DNA of 64,000 nt from Candidatus Zhuqueibacterota bacterium (GCA_049322915.1 JBMOPW010000034.1:648567-712566), one strand, 5' to 3'; shown: positions 1 to 64,000, counted from the first letter of the stretch. The notes: generated from the sequence alone by a model not told the origin. Program-made: numbers and translations.

Positions 1-1
1 T

Positions 2-1645
2 GCAAACCGCTGGCAGATTGGTGAAGACAATGGAGCTTTCCTCGCCAGCCGTGGGCAGGCCGGAAACCAACCGGAACGGATTGGGAAACACGCTCACTTT
101 CAGCGCATTGTCCGCAGGCTCAGTGGCGGTCACCAGCGCCGCGGTATTGCGATTGGTGAAACCGCTCTCGTGGCCGTCAGCGTCCACCGACGTGATCGCA
201 TAAAAATACCCGACGCCCACCTGGACCGTGTTGTCCTTGTATTTCCACACGTTCAAATCCCCATCGAAATAGCGGCTGATATCCGTGCTCCGATCGAGGC
301 GAATTTCCTTCAGCCGCGTGTAGGGGCCGGTGAATGCACGGTCGCTGCGATAGACCCGATACCGCGCCAGATCATTGGTATTGTTGATCGGATCGATCCA
401 ATCCTTCAAATCCGGCGGCCAGGTGATGACGATTTCCTGGGTGGACGGCAGCACGTACTTCTCCGTTTCCGGCGAAGGCGGCGCGATTGAGACTGGCACG
501 TAATTGCTGTCGAACAGCGCGGACGCCCTGTCAATGGTCTTTTTCAACGAATCCAGCCCTTTGACCAGCTTCGACTGGGAGGCGAGGCCTTTAATCGCCT
601 CGTCCTGTCCAATGCCATTGACCGCCTCGACGATCACGATTTTCGCGTTCGCGCCAGCAGCCAGGTCGTACGGCCCAAAGCCCAGCAGCATGATTGGCGA
701 GAGCAATTCACCGGCCGGCGCCTGAAGCGAAGCATCCGCCCCGGAAAGGATGTTGTACAGCGCATCGGCAGTCTGGCTGCTGCTCGTGAAATGCTGGGTA
801 TTGTTGATGGTCTGGGCGTAAAAGACCGTGTGCGGCTGGGCAGAACCATCTTTGGCCGGATCATAATACAGCGGCGCATAGCCGGCATAGCCTGTGGAGC
901 GAAGCTCCCCGCGCGATTCCACAAAATTACCGTAATCCCAGGGAATGGACTCGTTGGCTGCCGCATCGTAGGCGTAAAACAACTGGCGCGACGCATCGTA
1001 TCCAACGATTTCATCATCCACGTTCAGATTATCGCCCCAGAAACCATGCGCCAAAATGTCCTGATAGCTGGGACGAATCAGGTACGGGAATCCGAAAAAG
1101 ACGTCCGTCAGATTTTCCGCCGTGGTGTTGGTGAAGATATATTCGAAAATGATGAAATCGGCAAACGCAGGGTAACTCCAGGCCCGGCTCACGCGCCGGA
1201 CATCGATGCCCCGCGTTGTGATCCAGTGCGCTGTAATTTTTTCTTCGGCTTCCTGATAATTGAAGCCGGCCGAACCGATAAAATTTTCTTCTTCCGTCAT
1301 TTCGAAGAATGTGCCCAAATCGGCAAACGTGAACGGTCCCATTTCGTTGAAGAAAACCGTGCCATTGGCATTCCTGCCGCCAATCCAGAGACCGGCGCCC
1401 TGCATGTTGGAGCGCTGCTCGTCCTTTGTGGGGAGCACTGCCGGACCACCCGGCCAGTCCAGGCTTGGATAAAATTCAAACGGCGAAAACATACCGCCGA
1501 TCTGGCCATTATCTTTCACTGTCTCCCAGAGATCGCCGCGGTCGTGTATTTTGAACAACGGCTCCCGATACTGGGCTTGGGCGACAGTCGCCAGGAAGAA
1601 AATGGCTACAACGTATATCGGAAGTAACCTTAATTTATTTGACAT
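2..1645 (-). CDS. Secreted protein with C-terminal sorting-like domain, partner of the TonB-dependent receptor (runs off the left edge; absent from the ORF track)
   Basis: ATG at 1645 with AAGGAGA RBS; my translation MSNKLRLLPIYVVAIFFLATVAQAQ (signal peptide) stays open to the window edge; contains RAWSYP...DFIIFEY, FGPYDL, an Fn3-like YRVYRS...YFYAITSVD segment and VSVFPNPF. Confidence 0.85.
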   Translation of the reverse strand, partial: MSNKLRLLPIYVVAIFFLATVAQAQYREPLFKIHDRGDLWETVKDNGQIGGMFSPFEFYPSLDWPGGPAVLPTKDEQRSNMQGAGLWIGGRNANGTVFFNEMGPFTFADLGTFFEMTEEENFIGSAGFNYQEAEEKITAHWITTRGIDVRRVSRAWSYPAFADFIIFEYIFTNTTAENLTDVFFGFPYLIRPSYQDILAHGFWGDNLNVDDEIVGYDASRQLFYAYDAAANESIPWDYGNFVESRGELRSTGYAGYAPLYYDPAKDGSAQPHTVFYAQTINNTQHFTSSSQTADALYNILSGADASLQAPAGELLSPIMLLGFGPYDLAAGANAKIVIVEAVNGIGQDEAIKGLASQSKLVKGLDSLKKTIDRASALFDSNYVPVSIAPPSPETEKYVLPSTQEIVITWPPDLKDWIDPINNTNDLARYRVYRSDRAFTGPYTRLKEIRLDRSTDISRYFDGDLNVWKYKDNTVQVGVGYFYAITSVDADGHESGFTNRNTAALVTATEPADNALKVSVFPNPFRLVSGLPTAGEESSIVFTNLPAVC

Positions 1646-1848
1646 TGTGATCTCCTTGATTGAGAGAGATAACTGAATGCGTCAACCACCGTCCCACCCT
1701 GTAGTTCAAGACTTCAACTGCTGCGAATCATTTCCCGCTATCCGGCCGTCGGATTCCGGCTTGTGTCCGGAGTGACGAAACTCGTTCTCCAACCTGAATT
1801 TCGACCGAACTGTCCGGGATCGATCCGGCGTCCTGTTTCCATCTCCGA

Positions 1849-4821
1849 TCATCTGAAATTATATTTCAATCCGAACCAGATGCTGCGCGGGGCATAATAA
1901 ATGGAGTAGCTGATATTGTATCCGTCCGGGTCAATGGGAGTGGTCTCGCCGGTCTCGACAAATTTTTCCAGCGCCTCCAGGTCCCAGAGATTGCCCCAGG
2001 CCCTGACATTTTTCTGGTTGAACAAATTGGTAATTTTAGTATACAGCGTAACGGTATGCTGGCCGAACGTCAGATATTTATTGAATTTCAAATCCCATGT
2101 CTGCCGCGCCGGGAAACGTCGGTTGTTCAGCAGATCCGGTGGATCATCCGCTTCCAGGTAGGTGAACGACTGACCGCTGATATACTGATAGAGCAGACTG
2201 AGATCGGTATTGCCGAGGACTGTGCTCAGGCCGGGGATGTTCCAGTTGTCCGGATATTGCATGAAGAAATTCGCGCGAAGCAAATGAGGCCGGCTGTAGC
2301 TCTTCTCGGTCGGCAGCCTGTCCGATGCCTCCACATACCATTGGTACGTCACGTTGCCATCCGCACCCACATGTATCTGCCACGGGGTCGCTTTGCCAAA
2401 CGTGCTTTTGGAGAAGCTGTAATTCACATCGATGATAATATTTTTGCTGAATAACGTTTTGGCTGAAACCTCCACGCCGCGCGCATCGCCATAGTCGCCG
2501 CTGTAGCGACTGCTGTAAAAGACGCGCGATTCGCTGGCCGAGTACGGATCCCAGCCGTAAACGCGCTTGTCCAAAAATTCTGCCCGTTCCGTCTGGTCGA
2601 AGACATCCTTGTAAAAACCAGTGATGTTCAAAACCGCGATATCTTCGATGTGATGTTTGATGCCCATTTCGAATTGAATGGTCTTTTCAGGTTTCAATGG
2701 TTCCAGCGTCATGTTGATGACGCGTTCAGGATCGGAGTCCGTCGAAGGCGCACCCTTGATGATTGACACGGGTCGGAAGTAGGCGAAGTCGTACTGGGCA
2801 TTGATGGCCGGCATCTGGTAGAAATGGCCGTAGCTGAAATGGAAGACCGATTTTTCCGTGATCGGGAAAGAAATGCCGATCCGCGGATTCAACGAATGCG
2901 ATGGTTTCACACGCTCGCGTTCTTTATCCAGCACATTTTGATAGTCCCATTTTTTATTGCCCAGAGAATCGATGCCATCTTTATCCGGATCCAGGGACGT
3001 GACGTAGTCGGTGTTCAAACTCGGATTCACCTGAAAACTGTTGACGGTGAACCAGTCGCGATTGCCATCGTACATGTCATATCGCAGACCCATATTGAGG
3101 ATCATGCTCTCGAATTCCATTTTATCCTGGACGTAACATGCAAACTGGATCGGATGATAGGTCTCGTTCAAACCGCGGACGCGCCAGTCGGCCAGGTCAT
3201 CGCTCCATTCGGCCATTACCCAGCTATTTTCATCGAACGTGTTGTAATGAAATTCAAATCCGCTCTTCAGCAAATTGTTGGCATTGAATTGCCAGTTCAG
3301 ATGTCCCACCAGGGAGAGGTCGCTGGTTCGGTTATGAACCAGCGGGGTGAATTGATGCGCGATGAACGGCTCATCTTCGAATCCATCGTAACGATGCCAG
3401 CCCCAGACATCCGGCTTCAACGATTCGCCCAATACCCGGTATGAGCTCGCCATCTGATCCTGTTTCAGCGTGTATGAACTCAATTTCAGTTCGTAAAACA
3501 TATTCGGCGAGATGACATGCGTCAGACCGAGACGGCCCTGATACACGTAATTATCCAGGAGCGAACCGTAGCCGCGATAATATTTGGCGAGCAGCGGAAA
3601 CGACTCCTCGGCATTGGTCGCATGCTCGTCGTGGCTGTACATGCCGCCGAATTTGATATTCATTCCCGGCCCCACCGCATAATTGCCGCTCAGGTTGAAG
3701 TCCGTCAGATTTCTGGTATCGCGCGGACGGGGCAGTTCATAGGGCTGCTGCTGATAGCGGCCGGTGAGGAAGAAAGTCATCTTCTTCAGTTCATCCCCGA
3801 TGATCGGCAAAAAACCACCGATGACCGGGCCGCCCAGTGAAAAGCGGATTTCGTGATCCGCAAAATCGCGATAGTCGTAAACTTGCTTCTGCCGATCCGG
3901 AATCCACCAGGCCGGGTCCAGATTCGAATTGCCGAGGCTGTCGGTGATTGTGTGTTTGATGAATTCGATATTCCTGGCCGGATCGAACAGGTAATCGCCG
4001 AAGTGGCGCTGATGGGGATTGTTGTACTGGTAGTCCATCGAAAACGTATATTTCTGGTCGCCCTCTTTGGTAATCACGTTGACGATGCCGGATTGCGCCT
4101 GGCCGTACTCGGCGTTGAATCCGCCGGTGATCACCTGAACCTCTTTCACCGCGTCTTTGTTGATTCGGGTGTAAGATCCGCCGGCGTCGGCCGTGGCTTC
4201 AGACCATGCGGCAGAGCGCATGCCGTCGATGTACCAGACCACTTCATCCTGATCGCCGCCGCGCACAGAATATCGAGGCTCGCCGCGACCCGTGCCGGAG
4301 AGATTGCCTTCCACCGGGATGGGATCGAAAAACACGCCGGTCTGTAAATTGACCGCTTCAATCACTTCGGTGGCAGTGGATTGCTCAATTTCCTCCAGCC
4401 CCACAACCTCAACGCTGGTGGTCAGATCTTTCTGTATGACCGGCCGCTCCGCCTGGACAATCACGGACTCACCGAGGTCCAGCACTTCCTGATCCAGGAC
4501 GAAATCAACTCTCGTCGTCTGGTCCATACTCACTTTCACATGCTGCACCTCGGTGTAGGCATACCCCATCATTTTGGCGATGACGGTGTACTCACCCGGA
4601 GGCACGGAGATGATGAAGTAGTTCCCATGGATATCCGAGCCAGCGCCGAGGTAGGTGCCTTTGAGTTGAATATTGACCATAGCCAGAGGTTCATTGGTCT
4701 GCCGATCTTTCACCACCCCGGCTATTTTTCCGGTCGTTCCTGCAAAGACCAGATAGGGCATTGTCAGGAAAAAACCGAGCCAACGAATTTTGCGGAAAAT
4801 CTTATGCGTCTTTTTGACCAT
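1849..4821 (-). CDS. TonB-dependent receptor with N-terminal carboxypeptidase-regulatory-like domain
   Basis: Signal peptide followed by GTTGKIAGVV; plug motifs VRGG and GGFNAEYGQAQSGIVNVITKEG; barrel strands NPRIGISFP, LKPEKT; ends FGLKYNFR; start moved to ATG 4821, which has a GGGAGGG RBS. Confidence 0.92.
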   Translation of the reverse strand: MVKKTHKIFRKIRWLGFFLTMPYLVFAGTTGKIAGVVKDRQTNEPLAMVNIQLKGTYLGAGSDIHGNYFIISVPPGEYTVIAKMMGYAYTEVQHVKVSMDQTTRVDFVLDQEVLDLGESVIVQAERPVIQKDLTTSVEVVGLEEIEQSTATEVIEAVNLQTGVFFDPIPVEGNLSGTGRGEPRYSVRGGDQDEVVWYIDGMRSAAWSEATADAGGSYTRINKDAVKEVQVITGGFNAEYGQAQSGIVNVITKEGDQKYTFSMDYQYNNPHQRHFGDYLFDPARNIEFIKHTITDSLGNSNLDPAWWIPDRQKQVYDYRDFADHEIRFSLGGPVIGGFLPIIGDELKKMTFFLTGRYQQQPYELPRPRDTRNLTDFNLSGNYAVGPGMNIKFGGMYSHDEHATNAEESFPLLAKYYRGYGSLLDNYVYQGRLGLTHVISPNMFYELKLSSYTLKQDQMASSYRVLGESLKPDVWGWHRYDGFEDEPFIAHQFTPLVHNRTSDLSLVGHLNWQFNANNLLKSGFEFHYNTFDENSWVMAEWSDDLADWRVRGLNETYHPIQFACYVQDKMEFESMILNMGLRYDMYDGNRDWFTVNSFQVNPSLNTDYVTSLDPDKDGIDSLGNKKWDYQNVLDKERERVKPSHSLNPRIGISFPITEKSVFHFSYGHFYQMPAINAQYDFAYFRPVSIIKGAPSTDSDPERVINMTLEPLKPEKTIQFEMGIKHHIEDIAVLNITGFYKDVFDQTERAEFLDKRVYGWDPYSASESRVFYSSRYSGDYGDARGVEVSAKTLFSKNIIIDVNYSFSKSTFGKATPWQIHVGADGNVTYQWYVEASDRLPTEKSYSRPHLLRANFFMQYPDNWNIPGLSTVLGNTDLSLLYQYISGQSFTYLEADDPPDLLNNRRFPARQTWDLKFNKYLTFGQHTVTLYTKITNLFNQKNVRAWGNLWDLEALEKFVETGETTPIDPDGYNISYSIYYAPRSIWFGLKYNFR

Positions 4822-4952
4822 AAAGCCCTCCCTAAAAATTCTTTCAAGCTGGAACATGAAATCAAATCAACTTTTATCCGCCGCACATCACCAACAAGTT
4901 TTTGTTCAATAAAAATGCACTCGCCCGGCGCGCTCACCAATCTGCGCACCGC

Positions 4953-6374
4953 TCAGGACGGACGCGCAGCCCCATTGACTTCTGCAAGCGCTGCATCGCT
5001 CAAAAAGGCCTGATGCAGCAGCAAGGCCTCTGGCAAACCGCCTTTCAGAATATGGCTGGCATGACTCAAATCGTGTCCCTGAGTATCGGCAAACGGAACA
5101 GCCACGCACAGCCCGATGCCGGCCGCGCGAATCGCAATCAGCCCGGATTCGCTGTCCTCAAAGCCGATGACTTTGTTGTAATCCGCCGCGGGAATACCCA
5201 ATTGATGCAACGCCAGACTGTACAGATCGCGATGCGGCTTGAGTCGAATTTCACTGGAGTCCGAAGCCGTAATGATGGCATCAAAGACCTGGCCGGGATT
5301 TTCGAACGCCTGAAGGAGAAATGCCTTCTTTTCCGGGCGCACATCCCAATCGCTCACCTGCCGGCGAATCATTTTGAACACTTCGGCCAGAACGATTTCC
5401 GCTTCATAGGCGATGGATGAAGTGACAATGGCGATTTTCAGAGGATGCGCCTGAAAATAGCCGCCGATGCGTTTCAACTGCTGCCGGCCTTCAGCCAGAC
5501 GGGATTCAGCAGCGGTCACATGCGGATTGGTTCTCAGCGCGTCCGTCAAATGCTGGGAGAAACGATCCAGATCGTCGCCGAGCCATCCTTTTATCGTCGC
5601 CAGAAACACGGCGACTCCAGGCATGGGTTCGATCAGATTCATATTTTCATCCGGCAGAAGCCCTTTCAGATCATCGGCCTGGCCGCCGGCAATTTTCGCA
5701 AGTATCTCGTGATAGCGCTGGTAGTAAACATCGATTGCGGCGCGCACCTGATCGATCTCGGATCCGAACCGAATGCGTTCCGTATATCGCTGCACGAGCG
5801 CCCTGATTTCGTCGGCATCGAAAAATTCGGCGTCGCCGGATGCGTCCTGCAACCAGCGTCCGATCTCCATCTCCCGGACAATGTCGCCACACGAAAAATG
5901 ACTGAGCGTTTGCATCACTTCCCGTTTGCGGGTGGCGTCCCTGCCCTGTTTCAGAGTGAGCAGCGCTGCCTTCAAATAAGCGTGACGAAAATGGTTCACG
6001 TCAAATCGGGACTGGTAGGTCCTGACCAGATACTCCACATGTTTGGTGGTGCTATTGCCGATGATGTGCGGGTAATCGGCGTCGCGATCCAGTCCGGCCC
6101 ATTGCTGCGTTGTCATTCGTCCGCTGAATTGTCGCACCATGGTTTCCAGGGAATGCAGGCACAAATTTTCCGTTGTGGTCGTGGTGCCATCCATATCCTG
6201 AACCACAGCCACCAGCCGATCCTGGTTGGTTGTGATTTTCGGCGCCAACGGGCAGATATCGTATCGCGAATAAATGTAATCCGGATTTTTGATGGCAATG
6301 AACTCATCTCCCAATTGGGATAACAGCGCCATCACGCTTTGTTTATTTGTGTTCACATCAAATTTAGCATTCAT
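4953..6374 (-). CDS. HAD-superfamily phosphatase/phosphomutase with very large cap insertion
   Basis: Motif I QDMDGT, motif II IVTSS, motif III LKPH, motif IV FEDSESG; start overlaps the stop of the corrinoid gene. Confidence 0.8.
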   Translation of the reverse strand: MNAKFDVNTNKQSVMALLSQLGDEFIAIKNPDYIYSRYDICPLAPKITTNQDRLVAVVQDMDGTTTTTENLCLHSLETMVRQFSGRMTTQQWAGLDRDADYPHIIGNSTTKHVEYLVRTYQSRFDVNHFRHAYLKAALLTLKQGRDATRKREVMQTLSHFSCGDIVREMEIGRWLQDASGDAEFFDADEIRALVQRYTERIRFGSEIDQVRAAIDVYYQRYHEILAKIAGGQADDLKGLLPDENMNLIEPMPGVAVFLATIKGWLGDDLDRFSQHLTDALRTNPHVTAAESRLAEGRQQLKRIGGYFQAHPLKIAIVTSSIAYEAEIVLAEVFKMIRRQVSDWDVRPEKKAFLLQAFENPGQVFDAIITASDSSEIRLKPHRDLYSLALHQLGIPAADYNKVIGFEDSESGLIAIRAAGIGLCVAVPFADTQGHDLSHASHILKGGLPEALLLHQAFLSDAALAEVNGAARPS

Positions 6375-7036
6375 CAGTTCGCATCATTCAGTTTCAGTAA
6401 ATCCCTGGCAACCTGAACAGCCGATACGGCATCATCTGCATAGCCATCCGCTTTAATGAGTTGGGCAAATCGCGCCGTAATGGGCGCGCCTCCGATCAGA
6501 ACTTTTACCTTTTTCCGGATTCCGGCCACCCGCAACGCTTCGAGTGTAATTTTCATCATGGGCATGGTTGTGGTTAATAACGCGGATAGAGCGAGGATAT
6601 GAGGCGAATACTCAATTGCCTTTTCAACAAATTTCTCAGGGGCAATATCGACGCCCAAATCGATAACTTCGAAACCGGCGCCTTCGAGCATGATGATGAC
6701 CAGATTCTTCCCGATATTATGTAGGTCTCCTTTCACGGTTCCAATCACCACCCGTTTGAATAATTTCTTTTCCGATTTCGTCAACAGCGGCCGAAGCACA
6801 TCCAGGCCGGCATGCATGGCGCTTGCTGCGACCAGCACCTCGGGAACGTAAATTTCATTTTCTTTGAACAGCATGCTGATTTCTTTCATGCCGGGAATTA
6901 ACCCATGATAGAGCAGATCAAGCGGTTTTTGACGATCCTTCAGCCCGCTTTCGATCAATTCCCTTATTGCAGAACTGTTGCCCTTCCGCAAACAAGCAGA
7001 GATTTCATCGTACAACTGGTTTCCGTCATTTGCCAA
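6374..7036 (-). CDS. Corrinoid (cobalamin-binding) protein of a methyltransferase system, MtbC/MttC-like
   Basis: Cap domain GLIPGM...YVPEVL; DLHNIG (DxHxxG), SALLTTT, IGGAP, ADGYA. Confidence 0.92.
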   Translation of the reverse strand: MANDGNQLYDEISACLRKGNSSAIRELIESGLKDRQKPLDLLYHGLIPGMKEISMLFKENEIYVPEVLVAASAMHAGLDVLRPLLTKSEKKLFKRVVIGTVKGDLHNIGKNLVIIMLEGAGFEVIDLGVDIAPEKFVEKAIEYSPHILALSALLTTTMPMMKITLEALRVAGIRKKVKVLIGGAPITARFAQLIKADGYADDAVSAVQVARDLLKLNDAN

Positions 7037-7049
7037 ACGAACAAGCCTT

Positions 7050-7196
7050 TCAGTTACTGTTCCGTCGTCTTGCTGTAATTCGCGTCGGTCGATCTACAGC
7101 GAGTTTTAGCTGGTCTCTGTTCCGTCTCCGTTTGAAAATCCCGCGATTGAATAAGGCGCGAATTTCACGGCAAAGCTGGTCTGAGTTCAGTTCCAT
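7050..7196 (-). CDS. Possible small Arg-rich protein or leader peptide (48 aa)
   Basis: ATG at 7196 preceded by GGAGGTGG; stop 13 nt before the corrinoid gene start. Confidence 0.4.
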   Translation of the reverse strand: MELNSDQLCREIRALFNRGIFKRRRNRDQLKLAVDRPTRITARRRNSN

Positions 7197-7295
7197 GACG
7201 CCACCTCCAATTGGGGTCGTTTTCTCCCCGATACCCATTTTTCACGGGCGCTGCGTCAAGGCGATTGAGTTGAACTGGTAAAAAAAAATTGTGAT

Positions 7296-7447
7296 ATTCA
7301 GGTTGTTCGGTTCATCGTTCAAGGTTCAAAGTGAATGACCTTTCCTGGTCAGTTCCCGCGCCGGTTGCCAGTCCTGAATTTCTTCAGACTGTTTAATTTC
7401 GTGTCTCGTAAACCCTGAACCGGTCACTTTGAACGTTGAACCTGAAT
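7296..7447. repeat. Imperfect inverted repeat built from 7-bp GTTCAA(G/C)-like units
   Basis: GTTCAAGGTTCAAAGTGA (7317-7334) pairs with TCACTTTGAACGTTGAAC (7424-7441) at 17/18; outer ATTCAGGTT pairs with AACCTGAAT. Confidence 0.6.
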
Positions 7448-7558
7448 GGCTATAGATAATTCACTATAAGTTAATATTTTTTTGAAAATAGTATTGTGTT
7501 TTGTAGCTTTTCTTTGGTAATATATTGTTTTATTCGTCCAGGTCCCGGCAGCCGTTTA

Positions 7559-8887
7559 TTAAAATGCGATGGTGTACATACGCCGATAGGTCTTGGGCGT
7601 CACCTGCTCCATTTTTTTAAACACTTTGGTGAAGTAGCTCTGGTCCGGATAGCCAACCTCCAGCGCAATCTGGGCCAATGACAGCCCTGATTCCAGCAAC
7701 AATCGTTTTGCTGCGTCGATTCGTATTTTGGTCAGGAATTCGATAAACGTGGTGTGCAATTCTTCTTTGAACAGGTGACACAGATAAAACGGGCTGATGA
7801 AAATTTTCTTCGCTACGGTATCCAGCGTCAATTTTTCCATATAATTTTTTTTGATGAACGAACAGGCCTGTTCCAGAATTCGGTAGTGATGCAGATTGCG
7901 CGTCTGGTAGATGTTATCGCAAATACTTTCCATCACCTTCACAACCCAGAAACAGAGCGATTCGTGATCCGAAATATCCGCCAATTCACTGACAAAGTTG
8001 TACCGCAATCCCAGCACGTTCTCGGGACTGCCCCCTTCTTCGACAACGGCGCGAGTGAGGATGATGGCTAATTCCAGCACATAGGTTTTCAGCAATTCAA
8101 TCTGGATGGGATCATGCAGCATCACCTGACCCAGGAACTCGTTGAGTATGGTCTTAGCGCCGACCTTGTCGCCCAGCCGGACTTTGGTGATGAGTTCCTG
8201 TTCTTTTTTCACGTTCAAAATTGGGAGCAGGTGATGGTCATCAGGATTGGAGATATATTTATATTTCTGAACCTCTTCGGCGACCTGGGCCTGTTGAATC
8301 ATCCGCTGCTTACGAACGAGCATGGGACCCAGATTGGGCGTGGATAGATAATCGGCGATGCTGAACAACAGATCCGAGGCCAGCTTCACTTTCTTTTCCG
8401 GGATCACCGGCACTAGGCTCAGCATGGCGACGTACTTCTTTTTGCATTCCACTGAAAGATTGGCTGTTTTAAGAAAAACGTCCACCTGCTGCTCATTGGC
8501 GTTGCGCATCAGAAACGGATAAACCAACAGGCCGCCAATGATATCATCATTGTAGAGGATCGGCACGCTCATGATATAAAATCCGGCGTGGCATACCGAA
8601 ATGTAGGTGTCGCCCCATCGAAGCGCTTCGTAGTAGGCTTCGCGGCAATACTTGTGACAGCGGAGAGAAATATCCGAATCCTGGCTCAGAATCTTACATG
8701 GCTTGGGCGATTCGGGATGGTGATTTGTCTCGTGGAGTGTCTCTCCCATCGTGTTGATCAATTCAACGGAGACGCCAAAAAGATCGTGAAACATCTGAAG
8801 CATGGTGTGCAACGATTTGTTCGTATTGGGATTGAGCGTGTGAGTCAGGAGATCCATGGCATCCGATAATTTTTTGAGTTCCGGCAT
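7559..8887 (-). CDS. PocR ligand-binding domain / AraC-family transcriptional regulator
   Basis: N-terminal PocR-like Cys pattern (PCKIL, RCHKY, CHAGF..VPI); C-terminal AraC double HTH (ISPFYLCHLFKEE, IALEVGYPDQSYFTKVFKK). Confidence 0.9.
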   Translation of the reverse strand: MPELKKLSDAMDLLTHTLNPNTNKSLHTMLQMFHDLFGVSVELINTMGETLHETNHHPESPKPCKILSQDSDISLRCHKYCREAYYEALRWGDTYISVCHAGFYIMSVPILYNDDIIGGLLVYPFLMRNANEQQVDVFLKTANLSVECKKKYVAMLSLVPVIPEKKVKLASDLLFSIADYLSTPNLGPMLVRKQRMIQQAQVAEEVQKYKYISNPDDHHLLPILNVKKEQELITKVRLGDKVGAKTILNEFLGQVMLHDPIQIELLKTYVLELAIILTRAVVEEGGSPENVLGLRYNFVSELADISDHESLCFWVVKVMESICDNIYQTRNLHHYRILEQACSFIKKNYMEKLTLDTVAKKIFISPFYLCHLFKEELHTTFIEFLTKIRIDAAKRLLLESGLSLAQIALEVGYPDQSYFTKVFKKMEQVTPKTYRRMYTIAF

Positions 8888-9103
8888 ATTTGTAAAATAT
8901 TGCTACGGATAATATAATAATTCTCTCTCAAAAGTCAACAGAATTTTCTGAGAAGCCGGGTCGATGCAGGATGGATGAAAGAACCGCACGACGCGCCTCT
9001 TTTCCTTCGTTGAAATTTCAGAGTGAAAATTGCCGGTACCGGGCGTCACGGCTTCACCGGAATATCGACCGGGGCTGCTTGTTGCGCGCTCCCCTCTGAC
9101 GAC

Positions 9104-9143
9104 AAACAAAAATCCCCGGTGATTTTTAAAATCATCGGGGATT
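9104..9143 (-). terminator. Rho-independent terminator after the TPR/TolB-like gene
   Basis: Stem AATCCCCGGTGATT / AATCATCGGGGATT followed by a T-rich tract on the minus strand. Confidence 0.6.
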
Positions 9144-9174
9144 CCATAAGCCATGCCAGGCATTTCATGCTAAA

Positions 9175-10494
9175 TCAATTGGCTGAAGCAATTTTCTGTT
9201 CCAATTCCCTGACCAGATCGTCGTGAGTGAGCGGTGACATAAGGTCGATCCAGTAAAGCTGGAATTTTCCGCTCCGATTGGAATGGAACAACACCTTTCG
9301 TTTGTCTGATGAGAAAGAGGGATAACTATCCTGGCTGGAATCACTCGTCAACTGCTCCAGATTCCTGCCGGTGTTGTTCATCATGTAGAGGTTGTAGCCG
9401 TCGCCGTTCTCAGAGAAGAAGACAATTTTTTTCCCATCCGGAGAAAAATGAGGCGCGCCGCAATTCCCGTTCATGTATGTGAGCTGTTCCACAAGCCCGC
9501 CCTTGGTGTTCATCCGGTAGACCTGGTAGACGCCGCTGACATTCGAAGTGAAGGCGATCCATTTGTCATTGGCGGCCACGGCCGGCGAACCATCGTCCGC
9601 TTCATTCTGCGTGAGCCGGAGAGTTGTCCCGCTGGCGAAATCCTTGAAATAGATGTCGCTCAGTTTCTCGTGGAATTGGACATCACGGTGGTCATCCACT
9701 TCGGAGACGAACACGATCTGCTCGCCTTTTCCGATCAGCGCCGGATACCAATCATCGGCGTCATTTTCCACAGCGCGGGCCACGCTGCCAGTGTTCATAT
9801 CCATGAGATAAATATTTCGATTTTTGCTCAGGCGATCCTTGTGAACAGTGTCGTCTCGCGTGGAAGTGAAAGCGATGATATTATCGCTCGATCCGTACAC
9901 CGGCATTTCGTCCTGATGCGCATTAGTGGTCAGTCGTATTTCCTGAGCGCCATCGGCGTCAATCAGATACAGTTGCCAATTGCCGGTGCGATCGGATTGA
10001 AAGATGATTTTCTTGTTATCCGGGCTGAAACTGGGGAATGCATTGTTATGGTCGCCGCGCGTGAGCTGGTGAATCGGATAAGGTTGGCCCAGTTTCGCCC
10101 GAATTTCAGCCACATAATCTTCGCCCTGGTCGCCTTTCAGAATTTCGAGATACTCGTTGTAGCTGTCTTTGATTTTGTTCTTCTTCAAAAGCAACTCCGC
10201 GCGAACCAGTCTGGCTTTGGCGAAATCGGGATCGATACTCAGCGCGGTATCAATGGTGCCCAGCGCATTATCCACGCTATCCAGATCGGCGTAAGCCGTG
10301 CTGAGATTCAAATACGCGTTGGCATCCTGCGGATTTTCTTTAACCTGCTGGCGAATAACGGACAGTCGATCTGGCTTCGTCGAGGTATCGCTTGTTTCGA
10401 CCAATCCCTTCTGACTCCCGCCGCAACCGAAATACAACATCAGACACACCGCGAAATGAAACGATACTATTTTTAATGGTTTGAAGTGGCTCAT
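9175..10494 (-). CDS. Lipoprotein with TPR repeats and TolB-like PD40 beta-propeller
   Basis: Lipobox-like YFGC; TPR motifs NPQDANAYLNL and IDPDFAKA; repeated PSFSPD/PHFSPDG...F.S.R.G..QLY. Confidence 0.85.
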   Translation of the reverse strand: MSHFKPLKIVSFHFAVCLMLYFGCGGSQKGLVETSDTSTKPDRLSVIRQQVKENPQDANAYLNLSTAYADLDSVDNALGTIDTALSIDPDFAKARLVRAELLLKKNKIKDSYNEYLEILKGDQGEDYVAEIRAKLGQPYPIHQLTRGDHNNAFPSFSPDNKKIIFQSDRTGNWQLYLIDADGAQEIRLTTNAHQDEMPVYGSSDNIIAFTSTRDDTVHKDRLSKNRNIYLMDMNTGSVARAVENDADDWYPALIGKGEQIVFVSEVDDHRDVQFHEKLSDIYFKDFASGTTLRLTQNEADDGSPAVAANDKWIAFTSNVSGVYQVYRMNTKGGLVEQLTYMNGNCGAPHFSPDGKKIVFFSENGDGYNLYMMNNTGRNLEQLTSDSSQDSYPSFSSDKRKVLFHSNRSGKFQLYWIDLMSPLTHDDLVRELEQKIASAN

Positions 10495-10682
10495 GATGCG
10501 AATCCTTTCAAGTTAATGCCCTCTGTCTCCAACCGCACTGCAACGTGATACGTGCCGCTGCACATCTCCCCCATTTCAATTTTGCGATTCAATAATACGG
10601 AATTTTTTATTAATTGTCAAAGTATTTTATATTAAAAAGTTGTTACAAAAACAGATAGTTGACAGCACAACAATTTTTCCGG

Positions 10683-12098
10683 TTACTCCATCGCTCCGTC
10701 CTGTGAAAATTCTATCAGGAATTCATCGGAAAAAATTTTTTCAAAATGATGGTATGATGAGTAAGTCGGTTCAATTTTGTATCTTACTTTATATCGGCCA
10801 TTTGGGATGTTTTTCAAGTCTTTGAACCGCAGCGTCGGCGTTAACTTTTCTTTCCCGAAGACTGAATCCGGTACTGCAAAAATCCGACCATCCCAGATGT
10901 CCTGTTGCATGCCGGTCGCTTTCATGCGTTTCGTCCAAAGGCGTGTGATCAGGTTATTATCCTCATCCAGAATATCCGCCGTGACAAACGCATGCTCGGT
11001 GAGAAAATATCTGAATTTCACAGTGCGGGCATCGGGCAGAGGCGTTGTTTCGAATCGGTAGCAATCGGCGCCCACCCAGTAATACTGCGCGCCGTATTTT
11101 TCAGCGACAAAGATTTGACCAAACCTGCGATACATGGTGATGCCGCGCGGCTCGATAAATTCCCGGTCACCGTCGCCGCGCTGACCGTAGCTCGTCAGGT
11201 ACAGCAATCGGTGATTGAGCTTGTGGATGCAGTGGTTTTTCGCATCGGTGATGTAAATATTGTTGTAATAATCCAGCGCGAGAAATGCGAAGTACGGCTG
11301 TTTCACTCCCATCTGTGACGCCGAAATCAGGCCCAGCACATTTCCCTTCAAGTCGAATTTTTGGAGACGCTGATTCGCGCTATCGATCACCACGACAAAT
11401 TCCTCTTTGAAGTACGACCATCGCTGGCCGCGATCAGTGACGGCTATGGCATCCGGCCCGGACAGTCCTCCCCATTCGTAGAGATAGTCCAAATCCGGCG
11501 AAAAGACCTGGACGCGATGGTTGTCGCGATCCGTGACGTAGACATTGTTCTCGGAATCCAGAGTAACTCCCCGCGGCGCGCGGAACATCCCTGCTGCTTC
11601 GCCCCGTGCGCCGGCCGCTTTTCGGAAGACCAACTCATTGTCCTCGTTGCGCAGTTTCACCACCCGGTGATTGCCGCTGTCACATACGTACACATCGCCA
11701 AACTCATTGGCAGCGATGCCGTGCGGCGCATTCAACCGATGATTCCCCTGCTCGTCCAATCCATACACGCCGATGGATTTCATGGATTTATTGTAGATAA
11801 TATTGTTCTGCCCGGAATTCACGCCGTAGACTGTCACTTCGTCATCGTCGCGAGTGGTTGTGGTATCTTCCCAGGCCCGCAGCCGGACGACGGCCAGGCC
11901 CTGGGGATTTTCAAACTTCACCCGATTATTGGTGAATAAAAACAGGTGAAACTGTGTGGCCTTTCGAATGCCGTAGGTGTGAAGAAATGTAGGGAACACA
12001 AGCGTGGACGGATCCTGTTTCAGGCTCTCTCCGGCATGGGACAGCGCGATGGTGAGCATCAACCACGCGACCAGTCCCTGCCTCACGAGTTCACTCAT
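10683..12098 (-). CDS. NHL-repeat (6-bladed propeller) secreted protein with FlgD-like Ig C-terminus
   Basis: Repeats APHGIA..VYVCDSGNHRV, PRGVT..VYVTDRDNHRVQVF, EPRGIT; ATGA overlap with the uvrC stop sets the start at 12098. Confidence 0.85.
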   Translation of the reverse strand: MSELVRQGLVAWLMLTIALSHAGESLKQDPSTLVFPTFLHTYGIRKATQFHLFLFTNNRVKFENPQGLAVVRLRAWEDTTTTRDDDEVTVYGVNSGQNNIIYNKSMKSIGVYGLDEQGNHRLNAPHGIAANEFGDVYVCDSGNHRVVKLRNEDNELVFRKAAGARGEAAGMFRAPRGVTLDSENNVYVTDRDNHRVQVFSPDLDYLYEWGGLSGPDAIAVTDRGQRWSYFKEEFVVVIDSANQRLQKFDLKGNVLGLISASQMGVKQPYFAFLALDYYNNIYITDAKNHCIHKLNHRLLYLTSYGQRGDGDREFIEPRGITMYRRFGQIFVAEKYGAQYYWVGADCYRFETTPLPDARTVKFRYFLTEHAFVTADILDEDNNLITRLWTKRMKATGMQQDIWDGRIFAVPDSVFGKEKLTPTLRFKDLKNIPNGRYKVRYKIEPTYSSYHHFEKIFSDEFLIEFSQDGAME

Positions 12099-13930
12099 TG
12101 TGCGTCGTCCTGTTGATGAAAAGCGCGCCATATTCGCTCCGCAATGGTGTGTGGAATGCCGGCCACCTGCGCAATTTCTTCGAGGGTCGCCGCGCGCAGT
12201 TTTTTCAAAGAGCCGAAATGTTTGATCAGGCTGCGCCGGCGCTGGTCGCCGATGCCGGGGATGCTGTCCAGCTCGGATCGAGTGGATCGCTGTCCGCGCA
12301 ATTTGCGGTGATAGGTCACGGCGAACCGATGGGCCTCATCCCGAATGCGTTGCAGCAACTTCAATCCGGAGGAGACCTTGGGAATATTCTGCGGTTCAGA
12401 TGATTCCGGTACAAAGACTTCGTCCAACCGTTTTGCCAGCCCGATGATGGGAACGTCGGCCAGGCCGAGTTTCTGCAGCACATCCAGCGCCGTGGAAAGC
12501 TGGCCTTTGCCGCCATCGACGAGGATGAGATCCGGCAGCGGCTGATTCTCTTTGAGCTGTCGGGTGTAGCGGCGCTCAACAGCCTCGGCCATCATGGCGA
12601 AATCATCCGGGGTCGATTTGCCGCGAATCCTGAACCGCCGATATTCGTTTTTCTGCGCCTGACCATTCACAAACGTAACCAGCGAAGCCGTGGCATCGGT
12701 GCCCTGAATATTGGAAATATCGAATGCTTCAATCCGCAATGGCGGATTTTTCAACCGCAGGTCCCGCTGCAGCGCTTTCAGCGAATGCGGGATATAGTCT
12801 TTATCCTTCAGTTTCTGCAGTTTCAGTTCATCCAATAACAGCTTTGCATTCTGCTGCGCCATTTTCACCAGCCGGGCTTTTTCGCCGCGCTGGGGGAAAA
12901 TGATGGCGGTCCGGGTTTCGTATCGCTGCGAAAGCCACTGTTCGAGATTTTCACGGTCATCCAGCGGCACAGGCACATACACTTCCGAGGGAATTATCTC
13001 TGTGTGACCGTAATGCCGGATCAGGAGATGTTCCAGCACGCGGCTCTCTGATTCTCCCTCCACGCCACTGAAATAAAAATGCTGTCGCGCAATGATGCGG
13101 CCCTGGCGCACTTTGAACAGCACGCCGCAGGCGTCATCTTCCTCGGCGTGAATGGCGAACAGGTCTCTGTCAATATCATCCGGGGTGACGATCTTTTGCT
13201 TGTACTGAAAATCTTTGATGGAATGAATCTGGTCGCGAATGCGTGCCGCTTTTTCGAACTGCTGGCTGGCGGCGAACTGCTCCATTTTTTTCGTCAACTC
13301 ATCCACAACGATATTGTCGCGTCCGTTGATGAAATCGACAACATTCTTGACGATCTGCTGGTACTCCGTCTCATGGATGAAACCTTCGCACGGGCCATAG
13401 CATTTTTTGATATGATAATTCAGGCAGACCTTGAATTTGCCGGCAGCGATGGTGCTGTCGGTCAATTGCAGATTGCAGTTACGGATGGGAAAAATGCGCT
13501 TGATAGTCTTCAGCAGCGAACGCATGGAAGCGACATCGGTGTACGGCCCGAAATATTTCGAGCCGTCCCGCACCACATTCCGCGTGGGAAAAATGCGGGG
13601 GAATTTTTCATTCGTGACCCGGATGTAGGGAAAGCTTTTATCATCCTTGAGATGGACATTGTAGCGCGGCTTGTATTCCTTAATTAAATTCGCCTCAAGG
13701 ATCAACGCTTCCATTTCAGAGTCGGTGACAATTGTCTCCACATCTCGGATATTCGCCACAAGCCGGCGTAATTTTGGTCCCTCCTCGCGCCCTTCCTGGA
13801 AATAGGACCGCACGCGATTTCGCAGGACACGGGCCTTGCCGACGTAGATCACCTTTTTATTTTTATCTTTGAATAAATACACCCCCGGGCTGCGGGAGAT
13901 ATTTTCTAATTTTTCTTCGAGTTCGGACAT
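12095..13930 (-). CDS. uvrC: Excinuclease ABC subunit C
   Basis: GIY-YIG (PGVYLF, IYVGKA, LRNRVRSYF), UVR domain, RIEAFDISN, DGGKGQL, RDEAHRFA, C-terminal HhH. Confidence 0.98.
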   Translation of the reverse strand: MSELEEKLENISRSPGVYLFKDKNKKVIYVGKARVLRNRVRSYFQEGREEGPKLRRLVANIRDVETIVTDSEMEALILEANLIKEYKPRYNVHLKDDKSFPYIRVTNEKFPRIFPTRNVVRDGSKYFGPYTDVASMRSLLKTIKRIFPIRNCNLQLTDSTIAAGKFKVCLNYHIKKCYGPCEGFIHETEYQQIVKNVVDFINGRDNIVVDELTKKMEQFAASQQFEKAARIRDQIHSIKDFQYKQKIVTPDDIDRDLFAIHAEEDDACGVLFKVRQGRIIARQHFYFSGVEGESESRVLEHLLIRHYGHTEIIPSEVYVPVPLDDRENLEQWLSQRYETRTAIIFPQRGEKARLVKMAQQNAKLLLDELKLQKLKDKDYIPHSLKALQRDLRLKNPPLRIEAFDISNIQGTDATASLVTFVNGQAQKNEYRRFRIRGKSTPDDFAMMAEAVERRYTRQLKENQPLPDLILVDGGKGQLSTALDVLQKLGLADVPIIGLAKRLDEVFVPESSEPQNIPKVSSGLKLLQRIRDEAHRFAVTYHRKLRGQRSTRSELDSIPGIGDQRRRSLIKHFGSLKKLRAATLEEIAQVAGIPHTIAERIWRAFHQQDDAQ

Positions 13931-14304
13931 ACGGCCAATTTGCGTCGTTTGAATTATAATCGAATAGTAAGGATCAGGCTAAACAAGGATTAAAAATAAA
14001 TCATTATTCATTCAAAATCAAGTGATAATTTGCCGGGGATATCGGACGCCGGGACGTCTGCGCCACTTCTCCCCCCGCAAAAATGGCCGGCGCCTGACAC
14101 AGCCCGGACAGGGAATCCGTGAGAAAGCGAAAAAAAGACTTGATTATATTGTGGTTTCTTCATATTTTTATTTCACTATTTCTATCACGTTAGGCAACCG
14201 GAGAAGCGCGACTCGTTCGATTCAGGCCCATCTCCGGCACGGAGTCGGAACCAGGAATCGGCAACGATGCCCTGGTTTGAAACAAAATCAAAGGATTGAC
14301 AACT

Positions 14305-17073
14305 ATGAAACAGGTTTTCATCGTCTCGCACACCCACTGGGACCGCGAATGGTATCTCTCGTTCCAACAATTTCGGTTCAAACTCATCAAGCTCATCGAC
14401 AAGCTGCTGCACATCATGGAGACGGATCCGCGTTACAAGCACTTTGTGCTGGACGGGCAGACGATTGTCCTCGAAGACTACCTCGACATCAGGCCGGAGA
14501 ATGAAGGTCGCCTCAAAAAATTGATCGAGGACGGGCGATTGTCCGTGGGGCCGTGGTATATTTTGCCGGATGAATTTCTCATCAGCGCCGAAGCCCATGT
14601 CCGAAATTTAATCATCGGGATGAAGGTCGCGCGACGATTTGGAAAGCCAATGAACGTGGGCTACATGCCGGATCCCTTCGGCCACATTTCCCAGATGCCG
14701 CAAATCCTGCACAGCTTCGGATTCGACTCATTCATCTTCACGCGCGGCATGGGCGATGAACTGGAAGAATTGGGCGCTGAGTTTTACTGGCAGTCGCCCG
14801 ATGGCTCGAAAGTCATTACCATCAATCAACCGGCGACGTACTGCGATGGCGCTTCCCTGGGCTACAGCAACGTCGTTCCGCCCTACGGCCATATCGAGCC
14901 GGACATGAGTCTCGCCCGGCAGCGCATCAGCGATATCATCCGGCGGCATGACGCTTATTCCGATCTTCCGGCGATTTTGGTCAACAATGGCGTTGACCAC
15001 ATCGAACCCCAGCCGGAATTGCCGGTGATCATGGATGATCTTCAAAAACAATTTCCGGAATACACCTTTCTCCACGCAAATTTCGAGCATTACATCGACG
15101 CTGTTCAGCCGCATCGCGAGAAGCTCAAAACATATCAGGGCGAGTTTTACCAGGGGAAATATCACATCATCCTCACCGGCGTCCTCTCCACGCGCATGTA
15201 TTTGAAGCAACTCAATTACAGGGCGCAGACGCTGCTGGAAAAATATGCCGAGCCAATTCTGAGCTATGGCCTGGTTAAAGGACTGAACGCCTACCCGGAG
15301 CACTATCTGGAATACGCATGGAAACTGCTGCTGCAAAACCATCCGCACGATTCGATCTGCGGTTGCAGCGTGGATCGCGTCCATCAGGACATGGTGCCGC
15401 GTTTTCATCAGGTCGCTGAAATTGCAGAAAGCCTGGTGATGGATCAGCTCAACGCCCTGGTCGCCAATGACGACGTGTACGATCCCTCCGCCGAAAATCC
15501 ATCGCTCATTGTTTTCAATCCCCTGCCCTATGTGCGCAGTGAAATTATCCGTCGAATCGTCAAATTGCCGACGCCGCTGGCCACGGGCAGTTTGAGCCTC
15601 AGCAATGAATCCGGCGCGCCGGTTCCCTGTTTTGCCACCGTCATTGACCCGATGCCCATTGCCTGGGATTTCACCATTCCCGGCGTCGTCAGTTTCGACC
15701 AGCAAATGGAACGCTACGCGCAGTCATTGAGCTATCTGTACTCCCCGGAATCAGGCAGCGACGCCCGAAAGACGGATGGCGCGTTCAAAATTGTCGCGCT
15801 CCAGTTTTTCGCTGCAAATCTGCCGGGCGCCGGCTACAAACGATACTATCTGAAAAACGACGCGACGCAGGATTGCCCCAAACAGGTGCGGTTGGACGAT
15901 GAAAATTACGTCATGGAAAACGAGCTCGTCGCGGTGAAACTCCATGAAAACGGGACATTCGACCTGACGGACAAACGAACCGGCGTGACCTTTTTCGACT
16001 GCCATACTTTCGAGGATACGGAGGATGTCGGCGATGAATACGACTACTCTCCGGCCCGGGATTCGCAGACGATTTCTTCGTCGAATACCCGGGGACAGGT
16101 GACTGTGATGGAGAAGACGCCCATTTCTGTGAAACTGAAACTCGAAATGGAATTGGAACTGCCGATCAAAATTCGGCCGAATCGAAAAGAGCGGATGAAG
16201 GAGCGCATTCCGTGCTTCGTTTCGACCACATTCTGCCTGGAAGCGGATTCGCCGGTTGTGAAAATCCAGACCAGCTTCGACAATCAGGCGCTGGATCATC
16301 GGCTGCGCGTTCTCTTTCCGACCAATCTGACCAACGACTCCTGTTTTGCCGATGGCCATTTCAGCGTGGAAAAGCGCGATGTCAATATTCCGGGCAGGGA
16401 TTTTTCACAGTGGGCGCAGCCGCCGCTGGGAACGCGTCCTCAGAAAAATTTCGTCTGTCTGGAAGATGGCGTTGCCGGTCTGGCCGTTTTCAACAAAGGG
16501 CTGCCTGAATACGAGATCATCCAATCACCAGTGAAAAATACAATCGCCCTCACCCTGTTTCGCTCGGTGGGCTGGCTTTCCCGCGATGATATTTTGACGC
16601 GGCGTAGCAACGCCGGTCCCAGCCTGGCCACGCCGGACGCGCAATGCCCCGGCCTGTTGAAATTTGAGTATGCCGTCATGCCTTACGCGAAAACCCTTTT
16701 CACTGCCGGCGTTCCGTTGCAAGGGCTGTGCTACCAAACACCGCCGCTGGCGACGTTGATCAACCATCCCTGCGCCTCGGCGGACGATGCCGGCAAGTCG
16801 CTGGTGAAAATATCCCCGGGACGCGTGCTTTTCAGCGCCATGAAAAAATCCGACAATGGCAGCGGCATCGTTCTCCGCGTGTACAATCCTGAGGCGGAAG
16901 GCATAGACGCGCATTTCAGTTCCGATGAACCGCTCCGCAGCGTTCACCTCACGGATTTATCCGAGACGCGCCTGCACCCGGTGGAACTGGCAGGCCGTTC
17001 CCGGTGGACGTATCACGTGCCGGCGTACAAAATAGTGACGCTGGAAATCAATTTCGAAATGAACCATGTTTAA
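14305..17073 (+). CDS. Glycoside hydrolase family 38 alpha-mannosidase (MngB-like)
   Basis: SHTHWDREWY, LDGQ, GPWY..PDE, PDPFGH, NGVDH, NHPHDSICGCSVD; no signal peptide. Confidence 0.93.
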   Translation: MKQVFIVSHTHWDREWYLSFQQFRFKLIKLIDKLLHIMETDPRYKHFVLDGQTIVLEDYLDIRPENEGRLKKLIEDGRLSVGPWYILPDEFLISAEAHVRNLIIGMKVARRFGKPMNVGYMPDPFGHISQMPQILHSFGFDSFIFTRGMGDELEELGAEFYWQSPDGSKVITINQPATYCDGASLGYSNVVPPYGHIEPDMSLARQRISDIIRRHDAYSDLPAILVNNGVDHIEPQPELPVIMDDLQKQFPEYTFLHANFEHYIDAVQPHREKLKTYQGEFYQGKYHIILTGVLSTRMYLKQLNYRAQTLLEKYAEPILSYGLVKGLNAYPEHYLEYAWKLLLQNHPHDSICGCSVDRVHQDMVPRFHQVAEIAESLVMDQLNALVANDDVYDPSAENPSLIVFNPLPYVRSEIIRRIVKLPTPLATGSLSLSNESGAPVPCFATVIDPMPIAWDFTIPGVVSFDQQMERYAQSLSYLYSPESGSDARKTDGAFKIVALQFFAANLPGAGYKRYYLKNDATQDCPKQVRLDDENYVMENELVAVKLHENGTFDLTDKRTGVTFFDCHTFEDTEDVGDEYDYSPARDSQTISSSNTRGQVTVMEKTPISVKLKLEMELELPIKIRPNRKERMKERIPCFVSTTFCLEADSPVVKIQTSFDNQALDHRLRVLFPTNLTNDSCFADGHFSVEKRDVNIPGRDFSQWAQPPLGTRPQKNFVCLEDGVAGLAVFNKGLPEYEIIQSPVKNTIALTLFRSVGWLSRDDILTRRSNAGPSLATPDAQCPGLLKFEYAVMPYAKTLFTAGVPLQGLCYQTPPLATLINHPCASADDAGKSLVKISPGRVLFSAMKKSDNGSGIVLRVYNPEAEGIDAHFSSDEPLRSVHLTDLSETRLHPVELAGRSRWTYHVPAYKIVTLEINFEMNHV

Positions 17074-17115
17074 TCACCACGCCTGCAAATAACCAACGAA
17101 TGGACGAGAGAGGAT

Positions 17116-18351
17116 ATGCGAATTCAGCGTATTTTGAATGAACTTTGTATTTTCAAACATCGGGCATCGGCATCGGAGAATGAACACAAAGCTGCACAAC
17201 ACATCAATCAACTCATGAGAAATCTTGGGCTTGTGGCCAGTCTGGATGCATTCAAATCCCAGCAGCGAATGACCTGGGAACTGGTGACCATCCTGTCATT
17301 TTTTCTCATCGAGATCCTATTCTTTTTCTTTGCGCCTGTTGCTGCCCTTGTCTTTGGGCTGGCCGGTCTCCTGCTTTTCTGGGGATACTTCAGCACGGTA
17401 TTCCGGCCGCTGGGACCGCTATTCCAACGAGCGACATCCCACAATGTCGTGGGAAAGCTGCTGAATCCCGAAGCTTCGTTCAGAATCATCTTCACAGCCC
17501 ATTACGATACTGCCCGCTCCGGGCCGCTGTGGAATCCAAAAACTGTCTCCAATTTCCGCTTCAACTTCCTGTTGGGTTTCTTTCTGCTGGTGATCCTGCA
17601 AGGGGTGGTCGCGCTCCGCATCGCCTCCATCGAATTCATCGGATTGGCCATCTACGCTGTCCTTGCGGGATTGCATGTGCTCGGACAAATTGCGCTGTTA
17701 ATCTACGCCGGACTGAAGGGGGAGTTGGTACAGGGCGCCTCGGACAATGCCTCCGGCGTCGCGGTGATGCTGAATCTGGCCTCTGAGTTGAAACAGGCGC
17801 CGCATCGCGATATTGAATTCTGGTTCGTCGCCACAGGCAGCGAGGAAGTGGGCGCGCTGGGCATGACCGATTTTATGAAGACATACGGCGAAGACATGGA
17901 GCCGAATAACACCTACTTCATTAATTTCGACAATATCGGCAAGGGGAATCTCCACTATTACACGGGCGAGGGCATGCTCAATGTGGTCCGATTTTCCGGC
18001 GACCTCATCGCTGCGGCCAAAAAAGCGACACAGCTCAAGGAATTCAGATCTGTGACGCCGTCGAAATATACGCTGGCCTATACCGACGCCATCATCCCGG
18101 CGAGCCGCGGATGGCAGGCGCTGCTGCTGCTGGCCACCGACGACTTCGGCCGAATTCCCAACTGGCATTGGCCCTCAGACACCATTGAACAAATCGATTT
18201 TGACGTGCCCCGGCTGGCCTCACATTTCACATTAGAATTGCTGCGCAACCTGGAACCTATTCTTGAACAGAAGCGCAAGGTCGAAGATGAAAAAATGAAG
18301 CAGCTCCAGAAGGACATTGCCAACTCGAGCGAAATCAACGGCGACGCTTAA
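17116..18351 (+). CDS. Membrane-associated M28 family metallopeptidase
   Basis: AHYDT, GASDNASGV, GSEEVG, INFDNIG, WHWPSDT zinc motifs; several hydrophobic TM stretches. Confidence 0.88.
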   Translation: MRIQRILNELCIFKHRASASENEHKAAQHINQLMRNLGLVASLDAFKSQQRMTWELVTILSFFLIEILFFFFAPVAALVFGLAGLLLFWGYFSTVFRPLGPLFQRATSHNVVGKLLNPEASFRIIFTAHYDTARSGPLWNPKTVSNFRFNFLLGFFLLVILQGVVALRIASIEFIGLAIYAVLAGLHVLGQIALLIYAGLKGELVQGASDNASGVAVMLNLASELKQAPHRDIEFWFVATGSEEVGALGMTDFMKTYGEDMEPNNTYFINFDNIGKGNLHYYTGEGMLNVVRFSGDLIAAAKKATQLKEFRSVTPSKYTLAYTDAIIPASRGWQALLLLATDDFGRIPNWHWPSDTIEQIDFDVPRLASHFTLELLRNLEPILEQKRKVEDEKMKQLQKDIANSSEINGDA

Positions 18352-18385
18352 ATCGTTACTCCCAAACCGCAATCGATTTTGATTC

Positions 18386-18580
18386 GTGCAAACGTTCGGG
18401 CTGATGATCGGCTACACATCGAAAAAATCGTGGGTACTCGGCGGCGGACTGATTCCCTGCACCGGTGTTGAACGGGTCGTTATCGCTGTCGCCCTGGAAA
18501 TTGGCATCATCGATGCGCGGTTATTCGCATCCATCGTGGCAGTGGTGGCCGTTACAGTTCTCATCACGCCTTTTTCATGA
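18386..18580 (+). pseudogene. C-terminal fragment of a cation:proton antiporter (CPA2-like)
   Basis: LGGGLIPCTGVERVVIAVALEIGII...FASIVAVVAVTVLITP resembles the terminal helices G.GMIPRGE...GII..FS.IV..V.VT..ITP; no N-terminal part and no RBS. Confidence 0.5.
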
Positions 18581-18706
18581 AGTTCACCATTACCAGACTT
18601 GAATTAAAAGCCAACGAATCAAAAGCCTGATTCGGCGAGCAGAGCAGTAGACCAATGCCGGCATCGCCGAATCCGGGGTCATTTCATTCAACACAGAGGT
18701 ATCACG

Positions 18707-19810
18707 ATGAAAACCTATCGATTGCCGCTATTGCCCGGTCCCACCACAGTTCATCAGGAAGTTCTCAATGCTTATCACACCGACTACGGCTCAGCCGATG
18801 TGGAACCTGAGTTTTTCGAACTGTACGAGGCGACTCAGGCCAATTTGCAGAAAATTATGCGCACCAAAAATAAAATCGCGCTGATGAACGGCGAGGCCAT
18901 GGTGACGCTGTGGGGCGCTCTGAAATCCTGCCTCCAGCCTGGCGACCGCGTGTTGGCCATTGCCACTGGTGTTTATGGCTACGGCATCGGCGAGATGGCG
19001 CGCGCGCTCGGTTGTCAAGTCGAGACCGTGGGTTTCAATCACGACGAGGCGGCTGACCCCGATCGCGTGGAAGCAGCCCTGAAAATATTTCAGCCTAAAA
19101 TGGTGACAATGGTGCACTGCGAGACGCCGTCCGGCATACTGAACCCGGCGGCGGAAGTCGGCCAGTTGGTGAAAAGATATGCCGTGCCCCTGTATTACGT
19201 GGATGCGGTGTCCAGCGTGGCCGGCGCGGACGTGAACACCGATGCCTGGGGCATTGACCTCTGTCTGGCCGGTACTCAGAAATGTCTGTCAGCGCCGCCG
19301 GATGTGGGCATCGTTTCTGTGAGCGAATCCGCGTGGGACATCATTCGTCGGGTGAATTATCAGGGCTACGATGCGCTGGCGCCGTGGGAACGCGCGCTGT
19401 CCAACCGATGGTTCCCCTACACACTGTCCTGGCATTCCACGGCTGCGCTGAATACAGCGTGCACGCTCATATTGAGTGAAGGACTGGACCGCGTGTTCCA
19501 GCGCCATCGGGACGTTGCGGATTACTGCCGCACACGGTTGAAAGAAATGCAATTGCACCTGTTCCCGGTGGACGAAGGCAGTTCATCTCCGACCGTCACT
19601 GCGGTGAAAATGCCGGGCAATATTGACTGGTTCACGCTGGATGGCAAATTGCGGTCGCGCGGTCTGGCTTTGGGAAACTCGCTGGAACAGTTGTCCGGCA
19701 AGGTTTTTCGCATCGGCCACATGGGGCAGCAGGCCAATTTCGAATTGGTGGAACACGGCATGGATATTCTGGAATATATTTTGTTGCTTCATCATTGCCC
19801 GATGGCTTGA
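18707..19810 (+). CDS. Class V PLP aminotransferase (alanine-glyoxylate/serine-pyruvate type)
   Basis: LLPGPT, VHCETPSG, VDAVSS, GTQKCLSAPP (PLP Lys), FRIGHMG; GAGGT RBS. Confidence 0.92.
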   Translation: MKTYRLPLLPGPTTVHQEVLNAYHTDYGSADVEPEFFELYEATQANLQKIMRTKNKIALMNGEAMVTLWGALKSCLQPGDRVLAIATGVYGYGIGEMARALGCQVETVGFNHDEAADPDRVEAALKIFQPKMVTMVHCETPSGILNPAAEVGQLVKRYAVPLYYVDAVSSVAGADVNTDAWGIDLCLAGTQKCLSAPPDVGIVSVSESAWDIIRRVNYQGYDALAPWERALSNRWFPYTLSWHSTAALNTACTLILSEGLDRVFQRHRDVADYCRTRLKEMQLHLFPVDEGSSSPTVTAVKMPGNIDWFTLDGKLRSRGLALGNSLEQLSGKVFRIGHMGQQANFELVEHGMDILEYILLLHHCPMA

Positions 19811-19880
19811 GGATGACACACAAATTCTGACGTGGTCATCGGACAGACTTATGTGATTCGTGTTTGTCCGGATACTGCTA

Positions 19881-20013
19881 ATATGAATGACCAGTTGAAA
19901 GCATGTGCAATAAATTCGATACTTTTTGTATTGGTAGTGGACGGTCGCGACCCTCCACTACGCGTATGTCCAATAATTATATAGGCGTCAAAATATATAA
20001 TGGTCATTCATAT
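19881..20013. mobile_element. Small element with 13-bp terminal inverted repeats, inserted into a MITE remnant
   Basis: ATATGAATGACCA ... TGGTCATTCATAT (perfect), flanked by a TGCTA direct repeat. Confidence 0.65.
19934..19961. repeat. GTAG-type REP-like palindrome
   Basis: GTAGTGGACGGTCGCGACCCTCCACTAC. Confidence 0.6.
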
Positions 20014-20199
20014 TGCTAATATTGACCTCACACCAGCACTGTCCTAACAGGCTAATCCTTAGCCATAAGTTGGGGGATATTAACCCTACAACGTCATTTA
20101 GTAAATTTATCACACTATGTTGAGTTTTTCATCTATCAAAAATACAATATACAACGATAATAAATCTATGTGACATAGCAGGGTTAACACATCAAATGG

Positions 20200-20412
20200 A
20201 ACGCAGAGGTCGCGAAGGGCGCAGAGAAAAGACCAGCGTTGAATTGGACTGAGTGATTTTAAAATTTTCAATCAACCAATGAAAATCATGTTCACCCATA
20301 GTCACAGAAGACCAGAATAACCAGGAAAATACCTGGTTTCATAAGGTTGCAAACAGCTTTTTTTCAACACCAAAGCGCTGCGGACCTCTGCGGTCTCTGC
20401 GACCTCTGCGTT
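20200..20412. repeat. Inverted CGCAGAG/CTCTGCG nonamer-type repeat pair
   Basis: AACGCAGAGGTCGCGAAGGGCGCAGAG at the left; CTCTGCGGTCTCTGCGACCTCTGCGTT at the right. Confidence 0.6.
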
Positions 20413-20442
20413 AGAAAAGATATGGGTAAGAGTAAGCCTAAT

Positions 20443-20604
20443 TCGTGTCTGTCCGGAAATTGACCCTCTCCTAAAAGGAGAGGTAGAATAGACGTTCCCC
20501 TTCTTGCCAGCAGGGTAAGAAGGATTTAGGGGATGAGGTCTGACGTAATGAAGTTTGAAAATTTCAACCCCATAGCTAATTTCAGTATTTTCGGACAGAC
20601 TCTA
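20443..20604. mobile_element. MITE, copy 1 (internally deleted relative to copy 2)
   Basis: Ends TCGTGTCTGTCCG / CGGACAGACTCTA; body closely similar to 44424-44606. Confidence 0.8.
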
Positions 20605-20644
20605 ATTCGTCACACGCACAATAACTTCAAATTCCGGAGCACGA

Positions 20645-21202
20645 ATGAAACGCCACTTTTCAATTCTGAAACGGGAGTCCACCGGATTGCTCATCATCGA
20701 TATTCAGGAGCGCATCAGCGCCGTGATGAAATACCGCGACATGGTGCTGGAAAATACCGGCAAACTTATCCGCGGGTTCAACGTGTTGAATGTCCCGGTC
20801 TTTATCACAGAGCAATATCGTAAAGGGCTGGGCCCCACAGAGGCGCCTATTTTAGAAATTCTCAATCCTCCCGATATTGTTGATAAAATGACTTTTAGTT
20901 GCTGCGCAACGCCGGCGCTCATGGACCGGCTTCAGCGGAAGAACATCCGGCAGATCGTCGTTTGCGGCATCGAAACCCATGTCTGCGTTCAACAGACCGT
21001 GCTGGACTTATTGGCCGGGGATTTCGGTGTCTACCTTGTCTGCGACGCAGTGTCATCGCGCAAAGAAATGGATCACGAGACTGCCATCAACCGCATGCAG
21101 CAGGCAGGGGCCATCATCACCACCGCTGAATCGGTGCTCTTTGAATTGCTGGTTCAGGCCGGGACTGCGGAGTTCAAACAGATATCGCAGATTGTCAAGT
21201 GA
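20645..21202 (+). CDS. Isochorismatase-family (YcaC-related) hydrolase
   Basis: LLIIDIQER, TEQY..GLGPT, KMTFSC, GIETHVCV.QT. Confidence 0.92.
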   Translation: MKRHFSILKRESTGLLIIDIQERISAVMKYRDMVLENTGKLIRGFNVLNVPVFITEQYRKGLGPTEAPILEILNPPDIVDKMTFSCCATPALMDRLQRKNIRQIVVCGIETHVCVQQTVLDLLAGDFGVYLVCDAVSSRKEMDHETAINRMQQAGAIITTAESVLFELLVQAGTAEFKQISQIVK

Positions 21203-21345
21203 GAGTTTCCGCCTGCCGACCGAATGCATGGGCGTGGATTGGCTCGGACAGGTGAGGCGCTGCACGCGTGATTTAAACTGCAAGTAGTCTGCTTTTTCGC
21301 CCAACCGGGTGAGGGGAATTTTGTTGTCAAACAAAAGGGAAGCGC

Positions 21346-23178
21346 ATGAAAACAACATTTCGAGAACGCCTGGCACAAAACGATGTGTTAGTGTGCGACG
21401 GGGCTATGGGCACCATGCTCTACGACAGAGGAATTTTCATCAACCGATGTTTCGACGAGCTCAACATCACAACTCCCAAAATGGTTCGGGATATCCATCG
21501 GCTGTACGTGGACAGCGGCGCCGACATCATTGAGACCAACACGTTTGGCGCGAACCGGTTCAAATTAGCGCCCCATGGATTGGAGACAAAATTATATAAA
21601 ATAAATTACATCGGCGCGCGCATCGCCAGAGAAATTGCCAGCAATCAGGTACTGGTGGCCGGATCCATCGGGCCATTAGGCCTTTCCATTGAGCCATTAG
21701 GCCCGGTCTCAAGCGCTGACGCGTTCAATGCCTATGTAGAACAAGCGCTGCCGCTGTGCGAAGGCGATGTCGATCTGATCCTGCTTGAAACATTCAGCGA
21801 TGTCGTGATGATTCACATCGCGATTAAAGCGGTGCGCTCGCTCACGGACAAGCCCATCATTGCATCCATGTCATTCACCGAAGGGCAGGAGACGGTGTAC
21901 GGCATGAGTCCGGCCAATGTCGCCCAGGCGCTGGATGCGGAGGACATCGACGTGATCGGTGTGAATTGTAGCACCGGGCCGCAACCAATTCTTGAGGCCA
22001 TTCAGCAGATGATCCCCCATTCGCGGAAGAAATTCTCCGCCATGCCCAATGCCGGAGCGCCTCGAATGATCGATGGCCGATTATTTTACATGTCGTCCCC
22101 TGAATATTTCGCCGAATATGCCAAACGATTCATCCAATCCGGGGTGAGCATAGTCGGTGGCTGCTGCGGTACAACGCCGGACCACATCCGCGCCATCAAA
22201 GCCGCGGTGAAAGCGCTGCAACCGGCGCGCACCGTCGAGCCAGTGATAGTACCAAAAGTCACGCTACCGAAACATGAACACAAAGCGACGCGGCAACTGT
22301 CGCCGTTAGCGCAAAAACTCACCGCGCACAATTTCATTACCTGCATCGAAATGACACCGCCGCGCAGCACCGATGTTTCCAAAGCCATTGCCGGAGCGGA
22401 AATGATCAAGGCCGCTGGCGTCGACGCCGTGAATATTCCCGATGGCCCCCGCGCCAGCGCGCGAATCAGTCCACTGGCGCTGGCCGTACTCATCGAAAAA
22501 CAGGTGGGCATCGATACCATTCTGCATTACACCTGCCGCGATCGAAATATTCTCGGCATGCAGTCCGATCTGCTCGGTGCGGCGGCCCTGGGATTGAAAA
22601 ATATTCTCATCGTGACCGGCGATCCTCCCAAGTTGGGCGATTATCCCACAGCCACAGCGGTATTCAATGTCGATTCCATCGGGCTGATGCACATCGCCAA
22701 TAATTTGAACCAGAGCCTCGATATTGTCGGCAACCCATTGGGCGCTGGCACATCGTTTTACCTGGGCGTGGGGGCCAATCCCGGCGCGATCAATTATAAA
22801 GAGGAAATGGATCGACTGCGCCAGAAAGTCGAAGCCGGAGCTGAGTTTGTATTGACCCAGCCGATTTTTGACCACGATAAATTTCTTCAATTTCTTGATG
22901 ATGCGGCTGTTCATGGCATTCCCATTGTCGGAGGCATTTTGCCATTGGCCAGCTTCCGCAACGCCGAGTTCCTGCATAACGAGGTTCCGGGAATGTCCAT
23001 TCCGCTGAACCTGCGCTCGCGAATGCAGAACGCCAAAGACAGTGATGACGCCAGGAATATCGGTATTGAAATTGCCCGGGAAATGCTATTGCAAATAAAG
23101 GACCTGGTGCGAGGCGTCTATCTCATGCCTCCTTTTGGCAGATACGATACGGCGCTCAAGGTGCTGGAAGTGCTGTGA
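21346..23178 (+). CDS. yitJ: Bifunctional homocysteine S-methyltransferase / methylenetetrahydrofolate reductase (YitJ-like)
   Basis: [18 protein letters not shown] and GGCCGT (Zn ligands), then MTHFR motifs [22 protein letters not shown]. Confidence 0.92.
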
Positions 23179-23433
23179 CAGGGCAAGGTTTTTGCCCACA
23201 CGAGCAGTGCATTGGAAGTGTCGAAAAGGGCATGCGGCTGCGCTCCGTTCGGACAGACTGGCCCGCATCAGCCGTACGGCGGAAATGTGGACACCGATAT
23301 GACATTCGATCCCCGGCTTTATTTTGTCGTGGGCGTCGCGCTTTGATTTATTGACGCTTCGTGAGTACATGCGGTGTTAGCGAACGCGTCCAGCATCTTT
23401 TTTTTCGGCTGGCCATTGAAAGAGCCTGAAATT

Positions 23434-23468
23434 AAAAAAGCCCGAAACTGTACGTTTCGAGCTTTTTC
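23434..23468. terminator. Bidirectional terminator between yitJ and clpC
   Basis: AAAAAAGCCCGAAAC-tgtac-GTTTCGAGCTTTTT between convergent genes. Confidence 0.75.
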
Positions 23469-23517
23469 ATTTTTATGAAGATCACTGTTTATCAATTGAC
23501 GAGCGAATATTTTTCAA

Positions 23518-25992
23518 TCAGATTTCGAGACCATTGGTCGTGTCGTCTTCCTCATCAACCGAGTGCGCCTGCTTCTGATGCTCTGAGAAGACCAGGGCGT
23601 CGCCTTTCTTCTTGACCTGAATTCGGCTGCCGTCCGAAAAGTTGCCTTTCAGGATTTCCTCGGCAATGGGGTCTTCCACATATCGTTGAATGGTTCGCTT
23701 CAGCGGTCGCGCGCCGAACACCGGATCAAAACCTTTGTCAGCGATGAACTCTCTGGCGCCTTTGGTCAAATTGATTTGAATATCGCGTTCCGCAACTTTG
23801 GCCAGCATTTCATCAATGACAATGTCCACTATCTTGACCATATCTTCCCGATTCAAATGGCGGAATACAACCACTTCATCGACGCGATTGAGGAATTCCG
23901 GGTTGAACAATTTCTTCACTTCATCCAGGATGCGATTTTTCATGGAATTGTAATCGCTCTGTTCATCACCTTTGGAAAAACCAATACCGCCGCCGTGTTT
24001 TATCTGGCGGGCGCCGAGATTGGACGTCAAAATCAGGATGGTGTTTTTGAAATCGATTTTACGACCGAGACTATCGGTCACGCGGCCTTCATCTAAAATC
24101 TGAAGCAGAATGTTGAACACATCCGGATGGGCTTTTTCGATCTCATCGAACAGCACGACGGAATAGGGATGGCGCCGGACTTTCTCGGTCAATTGTCCGC
24201 CTTCCTCGTACCCCACATATCCTGGAGGCGCACCGATCAACCGTGACACCGCGAATTTTTCCATGTATTCCGACATATCAATTCGGATGAGCGAATCCTG
24301 ATCTTCGAACAAATAGTTTGCCAGTTCTTTGGCCAACTGCGTTTTACCGACGCCGGTTGGTCCCAGGAAGATGAAGGAACCGATGGGTCGATTGGGATCT
24401 TTCAATCCGGCGCGCGTGCGGTGAATCGCCTTGGACAGCATATTGATGACTATCTCCTGTCCGATGATCCGCTTTTTCAGTTCCTCTTCCATGCCCAGCA
24501 ATTTTTCGGATTCGGACTGAGCCACCTTTTTCACCGGGATGCTCGTCATCATGGAGACAACTTCAGCGATGTCCGCCTCTCTCACCGTGGCGACATTATG
24601 AACTTCCGTCTCCTGCCAGCGCTTTTTCGCCGCTTCCAGGCGACGCGCCAACTTTTTCTCCTGATCCCGAAAAATGGCCGCCTGCTCAAATTCCTGAGCC
24701 TTGATCACCGAGTCTTTTTTCTCGCGGATGCTTTTTATCTTTTCTTCAAGCTGCAAAATCTCTTCTGGCACAACAATGTTTGCCAGATGCACCATGGCGC
24801 CGGTTTCGTCCAGGACATCAATGGCCTTGTCCGGCAAATATTTATCAGTGATATATCGCTCGGACAGCTTTACCGCCGCATTGATCGCCGCCTGATCGAA
24901 AATCACCTGATGATGCTCTTCGTAGCGCTGCTTCAGACCATCGAGGATGCGAATGGTTTCATCGGCTGAAGGTGGGTCGACCATGATTTTCTGGAATCGA
25001 CGCTCCAGTGCTCCGTCCTTTTCAATGTACTGACGGAACTCATCCAGCGTGGTTGCGCCAATGCACTGCAACTCCCCGCGGGCCAGCGCCGGCTTGAACA
25101 TATTGGACGCATCCAGCGAACCGGACGCGCCGCCAGCCCCGACGATGGTGTGCAATTCATCAATGAACAGGATGACGTCCTTCACGCGCACCAGTTCGTT
25201 CATGATAGCCTTCATCCGTTCTTCAAATTGGCCGCGGTATTTTGTCCCGGCCACAATCGCGCCGAGATCCAGCGTGACCACCCGCTTGTTGTGCAACACG
25301 CGGGGCACCTGTTTGGCGATGATGCGCAGGGCCAGACCTTCGGCAATGGCTGTTTTACCCACACCGGGCTCGCCGATGAGCACAGGATTATTCTTCTTGC
25401 GACGGCTCAGAATTTGCGCCACCCGTTGAATTTCCTCGTCGCGGCCAATGATGGGATCAAGCTCATCCTTTCGAGCCAGTTCCGTCAGGTCGCGGCCGAA
25501 ATGATCCAGCGCCGGCGTTTTGGATCGCTTTTGCCCACCCTCTTTGATGGTCGGCGTGCCGCGCAGAATATTTTCCAGTTCCTCGCGGATGATATCATAC
25601 GTCACATCGAAGGACAGCAGTACCTGCGCCGCAACTCCCTCGCGTTCTTTGACCAGCGCCAGCAACAGATGCTCTGTTCCGGTCACATCCGATTTATATT
25701 TTTCAGCTTCCATGTAGGCCATTTTCAAAATCTTCTCTGCGCGTTTGGTCAATGGAATATCGCCTATAGTCATGGTATCGCCGGTAGTTTTAATGGCATC
25801 TTCAACCGCCTTCTTTATCTCATCCAGATCGCAGCCGAGATTTCTCAAAATTTCGATAGCAATACCCTCGCCCTCTCGCAGCAAGCCTAATAGCAGGTGT
25901 TCGGTGCCAATATAGTCATGCCCCAATCGTAACGCCTCTTCCCGTGAATATTGGATCACTATTTGAACACGACTTGAAAAATTTTTTTTCAT
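23518..25992 (-). CDS. clpC: ATP-dependent Clp protease ATP-binding subunit ClpC
   Basis: Two Clp-N repeats (GTEHLLL), [11 protein letters not shown] coil, [11 protein letters not shown] loop (GGIGF), FGARPL. Confidence 0.96.
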
Positions 25993-26322
25993 TACTGTTT
26001 TCTCCCTAAAGGCTATGTATAAAAAAATTCATACCCTTATACCCAATTATTTGCTCGAATTAAACATACTAAAATATTTCTTAAAATTCAACCTCTTTCT
26101 TACTAATTTTCGTATGCCAGACCTATGTGAATTTTAAGTTCTCCGCCTGAAATCGGTTGTCTCTTTCCCGCCTCGCCGGCGGACTGACTTCTGAGGTACT
26201 TCTTCATTTTGAATTTACATTCGAAGAATAGATATATCTTTTATTATCGGAAAAATGGTCATCAAATGAAGTGATTTTTCTGAAAATCATTTAAAAAAAA
26301 CCAGCATGCCCCGGAACTACGC

Positions 26323-27036
26323 TCAATCTTCAGATGCCATGCTATTCCGCCGATTGCTTTTCACGCGGCCATCGAATAGTTCAATGACCCGATGCGCCTG
26401 TTCGGCCAATTCGTGATTGTGCGTCACAATGACCAGCGTCTGATTGAACTCACGATTCAATTTCCAGAAAAGCTGGTGCAGCGATTCAGCCGATTGCCGA
26501 TCCAGGTTGCCCGATGGCTCATCCGCCAGAATCAGTTTGGGGGAATTGATGAGCGAGCGCGCTACGGCCACGCGCTGTTGCTCGCCGCCGGAGAGCTCAT
26601 TGGGACGGTGATCCAGGCGATCGGCCAGATTGACATGGCCCAACAACTCTATGGCCCTGGTTCGAACCTGATCGAGATTCTGCCCGGCCATCATCCCGGG
26701 AATCATCACATTTTCCAACGCTGAAAACTCAGGCAGAAGATGATGGAATTGGAAAACGAATCCCACAGTCTTGTTTCGGAATTCCGCCAGTCGCTTGTCA
26801 CTGAACGAAAAAATATCGGTGCTATCCACTTCCACGCGGCCGCTGGTCGGACGGTCCAACACGCCCAGAATATGCAGCAGCGTACTTTTGCCCACCCCGG
26901 AAGGTCCCATGACGGCAATAATTTCACCTTCGAAAATTTCCAGATCAATGCCTTTCAGTACCGGGACGACCGCTTTTCCGAGATAATAGTTTTTGTAAAG
27001 ATTGTCCGTCAGGACTAAAATTTTATTATTGACCAT
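26323..27036 (-). CDS. lolD: Lipoprotein-releasing ABC transporter ATP-binding protein
   Basis: GPSGVGKS, FQFHHLLPEF, LSGGEQQRVA, ADEP; directly downstream of lolC/E. Confidence 0.9.
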   Translation of the reverse strand: MVNNKILVLTDNLYKNYYLGKAVVPVLKGIDLEIFEGEIIAVMGPSGVGKSTLLHILGVLDRPTSGRVEVDSTDIFSFSDKRLAEFRNKTVGFVFQFHHLLPEFSALENVMIPGMMAGQNLDQVRTRAIELLGHVNLADRLDHRPNELSGGEQQRVAVARSLINSPKLILADEPSGNLDRQSAESLHQLFWKLNREFNQTLVIVTHNHELAEQAHRVIELFDGRVKSNRRNSMASED

Positions 27037-27041
27037 GTGTC

Positions 27042-28289
27042 TCACTCGTATCGAATCGCCTGGACCGGATCCAGTTTGGACGCCTTCCAGGACGGATAAA
27101 TTGTGGCGATAAAACAGAGCGCAATGCCGGCTAATCCGATGAAAACGAAGTCCAGGACTTTCATCTCGACCGGCAATGAATTAATGAAATAAATATCCGA
27201 CGGCAGTGAAAACCACTTATAATGCAACTGGGACCAGCACAAAATGTAGCCCAAGGTGCATCCCACCGCTGTGCCGGTCACTCCCGAGATTAAGCCCTGA
27301 TAGACGAAAATTTTCATTACGGACTCGGACGAGGCGCCCATGGATTTCAAAATGCCGATCTCCTTCTTCTTCTCCAACACCACCATGATGAGGGTGCTGA
27401 CGATGTTAAATGCGGCGACCATGATGATGAGGCTCAGGATGATGAACGCCGCCCATTTTTCGATTTGCATCCATGAGAAAAGATTTTTATTTCGTTCATA
27501 CCAGGTCTCGGCCATGTAGGGATAACCGAAATGATCGCCCATTTCCGACGCAACCCGGGAGACCAGTTCAAGATTCATCTGATCCAGCATAATTTCCACG
27601 CCGGAAATCCGATCGCCCATACGGAATAAATTCTGCGCCGCTTCGATGGAGATATAACCAAAATTACTATCGTAGTCGTACAACCCGGTCTCGAACATGC
27701 CGGTCACAATGAAATGCTTCACATACGGCTGCTGCGGGATGAGAAAATTGCTTATGTTCGTGAAGCTGGCAATCCAGATTTTATCGTACAGTTGCACGTC
27801 CAGACGAAGCGCCAGATTGCGGCCCAGCACAATGCCAGGCACTGGTTTCCCGCCATCCACCTGAACCGAGTCCAGGTTCAATTCGCCCATGACGATATTG
27901 GTGGTCAGGTCTGAGACGTCGACGACGGTCTTCGAATCCACGCCCTTGATGAGCACAGCATCGGAGAATTCGCCATTCACAATCATGCCTTTGTTGAAAA
28001 TATAGGGTGACGTGGCAATGACGTGATCAAATTTCCTGAGCTGCTCGATGGTATCCTGATAATTTTCCAGGCCGCGATTGTGAAAGCTCCGGAATCGCAG
28101 ATGCGAGTCAAAGCCGATGATGCGCGACCGCACTTCCGTTTCAAAGCCATTCATCACAGAAAGGACAATGATGAGCGCCGCCACTCCGATGACGACGCCG
28201 GCAATGGAGAAATAATTGATCAGCGAGATAAAACCGGTGCGTCGTTTCGAGTGGAAGTAGCGTTTGGCAATAAATAATTCGTAGGACAT
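27042..28289 (-). CDS. lolE: Lipoprotein-releasing ABC transporter permease LolC/E
   Basis: YELFIAKRY, GVAALIIVLSVMNGF, VAAFNI, EIGILKSMGA, ATIYPS. Confidence 0.9.
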   Translation of the reverse strand: MSYELFIAKRYFHSKRRTGFISLINYFSIAGVVIGVAALIIVLSVMNGFETEVRSRIIGFDSHLRFRSFHNRGLENYQDTIEQLRKFDHVIATSPYIFNKGMIVNGEFSDAVLIKGVDSKTVVDVSDLTTNIVMGELNLDSVQVDGGKPVPGIVLGRNLALRLDVQLYDKIWIASFTNISNFLIPQQPYVKHFIVTGMFETGLYDYDSNFGYISIEAAQNLFRMGDRISGVEIMLDQMNLELVSRVASEMGDHFGYPYMAETWYERNKNLFSWMQIEKWAAFIILSLIIMVAAFNIVSTLIMVVLEKKKEIGILKSMGASSESVMKIFVYQGLISGVTGTAVGCTLGYILCWSQLHYKWFSLPSDIYFINSLPVEMKVLDFVFIGLAGIALCFIATIYPSWKASKLDPVQAIRYE

Positions 28290-28483
28290 TTACATTCGCC
28301 TTCTTGGCTTAATCGATGTATGGTGTCGCCTGACTGTTTGAGCTGTTCATCCCCAATTCCCATGGCAGCGTCGTCATGCCCCGGTACGTCCGGACATCGT
28401 GCAATCTAAGTCCATCCAATCCGCAGACAGGGGGACGATCAAAGGAAAATCGCATGCTCGTGAAGATGCATTGCGCTCCGGCG

Positions 28484-29986
28484 CTATTCCACCCGTGCTT
28501 TTTCCGGCCGCATGTGCGGGAAGAAAATCACATCCCGGATGGATGGCGAATTGGTCAAAATCATGGTCAACCGGTCGATGCCGATGCCCAGTCCGCCGGT
28601 GGGAGGCATGCCGTATTCCAGGGCGCGGACGTAATCTTCGTCCATTTGATGCGCCTCTTCGTCCCCGGAATCGCGGTATTCCCGCTGCTGTTCGAATCGC
28701 TGTCGCTGGTCGATGGGGTCATTCAGTTCTGAAAATGCATTACAAAATTCTTTCCCGGCAAAAAAGCCTTCGAATCGCTCCACAACGCCTGGCTCGGACC
28801 GATGTTTTTTAGCCAGCGGAGAGAGCTCCAGCGGATAATCGATGACATAGGTCGGTTGAATCAAATTTGGCTCGACCTTCTCGCTGAAAATTTCATCGAT
28901 GATTTTGCCGACATCGGCGCCCTTTTCAATGGGCACATTCAGTTGAGCGGCGATGGCCATCAGCTCCTGTTTGCTCTTGCCGAAGAGTTCAAATCCGGTG
29001 TATTCCCGGAGCAGGTCAGCCATTTTCTTGCGCGGCCACGGTGGAGTGAAATCAATTTCATGTTCCTGATAAACGATTTTTTGGGAGCCTGCTACTGCGG
29101 CTACAGTCGCGCTGATCATCTGCTCCACCAGATCCATGATGAAATAATAATCCTGGTACGCCACGTAGAGTTCCAGCATAGTGAATTCCGGATTGTGAAA
29201 ACGGTCGATCCCCTCATTGCGAAAATCTTTGCCAAATTCAAACACCCCATCGAACCCACCGACGATCAATCGTTTCAAATATAACTCGTCAGCGATTCTC
29301 AAATACAAATCTATATCCAGCGCGTTGTGATGCGTGATGAACGGCCGCGCCGACGCACCGCCGTAAAGCGGTTGCAGGATGGGCGTTTCCACTTCAATGT
29401 AGCCTTTATCTTCCAGAAACCGGCGCATGGTTCGGATGATCACCGAGCGTTTGATGAACACATCTTTCACATCCTTGTTGACAATTAAATCCACGTACCG
29501 CTGTCGATAGCGCATCTCTTTATCGGCAAATTCGTCGTAGATCGTCTTTTCACCCTCTTCAATTTTCTCTTTGACAATGGGGAGAGTCCGCAGCGACTTG
29601 GCCAGCAAATGCAACTCTTTCGCCAGCACTGTGATTTCCTGTGTGTGAGTTTTGAACACTTCGCCTGCCACGCCGACAATATCGCCGATATCCACCAGCT
29701 TGAACACCTCGTACATCCTGTCCCCGACCTGATCCTGGCGAATGTACAATTGAATGCGGCCGCTGCCATCCATGATGTGACAGAACGCAGCCTTGCCGTG
29801 CCGGCGCAAAGCCATGATTCGTCCGGCAACGCGCACCGGTTTATTTTCATAATTCGAAAAGTCATCGACGATTGGCTGTGCAAAATGGGTTCGATTGAAA
29901 TTATAGGCGTATGGCTCGATCCCTAACTCTTTGAGCACGGGTATTTTATCATATCGTATTTTCTGAATATCGGTCAATTCTTCCAC
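28484..29986 (-). CDS. lysS: Lysine--tRNA ligase (class II)
   Basis: OB fold [45 protein letters not shown]; start is either GTG 29986 or ATG 29992. Confidence 0.97.
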
Positions 29987-30000
29987 GTACATTCTCCGTT

Positions 30001-31110
30001 CTAATTGATGTAAACTCTCGGTACCCGACTGGAAACCCAGCACGTCACTTCGTACGGAATGGTTCCAGTGATATTACAAATTTCATTGACTGTAAACGCA
30101 TGGTCTTCAGTTCGCCCGAACAGGATGACCTCGTCGCCAATCTCCACCACGTCGTTCAGGCCGACATCGACTAAAATCAAATCCATACACACGCGGCCGA
30201 CGACAGGAAATTGCTTGCCGCGAATGGTGACGCGCCCTTTGTTGGTCAGCAGCCGATTATAGCCATCGGCGTAACCGACTGGGATGGTCGCGATGCGCGT
30301 CTCCTGGCGGGCAATGAATTTTCGGCCGTAACTGACACTGGCGCCGGCCGGAATGATTTTCACATGAATGACCGCGGATTTGAACGTCATCGCCGGCTTC
30401 AGGTCGATGCTCTCCGTTGTTTCATTGGAGGGATAATAGCCGTACATCATCACCCCGGGCCGCACCATGTCCAGATAAGTCTCCGGCAAATCGAGAATGG
30501 CGCCGCTATTGGCCGCATGTTTCAGCGGGATGCGGATATTCATCTCCTCGGTTTCAGCAATGACGCGCTTGAAGCGATCGAACTGCAGATTGGCGTAACT
30601 CTTGTCGCGTTCATCCGATGTCGCAAAATGGGTGTAAAGCCCTTTGATGACCACTCCCTTCAATCCATTGACATACCCGATGAATTCAATTGTCTCGTCC
30701 AGGGCAATTCCAACACGCCCCATTCCTGTATCCACTTTGATGTGGACTGAAATCGGCGCCTGAAATTGTTCGGATAATTGAGATAATCCGAGGGCTATTT
30801 CTTTTGTGTAAATTGTAGGTTCCAGATTGAAGGCGAAATAGTCGCGCAACTGAGATGTGACTGCACCGCCAAACACAAGGATCGGCGCTTCGATCCCCTT
30901 ACTCCGAAGCTCCATCCCTTCTTCCAGCAGCGCGACTCCCAGATAGGTGGCGCCGTGGGCCAGAGCCGTGCGCGTCACCGGAATCACTCCGTGGCCGTAG
31001 GCGTTGGCTTTCACCACCGCCATCACCTGAGCCGGAAAAACTCTTTTTACAACAGCATCTATATTGTGCGCAATAGCAGATAAATCGATCTCCGCAAAAG
31101 TCGGGCGCAA
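30001..31110 (-). CDS. alr: Alanine racemase
   Basis: [48 protein letters not shown] start with GGAGG RBS. Confidence 0.97.
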
Positions 31111-31302
31111 ATTCCCTCCGAAAAATTACTCGTCAACTCTCTTCAACAACTCCTTGTACGTGACCAGACTGTCTCCCACGACATCCGGCGCAATGGTTGG
31201 CTGGCATTGCATGGGCTCATTGGATTTTCTCTGGCGCCCTGGAGCAATAGCGTCATGAAGCTGGCCGAATGCTCGCTGCGCTTGAATTTCATGCGGCCCC
31301 GG

Positions 31303-32395
31303 TCAGTTCATTTTCAAATAAGCCTGGATGAAGGCATCGAGATTCCCATCCATCACATCCTGGATGTTGCTGGTTTCTTCTTTGGTGCGATGATCTTTCA
31401 CCAAATTGTAGGGATGAAATACATAAGACCGAATCTGGCTGCCCCAGGCGATTTCCTTCTTCGTCTTCTCCAGTTCCGCCAATTTCTTCTCTTCCTCTTC
31501 GCGCTGCTTTTGGTACAGCCGGGAGAGCAATATTTTCATGGCGTTTTCGCGATTCATGTGCTGGGATCGTTCCGATTGGCACTGAACCACGATCCCGGTC
31601 GGCAGATGCGTAATTCTCACAGCGGAACTGGTCTTGTTCACGTGCTGCCCGCCGGCGCCGCTGGCGCGATAGGTGTCCACTCTCAGATCCGATGAATTCA
31701 CGACTATTTCACTATTATTCTGGACTTCGGGATAAACGAACACCGAGGCAAACGATGTGTGGCGTCTGCTATTCGCATCAAAGGGCGAAATGCGAACTAA
31801 CCGATGGACGCCAATTTCTGACTTGAGATAGCCGTAGGCATATTCACCGGTCACTTCAATGGTAACATTCTTTATTCCGGCCTCTTCCCCGGCCTGCGAA
31901 TCAAGGATTTCAGCGTGATAGCCTTCCCGCTCTATCCAGCGCAGATACATTCGCATGAGCATTTGCGCCCAATCCTGGCTCTCGGTTCCGCCGGCGCCAG
32001 GATGAATCGTCAGGATGGCATTTAAATGGTCGTCCGGATCGCTCAGCCTGTTTTGAAACTCGACCGCTTCAATTTCTTTGGTGAGCGCATTCAATTCGAT
32101 CCGAACTTCGTCTTCGAATTGACTATCCGCTTCTGCTTCCGATAACTCCACCATCTCTTCAAGATACGACATTTTACCGGACAGCTTTTGCCATTTTTCA
32201 ATGCTGGTCTTTCGAACATTGATGTTGCGCATCACCTCTTCTGCTCGTTCCCGATCGTTCCAGAAATTCGGGTTGAGCGTCACCTTTTCATACTCGCTAA
32301 TTTCCAGTGTCTTCTTATCTATCTCAAAGATAACCTCGTAGTTCTTCGATTCTCGGATTGAGCGCTTTCAATTCATCTTTTATATCCTGTAGCAT
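31303..32395 (-). CDS. prfB: Peptide chain release factor 2 (programmed +1 frameshift)
   Basis: ATG 32395 gives MLQDIKDELKALNPRIEELRGYL, ending CTT TGA; the +1 frame continues into ORF 31303-32283 with SPF, GGQ and WGSQIRSY. Confidence 0.96.
32323..32337 (-). other. prfB programmed ribosomal frameshift site
   Basis: GAGGT TAT CTT TGA G: internal SD-like GAGGT, slippery CTT-T and UGA. Confidence 0.9.
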
Positions 32396-32406
32396 GACAT
32401 GGTCCT

Positions 32407-34026
32407 CTAATAAATCTTATACGGTTTTGTATTTCTAAAATAATGATTTAATATATCGTTGTAACTTGCTTTCTTCAATGCCATGACAATCCCCCCTGCC
32501 TGACACAGGCCGACGCCATGTCCATGCCCAACGCCGAGAAAGCTGAACGCCAGTGGGAAACCATCCTCATCGAATTGGCGGTTGATGACGAAACAGGAGC
32601 TGAAAAGCAAATCCGCAGCCAGCGTATGGCGTATCTCCCACTCTGTTTTCAGTATGAGATTCCTATTGCTTCCCAGAATCTCCAATTCAAGAATACGGCC
32701 GGATACTCCCCGCCGGATTGGAATAATATCAAAAATATCACCAATATTCTCACCAATTTTGGCAGAGACAATTTCTTCGAGCTCTCTCCGCTCATAGGTC
32801 ACCTGCCAATGGAAATATTTTTTCAGATAATTGAGAGCAATATGGTTGCCGTAATTCGTCACATTGCAGAAAACGTCCGGCTCGCTCGATGCCCACTGTC
32901 TCAGGTTTTCATTAACTGACAAATCACCGATTTGTTCCAACTGGCGAGGCTCCCTGCCATCAAAGACTGGCGGATACTGCTCTTCATTTTCAATGCTGTA
33001 CAGGCAATGCGATGACTCTGTATGTCCGCCGCAAATCAGCGTATAATGCGCATCCACAACCTTTTTGTTATCTTTGAGCACAATGCCGGCAGTGGCCTTC
33101 ACCGCCTTTTCAATGGCCTCCGATGTTCGGGTCAATCCATTGAAGGTCTGGCAATGGGGGCCGGCGCAAAGATGAAACGGGTCGTCGTAATGCTTAATGC
33201 CCAGCGATGCCAGCGTCTTGCTTCGAACCGCGATGGCCTGAGCCTTGATCAATTCTTCGGGGTAATCGCTCTTCATTTCAAAAGCGACAATGGATTCCAC
33301 GTACTTTTCCAGCGGTATTTCACAGATGATCGTGAGCTTGCCGTCGGCTGAAGCGCGAAATTCCAGCGTGCGCCGAAACATACGTTGCCTGACCGGTAAT
33401 GTCTGCACTTCATTTTCCGGGATGACATCGTAAATGTAGGTGGTGACATCATCGGCTTCAGGAACGATGCGAATCACATTCTCGGCTTCGCCCAATTTCT
33501 CGAACTCAGAGTCGAACAGTTCCAATACCGCATGTGGCTGATTGACCTTCTCAGTGATGATCTGATAATCGAATCCGGACAACATTTCCCGCGCGAATCG
33601 GACTGCTTTCTGCTCCGTGGCATAGTTGTCCACCGTCACCCAGTATTGCGTGTTATCATTGACGACGGCTTCGTTGCAATAGAGCTTTCCACCCCGCGTT
33701 TTGATGCGGGTGCCAATCCCTTTTTCGATGAGCTGGTATTCAAGTTCCTGAGCCTGGCTTTTATCGTCAAATTTACCGACCAGTACGCCGAACGAATATC
33801 GCGCTGGCTGTTTCTGCTCAACTTTCACTCGCCATTTCATCGGCGAGGTGACGTCTTTCAGGATGGGCATGCCCTGATTATTCAGCACAGTAAATCGGCC
33901 GGATGACTTGAATTCAATCAAATCGCGTTCCTCTTCAAAACCGATTTTTAAAACAGGCATGTCATCTGTCGTGAAATTTTCACTTGTCCTTTTATGATCA
34001 GAATCCGCATGGGAATGGTCGAACAT
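32407..34026 (-). CDS. SpoIID/LytB domain protein
   Basis: LEKYV..VAFEM...KAQAIAVRS, CQTF.G, CGGHTE, GHGHGVGLCQAG, ILNHYF; start ATG 34026 with GGAGG RBS. Confidence 0.88.
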   Translation of the reverse strand: MFDHSHADSDHKRTSENFTTDDMPVLKIGFEEERDLIEFKSSGRFTVLNNQGMPILKDVTSPMKWRVKVEQKQPARYSFGVLVGKFDDKSQAQELEYQLIEKGIGTRIKTRGGKLYCNEAVVNDNTQYWVTVDNYATEQKAVRFAREMLSGFDYQIITEKVNQPHAVLELFDSEFEKLGEAENVIRIVPEADDVTTYIYDVIPENEVQTLPVRQRMFRRTLEFRASADGKLTIICEIPLEKYVESIVAFEMKSDYPEELIKAQAIAVRSKTLASLGIKHYDDPFHLCAGPHCQTFNGLTRTSEAIEKAVKATAGIVLKDNKKVVDAHYTLICGGHTESSHCLYSIENEEQYPPVFDGREPRQLEQIGDLSVNENLRQWASSEPDVFCNVTNYGNHIALNYLKKYFHWQVTYERRELEEIVSAKIGENIGDIFDIIPIRRGVSGRILELEILGSNRNLILKTEWEIRHTLAADLLFSSCFVINRQFDEDGFPLAFSFLGVGHGHGVGLCQAGGIVMALKKASYNDILNHYFRNTKPYKIY

Positions 34027-34471
34027 TTCCACCTCCACAATAACCACCATCAACAGTGTTCATAAAAAGCTATATAATAAGCAATTGCAACGCGCCCAAT
34101 ATACAACAATTATTTTTAAGAGTCAAGAATTAAAAACCGATTAAAGCCTTCTCAACCGGCTATTTTTTATAGCGATTTTGTTATAAACAGAATTTTTATG
34201 CCTTTAGAAGAAAGTTAAAAAAACCTAACTTTTTTCTTGCATTGAGATTTGGAACCTATTATATTAAACCGAATTGACGCTTCACCATGCCAGTTCAATC
34301 CATCGTTCAGGCTGGATCATGTTTCATGTTTTCAGTAATAGCTCTAAAACAATGTAACTATATTTTCTCTATCAAGAACCGCTCTCGCTTGATGCTGGTG
34401 AATTACGCCAGATCTCTTCAATGATCTTTCACCAAAAATGAAGATGATTTAGCGCTGCCAATGACAAGGAA

Positions 34472-34487
34472 TGGAGCGCCTTTTGCT
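34472..34487 (+). promoter_or_regulatory. Possible sigma54 (-24/-12) promoter
   Basis: TGGAGCGCCTTTTGCT (GG-N10-GC), about 125 nt upstream of the ATPase gene. Confidence 0.35.
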
Positions 34488-34612
34488 GTACTGTTGAACT
34501 TCAAGCGATTGAACCAATTTCGATCAGCATCATTTGCCCAGTCACTTTAGAAGTATGGATTTCGTTTTATAAATCTCATAACCGAATTTCTCACTTTAGA
34601 TTGAGAGGATTC

Positions 34613-35767
34613 ATGACCATTTCGAATGTCTTTATCCGCGCCTTCAAATCTATTTTCGAACTCACGCTGCCTGTCGATCCTAAAATTTCTGTCCTGATTG
34701 GTCCCAATGAAAGTGGCAAATCGAACCTCCTGAAAGCTCTGCTATCGTTCAATCCGGAGGCTATTTTCGATCTCTCACAGACGTGCCAGTACTCTGATTA
34801 TTATTACCAGAAGAAGTACCCGGAAATTGCTGTGGAATTTTTCAATATTTCCAAGGAGAATCGAGCGCATCTCGTGCAACTATCAGAGGAATTTAAACAG
34901 GTTGAAACTTTTTATGTCAAACGGGAAGGGCCGGAAATCAGCGACTACAAAGTTTTTATCGATGACAAAGAGATACAGATTTCCGACATGAAACGGCTTT
35001 TGAAGGTGCTCCCTAAAATCGTTTATTTCGATGAAATACCGTTGATCAAAAATCGCGTCGATTATTACAGCCTGGTGGATGGCCGCCCGGGTTATACGAC
35101 AGAACGCAATCTGCTCAAGGTTGGCGGCCTGCAAAACCTTGAAGTCATCTTTGAAGATTCCACCCGTGGGCGTCGCGCTTCCGAGGAAGCCAGCCGAATA
35201 ATCACGGAACAGATCAGGCGAGTCTGGTCCCAGGAGCCCACCATCGAAATTAAATTGAACGTCAACGGCAAGGTTTTATACATCGATATTTCCGACCGGA
35301 CAACTGTCTTTGACACGCCCGAATCGCGCAGCCTCGGATTCCGCTGGTACCTCTCTTTCTACATCAATTTCCTGGCGCAGACGTATGAAGCCAAATCCAA
35401 CGAGTATGTCTTCCTGATCGATGAACCCGGCATTCATCTGCATCCGGCCGGTCAAAAGGATCTGGTGAAAGTGCTGGAGGACTTATCCCTGAAAAATCAG
35501 CTCATTTACACCACGCACTCGCCTTTTATGATCAATCGGGAATTTCCACATCGCGTGCGATTGGTGACGAAATCGCGGGAGGGCACCCAAATCGACAGTG
35601 AAGCCTATCGTCAGAACTGGAAGCCGCTGCGACGATCCATTGGATTGATGATCGGGGATCTCTTCTTCTTCAGCGAAGGCGGCTATATTTTAGAAGTGCC
35701 GCGGGAGAAGCTTTCGTTTGCCAACAAACTACGTTTCTGGGAGAAAAAAGAGACGGACGAACAATGA
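34613..35767 (+). CDS. OLD/AAA_15-like ABC-type ATPase without a TOPRIM domain
   Basis: N-terminal I.AFKSI, Walker A GPNESGKS, signature RSLGF, Walker B FLIDEPGIHLHP, H-loop TTHSPF. Confidence 0.85.
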   Translation: MTISNVFIRAFKSIFELTLPVDPKISVLIGPNESGKSNLLKALLSFNPEAIFDLSQTCQYSDYYYQKKYPEIAVEFFNISKENRAHLVQLSEEFKQVETFYVKREGPEISDYKVFIDDKEIQISDMKRLLKVLPKIVYFDEIPLIKNRVDYYSLVDGRPGYTTERNLLKVGGLQNLEVIFEDSTRGRRASEEASRIITEQIRRVWSQEPTIEIKLNVNGKVLYIDISDRTTVFDTPESRSLGFRWYLSFYINFLAQTYEAKSNEYVFLIDEPGIHLHPAGQKDLVKVLEDLSLKNQLIYTTHSPFMINREFPHRVRLVTKSREGTQIDSEAYRQNWKPLRRSIGLMIGDLFFFSEGGYILEVPREKLSFANKLRFWEKKETDEQ

Positions 35768-36693
35768 CCCTTTCGATATGCAGCGTACCCGGAATACGCG
35801 TGGGCCATGCGCAGGATGAACTGGCCAAAACAGGATGCACGGTCATTCTACCAGAAAAACCGGTGATTGCCGGCGTTGATGTCCGCGGAGCAGCTCCCGG
35901 CACCCGTGAAACAGAGCTGTTAGCCCCCCATCGCACGGTCCAGGAAATACATGCGATCCTGTTGACTGGCGGCAGCGCATTCGGACTTGATGCCGCAGCC
36001 GGAGTCGTCGCCTATCTTGAAGAACTGGGTATGGGCTACGACACCGGCGTGGCGCGCGTTCCCATTGTTCCCGCAGCCGTGATTTTCGACCTGGCTGTTG
36101 GTTCATCACGGGTCCGACCGGATCGGACGATGGGCTATGCCGCTGCTAAAAATGCGCACAGGCAGAATGCGGCGATGGGATTGACCGGCGCCGGCATCGG
36201 AGCGACCGTGGGGAAATTCGCTGGAATGGATCACAGCATGTCCGGCGGCATCGGGACCTGCGCTGAAAATTTGGAAGATGGCATCGTTGTTGGGGCGCTC
36301 GTCGTTGTCAATGCCCTGGGAAATATCATTGACCCGGCCACGGGAAACGCCGTTGCCGGCGCACGCTCCCCCCGCGGCCATTTCCTCGATCCAATTCAAT
36401 ATTTCAAACAACCGCAGTCGATTTCTTTTTCGCACCTCACCAACACCACACTGGCTGTCGTGGCTACCAATGTTCGATTCACAAAATCGGAGATGACGGA
36501 ATTGGCTCAGTTGGCCGTGGCCGGTATCACGCGTGCCACGCTGCCGGCGCACACACCCTACGACGGTGATGTCGTGTTTGCTATTTCCACCGGGGATCAT
36601 GCGACAGTCGATCTCATTCGAATCGGCGCTGTAGCCGCCGACCTGGTGGCCCGCGCAATGATCGCTGCTGTACAGGTTTCCAATTCGTTATGA
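35764..36693 (+). CDS. P1/S58 family peptidase (DmpA-like)
   Basis: GIRVGHA, GAAPGTRET, TGGSAFGL, GAGIGATVGK, NTTL, DGDVVF; ATGA overlap with the ATPase. Confidence 0.92.
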   Translation: MTLSICSVPGIRVGHAQDELAKTGCTVILPEKPVIAGVDVRGAAPGTRETELLAPHRTVQEIHAILLTGGSAFGLDAAAGVVAYLEELGMGYDTGVARVPIVPAAVIFDLAVGSSRVRPDRTMGYAAAKNAHRQNAAMGLTGAGIGATVGKFAGMDHSMSGGIGTCAENLEDGIVVGALVVVNALGNIIDPATGNAVAGARSPRGHFLDPIQYFKQPQSISFSHLTNTTLAVVATNVRFTKSEMTELAQLAVAGITRATLPAHTPYDGDVVFAISTGDHATVDLIRIGAVAADLVARAMIAAVQVSNSL

Positions 36694-36727
36694 CAATAAC
36701 CTGAACATGGAGTAAGAACATACTAAT

Positions 36728-36763
36728 AAAAAAAGCGCTTCGAAATTCACAAGCGCTTTTTTT
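36728..36763. terminator. Bidirectional terminator
   Basis: AAAAAAAGCGCTT...AAGCGCTTTTTTT between convergent genes. Confidence 0.8.
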
Positions 36764-36783
36764 ATTTAAGTTTAACTGTACGA

Positions 36784-37767
36784 TTATTCTTTTGGAATGG
36801 AGTACTTTTTCATTTTAAATCTCAATGTCGCTTCCGGGATTCCCAGCAGTTTGGCTGCCTTCACCTGGTTTCCGCCGAATTTGCCAAGCGCTTTTTTAAT
36901 CAGATAGATTTCAATTTCGGAAATGACGCCCTTTAAATTACGCGGTTCCAGGAAATCCAGCGGATGTTTCTTAATCTTGAACGGCAGAAAATCGGCTGAC
37001 AATTCACCTTCAGGCGACATCATCAACAGATTCTGAACGGTGTTCTCAAGTTCTCTCACATTGCCTTTCCAATCATATTCCAGGACTGATTCAAAAATAT
37101 CTGATTCGACAGCTGGCTCCTCGCAGCCTTCTTCATCACAGTATTTTTTCAGGAAATAGGAGAACAATTCAGGAATATCCTGCTTGCGGTCGCGAAGCGG
37201 GGTGATGGACAATGTCAATGTATTGAGCAAGTAATACAATTCTCTTTTGAAAGCTCCGTTTTCGATTTCGCTAGTCAGTTCTCTATCCGACGAAGAAATG
37301 ACTCGCATCTCCACTTCAATATTTTCACTTCCACCGACGCGCTTGAATTTCTTTTCCCGGATGACTCTTAAAAATTCATCCTGAAATTCAGTCGGCATTT
37401 CACTGACATTATCGAGAAAAAGGACACCCTTATTGGCTTTCTCGAACAAGCCAATCGTCCTCATTACCGCCTGGTCGCCCTCAGTATCTTCACCGTAGAG
37501 GTCTTTAGCGTCAATTGTTTTGCCAAGAGCAGAACAATTGATTTCGACGAATGTCCTGTTTCGGCGAGGGCTGAGCAGGTAAATATGTCTGGCGACAAAT
37601 TCCTTTCCCGTGCCGGTCTCGCCAATGATGAACACGTTGCTATCAATCTTGGACAGCTTCTTGACAGCTCGTCTTAATCGTTTCGCCTCAGGACTGCTTC
37701 CAATAATAGGTTCATCCTGAACAACGTCGACCTGATTTTTTGCAATTTTTGGACTCATACTTTGCAC
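36784..37767 (-). CDS. Degenerate sigma54-interaction (AAA+) / Fis-HTH regulator with no input domain
   Basis: GETGTGKE, FVEINC, WKGNVRELEN and the GNQVKAAKLLGI HTH are present; GAFTGA absent; Walker B reads FLDNV. Confidence 0.88.
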   Translation of the reverse strand: MQSMSPKIAKNQVDVVQDEPIIGSSPEAKRLRRAVKKLSKIDSNVFIIGETGTGKEFVARHIYLLSPRRNRTFVEINCSALGKTIDAKDLYGEDTEGDQAVMRTIGLFEKANKGVLFLDNVSEMPTEFQDEFLRVIREKKFKRVGGSENIEVEMRVISSSDRELTSEIENGAFKRELYYLLNTLTLSITPLRDRKQDIPELFSYFLKKYCDEEGCEEPAVESDIFESVLEYDWKGNVRELENTVQNLLMMSPEGELSADFLPFKIKKHPLDFLEPRNLKGVISEIEIYLIKKALGKFGGNQVKAAKLLGIPEATLRFKMKKYSIPKE

Positions 37768-37808
37768 CTTCCTTCATTTGTTATTTGTTTTAATTAGAAA
37801 AATCTATG

Positions 37809-38891
37809 TTATAAAATTTTCTTTTTTTCACGTCTACGAAAAAGAGCATTTAAATATAATCCAATGCTGATAATGAGGAAAACAATGATCAAGAATGTGA
37901 TCTTTTCATAGCCATACGGATAGATGTAGACGAAAAATGAGAGCGACACGATCATCAATAATAAAAACATGACTCTGTTGATTTTATTCTTAAAATAGTT
38001 CTGAAAGACATTGACATATTTCTCGGTTATCGATCGCCTCCTTAACAGCTTCATTGTTGAGGTTCTTCTGGAAAAAATAATACTCTCATAAAAATTAGCA
38101 AATGGATGACCAACATAATAAACATTGGCGCTGAGAATAACATTGATAAAAATCAAATTGGCCATTAAAAGCAGTTGATGCGATACTGGCAATGTTATGC
38201 TAAAATAGTTAAACATGTTATCCACAATATCAATGGCCAGAAAAAATAATAGAAACGTCACGAGATAATTGATATACCTCGAAATCGGATTTTCTTTATT
38301 GAAACAATGGTACGCGTACAGCAAAATGAAGAATATAATGATCGCATTGAGACCACTGATTCCAGTAAATATCTGTCGATAATTCTCTTTGTTTTCAAAT
38401 AGATATTTTTTATTAAGTATGAATCTGGAAAAATACATGAACCAGATTGGCACTGTTATCAGCAGGACAATCGCATACTTAAAGATGACCTTCAGTTGAT
38501 AATAAACATAATCCACTATAATGTAGAGAATCGTTATGCTTGAGATAAGGCTGATCGCAATTTTGCGATACGTCCACAGATACCATTGCAAGTGATCGCT
38601 GCCAAACGTGTAATTGTTGCCGGAGAAGATGACAGCGAATCCTGAAAAATAGAGAAATGCGAAAATTGCCAAGTTCAGAAAAGTAAATCGATTGAACTCG
38701 CTTCGGAGGAATAATGTCAGAGATAGGAGGAAGAATAGAAAAAATAATTGATAATTAGCAAATGTTAATATGGGTTCTAAAATGTTCCAATGGGGTAATT
38801 GAAGTGCTACTATGGATAGCACTAAGAAGAACATCCATATATTAAAGAGTAATAGGAATCTATTTCCGAATAAACCCAGTTCTTTTCCCAT
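37809..38891 (-). CDS. Hypothetical polytopic membrane protein (~10 TM), possible sensor/receptor
   Basis: 360-aa ORF in an AT-rich segment with about ten hydrophobic stretches and no recognisable catalytic domain. Confidence 0.75.
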   Translation of the reverse strand: MGKELGLFGNRFLLLFNIWMFFLVLSIVALQLPHWNILEPILTFANYQLFFLFFLLSLTLFLRSEFNRFTFLNLAIFAFLYFSGFAVIFSGNNYTFGSDHLQWYLWTYRKIAISLISSITILYIIVDYVYYQLKVIFKYAIVLLITVPIWFMYFSRFILNKKYLFENKENYRQIFTGISGLNAIIIFFILLYAYHCFNKENPISRYINYLVTFLLFFLAIDIVDNMFNYFSITLPVSHQLLLMANLIFINVILSANVYYVGHPFANFYESIIFSRRTSTMKLLRRRSITEKYVNVFQNYFKNKINRVMFLLLMIVSLSFFVYIYPYGYEKITFLIIVFLIISIGLYLNALFRRREKKKIL

Positions 38892-38928
38892 TTACACGAT
38901 ATTCTTAAGCAATTAACCGAACCAAATA

Positions 38929-39168
38929 CTATTTCACAGGCAACTTAGGCGGAAAAGGCGTTGGATCCAATCCTGAATTAAATTGGAAATCCGTAACGCT
39001 TGGCTTTGACAACCTCATGAAGTCTTCATCAAAGTAAAAATTTCGTTTCATCGTATCACTTTTTGGGAACTGTTCAATCGGGGAAAGCCCCCAATAGGAG
39101 AAAAGAATAACACATATTGCATAAAAAATCAATGTGATCAGAAATATTTTCTTCTTTATTCCATACAT
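38929..39168 (-). CDS. Small exported or membrane-anchored protein with Pro-rich C-terminus (putative peptide precursor)
   Basis: MYGIKKK, a hydrophobic helix, then ...FNSGLDPTPFPPKLPVK; co-oriented and 37 nt upstream of the membrane gene. Confidence 0.6.
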   Translation of the reverse strand: MYGIKKKIFLITLIFYAICVILFSYWGLSPIEQFPKSDTMKRNFYFDEDFMRLSKPSVTDFQFNSGLDPTPFPPKLPVK

Positions 39169-39305
39169 TTGCTTCAGTATCTTTTATGCTTACAAGCCAA
39201 TGAGCCAATTATCACTGATTTATATTTTCTCTTCCTCCGTTTCGTTTTAAAAAACTAACTCACGAAACACTAATCTCGTTCTATTTTTTACCTTCTACGG
39301 GAAAT

Positions 39306-39334
39306 AAGATACAAATTTATATTCAAAAAGTCAA
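39306..39334 (-). promoter_or_regulatory. sigma70-like promoter for the small-peptide cassette
   Basis: TTGACT-N17-TATCTT. Confidence 0.5.
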
Positions 39335-39622
39335 CAAGTATTTTTTGTTTTCTGTTAAAGTTCGTCATCTTTTACCGCGAATGCAGGTATATATAAAATT
39401 ACGCATCACGCTACTCCAGCGTCCATGCCAGTGTTTCCTCGAATATTTCAGTCAGGGTTAAAATTTCTATTTCAGATTTGTCATTCTATTTAACACTCGG
39501 ATCTGTTATTTTCTTTCGCAAAATATGCATCGATATTCAAAAGAAAAATTCCGGGGGCATCGGCCGATCTTTTCCTGTTGTCGTTTGGTTGCTAAATGAA
39601 GTAGGTACGGAACGATGAACAT

Positions 39623-41245
39623 TCAGTTTTTCACTGTCTTTCGTTTCTCGCTCAGTTGGCTCCGCACCAGGAGATTTTCCGCCTCAGCAAAATGGGTCAG
39701 GCTATGGTTCAATTGAATATCCTCTTTCAAGTGCACGCGAAACCTTGCCTCTTTGCCCCAACGCATGTAGGCGAATTCTCGCTTGATCAGGAATTTTAAG
39801 GCTTTCTCAAATTCATCAAATGGGAAATAAGAGTAGGAGACATTATCATTCTTGACAAGATTTTGAAATTGTCTGAACATTGCCGGGTTTACAGTAAATT
39901 CATTGACGAACGTATTGACATCATTCATGTTGTCAGGCAGACCCGCCATGAGAGATTGTGCATAGGTCAGCAAATAATTATTTTCATCGTACAGCAAGCG
40001 ACGCAAAGAATCGGGCAGAATCTCGGCGCTGGAAATAGCAATATCCGGAGTGATGCCTCCACCACCCAGGACAGTTCTTCCTGCGGCAGTTCGGAAGCCG
40101 GGCTGCGTGCTGAGCTGCATCTCTATGTTGCTGGCAGAAACAGTGTACGCATTGGTAAAATAATCCTCCTTGCTAAAATCTTTATAACTGCGTTGAATCG
40201 ACCGCCCGCATGGCGTAAAATATCTGGCCGTCGTAATGAGCAATGCCGAACCATCCCGTAGAGCAAACTGGCTTTGAACAAGTCCCTTGCCGAACGTTGT
40301 CTCTCCAACAATCAATGCGCGATCCCAGTCCTGCAATGCTCCGGCGACAATTTCCGAAGAGGACGCGGTGCCATGATCCACCAGCACGATCATGGGGATA
40401 TTCAGATATTTCTTGACAGGCGTCGTGCAGTATTCCTGATAGGACGATTCTTCCCGTCCCTGTGTGGTGACAATGATTTTTCCAACTGCCAAAAATTTGT
40501 CAGCAACAGAGATTGCCGAGCTGAAATAACCACCGCCATTGCCGCGTAAATCCAGCACCAATTTACTCATACCATGGAGGCACAGAGAATCGAGTGCTGC
40601 CTGCAATTCGTGATCGGTTGACTGGGAAAACAGATTGATCTTGATGTAGGCAACTCCGGGGTGAATCAGCACCGCATACGGAATGCTTTTCATGCTGATT
40701 TTTTGCCGATCCAATTCCTTGTGCACAATTTCTGAACTGCAATTCTGTTTCAAGTCCAGACTGATTTTCAGCCCGGTAGCATCAGCGATTAATTGGGACA
40801 CCTGGGAATAGTTGAGCCCAATGGCGGATCTGCCGTTGATTGTGATCATTTTATCTCCGCTGTTCATGCCGCTCTCCCACGCGGGACTCTCATCCATCAC
40901 CGATGTGACCAGAATTGTATCCTGGACAATGGCGTATCGAACGCCAATTCCGGAAAATCCATCTATTTCTGCCTCCCACTTTGTATAGTCTTCCCGCGCC
41001 AAAAATGCAGAATGGGGATCGAGATTTTCCAATATCCCATTCACAGCGTCCTGAAAAATTTCCTCGACATCGACCTCATCGATGTAGGACTGTTGGATGA
41101 TATTGATGATGGAATACAATTTTTTCACACTTTCGGAAGTGAGATTGGACGAGGCGACGGCAACTTCGGTCTGGTACTTCTTCGTGACGCTCATCAGCAA
41201 CAAACCGATGAAACAACATGCTGCCACAATTTTGATTTTTTTCAT
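39623..41245 (-). CDS. S41 C-terminal processing peptidase (CtpA-like) with PDZ domain
   Basis: LDPHS, GIG, SPA, LDLRGNGGG, TASSSEIVAGALQD, TFGKGLVQ, TTARYFTP.GR.IQ, GGGITPD. Confidence 0.93.
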   Translation of the reverse strand: MKKIKIVAACCFIGLLLMSVTKKYQTEVAVASSNLTSESVKKLYSIINIIQQSYIDEVDVEEIFQDAVNGILENLDPHSAFLAREDYTKWEAEIDGFSGIGVRYAIVQDTILVTSVMDESPAWESGMNSGDKMITINGRSAIGLNYSQVSQLIADATGLKISLDLKQNCSSEIVHKELDRQKISMKSIPYAVLIHPGVAYIKINLFSQSTDHELQAALDSLCLHGMSKLVLDLRGNGGGYFSSAISVADKFLAVGKIIVTTQGREESSYQEYCTTPVKKYLNIPMIVLVDHGTASSSEIVAGALQDWDRALIVGETTFGKGLVQSQFALRDGSALLITTARYFTPCGRSIQRSYKDFSKEDYFTNAYTVSASNIEMQLSTQPGFRTAAGRTVLGGGGITPDIAISSAEILPDSLRRLLYDENNYLLTYAQSLMAGLPDNMNDVNTFVNEFTVNPAMFRQFQNLVKNDNVSYSYFPFDEFEKALKFLIKREFAYMRWGKEARFRVHLKEDIQLNHSLTHFAEAENLLVRSQLSEKRKTVKN

Positions 41246-41616
41246 AATTATGATTCCCGATTAAATTGCATGGATGTTTTATTAATATCAATATCGTCAT
41301 ATCTGTTGATATTTTTAAATTGACATGACATTCTTGTGCACCATTCAATCGAGTCACGCAGACACGCTTTGAGCTGATTGACGAATTAATTTTATCGCTG
41401 AAAATTTTAATAATTGAATTGAAACTTGTAAATCCTCTGCGCGTAATACGTTCATCAATTTTCTTCATCGGTAAAAGAGCCATCACTGAGTCGCGGCACC
41501 AGAAGCGACTTCTGCACGAGTTAAAGCCCGTCGAGACGATCCGCCCAGTTGCAGCGGAAAATTAAATTGGAAATTTCGAAATTGTAGAACGCACAATTAT
41601 TTTAAGGGAGGAATGA

Positions 41617-42210
41617 ATGTCGAATACAGATGGAACATCGAGAGGTCTTTTTTGGGGCGTTATTCTCATCGTCATCGGTTTATTATTTTTATTCGATCAA
41701 TGGGATTGGCTGGAAATAGGCGATCTTTGGCCGTTGATCATCATTGCGGTGGGGGTGTATTACATCATTAAAAGTCGAAATGGCATCGACGACACCCGCA
41801 GAGATCCCTCGGGATTCGGAGACCATTCAATCACCTCAGATTCCCAGCAGGTGAATTTTTCCAACAGCATGGGCGATATCAAAGTGAAAGTGACGTCCAA
41901 AAAGTTTCAGGACGGAACGATTCGCACCACATTCGGCACCATCAACGTGGATTTACAGGATATCGATATTGAGAGCGGCGAGTCAATCCTGCGGCTGGAG
42001 ACAACTTTTGGGGAGATCAAAATTCTGCCGCCACGAAACATCGCATTCATGGTCGATGCCTCCAATACCGCCGGCGATATGACAATTTTCAATGAGAAGA
42101 AAAGCGGCTGGCGTCAGGAAACACTCTACAGAACTGACACTTTTGACGCTGCCAAGAAACGATTGAAAATATCTGCCAGCCTTGTTTTCGGGGACATCAA
42201 AGTTGGGTGA
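41617..42210 (+). CDS. LiaF-like cell-envelope stress protein (TM hairpin plus beta-rich C-terminal domain)
   Basis: FWGVILIVIGLLFLF..LWPLIII.VG; repeated FG.I.V motifs; GGGAGG RBS. Confidence 0.75.
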   Translation: MSNTDGTSRGLFWGVILIVIGLLFLFDQWDWLEIGDLWPLIIIAVGVYYIIKSRNGIDDTRRDPSGFGDHSITSDSQQVNFSNSMGDIKVKVTSKKFQDGTIRTTFGTINVDLQDIDIESGESILRLETTFGEIKILPPRNIAFMVDASNTAGDMTIFNEKKSGWRQETLYRTDTFDAAKKRLKISASLVFGDIKVG

Positions 42211-42227
42211 TGCAATATTAGCGCGAC

Positions 42228-42773
42228 TCAAATGAACAATTGAATGTTGCTATGCTGCGCTTCGGCCAGATAAGTCGTTACCCCGCAGAACTTCATGAGT
42301 GGATATGCCATCATTTCATCGCGCTGCAATCCCATGAGCCGCATTGACATTTCGCAGATGTAAATTTGAATGCCGAGGTTGCCGGCCATTTGAAGCATCT
42401 CTTCAATGGAGGCAACCTTCTTTTTTCTCATGAGATGCTTCATCATGCTCGTCCCCAGACCAGCCATGTTGAGCCGCGATAATTTCAGTCTGCTGGTTCC
42501 CTTCGGAAGCAATGCGCCAAAAATTCTGGAGAAGAAATCCTTCCGGCCCGGTTTTTTATCCCTGTCGCGCAGCGCCGATGTGGCCCAAAATGTAAAAAAC
42601 ATGGTGACCTTCATCCCGCTGGCCGCTGCGCCAGTGGCAATGACAAACGCTGCCAGCAGCTTATCCAGTTCCCCGGAAAAGACGATGAGCGACAGTTTAT
42701 TCTCGCGGCCGGCCTCCAGCTTCCCCACCCGTTCCGTTAATAGTTCAAGGCTTTTGTTCCAATCGGTGTCCAT
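42228..42773 (-). CDS. DsrE/DsrF/DrsH-like (DrsE_2) sulfur-relay protein
   Basis: IVFSGELDK..AAFVIATGAAA.G..VTMFFTFW, LSRLNMAGLG, ICEMSM.LMG, ends LFI; start ATG 42773. Confidence 0.88.
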   Translation of the reverse strand: MDTDWNKSLELLTERVGKLEAGRENKLSLIVFSGELDKLLAAFVIATGAAASGMKVTMFFTFWATSALRDRDKKPGRKDFFSRIFGALLPKGTSRLKLSRLNMAGLGTSMMKHLMRKKKVASIEEMLQMAGNLGIQIYICEMSMRLMGLQRDEMMAYPLMKFCGVTTYLAEAQHSNIQLFI

Positions 42774-42851
42774 ATTTTTGCAATGTCCTTTTTTAGTGCG
42801 TTGAATCAACGCCACCCTGCTGTGTTGTGGGCGTTGGTGTCGCTGCAATGA

Positions 42852-42886
42852 GAAAACCCGGAATCAGGGCTCAATTCCGGGTTTTC
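42852..42886. terminator. Hairpin/terminator between the FadL-like and dsrE genes
   Basis: GAAAACCCGGAAT-N9-ATTCCGGGTTTTC. Confidence 0.65.
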
Positions 42887-42932
42887 ATTTTTCTAACAAT
42901 GGAAGCACAATGATTTTGATTTTATCACGTGA

Positions 42933-44240
42933 TTAAAAATTGTATGTCATCCCAAAACTTGCAGCGATGATATTCATGCCATGGGTTCCTGGCATTTCAT
43001 ACGCGCTCTCAAATGGGATTTCTCTGTCTTCGCCCATGAGGTACTCAAAACCCAGATCCAGGCTGATTTTGCCGAGGCAATAGCTTCCGCCGGCCGTGAT
43101 GGCATTGTAGCTGACACTCGGGAAAATGATGTTCAGCGTTTCATCCGGGGCGGGCGCCGGATCATTGTAATACCCGGCTCGAACTGCCAAAACATCCGTC
43201 ACCTTGTATTGAGCGCCAAAGCGAATCTGTGTGGCGTCTTCCCAATTCAGATGCATTTCATTCTGACCGGTCTGGTTGACCTGCGCATCCCACACCGCGT
43301 CTTTGTACGTTGTCACAATCGTCTCTTCGGTTTCAGACCATTTGCTGTACTGGACGTCGGCAGTGAGGGTCAGTTTTTCAGTCGCGCAGAAAGCGATTCC
43401 GCCGCCAATCCACATGGGCCAGGCCAGATCGCGCTCATAATCCGTTTCCTCTGCATTGTACGCTTTGAACGCTGAATTGCTGGCAGTCCCTTCAAACGTC
43501 ACGGTGGTCTTCGTTTTGAAAGACAGGCCGACACTCAGTTTTTCAATCGGTTTCACCAATAAACCCAGGGAGAGACCATACCCCAGGCCGGTGCCGGATT
43601 CTTCGTACTGGGCATCCATCATGCCATCTTCGCCCGGCTGCTGCGTCATCATGTTGTAGGTGTCCATCGGCTGTTTCATATCCATCTGGCCGTAAAACAG
43701 ATTCAGCGCAGCGCCCACAGAAATTTTATCATTGACGAGATAGGCAATTCCTGGTGAGAAATTGAATACACCAATCATGCTCATCCATTCGAATGCCGTG
43801 CCCGATGGTCCGCTGAAAGCCGCAAGGTCTGCGCCATCCCATTCAGCGCCGAGTCCTGCCGGGACGAACGCGCCGATTCCGGCAAATAGCTTTTTACCGC
43901 AGAATAATGGCAGATACCCCATGGCGTTGAGGCTGATGTAATGATTCATCCGGGTCTCGGCATCCACTGAAGCGCCACCCAGGGCTGCCGGGAATGTCAC
44001 CTGATAGGTGCCCTGAGGAATAATATCGGTCGCGAAAATGGAAAATTGCGGGCCTTTGACTCGAGCCAGTCCTGCCGGATTCCAGTAAATTGCGCTGTAA
44101 TCATTTGCGAGACCGATGAACGCGCCGCCCATTCCGAGCGACCGGGTCCCGATGCTGTTCAAACTCAAACCATTTGCAAACACAGAAGTAAACGAGAAGC
44201 AAAGAAGAACTATCATGACTAACGACAAACTTTTTTTCAT
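42933..44240 (-). CDS. FadL/OmpP1/TodX-family outer membrane transport protein
   Basis: Signal peptide; GMGGA...D.SAIYWNPAGL (hatch NPA motif); W.D...RFG.QY, RAGY..D..P.P; C-terminal YNF. Confidence 0.9.
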   Translation of the reverse strand: MKKSLSLVMIVLLCFSFTSVFANGLSLNSIGTRSLGMGGAFIGLANDYSAIYWNPAGLARVKGPQFSIFATDIIPQGTYQVTFPAALGGASVDAETRMNHYISLNAMGYLPLFCGKKLFAGIGAFVPAGLGAEWDGADLAAFSGPSGTAFEWMSMIGVFNFSPGIAYLVNDKISVGAALNLFYGQMDMKQPMDTYNMMTQQPGEDGMMDAQYEESGTGLGYGLSLGLLVKPIEKLSVGLSFKTKTTVTFEGTASNSAFKAYNAEETDYERDLAWPMWIGGGIAFCATEKLTLTADVQYSKWSETEETIVTTYKDAVWDAQVNQTGQNEMHLNWEDATQIRFGAQYKVTDVLAVRAGYYNDPAPAPDETLNIIFPSVSYNAITAGGSYCLGKISLDLGFEYLMGEDREIPFESAYEMPGTHGMNIIAASFGMTYNF

Positions 44241-44423
44241 TCAATCCTCCTGAAGTTAATGGACCTGATTAATAAATTTCAACAAAGCCAAACTGCGAAC
44301 CGCTCACCTCCTTTCGGAATGTGCACTTCGTATTCTGTTGTGATTACCGTAGGCAGGTCTGGTACTCATCCCGATTGGGACAAGCATGACTCCCCCTTCC
44401 ATTTCTTTGAAACTGAATTTGAA

Positions 44424-44606
44424 TAGTGTTTGTCCTAAAATTGCAAATATTGACCTCACCCCAGCCCTCTCCTAAAAGGAAAGGGAGAACAGATGTTCCC
44501 CTTCTTGCCCGTAGGGTAAGAAGGGGTTCAGGGGATGAGGTCTGACGGAATGAAGTTTGAAAATATCAACCCCATAGCTAATTCAGGTGTTTTCGGGCAG
44601 ACACTA
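44424..44606. mobile_element. MITE, copy 2 (about 183 bp)
   Basis: Terminal inverted repeats TAGTGTTTGTCC / GGGCAGACACTA; internal CCTCACCCC...CCCTCTCC...GGGGATGAGG palindromic core; matches 20443-20604. Confidence 0.8.
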
Positions 44607-44717
44607 AATAGACCTCTGATCAGGAATTGCCACGTACTGGCTGCCCACGAACTCCCGATTTTAGTCGGGGCGAAAACAGACTCCATGCCTGGCGATTTGT
44701 CACCACGACCATTTCGG

Positions 44718-45341
44718 CTAACAACCTCCGCCGGTCTTTTTCTTTTTGGTCTTCATCGTCGTAATTGCTTTGGGTTTTGCGCTCGACGCAGCATCGGACT
44801 GAACCTCCAATTGGCCACCGCCCAAATCCGAAGCAATGGCCGCTTTGGTTTGATAGAGCAATATTTCATCATTGGATGCCAGCGCGCCGGGTTTTTCCGG
44901 GTTCAAAATTTCTTTGTTCCAATAATTCAAACCGCCTTCAAGCACAACCACGTCCCTGATTCCGGCGGCATGCAGCACAACCCACGCCTGAGATGCATTG
45001 GAGATGCCGTTGGAATACAAAATGATCAACTTGTTCGGGGAAAGATTTTCGATCGATTCCGGCGTCAGCAATTCCGGCAGCGGCATATTGATGGCCGATT
45101 TGATGTGTCCCTGCTGAAACGCTTCGGAAGAACGCACATCAATCAGAACGAAATCCGTATTGCCTTCCACAATCATTTGGGACACAGCTTCCGGACTGAT
45201 GCGGTCTTCACTGCTCGCGATGGTTTTGGCCAGTTCCTGCGCATTGAGTTTGATCTGTCGATTTTGTACCGGCAAAAAGGCCAGGATGAGTCCCAGCACC
45301 AGAGCGATTAAAATGCCGATTTGTTTGCCTTTCAATGTCAT
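44718..45341 (-). CDS. Membrane-anchored rhodanese-like protein with C-terminal GGGC
   Basis: N-terminal TM helix; LIDVRS..F..GHI.SAINMP, ILYSNG, LEGGLNYW; ends KKKKTGGGC; GAGGTGA RBS. Confidence 0.85.
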   Translation of the reverse strand: MTLKGKQIGILIALVLGLILAFLPVQNRQIKLNAQELAKTIASSEDRISPEAVSQMIVEGNTDFVLIDVRSSEAFQQGHIKSAINMPLPELLTPESIENLSPNKLIILYSNGISNASQAWVVLHAAGIRDVVVLEGGLNYWNKEILNPEKPGALASNDEILLYQTKAAIASDLGGGQLEVQSDAASSAKPKAITTMKTKKKKTGGGC

Positions 45342-45345
45342 AGAA

Positions 45346-45939
45346 TCACCTCGATTTATTAAATTTACCTTCCAGTTTTTCAGCGCCATAAAATCCGGCG
45401 AGCGCCATGAGCACGATGCCAAAGGCGATTATTCCGGGCCGAATGCCCAGCAATTTATCCAGTGTGAACGTATCGCCCAAAAATCCTGCGATGAAGAGCG
45501 GTTCCAGCAGAAAGAACAGTTCGGAGAATGCGAATATCCCGGCGAACACGCCGAGCAAAAACATGATGCCATCGATTTTCATCGTGGCGCAGGCGACCAA
45601 TCCGGTGCCGGGGCAATAACCGCCGATGATGAATCCAAATCCCAGAATCAACCCGCCGATGATTTGCGGCCAGAGATAGGTTGGATTGATGAAGATGAGT
45701 TTCAAGTCCAGCCAGCCAAATGCATTGAAATAGTAAATGCCGATCATGGCGACTACGATCGCGGTGAACATGACTTTGAACACGGTCATGTCGGTGAAAT
45801 AAAATTGCGCCGCCAGTTTGCGCGCGTTTCCAAAGCCGGCCCGTTCCAGTATAAATCCGAAGCCGATGCCAATGAGAAATGCCAGCACAAAGCCGGTCAT
45901 TTCGCTGAAGAAATCCATCTGTGATAATGGTGCAAACAT
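45346..45939 (-). CDS. YeeE/YedE sulfur-compound transporter, subunit 2
   Basis: GFGFILERAG, KVMFTAI, GGLILGFGFIIGGYCPGT. Confidence 0.88.
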   Translation of the reverse strand: MFAPLSQMDFFSEMTGFVLAFLIGIGFGFILERAGFGNARKLAAQFYFTDMTVFKVMFTAIVVAMIGIYYFNAFGWLDLKLIFINPTYLWPQIIGGLILGFGFIIGGYCPGTGLVACATMKIDGIMFLLGVFAGIFAFSELFFLLEPLFIAGFLGDTFTLDKLLGIRPGIIAFGIVLMALAGFYGAEKLEGKFNKSR

Positions 45940-45984
45940 AGGTTCCTCGTTAATTTATATTTGAGTGCTTCAAATTCTGGTGAG

Positions 45985-46497
45985 TTAGATCCATTGTTTT
46001 CTCAAAAAATAAGCCAGCATGTACGCGCCGACGAACACCATCATCATAAACGCCCAGCTACCAACAGCGAGCGTTGCGCCGCCGCTCAGCGCCTGTCCGC
46101 TGGTGCAGCCTCGCGCCAGCGACGCGCCAAACCCCATCAATCCCCCTCCGACAAACGCCAGGGCCAATCGAGTTTTATCGGTGACGTGTGGGCCGCGTTC
46201 GATTTTCCATTTCAAACGTCCGGCCAACGCGCCGGAGATGAGTCCTCCCACCAGCACGCCGAGCACCTCGTACACGAGCCAATCTTTCATGGGGCCGCCG
46301 CTCTCCGAGAAATAAGATCCCATGAAATGATTCTTTTCAGTATGGGCCGGAGCCACCTGATGTTCCACAGCAGCGACCGCGCGTTTGAATGCGCCGGATG
46401 CGCCCAGTCCGCGCCCGGCTATGACATAGGCAGCTAACAGCACCAGTCCCAGCAGAACGCCGGCAATGTAAGGCGACCAATATTTTTGTTGTTCCAT
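45985..46497 (-). CDS. YeeE/YedE sulfur-compound transporter, subunit 1
   Basis: WSPYIAGVLLG, LGASG, GFGASLARGCTSGQALSG. Confidence 0.88.
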   Translation of the reverse strand: MEQQKYWSPYIAGVLLGLVLLAAYVIAGRGLGASGAFKRAVAAVEHQVAPAHTEKNHFMGSYFSESGGPMKDWLVYEVLGVLVGGLISGALAGRLKWKIERGPHVTDKTRLALAFVGGGLMGFGASLARGCTSGQALSGGATLAVGSWAFMMMVFVGAYMLAYFLRKQWI

Positions 46498-46546
46498 TTC
46501 ATTTCCCTCAGTATCAATTTTCTGTCATTCGATTTCTATCAATGAA

Positions 46547-47512
46547 TTAATAAGGAATCCAGGTGGACATCTGTCCGGCCTGGACCATCAAAAATCGCAG
46601 GAGGATTCCACCCAACAGCACGAAGACCGGCGAGAGAAAGCCCGGCATGTGTTTTCCCCTGATCTCGTGCAATTCCAGAAATGCAGGGAGAACCAATCCC
46701 AGCATGACGATGAAAATCCAGAAGAAAGCAGTGAGTGGACCGCCCAGAATAAGTTTGGCCGCTTCCTGCGTAATGGCCGGTCCGGTGACCTGCTCGATGA
46801 TGAGCAGGAGAAGGAACAGCATTTCCGTGAGAATCAAACCCAAATCAATTTTCTGGAATAGCGCTATCTCCTTTTTCTCCCGAGAAAGCAGAATAACCAA
46901 TGCCGCAGCCGTGGATAAACCGGAGACTAAAAACAGGGGGCCCAGTATAGCAGAATTCCAGAACGGCCTCGCGGCGAACGCTCCCAGCAAAATGCCGGTG
47001 TAAACACCCACGAACAGACCAACGAACAGATTGATCCAGGCAATAGGGCGAGTGAATTTGGACAGCCAGTTCAGGATGCTATCTGCGCGGGGAATTCTGG
47101 TCACTATCTGATTGCTGTAAAATTCAGGGAAGCCCTGTCGCAGTTGGGTTAAAATGAACAATAAATTGAACGGATAGAATACGATCAGAATCCAGGCGCC
47201 CCAGGACATGGGCGCGGACGGCCGAAACGTCAGGTACATCTGGTAGACGCGAATTTTATTTTCCAGATCGAGCAGCAGCGCCAACATTCCCGCACTGAGC
47301 AGGATCGGCGCCAACAGTGGCATCCGCGAGGCGGCCAGCGGCATCTCTTTTGATTTATTCAAAAGGACAAGCAGCGCCGAAAGCGCCACAATGCCGGCCA
47401 CCAGTCCTCCTAAAAACAAATACACAGGAATTTCCCAGCCCCAGATATGCAGCGATGGATCAATGAGATGGTTCAATTTTCCACTTGTAATTTCTATTTC
47501 TTCCATTGGCAT
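46547..47512 (-). CDS. psrC: Polysulfide reductase membrane anchor (NrfD/PsrC family)
   Basis: WGWEIPVYLFLGGL, LDL, SAPMSWGAWIL, YTGILL, RPFWNS, FLVSGLSTA, GGILLRF. Confidence 0.88.
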   Translation of the reverse strand: MPMEEIEITSGKLNHLIDPSLHIWGWEIPVYLFLGGLVAGIVALSALLVLLNKSKEMPLAASRMPLLAPILLSAGMLALLLDLENKIRVYQMYLTFRPSAPMSWGAWILIVFYPFNLLFILTQLRQGFPEFYSNQIVTRIPRADSILNWLSKFTRPIAWINLFVGLFVGVYTGILLGAFAARPFWNSAILGPLFLVSGLSTAAALVILLSREKKEIALFQKIDLGLILTEMLFLLLLIIEQVTGPAITQEAAKLILGGPLTAFFWIFIVMLGLVLPAFLELHEIRGKHMPGFLSPVFVLLGGILLRFLMVQAGQMSTWIPY

Positions 47513-47699
47513 TCCTTACAATAATATTGAATTGTGTATTTGATACGATTTAATGCTGTTGAAAAAGTCACTGCGGACGAACCCGGCAGCACTCCGAGAG
47601 AATCTTCGGACTCCCCCATCTGTCTGTTATAACGTAACCTGATAATGCCAGTTAACTCTCAGTTCGACCCGGTGACAATTTTAAAAACAAGTAACCGGA

Positions 47700-48239
47700 T
47701 CAGATCAAATAATAAACCTGGGGACCCGTGCCGGTGGAGGGCTGAATGACTTTCCATTTTCTGGAATTCAGCAGACGACTCACTTCGCTGTTGGGTTGGT
47801 TCAGGTCGCCGAAATACAAACAACGGGTCGGACAGACCGAGACGCACGCAGGCAGCTTGCCTTCTTTCAAGCGATGCTCGCAGAACGTGCATTTATCCAC
47901 CCAGCCTTCCGGATGGACGTAACGCGCATCGTAGGGACAGGCGGCGATGCATGCTTTGCAGCCAATGCATTTGCTGTGTTCCACCAGCGTGATGTTGGAA
48001 TCAGATTCGATGTAACTGGCCCCGGTCGGACAGGCATGCACGCACGGAGGATGCTCGCAGTGATTGCATCGTTCCGAACGTATCTCCAGGCTCAGTTCGG
48101 GAAACTTGCCGTGAGTCTCCTCGACAATCCAATCGCGATGAAATCCATCAGGGGTTTGATTTTCTGTCTTGCAGGCCACAATGCAATCCGTACATCCCAC
48201 GCATTTTTTGGTATCGATCACCATCGCATAACGCGCCAT
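47700..48239 (-). CDS. psrB: 4x[4Fe-4S] electron-transfer subunit (PsrB/NrfC)
   Basis: CVGCTDCIVAC, CNHCEHPPCVHACP, CIGCKACIAACP, KCTFC...PACVSVCP. Confidence 0.92.
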   Translation of the reverse strand: MARYAMVIDTKKCVGCTDCIVACKTENQTPDGFHRDWIVEETHGKFPELSLEIRSERCNHCEHPPCVHACPTGASYIESDSNITLVEHSKCIGCKACIAACPYDARYVHPEGWVDKCTFCEHRLKEGKLPACVSVCPTRCLYFGDLNQPNSEVSRLLNSRKWKVIQPSTGTGPQVYYLI

Positions 48240-50452
48240 TATACTCCCTCCATCTTAAACGTCACAAAATTTCCCCGCATGCCGGTCCCGCCCATGATTG
48301 GATCCATCAATACTTTTGTAATCAGCATATTGTCATCTGCGCCTTTCAGGTAGGATCGCGCCATCTGTTTTTGCGTATGGCCAAATCCATGCACCATGTA
48401 GACGCAGTCATTCCTGATGCGTTGAGTGACTTTCGCCTTGATGCGATTGCTCACCACACCGTCCTGGTTCTCCAGCCGGACATAGGCGCCGGGTTTGATT
48501 CCCCACTCTTTAGCCACCGATTCGCTGATCCACACTTCATTCTCATTTTTCACCTGGGTGAGAATGGGATTGTTGGTGGTTCGGCTGAACGTATGCATGG
48601 GCGCGCGGCCGTAAATCAACCGATAATACCCTTCCGGCGGTTCTTCGTGTTTGGTGTATTTCGGGATGGGATCGAACCCGTATTGTTCGAGTTGAGTTGA
48701 GTATAATTCGATTTTGCCGGATGGCGTGTAAAATTCGTAATCTTCACCATCCAGGCCGTACAGCGGCGAATCCCAGTCAAATCGCTTGAGGCCGATTTTT
48801 TTCATTTCCTCCAACGAAGTCCCCATCTGCTTCAGGCGATAATCGAGGAATTCTTCAATATCCTGCCACGGAAAATATTCGCTGAGATTGAGCTTGTCTG
48901 CCAATTGCTTCACCATCCACCAGGCCGGCCTGGAATCCCAACGCGGCTGGAATACGGGCGCCCTCAGTGCGACTGTGGGAAACCGTTCCTGCAGAATGCG
49001 CAGATCATCGTACCGTTCGAGGTACGTGCATTCCGGAAGCACGACGTCGGCCCAGCCGGTGATCTCCGTCGGCATCACGTCAATGGCCACCAGCAAGTCC
49101 AGCGCCTGAATTGCCTGCATCGTCTTGTTCACGTCCGGGATGGTCAGCGGAATGTTCACGCCGTACACAAACCAGCCCTTGATATTGCACTCGTTCTCCA
49201 CCGAGGGCACTGTGGCGTCGCACAACCCGGATGACAGCACCAGCGACGCCAACGGGTATTTATCCGGATAAACGCTGCGCCAATCGCGCTTGGGCGCCGG
49301 CGGCTTGGGCGCCGGATAATCAACTTCATCCAATTTTGCCGGGAAATAGAATCCGCCTTTTCGGCCCCAGCTTCCCAGCAGCGCATTGATGATAGCACTG
49401 GCGCGCACCCGCTGCGTATCATCGCCGTACCAGGTGACATGCCGTCCCGGATGCACAATGACGCGTGGGGCAGCATGGCCCATTTCCCGCGCCGTCTTGC
49501 GAATGACGTCGGGCCGAATGGTTGTAATCGGGTAGGCCCATTCCGGCGTGTAGGTTTTAACCGTCGCTTTCAACACATCAAAACCATAGGTATATTTTTC
49601 AACATAGGCTTTATCGTATAATTCCTCTTCGATGATCACATTTATCCAGGCCAGCAACAATGCCATGTCCGTCGCCGGCTTGATCGGCAACCAGTATTTG
49701 GATTTGCTGGCCGCGACAGAAAAACGGGGATCCACGGTGATGATGGTTGCGCCGCGTTCGATAGCTTCAGCAAATTCCTGCACCTGACTATTGTGCATAT
49801 TCTCGCCGAGGTGGGAACCGATCAAGACGAGACAATCGGTATTTTTGATGTCGGTATTGGGCGGCGAACCAACCTGTTCGCCAAAGGTCAGCATATAGGC
49901 ATCCTCGCGGGGACCGCGGCATTGGGCATAAGAAGGCGCCGCTACGTTGGTGGAGCCCCAGGCATTGATCAGCTTTTTGAAAAACGTACCGCCCGCTCCG
50001 TGAGTGAACAGCGCCACGCATTCCCGGCCGTGTTCCTTTTCAATCTTGTACAACTTCTCGGCAATATAATCGAACGCCTCGTCCCAGGTCGCTTCCCGGA
50101 ATGTCTGCTTCCCGCGCGCCTCGGTTCGAATCAGGGGCACTTTCAATCGGTCATCATCCATGTACGCGCCCATGCCGCCGCTTCCCCGAGGACAAAGCCG
50201 GCCGCGACACATGGGATCGTCCTCGTGGCCTTCGATCTTCCACGGCTGGTTATCTTTCTTCACAGCCCAGGCAGCACATTTCCAGAAACAAATCTCGCAA
50301 TAGGTTGGGACACGTTCAATGATAGGTCCATTTTGCGAACCAGCGCTGCCGAAAAGGTTGAACGGCTCAAACAGCCGCGCCCCGAACGCTGCTCCGCTTA
50401 ATCCAAGCGAGGAGATTTTAATGAAATCACGTCGATTCACTTTTTTGGGCAT
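48239..50452 (-). CDS. psrA: Mo/W-bis-PGD polysulfide/thiosulfate reductase catalytic subunit (PsrA/PhsA)
   Basis: Tat signal NRRDFIK; FS0 motif CEICFWKC...LCPRG; putative Mo ligand in SYAQCRGPRE; ADVVLPECTYLER; start ATG 50452. Confidence 0.9.
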   Translation of the reverse strand: MPKKVNRRDFIKISSLGLSGAAFGARLFEPFNLFGSAGSQNGPIIERVPTYCEICFWKCAAWAVKKDNQPWKIEGHEDDPMCRGRLCPRGSGGMGAYMDDDRLKVPLIRTEARGKQTFREATWDEAFDYIAEKLYKIEKEHGRECVALFTHGAGGTFFKKLINAWGSTNVAAPSYAQCRGPREDAYMLTFGEQVGSPPNTDIKNTDCLVLIGSHLGENMHNSQVQEFAEAIERGATIITVDPRFSVAASKSKYWLPIKPATDMALLLAWINVIIEEELYDKAYVEKYTYGFDVLKATVKTYTPEWAYPITTIRPDVIRKTAREMGHAAPRVIVHPGRHVTWYGDDTQRVRASAIINALLGSWGRKGGFYFPAKLDEVDYPAPKPPAPKRDWRSVYPDKYPLASLVLSSGLCDATVPSVENECNIKGWFVYGVNIPLTIPDVNKTMQAIQALDLLVAIDVMPTEITGWADVVLPECTYLERYDDLRILQERFPTVALRAPVFQPRWDSRPAWWMVKQLADKLNLSEYFPWQDIEEFLDYRLKQMGTSLEEMKKIGLKRFDWDSPLYGLDGEDYEFYTPSGKIELYSTQLEQYGFDPIPKYTKHEEPPEGYYRLIYGRAPMHTFSRTTNNPILTQVKNENEVWISESVAKEWGIKPGAYVRLENQDGVVSNRIKAKVTQRIRNDCVYMVHGFGHTQKQMARSYLKGADDNMLITKVLMDPIMGGTGMRGNFVTFKMEGV

Positions 50453-50841
50453 GATGTTTCCTATTCGCTTTTTTTGTTCACACCGATCTATGAATTTTTG
50501 CAACGCTTCTGCATCAACGCCTCAATGGCATTAAGAAGAAGAAATATCCGAAATAATCGATTCTGACAACTGAATTTGATTTTATAAATTCGAATATCAC
50601 ATGGTAAGAATGAGTCTACGCTAAAAAGGGGTTAAAGCCCAAAAATCAAAGGTAACTTTCTGTTCCCGACTTAAAAGTCGCGGCTATTCAAAGTATATAA
50701 GTTTACAAATGCTCTCTTCGACTCTCAACATTGCAGCCCGTGAAACGGGTTGCGATCAGACCTCCGGCTATCGGCTACATCCTTATCAGACTTAATAGTT
50801 ATTCGAGGCATTAATTTATTATGCCATTTTTTAATATACTT

Positions 50842-50860
50842 AATAGTTGACATTATCAAC
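50842..50860. promoter_or_regulatory. Putative MarR operator upstream of the psr operon
   Basis: AATAGTTGACATTATCAAC, a near-palindrome; 16/18 identical to 51480-51497. Confidence 0.6.
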
Positions 50861-50876
50861 AATTTATCAAAAAAAA

Positions 50877-51332
50877 TTATTCCAGGGACAACCAATTTTG
50901 CACAGCGTGGTTGAGCTGCTCCAGCACCTGTATCATCGATTTTTGATACTCGGCCGGGATATTCTGCATAATTTGTTCGTGAATTTTTTGATAATCCCTG
51001 ATGAGCTTTTTGGACAGATCCATTCCGGCGCCTGTGAGGGACAGGTTGTACACGCGGCGATCCGTCTCTCCAATATCACGGTTTACCAGCTTCTTACGAA
51101 CCAGGCCATCGACGATGCGGGTCACCCGGCTGCTGGTCAGCGACATTTTCTGGGCTAAGTGATTCACTGTCAGACTTTCATGCTCGTACAGCGTGCGCAA
51201 ACAGCGGAACTCCACAATGGAGACGCCGTACTTGGCCACATGCCGATTTTCTTTCTCATTGCAGTTTACAAATAACCGCGAGATGACTTCGGCGAGCTTG
51301 ACTGAATCCGGTTGGGAGAACGATTCGGACAT
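50877..51332 (-). CDS. MarR-family transcriptional regulator
   Basis: LA.KMSLTSSRVTRIVDGL..K.LV.R....DRRV..LSLT..G winged-helix pattern. Confidence 0.92.
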   Translation of the reverse strand: MSESFSQPDSVKLAEVISRLFVNCNEKENRHVAKYGVSIVEFRCLRTLYEHESLTVNHLAQKMSLTSSRVTRIVDGLVRKKLVNRDIGETDRRVYNLSLTGAGMDLSKKLIRDYQKIHEQIMQNIPAEYQKSMIQVLEQLNHAVQNWLSLE

Positions 51333-51479
51333 GATCTATTCTTTTTTGAAATGAATGTGTGTGAATACCCATCGGATGAATGAGCGAAATCCGCTGTCCG
51401 CAACCTGAAGCATTCAGCGCGGAGAGCGCTTCCATGTTCCATTCGATTCGATGCCATAGAGAGAAAAAGATAATACAGC

Positions 51480-51497
51480 AATAGTTGATAGTATCAA
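51480..51497. promoter_or_regulatory. Putative MarR operator upstream of marR
   Basis: AATAGTTGATAGTATCAA containing the perfect palindrome TTGATA-G-TATCAA. Confidence 0.6.
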
Positions 51498-51838
51498 ATA
51501 TTGTTGCAAAAATATAATGAAATGATACAGGAAAAGCAAGAACTTTTTTATCAAATTCAGTCATCGACGGAGCAAAAAGACGGCCGGTTTTGATCGGAAA
51601 ATCCATTGAATTTTTCAAAAGAATCGGTTATATTCTGTCATCCTGCAATCGGACGCCGGGGACTCCTGCCGGTGAGCATTTCACGGAACCATTCCCGACA
51701 ACGGCGGAGTTGCGCATTCGCTGCTTGTTGATGTTTCAATTTACCAGCTCTTTGCGCGGAGAACAATCACGTGCATCGCATGGCTGAGCTCTTTCCCATG
51801 CGCGGTCATGTTCGATGCTAAAATTTCAGGACAATGCA

Positions 51839-52537
51839 ATGAAGAAACATGCCATAAAATTAAAGACATTCGCTGCGATGAAATTGCCCGTAATACTGGT
51901 CATTTTCACGGTGCATTGCGCCACTGGAACCTATCCGATACACATCGGAGAATCGTTCATCAAAGATGGTCACGTGGGATCCTTCCACGGTGAAACGCAA
52001 ATTCAATCGCTGCCTCCGCAGACTGAATTTGCGACCACCGGCGTCTATTCCGAGCGCCAATTATTCATGGACGCCTACCCGGTGGTAAGAACTTATCACC
52101 CGAATACAGGTTTAACCTATACGCCATTGGCCAAAAAACTCGACTGCGCCGAGGGCAGTCTCATGCATGTCAACGGGAAAATCATTGCCATCCCGATTCA
52201 GTATCCCCGCATCAAAAAGACCGTTTCGTACCATGTGCTCGAAGCAGCGTCGTTCCGCATTACCGCCGATACGCGGGACATGGCGCAGCGTGTGACACGC
52301 GAATACCTGTCGATCCGGGAAAATCTGGAGCGGCAAATCCGCAGCAACGATTCGAATCTGTCCCTGTCGATTAAACCGAATTGGCTGAACTGGTACGACG
52401 AATCCAATGGCCAATATCTCATGACGTTTTTTCAATATGACCTCATGTACGCCGCAGCGATCGAATTCATTGTCAATGATGAAACAGGAAAAATCGAGTC
52501 GGTCTGGGCGAAACAATGGTTCAAAGGTGAACTGTGA
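51839..52537 (+). CDS. Hypothetical exported protein (possible lipoprotein)
   Basis: ORF fills the gap before the M14 gene; MKLPVILVIFTVHC is signal-like; start uncertain (51839 or 51878). Confidence 0.6.
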   Translation: MKKHAIKLKTFAAMKLPVILVIFTVHCATGTYPIHIGESFIKDGHVGSFHGETQIQSLPPQTEFATTGVYSERQLFMDAYPVVRTYHPNTGLTYTPLAKKLDCAEGSLMHVNGKIIAIPIQYPRIKKTVSYHVLEAASFRITADTRDMAQRVTREYLSIRENLERQIRSNDSNLSLSIKPNWLNWYDESNGQYLMTFFQYDLMYAAAIEFIVNDETGKIESVWAKQWFKGEL

Positions 52538-52588
52538 CATTCGCTATTTTGCATACTACCCACTAACCCAATCAGAGAGGAGCTTCGT

Positions 52589-55318
52589 GTGAAAATTAAA
52601 GCCGCGACAGTTTGGTTTCATCTGTTCTTACTCATCATCGTTCTTAACGCTTCCGCCCGCGATAAAAAGCTGATTCAGGTCGATCTCGCCGGAAAATCTC
52701 ATGACGAGATCCACCGGCTTCTGGCATTGAACCTGGACGTGGTATCGCTGAACAGGGGAAATAACACCGTTGACTTCATCGTTCACGATGACAATTTAGC
52801 GCTCATTCAATCCATGAATTTCCCCACTGTCACCAAAATTCCGAATCTATCCAATTATGAAACCGAGTTGCGGGACACCGGTTATCTGGACGATTTTCAT
52901 ACCTACGAGCAGACGCTCGAGGCCATGCAGACCGTGGCGGACAATTACCCGGACATCGCCCAATTGAACAACATTGGCAGCAGTTGGGAAACGGAACAGG
53001 GCATTGCTGAGCGGTATATCTGGGCGCTCAAAATATCGGACTCTGTGGCGACCGAAGAAGCTGAGCCTGAAGTATTGATTGTGGGTTGCCACCATGCCCG
53101 GGAAATCATCACCCCGGAGATTGTGCTTGCGCTGATGAATGTGCTGGTTGAAAATTACGGCAGCGATCCGTTCATCACCCATCTGATCGATCATCGCCAG
53201 ATCTGGCTGGTGCCCATTGTCAACCCGGATGGCTACACCTATGTTCTGACAGAGGATTTATGGTGGCGGAAAAACCGGCGTAACAACGGCGACGGCAGCT
53301 ATGGCGTGGATCTGAATCGCAACTACAGCTATCAATGGGGTTTGTTCGATAATTGGTACGTCAGTTCCAATACCAGCGATGATGTCTATCGTGGGCCGGC
53401 CCCGTTTTCCGAACCGGAACTGCTGGCTATCAAACAACTGATGGAATCCCATCATTTCCTGGTTGCGCTTTCATTTCATAGCTATGCCCAGGAAGTGCTG
53501 TATCCGTGGGGCTACCAGACAAGTTATACGCCGGATCATTCTGTTTTCTCGGCGCTGGCGGACTCCATAGCTCATTACAACGGCTACGGCAAAGGCACTT
53601 CATGGGAGGCGCTGGGCTCGTCCTATCTGACCAATGGAAGCTCTGAGGACTGGTTCTACGGCGATACCTCATCCAAAAATAAATGCTTTCAATTGACGCT
53701 CGAAGTTGGCACGTCTTTTCACCCGACGCCGGAGGAGGTGCCGGGACAGATCTCCGAAAATATCGGCCCATGTTTGTACGCAGCGTACGCAGTTGGCGAG
53801 GAGCCGCTCATTTACCACTCTCCCCTGCCGGATTGCGAGCACGACGGCCCCTACTCCGTCGTCGCCCGAATTACGCCGCCGGTCATTCTGACCAGTCCGG
53901 TTGATCTGGATGAAACGGAGTTCACGGTGTACTTCAACGGCACAGGGCAGGCGCCATTCGATTCCGTTCACATGACCGCGACCGGAAATCCGGATGAGTA
54001 CAGCGCTGAAATTCCTGGTATCCCCACTTCGGATATCATTTACTACTTCATCAGCGCGTCCGACGAATTGCACCGGACAGGCGCGGCGCCGCGCGGCGCT
54101 CCCATGGCATGCTATTCGTTCAACACAGGGCTGGACACTCAGGCGCCGGTGATTACCCATACGCCGCTCCATCATTTCTCCGTTTACACCGAAGAGTTTG
54201 CTGTGAATGCGCAGGCGGATGACAATATCGGCATTGCCAGCGTCTGGCTTGTTTACAGGAAGAATGACGACGCGCCTGATAGCCTCGCCATGAACCCCAC
54301 CGGTCTTGCGAACGAATACCAGGCCCGGATTAAAAATGACAATCCCCTGGTTGGCGATTACTACGATTACCGGATTATCGCAACTGACATTTCTGCGAAT
54401 CGGAACCAGACCTATCTGCCAGCAGTCGGCTACCATCGATTTTACCTGTTGAACAGCCTTCAGTACGATTTTGAACTGGAAGCATCATTCACAATGAACT
54501 CCGGCGACTGGCAATGGGGCATTCCCACATCCGGCCCGAATCAGGCCCATTCCGGCTCGAACGTATGGGCGACTAATTTGTCCGGGAATTATAACGACGC
54601 GACAGAATCCATTCTCGATACGCCGGAATTCGACCTGACCGGCCTGGACTCCACGCGCATCACCTTCTGGCACTGGTACGAGAACGAATACAGCAGCAAG
54701 GTGTACTGGGATGGTGGGAATATCAAAATCTCCGTGAATGGCAGTGGTTTTCAGATCATCGAGCCGGAAGACGGCTACGACGGGATTGTGGACACGTACA
54801 ACACAATAATAGGTGGTGAACCCTGTTTCGGCGGCCCGGTGACAACCGGTAATTTCTGGCATCAGGAGACCATTGATCTCTCGCTGTACAAAGATCAACG
54901 CGTCAAACTCCGCTTCCATTTTGGGTCCGATCAGTACACAACAACCAACGGCTGGTACATTGACGATGTGGAAATTCTGTTCAAGTCTTCCACTGGTATT
55001 GAACAGGGACGGCCGAATACCGTGCAGTACGCCTTTGAGTTGGCTCAGAACTATCCCAACCCCTTCAATCCGGCTACGGAAATCAATTACAGCCTGGACC
55101 AACCGGGATTCGTTCGCCTGCGGATTTACAACGTTCTGGGACAGCATGTAGCAACCCTCGTCAGCGAGCCCAAAGCGACGGGGCGCCACCGCATTTTGTG
55201 GCATGGAACCGATGATAACAACGCCATCGTTTCCAGCGGAATTTACTTCTGCGAGTTACGAATTGAAGATAGGAGCGGTGACAGGGTTGCCATTAAAAAA
55301 ATAGTAAAAATGGAATGA
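52589..55318 (+). CDS. M14 zinc carboxypeptidase (carboxypeptidase T-like) with Ig-like and immune-inhibitor-A-like domains and a C-terminal sorting domain
   Basis: HHARE, NPDG, WRKNR, GVDLNRNY, FSEPE, SFHSY, LEVG; GWYIDDV; LAQNYPNPFNP; GAGGAG RBS. Confidence 0.92.
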   Translation: MKIKAATVWFHLFLLIIVLNASARDKKLIQVDLAGKSHDEIHRLLALNLDVVSLNRGNNTVDFIVHDDNLALIQSMNFPTVTKIPNLSNYETELRDTGYLDDFHTYEQTLEAMQTVADNYPDIAQLNNIGSSWETEQGIAERYIWALKISDSVATEEAEPEVLIVGCHHAREIITPEIVLALMNVLVENYGSDPFITHLIDHRQIWLVPIVNPDGYTYVLTEDLWWRKNRRNNGDGSYGVDLNRNYSYQWGLFDNWYVSSNTSDDVYRGPAPFSEPELLAIKQLMESHHFLVALSFHSYAQEVLYPWGYQTSYTPDHSVFSALADSIAHYNGYGKGTSWEALGSSYLTNGSSEDWFYGDTSSKNKCFQLTLEVGTSFHPTPEEVPGQISENIGPCLYAAYAVGEEPLIYHSPLPDCEHDGPYSVVARITPPVILTSPVDLDETEFTVYFNGTGQAPFDSVHMTATGNPDEYSAEIPGIPTSDIIYYFISASDELHRTGAAPRGAPMACYSFNTGLDTQAPVITHTPLHHFSVYTEEFAVNAQADDNIGIASVWLVYRKNDDAPDSLAMNPTGLANEYQARIKNDNPLVGDYYDYRIIATDISANRNQTYLPAVGYHRFYLLNSLQYDFELEASFTMNSGDWQWGIPTSGPNQAHSGSNVWATNLSGNYNDATESILDTPEFDLTGLDSTRITFWHWYENEYSSKVYWDGGNIKISVNGSGFQIIEPEDGYDGIVDTYNTIIGGEPCFGGPVTTGNFWHQETIDLSLYKDQRVKLRFHFGSDQYTTTNGWYIDDVEILFKSSTGIEQGRPNTVQYAFELAQNYPNPFNPATEINYSLDQPGFVRLRIYNVLGQHVATLVSEPKATGRHRILWHGTDDNNAIVSSGIYFCELRIEDRSGDRVAIKKIVKME

Positions 55319-55801
55319 TGCTGAATTCACAGATTCCAGAGCCAGCGCGCGAATGGAAAATACAGACCGTCTGTGACTCTCGCGCGCTTTGTCTTCCATC
55401 CCGAGGCCGTGATGGATAAAGACTTCCGGCCAGATCCCGGCAACAGGGCTGCAATAACATTTTTGAAAGACTCCGGCGATCTGAGGTAATTGCTATCTCA
55501 ATTGGTTGCTCCCACTGGTCGCAGAGAACCTCAGATGCTGATGATGAAAGCGGCACGATTTCTGCTGTACGTCAATGGATTCATACCAGTTCATGCCACG
55601 CATTCGCAGCGCATCAAAGGCCGACGTTGCAGCAGGTTGAAAATGAGACTGGTCTTTTTTTTAACTAACTTCATTTGATAATTTATAGTTAAATTGCATT
55701 AAACAGAAAAGATATTTGATTTTAATAGTGTTGAGCAACTTAATTCCTTTTAGAGTGAAAATTAATTTTTTGCAACGAATGTACATTTTTTGTTGATCGG
55801 C

Positions 55802-55830
55802 TTGACATTCATAATTTATTTTTGTAAATT
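55802..55830 (+). promoter_or_regulatory. sigma70-like promoter
   Basis: TTGACA-N17-TAAATT upstream of 55951. Confidence 0.55.
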
Positions 55831-55950
55831 TTCGAAAACATTAAAGGTAGACACCGAATTCAAAATGCATTTTCAGGGTGTCTTCGCTGAACTGAAGTCG
55901 ATTACTTCCCTGACTTAACGGATATTTGGGATTAAAGAGAAGTGTAATTT

Positions 55951-58002
55951 ATGAATATTGGACGCACGAACACACAGCACAGGATGGGGGCAACTATTAT
56001 TCTGCTGATATTGTTGGCGACGTTGATGTTCAGTTGCCAAAACCGGGAATTGGCGCGGCTGCCGAACGACCGGCTGAAATTCAACATAGATGAGTTAGCG
56101 GATTCCTTCGAGGTGGCCGGTCCGGTCTATTCGCTGTCCATTGATAAAGCGACAGCGCTGGTGCGTCTTTCCGATTACAATTCGCGCGAATACACATCGT
56201 TTCCGTTGGATGTCTCGTTCGATCTGACCGGGCCCAATGAAACCCGGAGCGCTAAAAAACAGTGGCAGCTTAAAAGCCGTACCATCACGCTGCAGTACCT
56301 GCGCGACTCCGCTGTTATTCAGGAGATCAGCGTATTGTGCGAGCGCGATAATTTGAAAATCCAGATCAGCCGAAAACTCCCATCACAACTTCACACCGGG
56401 GTGTATTTGCTGCGCAACGACGAGCGGGGCATCGACGATGTGCAATGGACTCAATATTTTTCACCAGAACCGGATGATTATCTCAAGCCAAATCCCACGG
56501 TCGATGCCCGCGTGGATCAGGACCAGCAATGGATATTTGTCCCGGCGCCGCTGAATCTCTCCTTCAAATCCGATGCCGGCTGGTTCAGCATTGGTCTGGC
56601 AGAACTTCCCGACGCCCTGGTGTATGCTTTCAGGAACAATGCGTTGTGGCTGGATTATCCCTGGAAAAGCATGATCGCCTCATCAGCAGAGTTATTCAAA
56701 TTCCCCGGCCTCATTTTCACGTTCAACGAAACACCCTGGCAGGCAGTAGGCCAGTATATCGATGAAGTGAATGCCAAATATCCCCCGAAAAAAGCAACAG
56801 AGTCGAACATTGATACAAAGTGGTGGCATCGTCCGCTGGTGTCAACGTGGGGAGAGCAGTTGTTGTACAGCTTCACTTTTGACAACGAAAATTTCAATGA
56901 AGGCTGGGTGAAAGATTACATTTCCCAACAGCAGCAATTATTGGATAGCATTCGATTCACGATTATCATCGAAGATAAATGGTCCCGCGCCTACGGCGAT
57001 CCCTATCCAGCCAGCCGTTTCAAGAATCTGCGGAGCCTCATCGATTGGTGCCATGATCATGGCCATAAAGTGATATTATTCTGGCGGTCCTGGAAGGTCG
57101 AGGCAAAATCACTGGCAATTGATTTGAGTATTTCCGACGGAGAATACGTGGATGCCACCCATCCGGCATTCGAAAGTTATGTGGACTCATGCTGCCAGGT
57201 GATGCTCGGCAACGGACAGAACGAGTTGAACGCGGACGGCCTGAAAATGGATCATCTGTTTTTAGTGCGCGATACCGAAACCGCTCACTATGCCAATCCC
57301 AATGCTGGAATGGGCTTGAAAGAGCTTCATCATTATCTGGCGACGTTCTACCAGCGCGCGAAACAATATAAACCGGATGCGCTCATCATTGGCTCTGCCA
57401 TTGATCCGCATTTTGCCGATGTGCAGGATATGGTTCGCATTGGCGATGACTGGGACAACAAAGTCCGGCGGGAAAAACGGGCGAGGATTATCACCGAGGC
57501 GCTGCCGGGGAAATTGCTCTGCGCTGACGCAGCAGCGATGTACAATAAAATTTGCCATTACCATTACGTCACCGCTTCGCTGTACGGCATTCCGGTCATC
57601 TGTTATTCGAACAAATTTCAGGACGGCGATATCACCCCGCTCAGCCGGGAAATCATGCTTCAGCTTCTGAAATTCTCACAGAATAAACCGGCGGGAAAAG
57701 TGCAGTTTGTGGATTATGGTCATTGGCAAATCGTGGATGGCAGAAATGAAGTGTTGACGGAATCGACATTGTCCGGCAAAGGAATTATTCATTACGATAA
57801 TGACAGCCGGGCCACGCTCTACTGCGCTGAGAACAGCGATTTGCATCTGGTTCTCGAGCGGCATCTGCTTTTGAAAATTCTGGATGCAGGGAAAAATTCA
57901 ATTGAATTCAGCGACCTGGGCCACGGCATTTACCGCATTCCGCATCTTCAGGAAGGCAGCAGCTACACTGTTCATATCCGGAAAATACCGGAATTGCGCT
58001 GA
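55951..58002 (+). CDS. Lipoprotein with a putative clan GH-D (GH27/GH36/GH31-like) TIM-barrel glycosidase domain
   Basis: Lipobox-like MFSC; STW, IIEDKW, L..LID.CH..G.KVILFW, YVDATHP, DGLKMD, RIGDD. Confidence 0.65.
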   Translation: MNIGRTNTQHRMGATIILLILLATLMFSCQNRELARLPNDRLKFNIDELADSFEVAGPVYSLSIDKATALVRLSDYNSREYTSFPLDVSFDLTGPNETRSAKKQWQLKSRTITLQYLRDSAVIQEISVLCERDNLKIQISRKLPSQLHTGVYLLRNDERGIDDVQWTQYFSPEPDDYLKPNPTVDARVDQDQQWIFVPAPLNLSFKSDAGWFSIGLAELPDALVYAFRNNALWLDYPWKSMIASSAELFKFPGLIFTFNETPWQAVGQYIDEVNAKYPPKKATESNIDTKWWHRPLVSTWGEQLLYSFTFDNENFNEGWVKDYISQQQQLLDSIRFTIIIEDKWSRAYGDPYPASRFKNLRSLIDWCHDHGHKVILFWRSWKVEAKSLAIDLSISDGEYVDATHPAFESYVDSCCQVMLGNGQNELNADGLKMDHLFLVRDTETAHYANPNAGMGLKELHHYLATFYQRAKQYKPDALIIGSAIDPHFADVQDMVRIGDDWDNKVRREKRARIITEALPGKLLCADAAAMYNKICHYHYVTASLYGIPVICYSNKFQDGDITPLSREIMLQLLKFSQNKPAGKVQFVDYGHWQIVDGRNEVLTESTLSGKGIIHYDNDSRATLYCAENSDLHLVLERHLLLKILDAGKNSIEFSDLGHGIYRIPHLQEGSSYTVHIRKIPELR

Positions 58003-58051
58003 AAAATCGCGGACAGACAGTTGCAGAAAAAAAGCATCGAGTCACACAAAC

Positions 58052-58084
58052 AAAGCCACGAGGCATTCGTCTTCGTGGCTTTTT
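58052..58084. terminator. Bidirectional terminator
   Basis: AAAGCCACGA...TCGTGGCTTTTT between convergent genes. Confidence 0.75.
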
Positions 58085-58090
58085 CATTTC

Positions 58091-59677
58091 TCATCGGACG
58101 GCTGACGGAATCAGCCGCACCAATCGCTGTTTCAGATTGCGCGGTCCCCACACGAATATGAATGCCACGTAAAGCAGAAGTGTCGCCGCGCCCACAATCG
58201 AGAGGCTCACCGTATGTTGCATGAATGCCGAATGAAATTTCGGCTCCAGGTACGGTTGAATCAGGCGATGAAAGAGAAGATAAATGACGACACCCACAAT
58301 CAGGCTATTGACGCCCAATTTCAGCAAATCGAAAAGTATCTCCCGCGTGTTCAATTGCGGCCCGACCTCCTTTTTCAAAAAATGATACAGCAGCAGGCAA
58401 CTGAAACTGAATGTGATGGATGACGCCAGTGCAATTCCGCCATGCTTCAGCGCTGTTCTGACCAGCAGAAAATCCAGAAGGATATTGATGGACACCGAAA
58501 AAATAGCGATGTAGAGAGGGATTTTATTTTTCTGGTAAATGGAAAACAATCGCGAAAAGAAGGTGTTGACGCTCAAACCCAATAATCCAATGGAATAGCA
58601 CCAAAACGCGATGGCCGTGAGGTTGGTGCTGGCTGCGTCAAAAGAGCCGCGCTGATACACAATCGCGATGATTGGCTGAGCCATGACGACCATGTACGTG
58701 ATGGTCGGTAAGATCATGGCAAAATTCAATTGAATGCCGAGGTGAATGCCCTGAATGAATTCTTCGTCCCTGACTTGCGCTTTTTTCTCGGTCAAATACG
58801 GAATGAGCGAGCGGCTGATGGCCAGACCGATAATCGCCACAGGCAGTTGGATGAGCCGTTGGGCGAACCAAAGGGAAGCGATGCTGCCGGCGATGAGATA
58901 CGAGGCCAGAATCCGATCAACAATTTCGATCGATTTATCCAGGAACGATTTGAGGAAAATGAAACCACTCTCCCGGCCTACCACCCGAAACTCGGATTGC
59001 TTTAAGTCGATGCCGGGAAAAAAGCGCGCCTGTGTTTCCTTTCGAATGGACGGATGCCACAGGTATGGGATTTGAATGATCAATTCCAGCAGTCCGCCCA
59101 GGAGAAATCCGGCAGGCAAGGCGTATATCCCCAGGCTCGATTTGAATAAAATAATCCCCAGCATCACGCCGACGCTCATCATGGCTGGCGCCAGACTGTA
59201 AATTTTATTCATTTCAAAAAAGTTGAGCACGCTGCCCACAAACGCCGCCAGTCCGATGATGAACATGAACGGCAGAATCCAGTAGGTCATGGCGATGGCC
59301 TTGGGAAAAAAATCATCTTCCAGACCCGGAGCAATGGCTTTCACGATGAGCGGGGCAAAAAGATAGAGCAGGGCTAACAGCACCAGCAGGACAATGATCA
59401 TCCCGTTCAAACAGGAAGAAAGCAGACGCCAGCCGGCAGCGTGCTTTCCCTGACTGAGCAATTTTTTGAAGGGCGGCATGAATGCCCGCTCGACCACATC
59501 CTCGCCCAGGAAATGCCGGAAGAATGTGGGAATGGTGAAGGCGATGACGAACAAATCCATGGCCCGGTGCGTGCCGTAGTATGCCGCAGTGATCAACTCC
59601 CGAACAAAACCTAGTACCCGGGAGATAAACGTACCGGTCACAAGGTCCACTAAATTTTTCATTATTCGATTGGACAT
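58091..59677 (-). CDS. murJ: Lipid II flippase MurJ (MviN)
   Basis: SRVLGFVRE, D.F..AFTIP.FFR, AF.P.F, RLIQLP, YQRG.FD, GIALASS; start ATG 59677. Confidence 0.9.
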   Translation of the reverse strand: MSNRIMKNLVDLVTGTFISRVLGFVRELITAAYYGTHRAMDLFVIAFTIPTFFRHFLGEDVVERAFMPPFKKLLSQGKHAAGWRLLSSCLNGMIIVLLVLLALLYLFAPLIVKAIAPGLEDDFFPKAIAMTYWILPFMFIIGLAAFVGSVLNFFEMNKIYSLAPAMMSVGVMLGIILFKSSLGIYALPAGFLLGGLLELIIQIPYLWHPSIRKETQARFFPGIDLKQSEFRVVGRESGFIFLKSFLDKSIEIVDRILASYLIAGSIASLWFAQRLIQLPVAIIGLAISRSLIPYLTEKKAQVRDEEFIQGIHLGIQLNFAMILPTITYMVVMAQPIIAIVYQRGSFDAASTNLTAIAFWCYSIGLLGLSVNTFFSRLFSIYQKNKIPLYIAIFSVSINILLDFLLVRTALKHGGIALASSITFSFSCLLLYHFLKKEVGPQLNTREILFDLLKLGVNSLIVGVVIYLLFHRLIQPYLEPKFHSAFMQHTVSLSIVGAATLLLYVAFIFVWGPRNLKQRLVRLIPSAVR

Positions 59678-59924
59678 GAATACCCACTGCAATTGAATTT
59701 GCGATTCAGGATGAACTGAGGCCGATGAATGACTCCGTTCGATGCACCTGAAATTCGCGTCGTTCACAGTGCATCGCTGATCTGATCGGCGCGCCAATAT
59801 ACAGTTTTTTTTATTCAGTTCAAAGAAAATTTTCAGTCATACCTTGCTCTCCAGCCTGCGCTACCCGGGATAGCATTGGTACCCGGCCGGCGGACAACGA
59901 TTTGCCGCTTGCGCCAAATAATTC

Positions 59925-59953
59925 TTGACAAACATGTATTATATTCCTATATT
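59925..59953 (+). promoter_or_regulatory. sigma70-like promoter for the patatin gene
   Basis: TTGACA-N17-TATATT. Confidence 0.6.
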
Positions 59954-60050
59954 TTGAAAATTTTTTAAAAAATGAAATAATCATCCTAGTTCGGATGCTG
60001 GTTCGAAATTCCTGTTTCAGATTAAAAACACAGCGTCATGAGGGGGGTCT

Positions 60051-60950
60051 TTGTTCCATCAACCCAAAATTGGATTGGCACTCGGCGGCGGAGGCGCCCG
60101 CGGGTTTGCTCATCTCGGCGTGTTGCAGATACTCGAACGTGAAAAAGTGCCATTTCATCTGATTACCGGTTCGAGCGCCGGCGCGCTCGTGGGCAGCCTG
60201 TATGCTTTTCACCCGGATGCTGCGCTGGTGGAGAAAAAAATCCGTCACTATATCGCCAGCCCGGAATTCAAAAAGCTCGGCGTCAGCCATTTGATGAACA
60301 AGAAGGAGTCCGACAACACCGTGTTCTCGCAGGTTGTCACCTATCTCAAGGAAAGGATCATCATCAACCTTGCGCACAGTCGGACTTCTTTGCTGAACAA
60401 CAAGCGGCTGTTCTCATCCTACGCGACCTTGCTGGATTGCCAGGACATCAAAAGGTCCGTGATTGAACTCGGCGTGGTGGCCGCGGATTTAATCAGCGGC
60501 CGCGATATTCTCTTCACCTCCGGCGATCTCATCCGCGCGGTCACTGCGAGCAGTTCGCTGCCGGGATTTCTGCCGCCGATGAAGTACATGAATTATTTAT
60601 TGCTGGATGGCTGTGTCACGCAGCCGGTTCCGGTGAGCGCAGCCCATTCCATGGGAGCGCAGGTGGTCATTGCCGTGGATGTCTCCCAGGATGTGCCGCC
60701 GCAGAACGAATTCGACAACATCCTTGAAATAATGGCCAGAACCAACCTGATGACCAGTCAGACGCTCAACATGCTGCAATTGGAAAAAGCGGACGTTGTC
60801 ATCAAGCCGGCCGTGGGAATGCATCACTGGTCTGAATTCGATAAGCTGGATTACTTCATCCAGCAGGGACAGAAAGCCGCACTGGCTGCTATTTCGAACA
60901 TCAAAAAAGTGACGAGGCGTCGCTTTATAAAAATTTCTCAGAGATGGTAA
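60051..60950 (+). CDS. Patatin-like phospholipase (RssA/NTE family)
   Basis: LALGGGGARG.AH.GVL, GSSAG, ASSSLPG, LLDG. Confidence 0.92.
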   Translation: MFHQPKIGLALGGGGARGFAHLGVLQILEREKVPFHLITGSSAGALVGSLYAFHPDAALVEKKIRHYIASPEFKKLGVSHLMNKKESDNTVFSQVVTYLKERIIINLAHSRTSLLNNKRLFSSYATLLDCQDIKRSVIELGVVAADLISGRDILFTSGDLIRAVTASSSLPGFLPPMKYMNYLLLDGCVTQPVPVSAAHSMGAQVVIAVDVSQDVPPQNEFDNILEIMARTNLMTSQTLNMLQLEKADVVIKPAVGMHHWSEFDKLDYFIQQGQKAALAAISNIKKVTRRRFIKISQRW

Positions 60951-61038
60951 AATTCAATGCATTCTTAATACATACCCAATGATGCACTGACCTTTCGGGT
61001 CATCCCGGTCGGGACCGATATTTCATGGAAACCGAGCA

Positions 61039-61054
61039 TGGCGCTTCTCTTGCG
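61039..61054 (+). promoter_or_regulatory. Possible sigma54 promoter
   Basis: TGGCGCTTCTCTTGCG (GG-N10-GC), about 140 nt upstream of the lipoprotein gene. Confidence 0.35.
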
Positions 61055-61193
61055 GAAGCACCATGCAAGTGAAAAAAAATCCCGACTCTCCTGTTCTTTG
61101 TCTCTGTAGCAACGACTGCAACACATGGGTGGGGACAATGGGCCAGTCGCATCATTTGGGCATCCAATCATTCCATAGTTAAGGGAGAATTAC

Positions 61194-62036
61194 ATGTACA
61201 AAAAATTCTTTGCAATCATCGCGATCATTTTCCTGGTTGGCTGTTCAAGCAGCTACAAGTTGCAGTACAAAGGGGCTCCGGGCGACATGCACCAATATAA
61301 AATCGATACGAATATGGACATGTCCATGGAAATGATGGGCAACGAAATGAATTTCACAACCCAGGTGCTCAATCTCATTTCCCAGAAAATCAATCAGGTC
61401 GACAACGAAGGCAACCTCACGGTCAGTTTCATGTATGATTCCCTCAGTTTTTCTTCCAACAGTCCGCAGATGGCCCAGGCGCAATCCATGGTCGATGAAA
61501 TGTTCAAAAAGGTCAAAGGCACCGAGTTCAAATGCAGCATTTCCAAACATGGCAAAGTTCTGAACATCGCTGAAATGGATAGCCTGATTCCGGGACAATT
61601 CAAGCAGATGGTCAACCCACGCCAGACGTTCACCTCGATTTCACCGTTCCTTCCACTGACGCCGGTGAAGATTGGTGATACCTGGACGTCCGACGATGTG
61701 ATTCCGGTGGAGAATAGTGGTCTCAACATGAAAGTGAATACGAAGAGCAATTTCACCCTCGTTGGGACGGAGAAGAGTGGTGAAAAAGAACTATTGAAAA
61801 TCACCTACACGAATAAAATGCTAATCGAAGGTGAGGGCGAACAGATGGGAATGTCCATGACAATCGAAGGCGATGGCGAAGGAAAAGGGCATTTCCTCTT
61901 TGATAAGAAAGCTGGAATGATCTTCGGGGCTGAATCTGAAACCGAGATGGACCTCACCATCGCGGTGAGCGGCGCGCAAAATATGACCATGCCCATGACG
62001 CAATTCATCAAAGCAAAAGTCAGTCTGGTGAAATAA
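61194..62036 (+). CDS. Hypothetical beta-rich lipoprotein
   Basis: Lipobox LVGC; AGGGAG RBS; P..PVKIGDTW motif; alternating beta-strand pattern. Confidence 0.8.
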   Translation: MYKKFFAIIAIIFLVGCSSSYKLQYKGAPGDMHQYKIDTNMDMSMEMMGNEMNFTTQVLNLISQKINQVDNEGNLTVSFMYDSLSFSSNSPQMAQAQSMVDEMFKKVKGTEFKCSISKHGKVLNIAEMDSLIPGQFKQMVNPRQTFTSISPFLPLTPVKIGDTWTSDDVIPVENSGLNMKVNTKSNFTLVGTEKSGEKELLKITYTNKMLIEGEGEQMGMSMTIEGDGEGKGHFLFDKKAGMIFGAESETEMDLTIAVSGAQNMTMPMTQFIKAKVSLVK

Positions 62037-62048
62037 CCATTTTCGAGA

Positions 62049-62084
62049 GACGCCTTTGAGCGACATAACTGCTTCAAAGGCGTC
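62049..62084 (+). terminator. Hairpin terminator after the lipoprotein gene
   Basis: GACGCCTTTGA...TCAAAGGCGTC. Confidence 0.6.
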
Positions 62085-62434
62085 CTGTATTTTATGGCCA
62101 ATGCCACCTGGTATCGTCAATAAAACCGACGGATTTTATGTTGGTTCGGTTCGTTCACAGTCAGATTATCAGGAAAGGCGCTCCTGTCCGCCCTGCTCTG
62201 TCCGTTCAACCTCCACCATCCTGAAGTTTGAATATCGCCATGAAAACAGCTTGCAATTCATTTATTAAATCATTACATTGTCCTGAATTTTGAACAAATC
62301 AGCCGCAGCTTTGTATCGCAGCGTTTGCTCTGGTGAACCCACTCGGTCCCAAATGGATTCGAGGCAACCGTGTTTTTCTCCCGGGCTTCAATGGATGATG
62401 TGTACGGTTTTTCCCGAATGAAACAGTCACTTGC

Positions 62435-64000
62435 ATGGACATCTTTTTCCTGACATCCATTTTTTATCTGACCATTGGCGTGCTGCTCTTGCTGCTGGGC
62501 CTGCTCATTTTTCGAGAGAATCCCTCGCAGCGAATCAACCGGGCGACGTCTGTCATGATCTTCTTTGCCGCAATCGCTCCGATCATGGCTGCCTTTGGCC
62601 TGATCATCTTCAAAATGAACGCCCAGTTGAATATCAACATGGATTTCTTCAAGCGGATATTTCTGGTGTGGGAGTTCTTTTTCCCGCAATTGCTGTACTT
62701 CTCATTCCTGTTTCCGAGAGAACAGAAAATCATTCAGGACCTGCCGCGCATCATTTATTTCATCTACCTTCCCTACATTTTTCACTTCGCGGTTGTCCTG
62801 TGTTTTCACAGCTCAGAGTCCATTTTGGCGCTGGTGAATATTCCTCAATCGGAATCGACCGTGAGCACGGTGCTTCAGCCGTTGCAGATGATTGTCAACC
62901 TGTTCTTTTCCGGACTGAGCATTTTCTATGATTTCCATGTGAACTTTTTCGCGCTGATCAATCTCATTTACGTCATTACCGCGCTCATCATTATGTACAG
63001 GGGCTACCAGGCGCTCACCTCTCCGCGCATGCGACACCAGGTGGCGCTGGTGCTCTGGGGAATTCGGGTCAGCGTCGGGCTCTATGCCATCGCCTTCATT
63101 CTGCCCAAAATATTCCCCTTCAACGCGTCAGAAGTGATCAATTATTTTCTGACCATCATCGCGCTGTTGATTGGCGCGGTGTCCATTGCCTGGGCCATGA
63201 TCAAATATCAATTCCTCGACATCAGTCTCAGCATCAGCCGAAATTTTCTCTTCTCCATCTCCACCGCCTTGCTCCTGGGCGTTTACCTCGTCGTTTACGA
63301 TCGGATGAAACTGCTCACCCACACGTTCATCGGATTTGATCTTCCCGTTATGGAAGTCATTTTAATCATCATCGCAGCCATCGTTTTTCAGCCGACCCTG
63401 GCCGGGATCGAAAAAGTGTTGGACAGAATTTTTGGGCGGGACAAATCCGATTACCAGCACGTGCTCAAAATGCTGAGCCACGATATTCTCACCATCATGG
63501 ATATCGATGCGCTGAAAAACAAGATCACCACGACCCTGACGGAGAGCATGCGGTTGGAAAATGTCCATTTGATCATCGAAACCAAAACGCGGGATTATGA
63601 AGTGGTATGCGAAAGGGACGGAGAGACGATCTCGCACAGGTTTTCCAGGAATTGCGAATTCATCCGCCTCATGCGCACCTTTGAAAAACCGGTCAGCTAT
63701 GATGAAGTCATTGCCCGAACGACGCCCGGAAAAGAGGCGGACATTCTCAATCGAATGAACTGCTACCTGCTCATGCCACTGTCGCATCGCGGTCATCTGA
63801 ACGGCATTCTTTGCCTCGGCAATAAACTGACGCGAACATCCTTTTCAGCGGAGGACGCCACCCTGCTCAGCGTTCTCTCCGATCAAATTGCCATTGCTCT
63901 TGAAAATATCGACCTGTACAAAGACAAGCTGGAAAAGCAGCGGATGGAAGAAGAAATCTCCGTAGCGCGCGAGATTCAACGGATGCTGCTTCCCAACAAA
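62435..64000 (+). CDS. Multi-TM sensor + GAF + SpoIIE/PP2C (RsbU-like) phosphatase, truncated at the right edge (absent from the ORF track)
   Basis: ATG 62435 (MDIFFLTSIFYLTIG...FRENPSQRINR) is in frame with the window end; GAF motif LLMPL...NGILCLGNK...FSAED..LL..QIAIALEN; RsbU linker EKQRMEEEISVAREIQRMLLP. Confidence 0.85.
   Translation, partial: MDIFFLTSIFYLTIGVLLLLLGLLIFRENPSQRINRATSVMIFFAAIAPIMAAFGLIIFKMNAQLNINMDFFKRIFLVWEFFFPQLLYFSFLFPREQKIIQDLPRIIYFIYLPYIFHFAVVLCFHSSESILALVNIPQSESTVSTVLQPLQMIVNLFFSGLSIFYDFHVNFFALINLIYVITALIIMYRGYQALTSPRMRHQVALVLWGIRVSVGLYAIAFILPKIFPFNASEVINYFLTIIALLIGAVSIAWAMIKYQFLDISLSISRNFLFSISTALLLGVYLVVYDRMKLLTHTFIGFDLPVMEVILIIIAAIVFQPTLAGIEKVLDRIFGRDKSDYQHVLKMLSHDILTIMDIDALKNKITTTLTESMRLENVHLIIETKTRDYEVVCERDGETISHRFSRNCEFIRLMRTFEKPVSYDEVIARTTPGKEADILNRMNCYLLMPLSHRGHLNGILCLGNKLTRTSFSAEDATLLSVLSDQIAIALENIDLYKDKLEKQRMEEEISVAREIQRMLLPNK

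Follow-up and report, generated by a model that had tools for sequence, protein, structure and literature searches.

The window, a 64,000-nucleotide stretch of DNA from a Candidatus Zhuqueibacterota bacterium, carries a cluster of nine genes between positions 42228 and 51332 (Table 1). All nine had been named in a preliminary description of the sequence, and the ORF list, Pfam and NCBIfam find each of them where it had been placed, on the minus strand. That description had also noted the lack of fatty-acid genes around fadL; none lies anywhere in the window. The identities and folds of the genes of the cluster are clear. When begun at TTG, the open frames of psrA, the rhodanese-like gene and dsrE reach 50503, 45422 and 42848, respectively; the ATG of the rhodanese-like gene at 45341 is preceded by GGTGA.

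Table 1. Genes and other features of the cluster, in the direction of transcription (positions counted from the first letter of the window)
Feature	Position	Strand	Evidence
marR: MarR-family regulator	50877..51332	-	PF01047 53.4 bits, cut-off 24.6
psrA: Tat-exported molybdopterin catalytic subunit, polysulfide/thiosulfate reductase type	48239..50452	-	Pfam, NCBIfam, phmmer
psrB: four-cluster ferredoxin subunit	47700..48239	-	PF13247 83.6 bits; 4Fe-4S dicluster domains
psrC: NrfD-type quinol-oxidising membrane anchor	46547..47512	-	PF03916 150.7 bits
yeeE half, C-terminal half of profile	45985..46497	-	PF04143 88.5 bits, profile positions 174-309
yeeE half, N-terminal half of profile	45346..45939	-	PF04143 48.9 bits, profile positions 2-149
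Rhodanese-like protein	44718..45341	-	PF00581 73 bits
Spacer, 477 nt	44241..44717	.	occupies the place of the protein X gene of relatives
Dispersed repeat copy	44416..44611	.	blastn against the same genome
fadL: FadL/TodX-family outer-membrane channel, signal peptide	42933..44240	-	PF03349 154.6 bits, cut-off 29.7
dsrE: DsrE2-type sulfur-carrier protein	42228..42773	-	PF13686 158.4 bits

The reductase has the parts that define the PsrABC/PhsABC family: a Tat-exported Mo-bisPGD subunit, an FeS subunit with four clusters and a membrane anchor of the NrfD type, encoded in one operon in which the psrB start and the psrA stop share one base. From the likely ATG at 50452 the PsrA precursor begins MPKKVNRRDFIKI, which contains the twin-arginine motif (RRDFIK) expected from its earlier designation as a Tat substrate. 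PsrA carries all three molybdopterin domains and matches PsrA of Thermus thermophilus (2VPW) over its full length (phmmer E 1.7e-209, 700.9 bits); FeS and NrfD subunits are likewise shared with the Thermus PsrABC complex (2VPW-2VPZ). Against the PhsA equivalog of NCBIfam the score is 472.6 bits, below the cut-off of 694, so that the substrate of PsrABC is not fixed and may be polysulfide, thiosulfate or another compound.

The YeeE/YedE (TsuA) family protein is divided over two genes. Both match PF04143 and retain the conserved Cys-containing loops, with a GCTSG motif in the half at 45985-46497 and a GYCPGTG motif in the half at 45346-45939; the split protein scores only 52.7 bits against the TsuA equivalog (cut-off 400). 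The gene at the far end, previously called dsrE, does encode a sulfur-carrier family protein, which can be assigned more precisely to the DsrE2 type. Its active-site Cys, in the motif IYICE, is shared by 10 of 10 sequences in the alignment. It scores 60 bits against the equivalog NF047629, under the cut-off of 210, and is presumably cytoplasmic because it has no signal peptide.

The protein that had been called a rhodanese has the rhodanese domain but lacks the catalytic residue. Where catalytic PF00581 sulfurtransferases have their active-site Cys, the window protein has Ser, as do 9 of 9 syntenic orthologues and 120 of 120 database homologues. Its sole Cys lies at the C-terminus, where a lysine-rich tail is followed by ...GGC-COOH, and 117 of the 120 database homologues end in Gly-Cys. 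The protein appears to be anchored in the membrane.

FadL is full-length. The PF03349 match spans residues 18-412, every invariant position of the family alignment is retained, and the gene is preceded by an AGGAGG ribosome-binding site that is conserved in a second genome of the same genus (G124). The hatch residues W53-N54-P55-A56-G57 are invariant in alignments of 19 and of 20 sequences, and they include the NPA motif that is known for its role in the hatch of FadL proteins. The AF2 model (pLDDT 82.3) is matched by Foldseek to E. coli FadL (1T16; E 1.3e-26, TM 0.79/0.81), and to TodX and TbuX (TM 0.70-0.79), but to BamG at only about 0.6 and to PorV at 0.43. By alignment and model, the fold and the N-terminal hatch are intact.

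The window protein thus has the fold, signal peptide, hatch and NPA motif of E. coli FadL, P. putida TodX and Ralstonia pickettii TbuX (1T16, 3BS0, 3BRY), but its sequence is just 16-20% identical to theirs. Its gene is surrounded by sulfur-respiration and sulfur-carrier genes instead of genes of fatty-acid or aromatic catabolism, and its relatives have a dedicated secreted partner, protein X; to our knowledge no secreted partner has been described for FadL or TodX. The score against the equivalog for FadL proper, NF007988, is 52.2 bits (cut-off 585). In the tree E. coli FadL forms a long, remote branch, and the window protein does not group with this fatty-acid transporter. The genome also has a further FadL paralogue, on contig C7, about 3.6 kb from a gene for a YsiA/FadR-like TetR regulator.

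Protein X is about 362 residues long, with a signal peptide, two tandem DUF302 folds and invariant Met-rich motifs. Its model is confident (pLDDT 91.8), and its halves match the DUF302/TT1751-like fold with target-normalised TM values of 0.77 and 0.74. Whereas each half resembles the known DUF302/TT1751-like proteins (PF03625; 1J3M, 1Q9U), X differs from them in being secreted and in being a tandem of two domains. It is rare, with only 89 relatives among 5.8 billion proteins, and Pfam fails to recognise it at thresholds of E 1e-3 for the Melioribacteraceae copies and 1e-5 for the KSB1 copies. DUF302 genes have been reported, in the accessible text of PMC5037610, from soxXYZA-DUF302-B clusters that lack soxCD.

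X lies beside the FadL orthologue in G124, in G121 and in G132, which represents a second genus of the family, and it has left 3' traces in G120 and G129. In G129 the last 25 or so codons survive, next to a hairpin repeat at the start of a contig. The window has no double-DUF302 gene directly beside fadL. X is absent from the 96%-complete assembly: tblastn, a profile search (best genome match E 0.02) and a genome search did not find it, and neither DNA alignment with G124 nor an X profile run against the six frames detected a remnant in the gap.

The gap at 44241-44717, between the rhodanese-like gene and fadL, is not plain intergenic DNA, since a dispersed repeat lies inside it. The repeat is about 190 nucleotides long, occurs in copies 75-90% identical on at least 15 contigs, and has 45 further blastn matches in the genome; the gap has no match in Rfam. 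The repeat includes a hairpin with a stretch rich in T after it, a terminator-like site at 44501-44484. Because the spacer contains this hairpin, co-transcription of fadL-dsrE2 with psr-yeeE-rhd is doubtful. Terminator-like sites were found at chance level (12, with 11.7 expected). Read depth in the probable source run climbs at the repeat from about 60 to about 1800. Logan contigs of that run break within the repeat, one ending at 44568 and the next starting at 44554, and a second sample contains small pieces of both flanks of the gap and no bridging piece. Contigs built from short k-mers are expected to break at a repeat of such copy number. As the Logan contigs stop inside the repeat, they provide no independent bridge for the join across it, nor therefore for the absence of X.

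The association of FadL with sulfur genes is conserved and recurrent. It was found again in two genomes of the family (G124 and G132), in members of the Melioribacteraceae and on numerous contigs from metagenomes, and is not the peculiarity of one genome that would have refuted the earlier reading. The locus of G124 reads marR-psrABC-yeeE-yeeE-rhd-X-fadL-dsrE2 and encodes proteins 71-89% identical to those of the window; dsrE2 comes after fadL in the two genomes of this genus alike. In G132 the order is marR-dsrE2-dsrM-like-dsrK-like-X-fadL. Loci of Melioribacteraceae, which belong to another phylum, contain MerR, type III SQR (NF049943 677 bits, cut-off 525), DUF1641, DsrC/TusE, DsrE2, X and FadL, and one of them (L017) additionally has psrABC-yeeE-yeeE-rhd upstream. 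Among KSB1-like bacteria, Melioribacteraceae and metagenomes, the X-FadL pair is accordingly met in two settings, either with PsrABC, YeeE and the rhodanese-like protein or with type III SQR, DUF1641, DsrC and DsrE2.

A metagenome survey gave 80 loci anchored on X. A FadL-family gene adjoins X in 19 of the 28 loci that have at least 600 nucleotides on both sides (tblastn), and in 23 of 28 when four divergent PF03349 neighbours are added. Of the loci with a closer X, 21 have at least 2.5 kb of upstream sequence, and in 14 of these that sequence contains sulfur genes. The co-occurrence that the preliminary description had proposed to check was also observed, sulfur-gene matches being present within 10 kb at 19 of 37 X-adjacent FadL loci and at 0 of 50 X-less ones. 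The sulfur queries behind these neighbourhood counts were themselves drawn from the clusters under study, and contigs that are related do not count as independent. X-like genes also occur in nine further genomes of the phylum, at 23-32% identity to the X queries (tblastn), with FadL as a neighbour five times and YeeE-rhodanese twice. The linkage spans phyla, and X subfamilies only 25-29% identical to the query X. There are also X-FadL pairs without sulfur genes, in G121 (neighbours GH130, ICMT and IS200-like), L019 and L023, and several loci have a MerR gene alone upstream.

Members of the FadL clade of the window usually come after the gene for X. X-linked FadLs fall into at least three clades of the tree, not one, and the nearest FadLs without X have housekeeping genes around them. 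The hatch sequence is nearly identical between the window FadL and these X-less relatives. No sulfur signature was found in the FadL sequence; the alignment contains no Cys common to the X-linked FadLs, and Cys388 is kept solely within a six-member KSB1-like clade.

Parts of the cluster have counterparts in known systems. In Wolinella succinogenes the rhodanese-type protein Sud is found beside Psr, and a rhodanese-type protein adjoins the reductase here as well. Unlike Sud, the cluster's protein has no active-site Cys, is apparently membrane-anchored and has its only Cys at the C-terminus; compared with both the Thermus and the Wolinella systems, the cluster adds the split YeeE, FadL and DsrE2. 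The YTD cluster of sulfur disproportionators, yedE-tusA-dsrE-chp2-chp1, is described in the accessible text of PMC9751629 as a marker of zero-valent sulfur metabolism. It shares with the window a YedE/YeeE-type membrane protein and a DsrE-type carrier, as far as that text describes it, whereas Psr, FadL, the Cys-less rhodanese-like protein and the split of YeeE are particular to the window. TusA did not turn up in the scanned ORFs of the window. Chp1 and Chp2 were considered as equivalents of X and FadL, of which the accessible text of PMC9751629 gives no indication; outer membrane, FadL and DUF302 do not occur in it (0 occurrences).

The preliminary description had read the cluster as a sulfur-trafficking chain from the outer membrane to the cytoplasm. 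The tree and the neighbourhoods refute both clustering with fatty-acid transporters and linkage in a single genome, and to that extent the reading stands. It had missed, however, that X is absent here, that the repeat-bearing spacer splits off fadL-dsrE2, and that X-less FadLs occur in housekeeping contexts. The reading favoured here, to which we would give slightly less than an even chance, is that of a sulfur-respiration unit in which FadL imports S8 or long polysulfanes and from which X has been lost. The cluster would be a periplasm-facing unit for the respiration of polysulfide or elemental sulfur, equipped with sulfur-trafficking accessories. PsrABC would reduce polysulfide with electrons from quinol. 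The membrane-anchored rhodanese-like protein may present sulfane sulfur on its single C-terminal Cys, in a role like that of Sud or SoxY, while the split YeeE pair and cytoplasmic DsrE2 would take sulfur species inwards.

X followed by FadL forms a conserved two-gene envelope module. Because this module is repeatedly embedded in clusters that produce or use up zero-valent sulfur, FadL most likely passes S8 or long polysulfanes through the lipopolysaccharide barrier, probably inwards in the window, towards Psr. In relatives X may ferry the sulfur across the periplasm. Since X has been lost and a repeat-bearing spacer is found instead, FadL would work here alone or with the rhodanese-like carrier. 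More doubtful is the wider proposal that FadL and the double-DUF302 protein constitute a dedicated route of Gram-negative bacteria for S8 or long polysulfanes across the outer membrane and periplasm, usable in either direction, with the rhodanese-like protein as a swinging-arm carrier to PsrA. Such a route would serve sulfur reducers, with Psr clusters, and sulfide oxidisers, with type III SQR clusters. With its terminal Gly-Cys, such a swinging-arm protein would represent a novel type of polysulfide carrier and could account for the genome managing without X.

The known substrates of the FadL family are fatty acids and aromatics, and FadL, together with X in relatives, might import a hydrophobic organic compound (such as a fatty acid, octanoate, lipoate, a lipid resembling a quinone or an organic sulfur compound) that is needed by the sulfur enzymes or co-inherited with them. 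The Met-rich motifs of X would suit a greasy ligand of any kind, and in G132 a pair of GcvH/LbpA-like genes precedes marR-dsrE2-dsrMK-X-fadL by 3-5 kb. However, GcvH-like queries match 0 of the 80 X-anchored metagenome loci, and genes for acyl-CoA metabolism, beta-oxidation or lipoate ligase are missing from the window and from the annotated X loci. In mature E. coli FadL the basic residues R157 and K317, which we take to grip the carboxylate, are aligned with Gln and Met in the window protein, a slight point against an organic acid, as the alignment is of low identity and only indicative. An organic cargo is unlikely.

The FadL channels that have been characterised work in uptake and bind their substrate at an extracellular site, which counts against a role of X-FadL as an exit through which S0 made at the inner membrane, in most relatives by SQR, leaves as S8, the module being carried along in Psr clusters for the same sulfur pool. 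The commonest setting of X-FadL does suit an exit, as it consists of MerR, type III SQR, DUF1641, DsrC and DsrE2 and lacks a YeeE importer (11 of the 14 loci with a close X and sulfur genes), and SQR yields S0. A FadL-family gene of Chlorobaculum, discussed below, belongs to a sulfide-repressed regulon in a host that both makes and consumes extracellular S0, according to the accessible text of the preprint. The window, on the other hand, has Psr, a consumer of polysulfide, and a search of the whole genome found no type III SQR homologue. Export is rather unlikely.

FadL might also be a general-purpose channel that has nothing to do with sulfur and was co-inherited with the island, the fadL-dsrE2 end being a decaying remnant. 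Homologues of 40-54% identity are common in FCB bacteria among housekeeping genes, no more than 5 of the family's 13 other genomes have the orthologue, and X is missing here and reduced to a stub in G129. Against this stand the repetition of the linkage across phyla and divergent X subfamilies, the full length of FadL with its invariant positions and ribosome-binding site, and the dsrE2 gene that comes after it in the two genomes of the genus. A channel without a tie to sulfur is distinctly unlikely. That the chalcogen is selenium (or tellurium), handled by a Psr-like selenite reductase similar to SrrABC and an envelope module for insoluble Se0, is highly improbable. In its favour, the one operon known for respiratory selenite reduction resembles Psr and has rhodanese-domain proteins (PMC12481199, accessible text), the YeeE halves also match YedE selenium models, the model matched by the SQR of relatives takes its name from a selenoprotein subtype, and some loci have radical SAM genes of the ArsS type next to them. 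Against it, PsrA matches its Thermus counterpart over the full length, the partners DsrC, DsrE2, DsrMK-like and SQR are sulfur proteins, and scans of the window ORFs with general family models, rather than with selD or selA queries, recognised no selenium-utilisation family.

The import of S8 or polysulfanes by FadL, preferred here, bears on how insoluble S0 passes the outer membrane, a step still unexplained in bacteria that reduce, oxidise or disproportionate sulfur. In none of them has an outer-membrane S0 transporter been confirmed experimentally, according to the accessible text of PMC10045233. The idea that FadL proteins handle hydrophobic sulfur is not new. In the accessible text of a 2017 preprint (bioRxiv 10.1101/172254), CT2230 of Chlorobaculum tepidum is a FadL-family member of a sulfide-repressed regulon, co-transcribed with the upstream hypothetical gene CT2231, and its authors suggested that it moves hydrophobic sulfur chains. 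A literature search outside subscription journals returned this preprint as the only proposal of a link between FadL and sulfur. CT2230 resembles the window protein, by the preprint's account, as a FadL-family outer-membrane protein of an FCB-group bacterium tied to S0 metabolism. It differs in that its link comes from regulation and not from neighbourhood, the comparison with the window FadL and with X being by description only, and that text mentions neither Psr nor YeeE nor DsrE2 around it.

The X-FadL module is small, conserved and genetically separable, and offers concrete candidates beside well-understood sulfur enzymes. The window is a natural variant, having the channel without its usual periplasmic partner, and adds a distinct rhodanese subfamily that may be a periplasmic carrier. 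Should the link to sulfur prove false, the findings would still caution that an annotation of these genes as transporters of long-chain fatty acids is unsafe.

The cluster would be regulated by MarR. In three genomes, the marR-psrA spacer and the regions upstream of fadL or X have no convincing operator motif in common, sharing only scattered 14-mers (1-2 mismatches), one of them inside the dispersed repeat. Sigma-70-like sites number 18, with 10.4±3.2 expected by a consensus that may not apply to this phylum. The MarR orthologues (alignment of 12 relatives) have two conserved Cys, in ..NC.. and ..FRC.. contexts, and the X-FadL units of L114, G132 and Melioribacteraceae are likewise flanked by MarR paralogues.

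The nine genes tabulated below, all on the minus strand, lie where the preliminary description had placed them, as confirmed by ORF calls and by Pfam and NCBIfam matches. Family scans of the ORFs found no fatty-acid genes anywhere in the 64-kb window, in agreement with its remark that fadL has none nearby.

Genes of the psr-fadL cluster
Product	Position	Strand	Evidence or remark
MarR	50877-51332	minus	ORF call, Pfam, NCBIfam
PsrA	48239-50503	minus	ORF call, Pfam, NCBIfam
PsrB	47700-48239	minus	1-base overlap with psrA stop
PsrC, NrfD-type anchor	46547-47512	minus	ORF call, Pfam, NCBIfam
Half-size YeeE/YedE protein	45985-46497	minus	one half of PF04143
Half-size YeeE/YedE protein	45346-45939	minus	one half of PF04143
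Rhodanese-domain protein	44718-45341	minus	ORF call, Pfam, NCBIfam
FadL/TodX-family protein	42933-44240	minus	ORF call, Pfam, NCBIfam
DsrE2-type protein, PF13686	42228-42773	minus	ORF call, Pfam, NCBIfam

The sensible start of PsrA is the ATG at 50452, giving MPKKVNRRDFIKI with a twin-arginine signal. The protein matches the Thermus thermophilus polysulfide reductase subunit (2VPW) over its full length with an E-value of 1.7e-209, and scores 472.6 bits against the NCBI PhsA equivalog, under the cut-off of 694. DsrE2 keeps its cysteine and lacks a signal peptide, and two cysteines of MarR are conserved in an alignment of its relatives. The source assembly (6.25 Mb, 96% complete) contains neither a second psr/yeeE/dsrE2 cluster nor a type III SQR homologue; on contig C2 a DsrC-like gene adjoins a DsrK-like gene. 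The closest database proteins carry KSB1 or Calditrichota names.

The AlphaFold model of the FadL protein (pLDDT 82.3) superimposes onto E. coli FadL (1T16) with TM-scores of 0.79/0.81 and onto TodX and TbuX with 0.70-0.79, and fits BamG (about 0.6) and PorV (0.43) clearly worse. The protein's signal peptide and NPA motif are conserved, as is its N-terminal hatch (NGLSLNSIG...). Orthology to the fatty-acid transporter was rejected, the score against the FadL equivalog being 52.2 bits for a cut-off of 585 and the position in the tree being remote. The tree comprises 89 FadL-family proteins (quick IQ-TREE, LG+G4, with SH-aLRT as the only support), and E. coli FadL forms a long remote branch in it. 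The phylogenetic check proposed in the preliminary description thus separates this channel from the fatty-acid transporter.

Members of this FadL clade usually have as gene partner a secreted protein, referred to below as X, with a length of about 362 aa. Its gene directly precedes that of the FadL orthologue in three genomes of the family (G124, G121 and G132) and at five Melioribacteraceae loci; in G124, which belongs to the same genus, the synteny is complete from marR through dsrE2, X included. X has no Pfam match at an E-value of 1e-3 (Melioribacteraceae copies) or 1e-5 (KSB1 copies), and a search of 5.8 billion proteins yielded just 89 relatives. Its predicted fold has two domains (pLDDT 91.8), each of which matches the DUF302 structures 1J3M and 1Q9U with target-normalised TM-scores of 0.77 and 0.74. 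Its protein-atlas neighbours are DUF302 clusters too, and its invariant positions include Met-rich motifs.

The X-linked FadLs fall into at least three separate clades of the tree. The clade of the window's protein has six members (98% SH-aLRT), another of 19-20 members nests among FadLs without X, and a distant one of 16 members is X-linked throughout. The hatch sequence is nearly the same in X-linked FadLs and in close relatives without X, and an alignment of the X-linked proteins contains no conserved cysteine. The nearest FadLs without X adjoin genes for biotin carboxylase, acyl-CoA synthetase, ClpB, MutS or a C25 peptidase. The window's genome has two more PF03349 paralogues above cut-off, on contigs C7 and C20. 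The C7 paralogue directly adjoins a TonB-dependent receptor gene and lies about 3.6 kb from the gene of a YsiA/FadR-like TetR protein. The C20 paralogue (G000:C20:243578-245976, equal to L208:4079-6477) is preceded by a 362-aa protein without a Pfam family, which has the size of X and no detectable homology to it, within a TPR-rich cluster.

In the window, 477 nt (44241-44717) stand where X would be. Their similarity to the G124 sequence is confined to the last bases past the rhodanese stop and to some 25 nt, AGGAGG among them, that lead up to the fadL start. X was found neither by tblastn nor by a genome search of the window's assembly, and an X profile had no significant match in the gap or in the complete assembly, each translated in six frames (best genome hit at an E-value of 0.02). 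Elsewhere in the family, traces of X persist at contig borders. One contig of G120 ends within the gene and retains its 3' end. In G129 (L108:1-290) a contig opens with a perfect, long hairpin repeat followed by the last ~25 codons of X; either an inserted element truncated X or the arrangement is an assembly artefact. From the presence of X in relatives and from these traces, the ancestral arrangement in the family is X upstream of fadL; only in the window's genome has every trace of X gone.

Within the spacer, 44416-44611 is a repeat of about 190 nt, other copies of which, 75-90% identical, occur on at least 15 contigs; more copies lie in the window at about 20464-20605 and 20012-20051. Some copies consist of two arms 300-600 nt apart. 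The repeat has no Rfam match and carries a GC-rich hairpin. With its terminator-like hairpin it separates fadL-dsrE2 from psr-yeeE-rhodanese in the window, and fadL may have a transcript separate from that of psr. Independent short-k-mer contigs from the probable source run are interrupted within the repeat: the first stops at 44568 and its successor begins at 44554. The assembly join across the repeat, and hence the loss of X, is plausible, with no independent contig bridging it.

The linkage of FadL to sulfur genes is not unique to this genome, recurring in Melioribacteraceae, G124, G132 and metagenome loci. A FadL-profile search gave 80 genome loci, among which only L016 and L017, both Melioribacteraceae, have relatives of psr, yeeE, rhodanese or dsrE; one further locus has a weak molybdoenzyme match. 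At a third Melioribacteraceae locus, L032, SQR, DUF1641, DsrC and DsrE2 were seen with queries from that lineage. These Melioribacteraceae loci have MerR, type III SQR (NF049943, 677 bits for a cut-off of 525), DUF1641, DsrC/TusE (TIGR03342), DsrE2, X and FadL, and L017 additionally has psrABC-yeeE-yeeE-rhodanese just upstream. In G132 the order is marR-dsrE2-dsrM-like-dsrK-like-X-fadL. MarR paralogues flank X-FadL units in L114, G132 and Melioribacteraceae.

An X-alignment search gave 80 metagenome loci, 60 of them closer; in 28 of these, X is flanked on either side by 600 nt or more. FadL adjoins X in 19 of the 28 by tblastn and in 23 once four divergent PF03349 genes recognised by Pfam are counted; the other five (L126, L128, L160, L164 and L165) have different neighbours. 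The upstream sequence reaches 2.5 kb or more in 21 of the closer loci, and in 14 of them it contains sulfur genes, namely SQR-DUF1641-DsrC-DsrE2 or a group made up of Psr, YeeE and rhodanese; the remaining seven have MerR only (four), FadL only (one) or nothing recognisable (two). In the pooled count of loci with a full-length FadL, sulfur-gene matches within 10 kb occur at 19 of 37 with adjacent X, as against 0 of 50 without, the latter including G129 and G120, whose X traces were seen later; in all these neighbourhood counts contigs of related organisms are non-independent, the sulfur queries come from those very clusters and short contigs hide context. Nine X-like genes from the window's phylum are more distant, with 23-32% tblastn identity to the X queries; five of them have a FadL neighbour and two a YeeE-rhodanese neighbour.

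The L017:5513-5989 gene and its homologues adjoining X at metagenome loci encode MerR-family regulators whose C-terminal extension contains eight or nine conserved cysteines, and always head SQR-DUF1641-DsrC-DsrE2-X-FadL or X-FadL units. At L017:11492-12884, and in L016 and L146, the genes that come directly after FadL encode an ArsS-type radical SAM protein (TIGR04167) and its AhpD-like partner (TIGR04169), and a MarR gene follows them in these Melioribacteraceae-type loci.

The rhodanese-like protein has an N-terminal hydrophobic helix with lysines ahead of it, serine at the catalytic cysteine position, and a low-complexity linker leading to a lysine-rich tail with a terminal Gly-Gly-Cys. 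All nine syntenic orthologues have this design; among 120 database homologues, serine is present in 120, a terminal Gly-Cys in 117 and no other cysteine in 115. It is a distinct subfamily, named only 'rhodanese-like' in the sources, with its sole thiol on a flexible C-terminal arm. The protein is read, by analogy, as a carrier of sulfane sulfur like Sud and SoxY, which we take to be its analogues, and from the positive-inside rule alone we infer that it faces the periplasm.

S8 and long polysulfanes are hydrophobic, and the lipopolysaccharide leaflet is a barrier that FadL-type channels bypass. The two main X-FadL contexts have zero-valent sulfur in common, which SQR makes and Psr uses. Beyond gene identity, we infer every step of the following route. 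FadL would let sulfur in, and a binding protein, for which X is the candidate, would be needed for crossing the aqueous periplasm. In the window's genome, sulfur admitted by FadL would be converted to polysulfide by free sulfide or by the C-terminal thiol of the rhodanese. Tat-exported PsrA would reduce the polysulfide, PsrC and PsrB supplying the electrons, and a sulfur species would be brought into the cytoplasm by DsrE2 and the two YeeE proteins. The preliminary description had proposed such a trafficking chain, with FadL importing S8 or organic polysulfanes. The conserved, recurrent linkage and the distance from fatty-acid FadLs partly support this reading, with sulfur as a candidate substrate; the absence here of the usual partner X weighs against it.

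Alternatively, X-FadL might export rather than import, or FadL might have no functional tie to the sulfur cluster. X-FadL does occur without sulfur genes, in L019, L023 and G121, the last with GH130, ICMT and IS200-like genes nearby. Selenium might also be handled in place of sulfur. FadL might instead take up a hydrophobic organic compound, for example lipoate or octanoate: GcvH-like genes lie near the G132 unit, but at 0 of the 80 X loci.

In 2017 the authors of a preprint suggested that CT2230, a FadL-family protein of Chlorobaculum tepidum, might transport chains of hydrophobic sulfur; its gene is co-transcribed with a hypothetical gene and is part of a regulon repressed by sulfide (10.1101/172254). 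DUF302 genes have been observed in sox clusters without soxCD (PMC5037610), and a 2023 paper says that no S0-transport membrane protein had been confirmed experimentally (PMC10045233). No literature on the X-FadL pair or the Cys-less rhodanese was found in the sources covered, subscription journals lying outside them.

Between a gene for a 360-aa membrane protein and an S41 peptidase gene, the G+C content dips to 0.36 (38001-40000) as against about 0.50 in the remaining window; at the syntenic place in G129, genes for S41, a LiaF-like protein and DsrE2 are missing. An M14 carboxypeptidase of 909 aa, encoded at 52589-55318, has a MAM-like domain and a sorting tail for type IX secretion, which shows that the organism has a T9SS.
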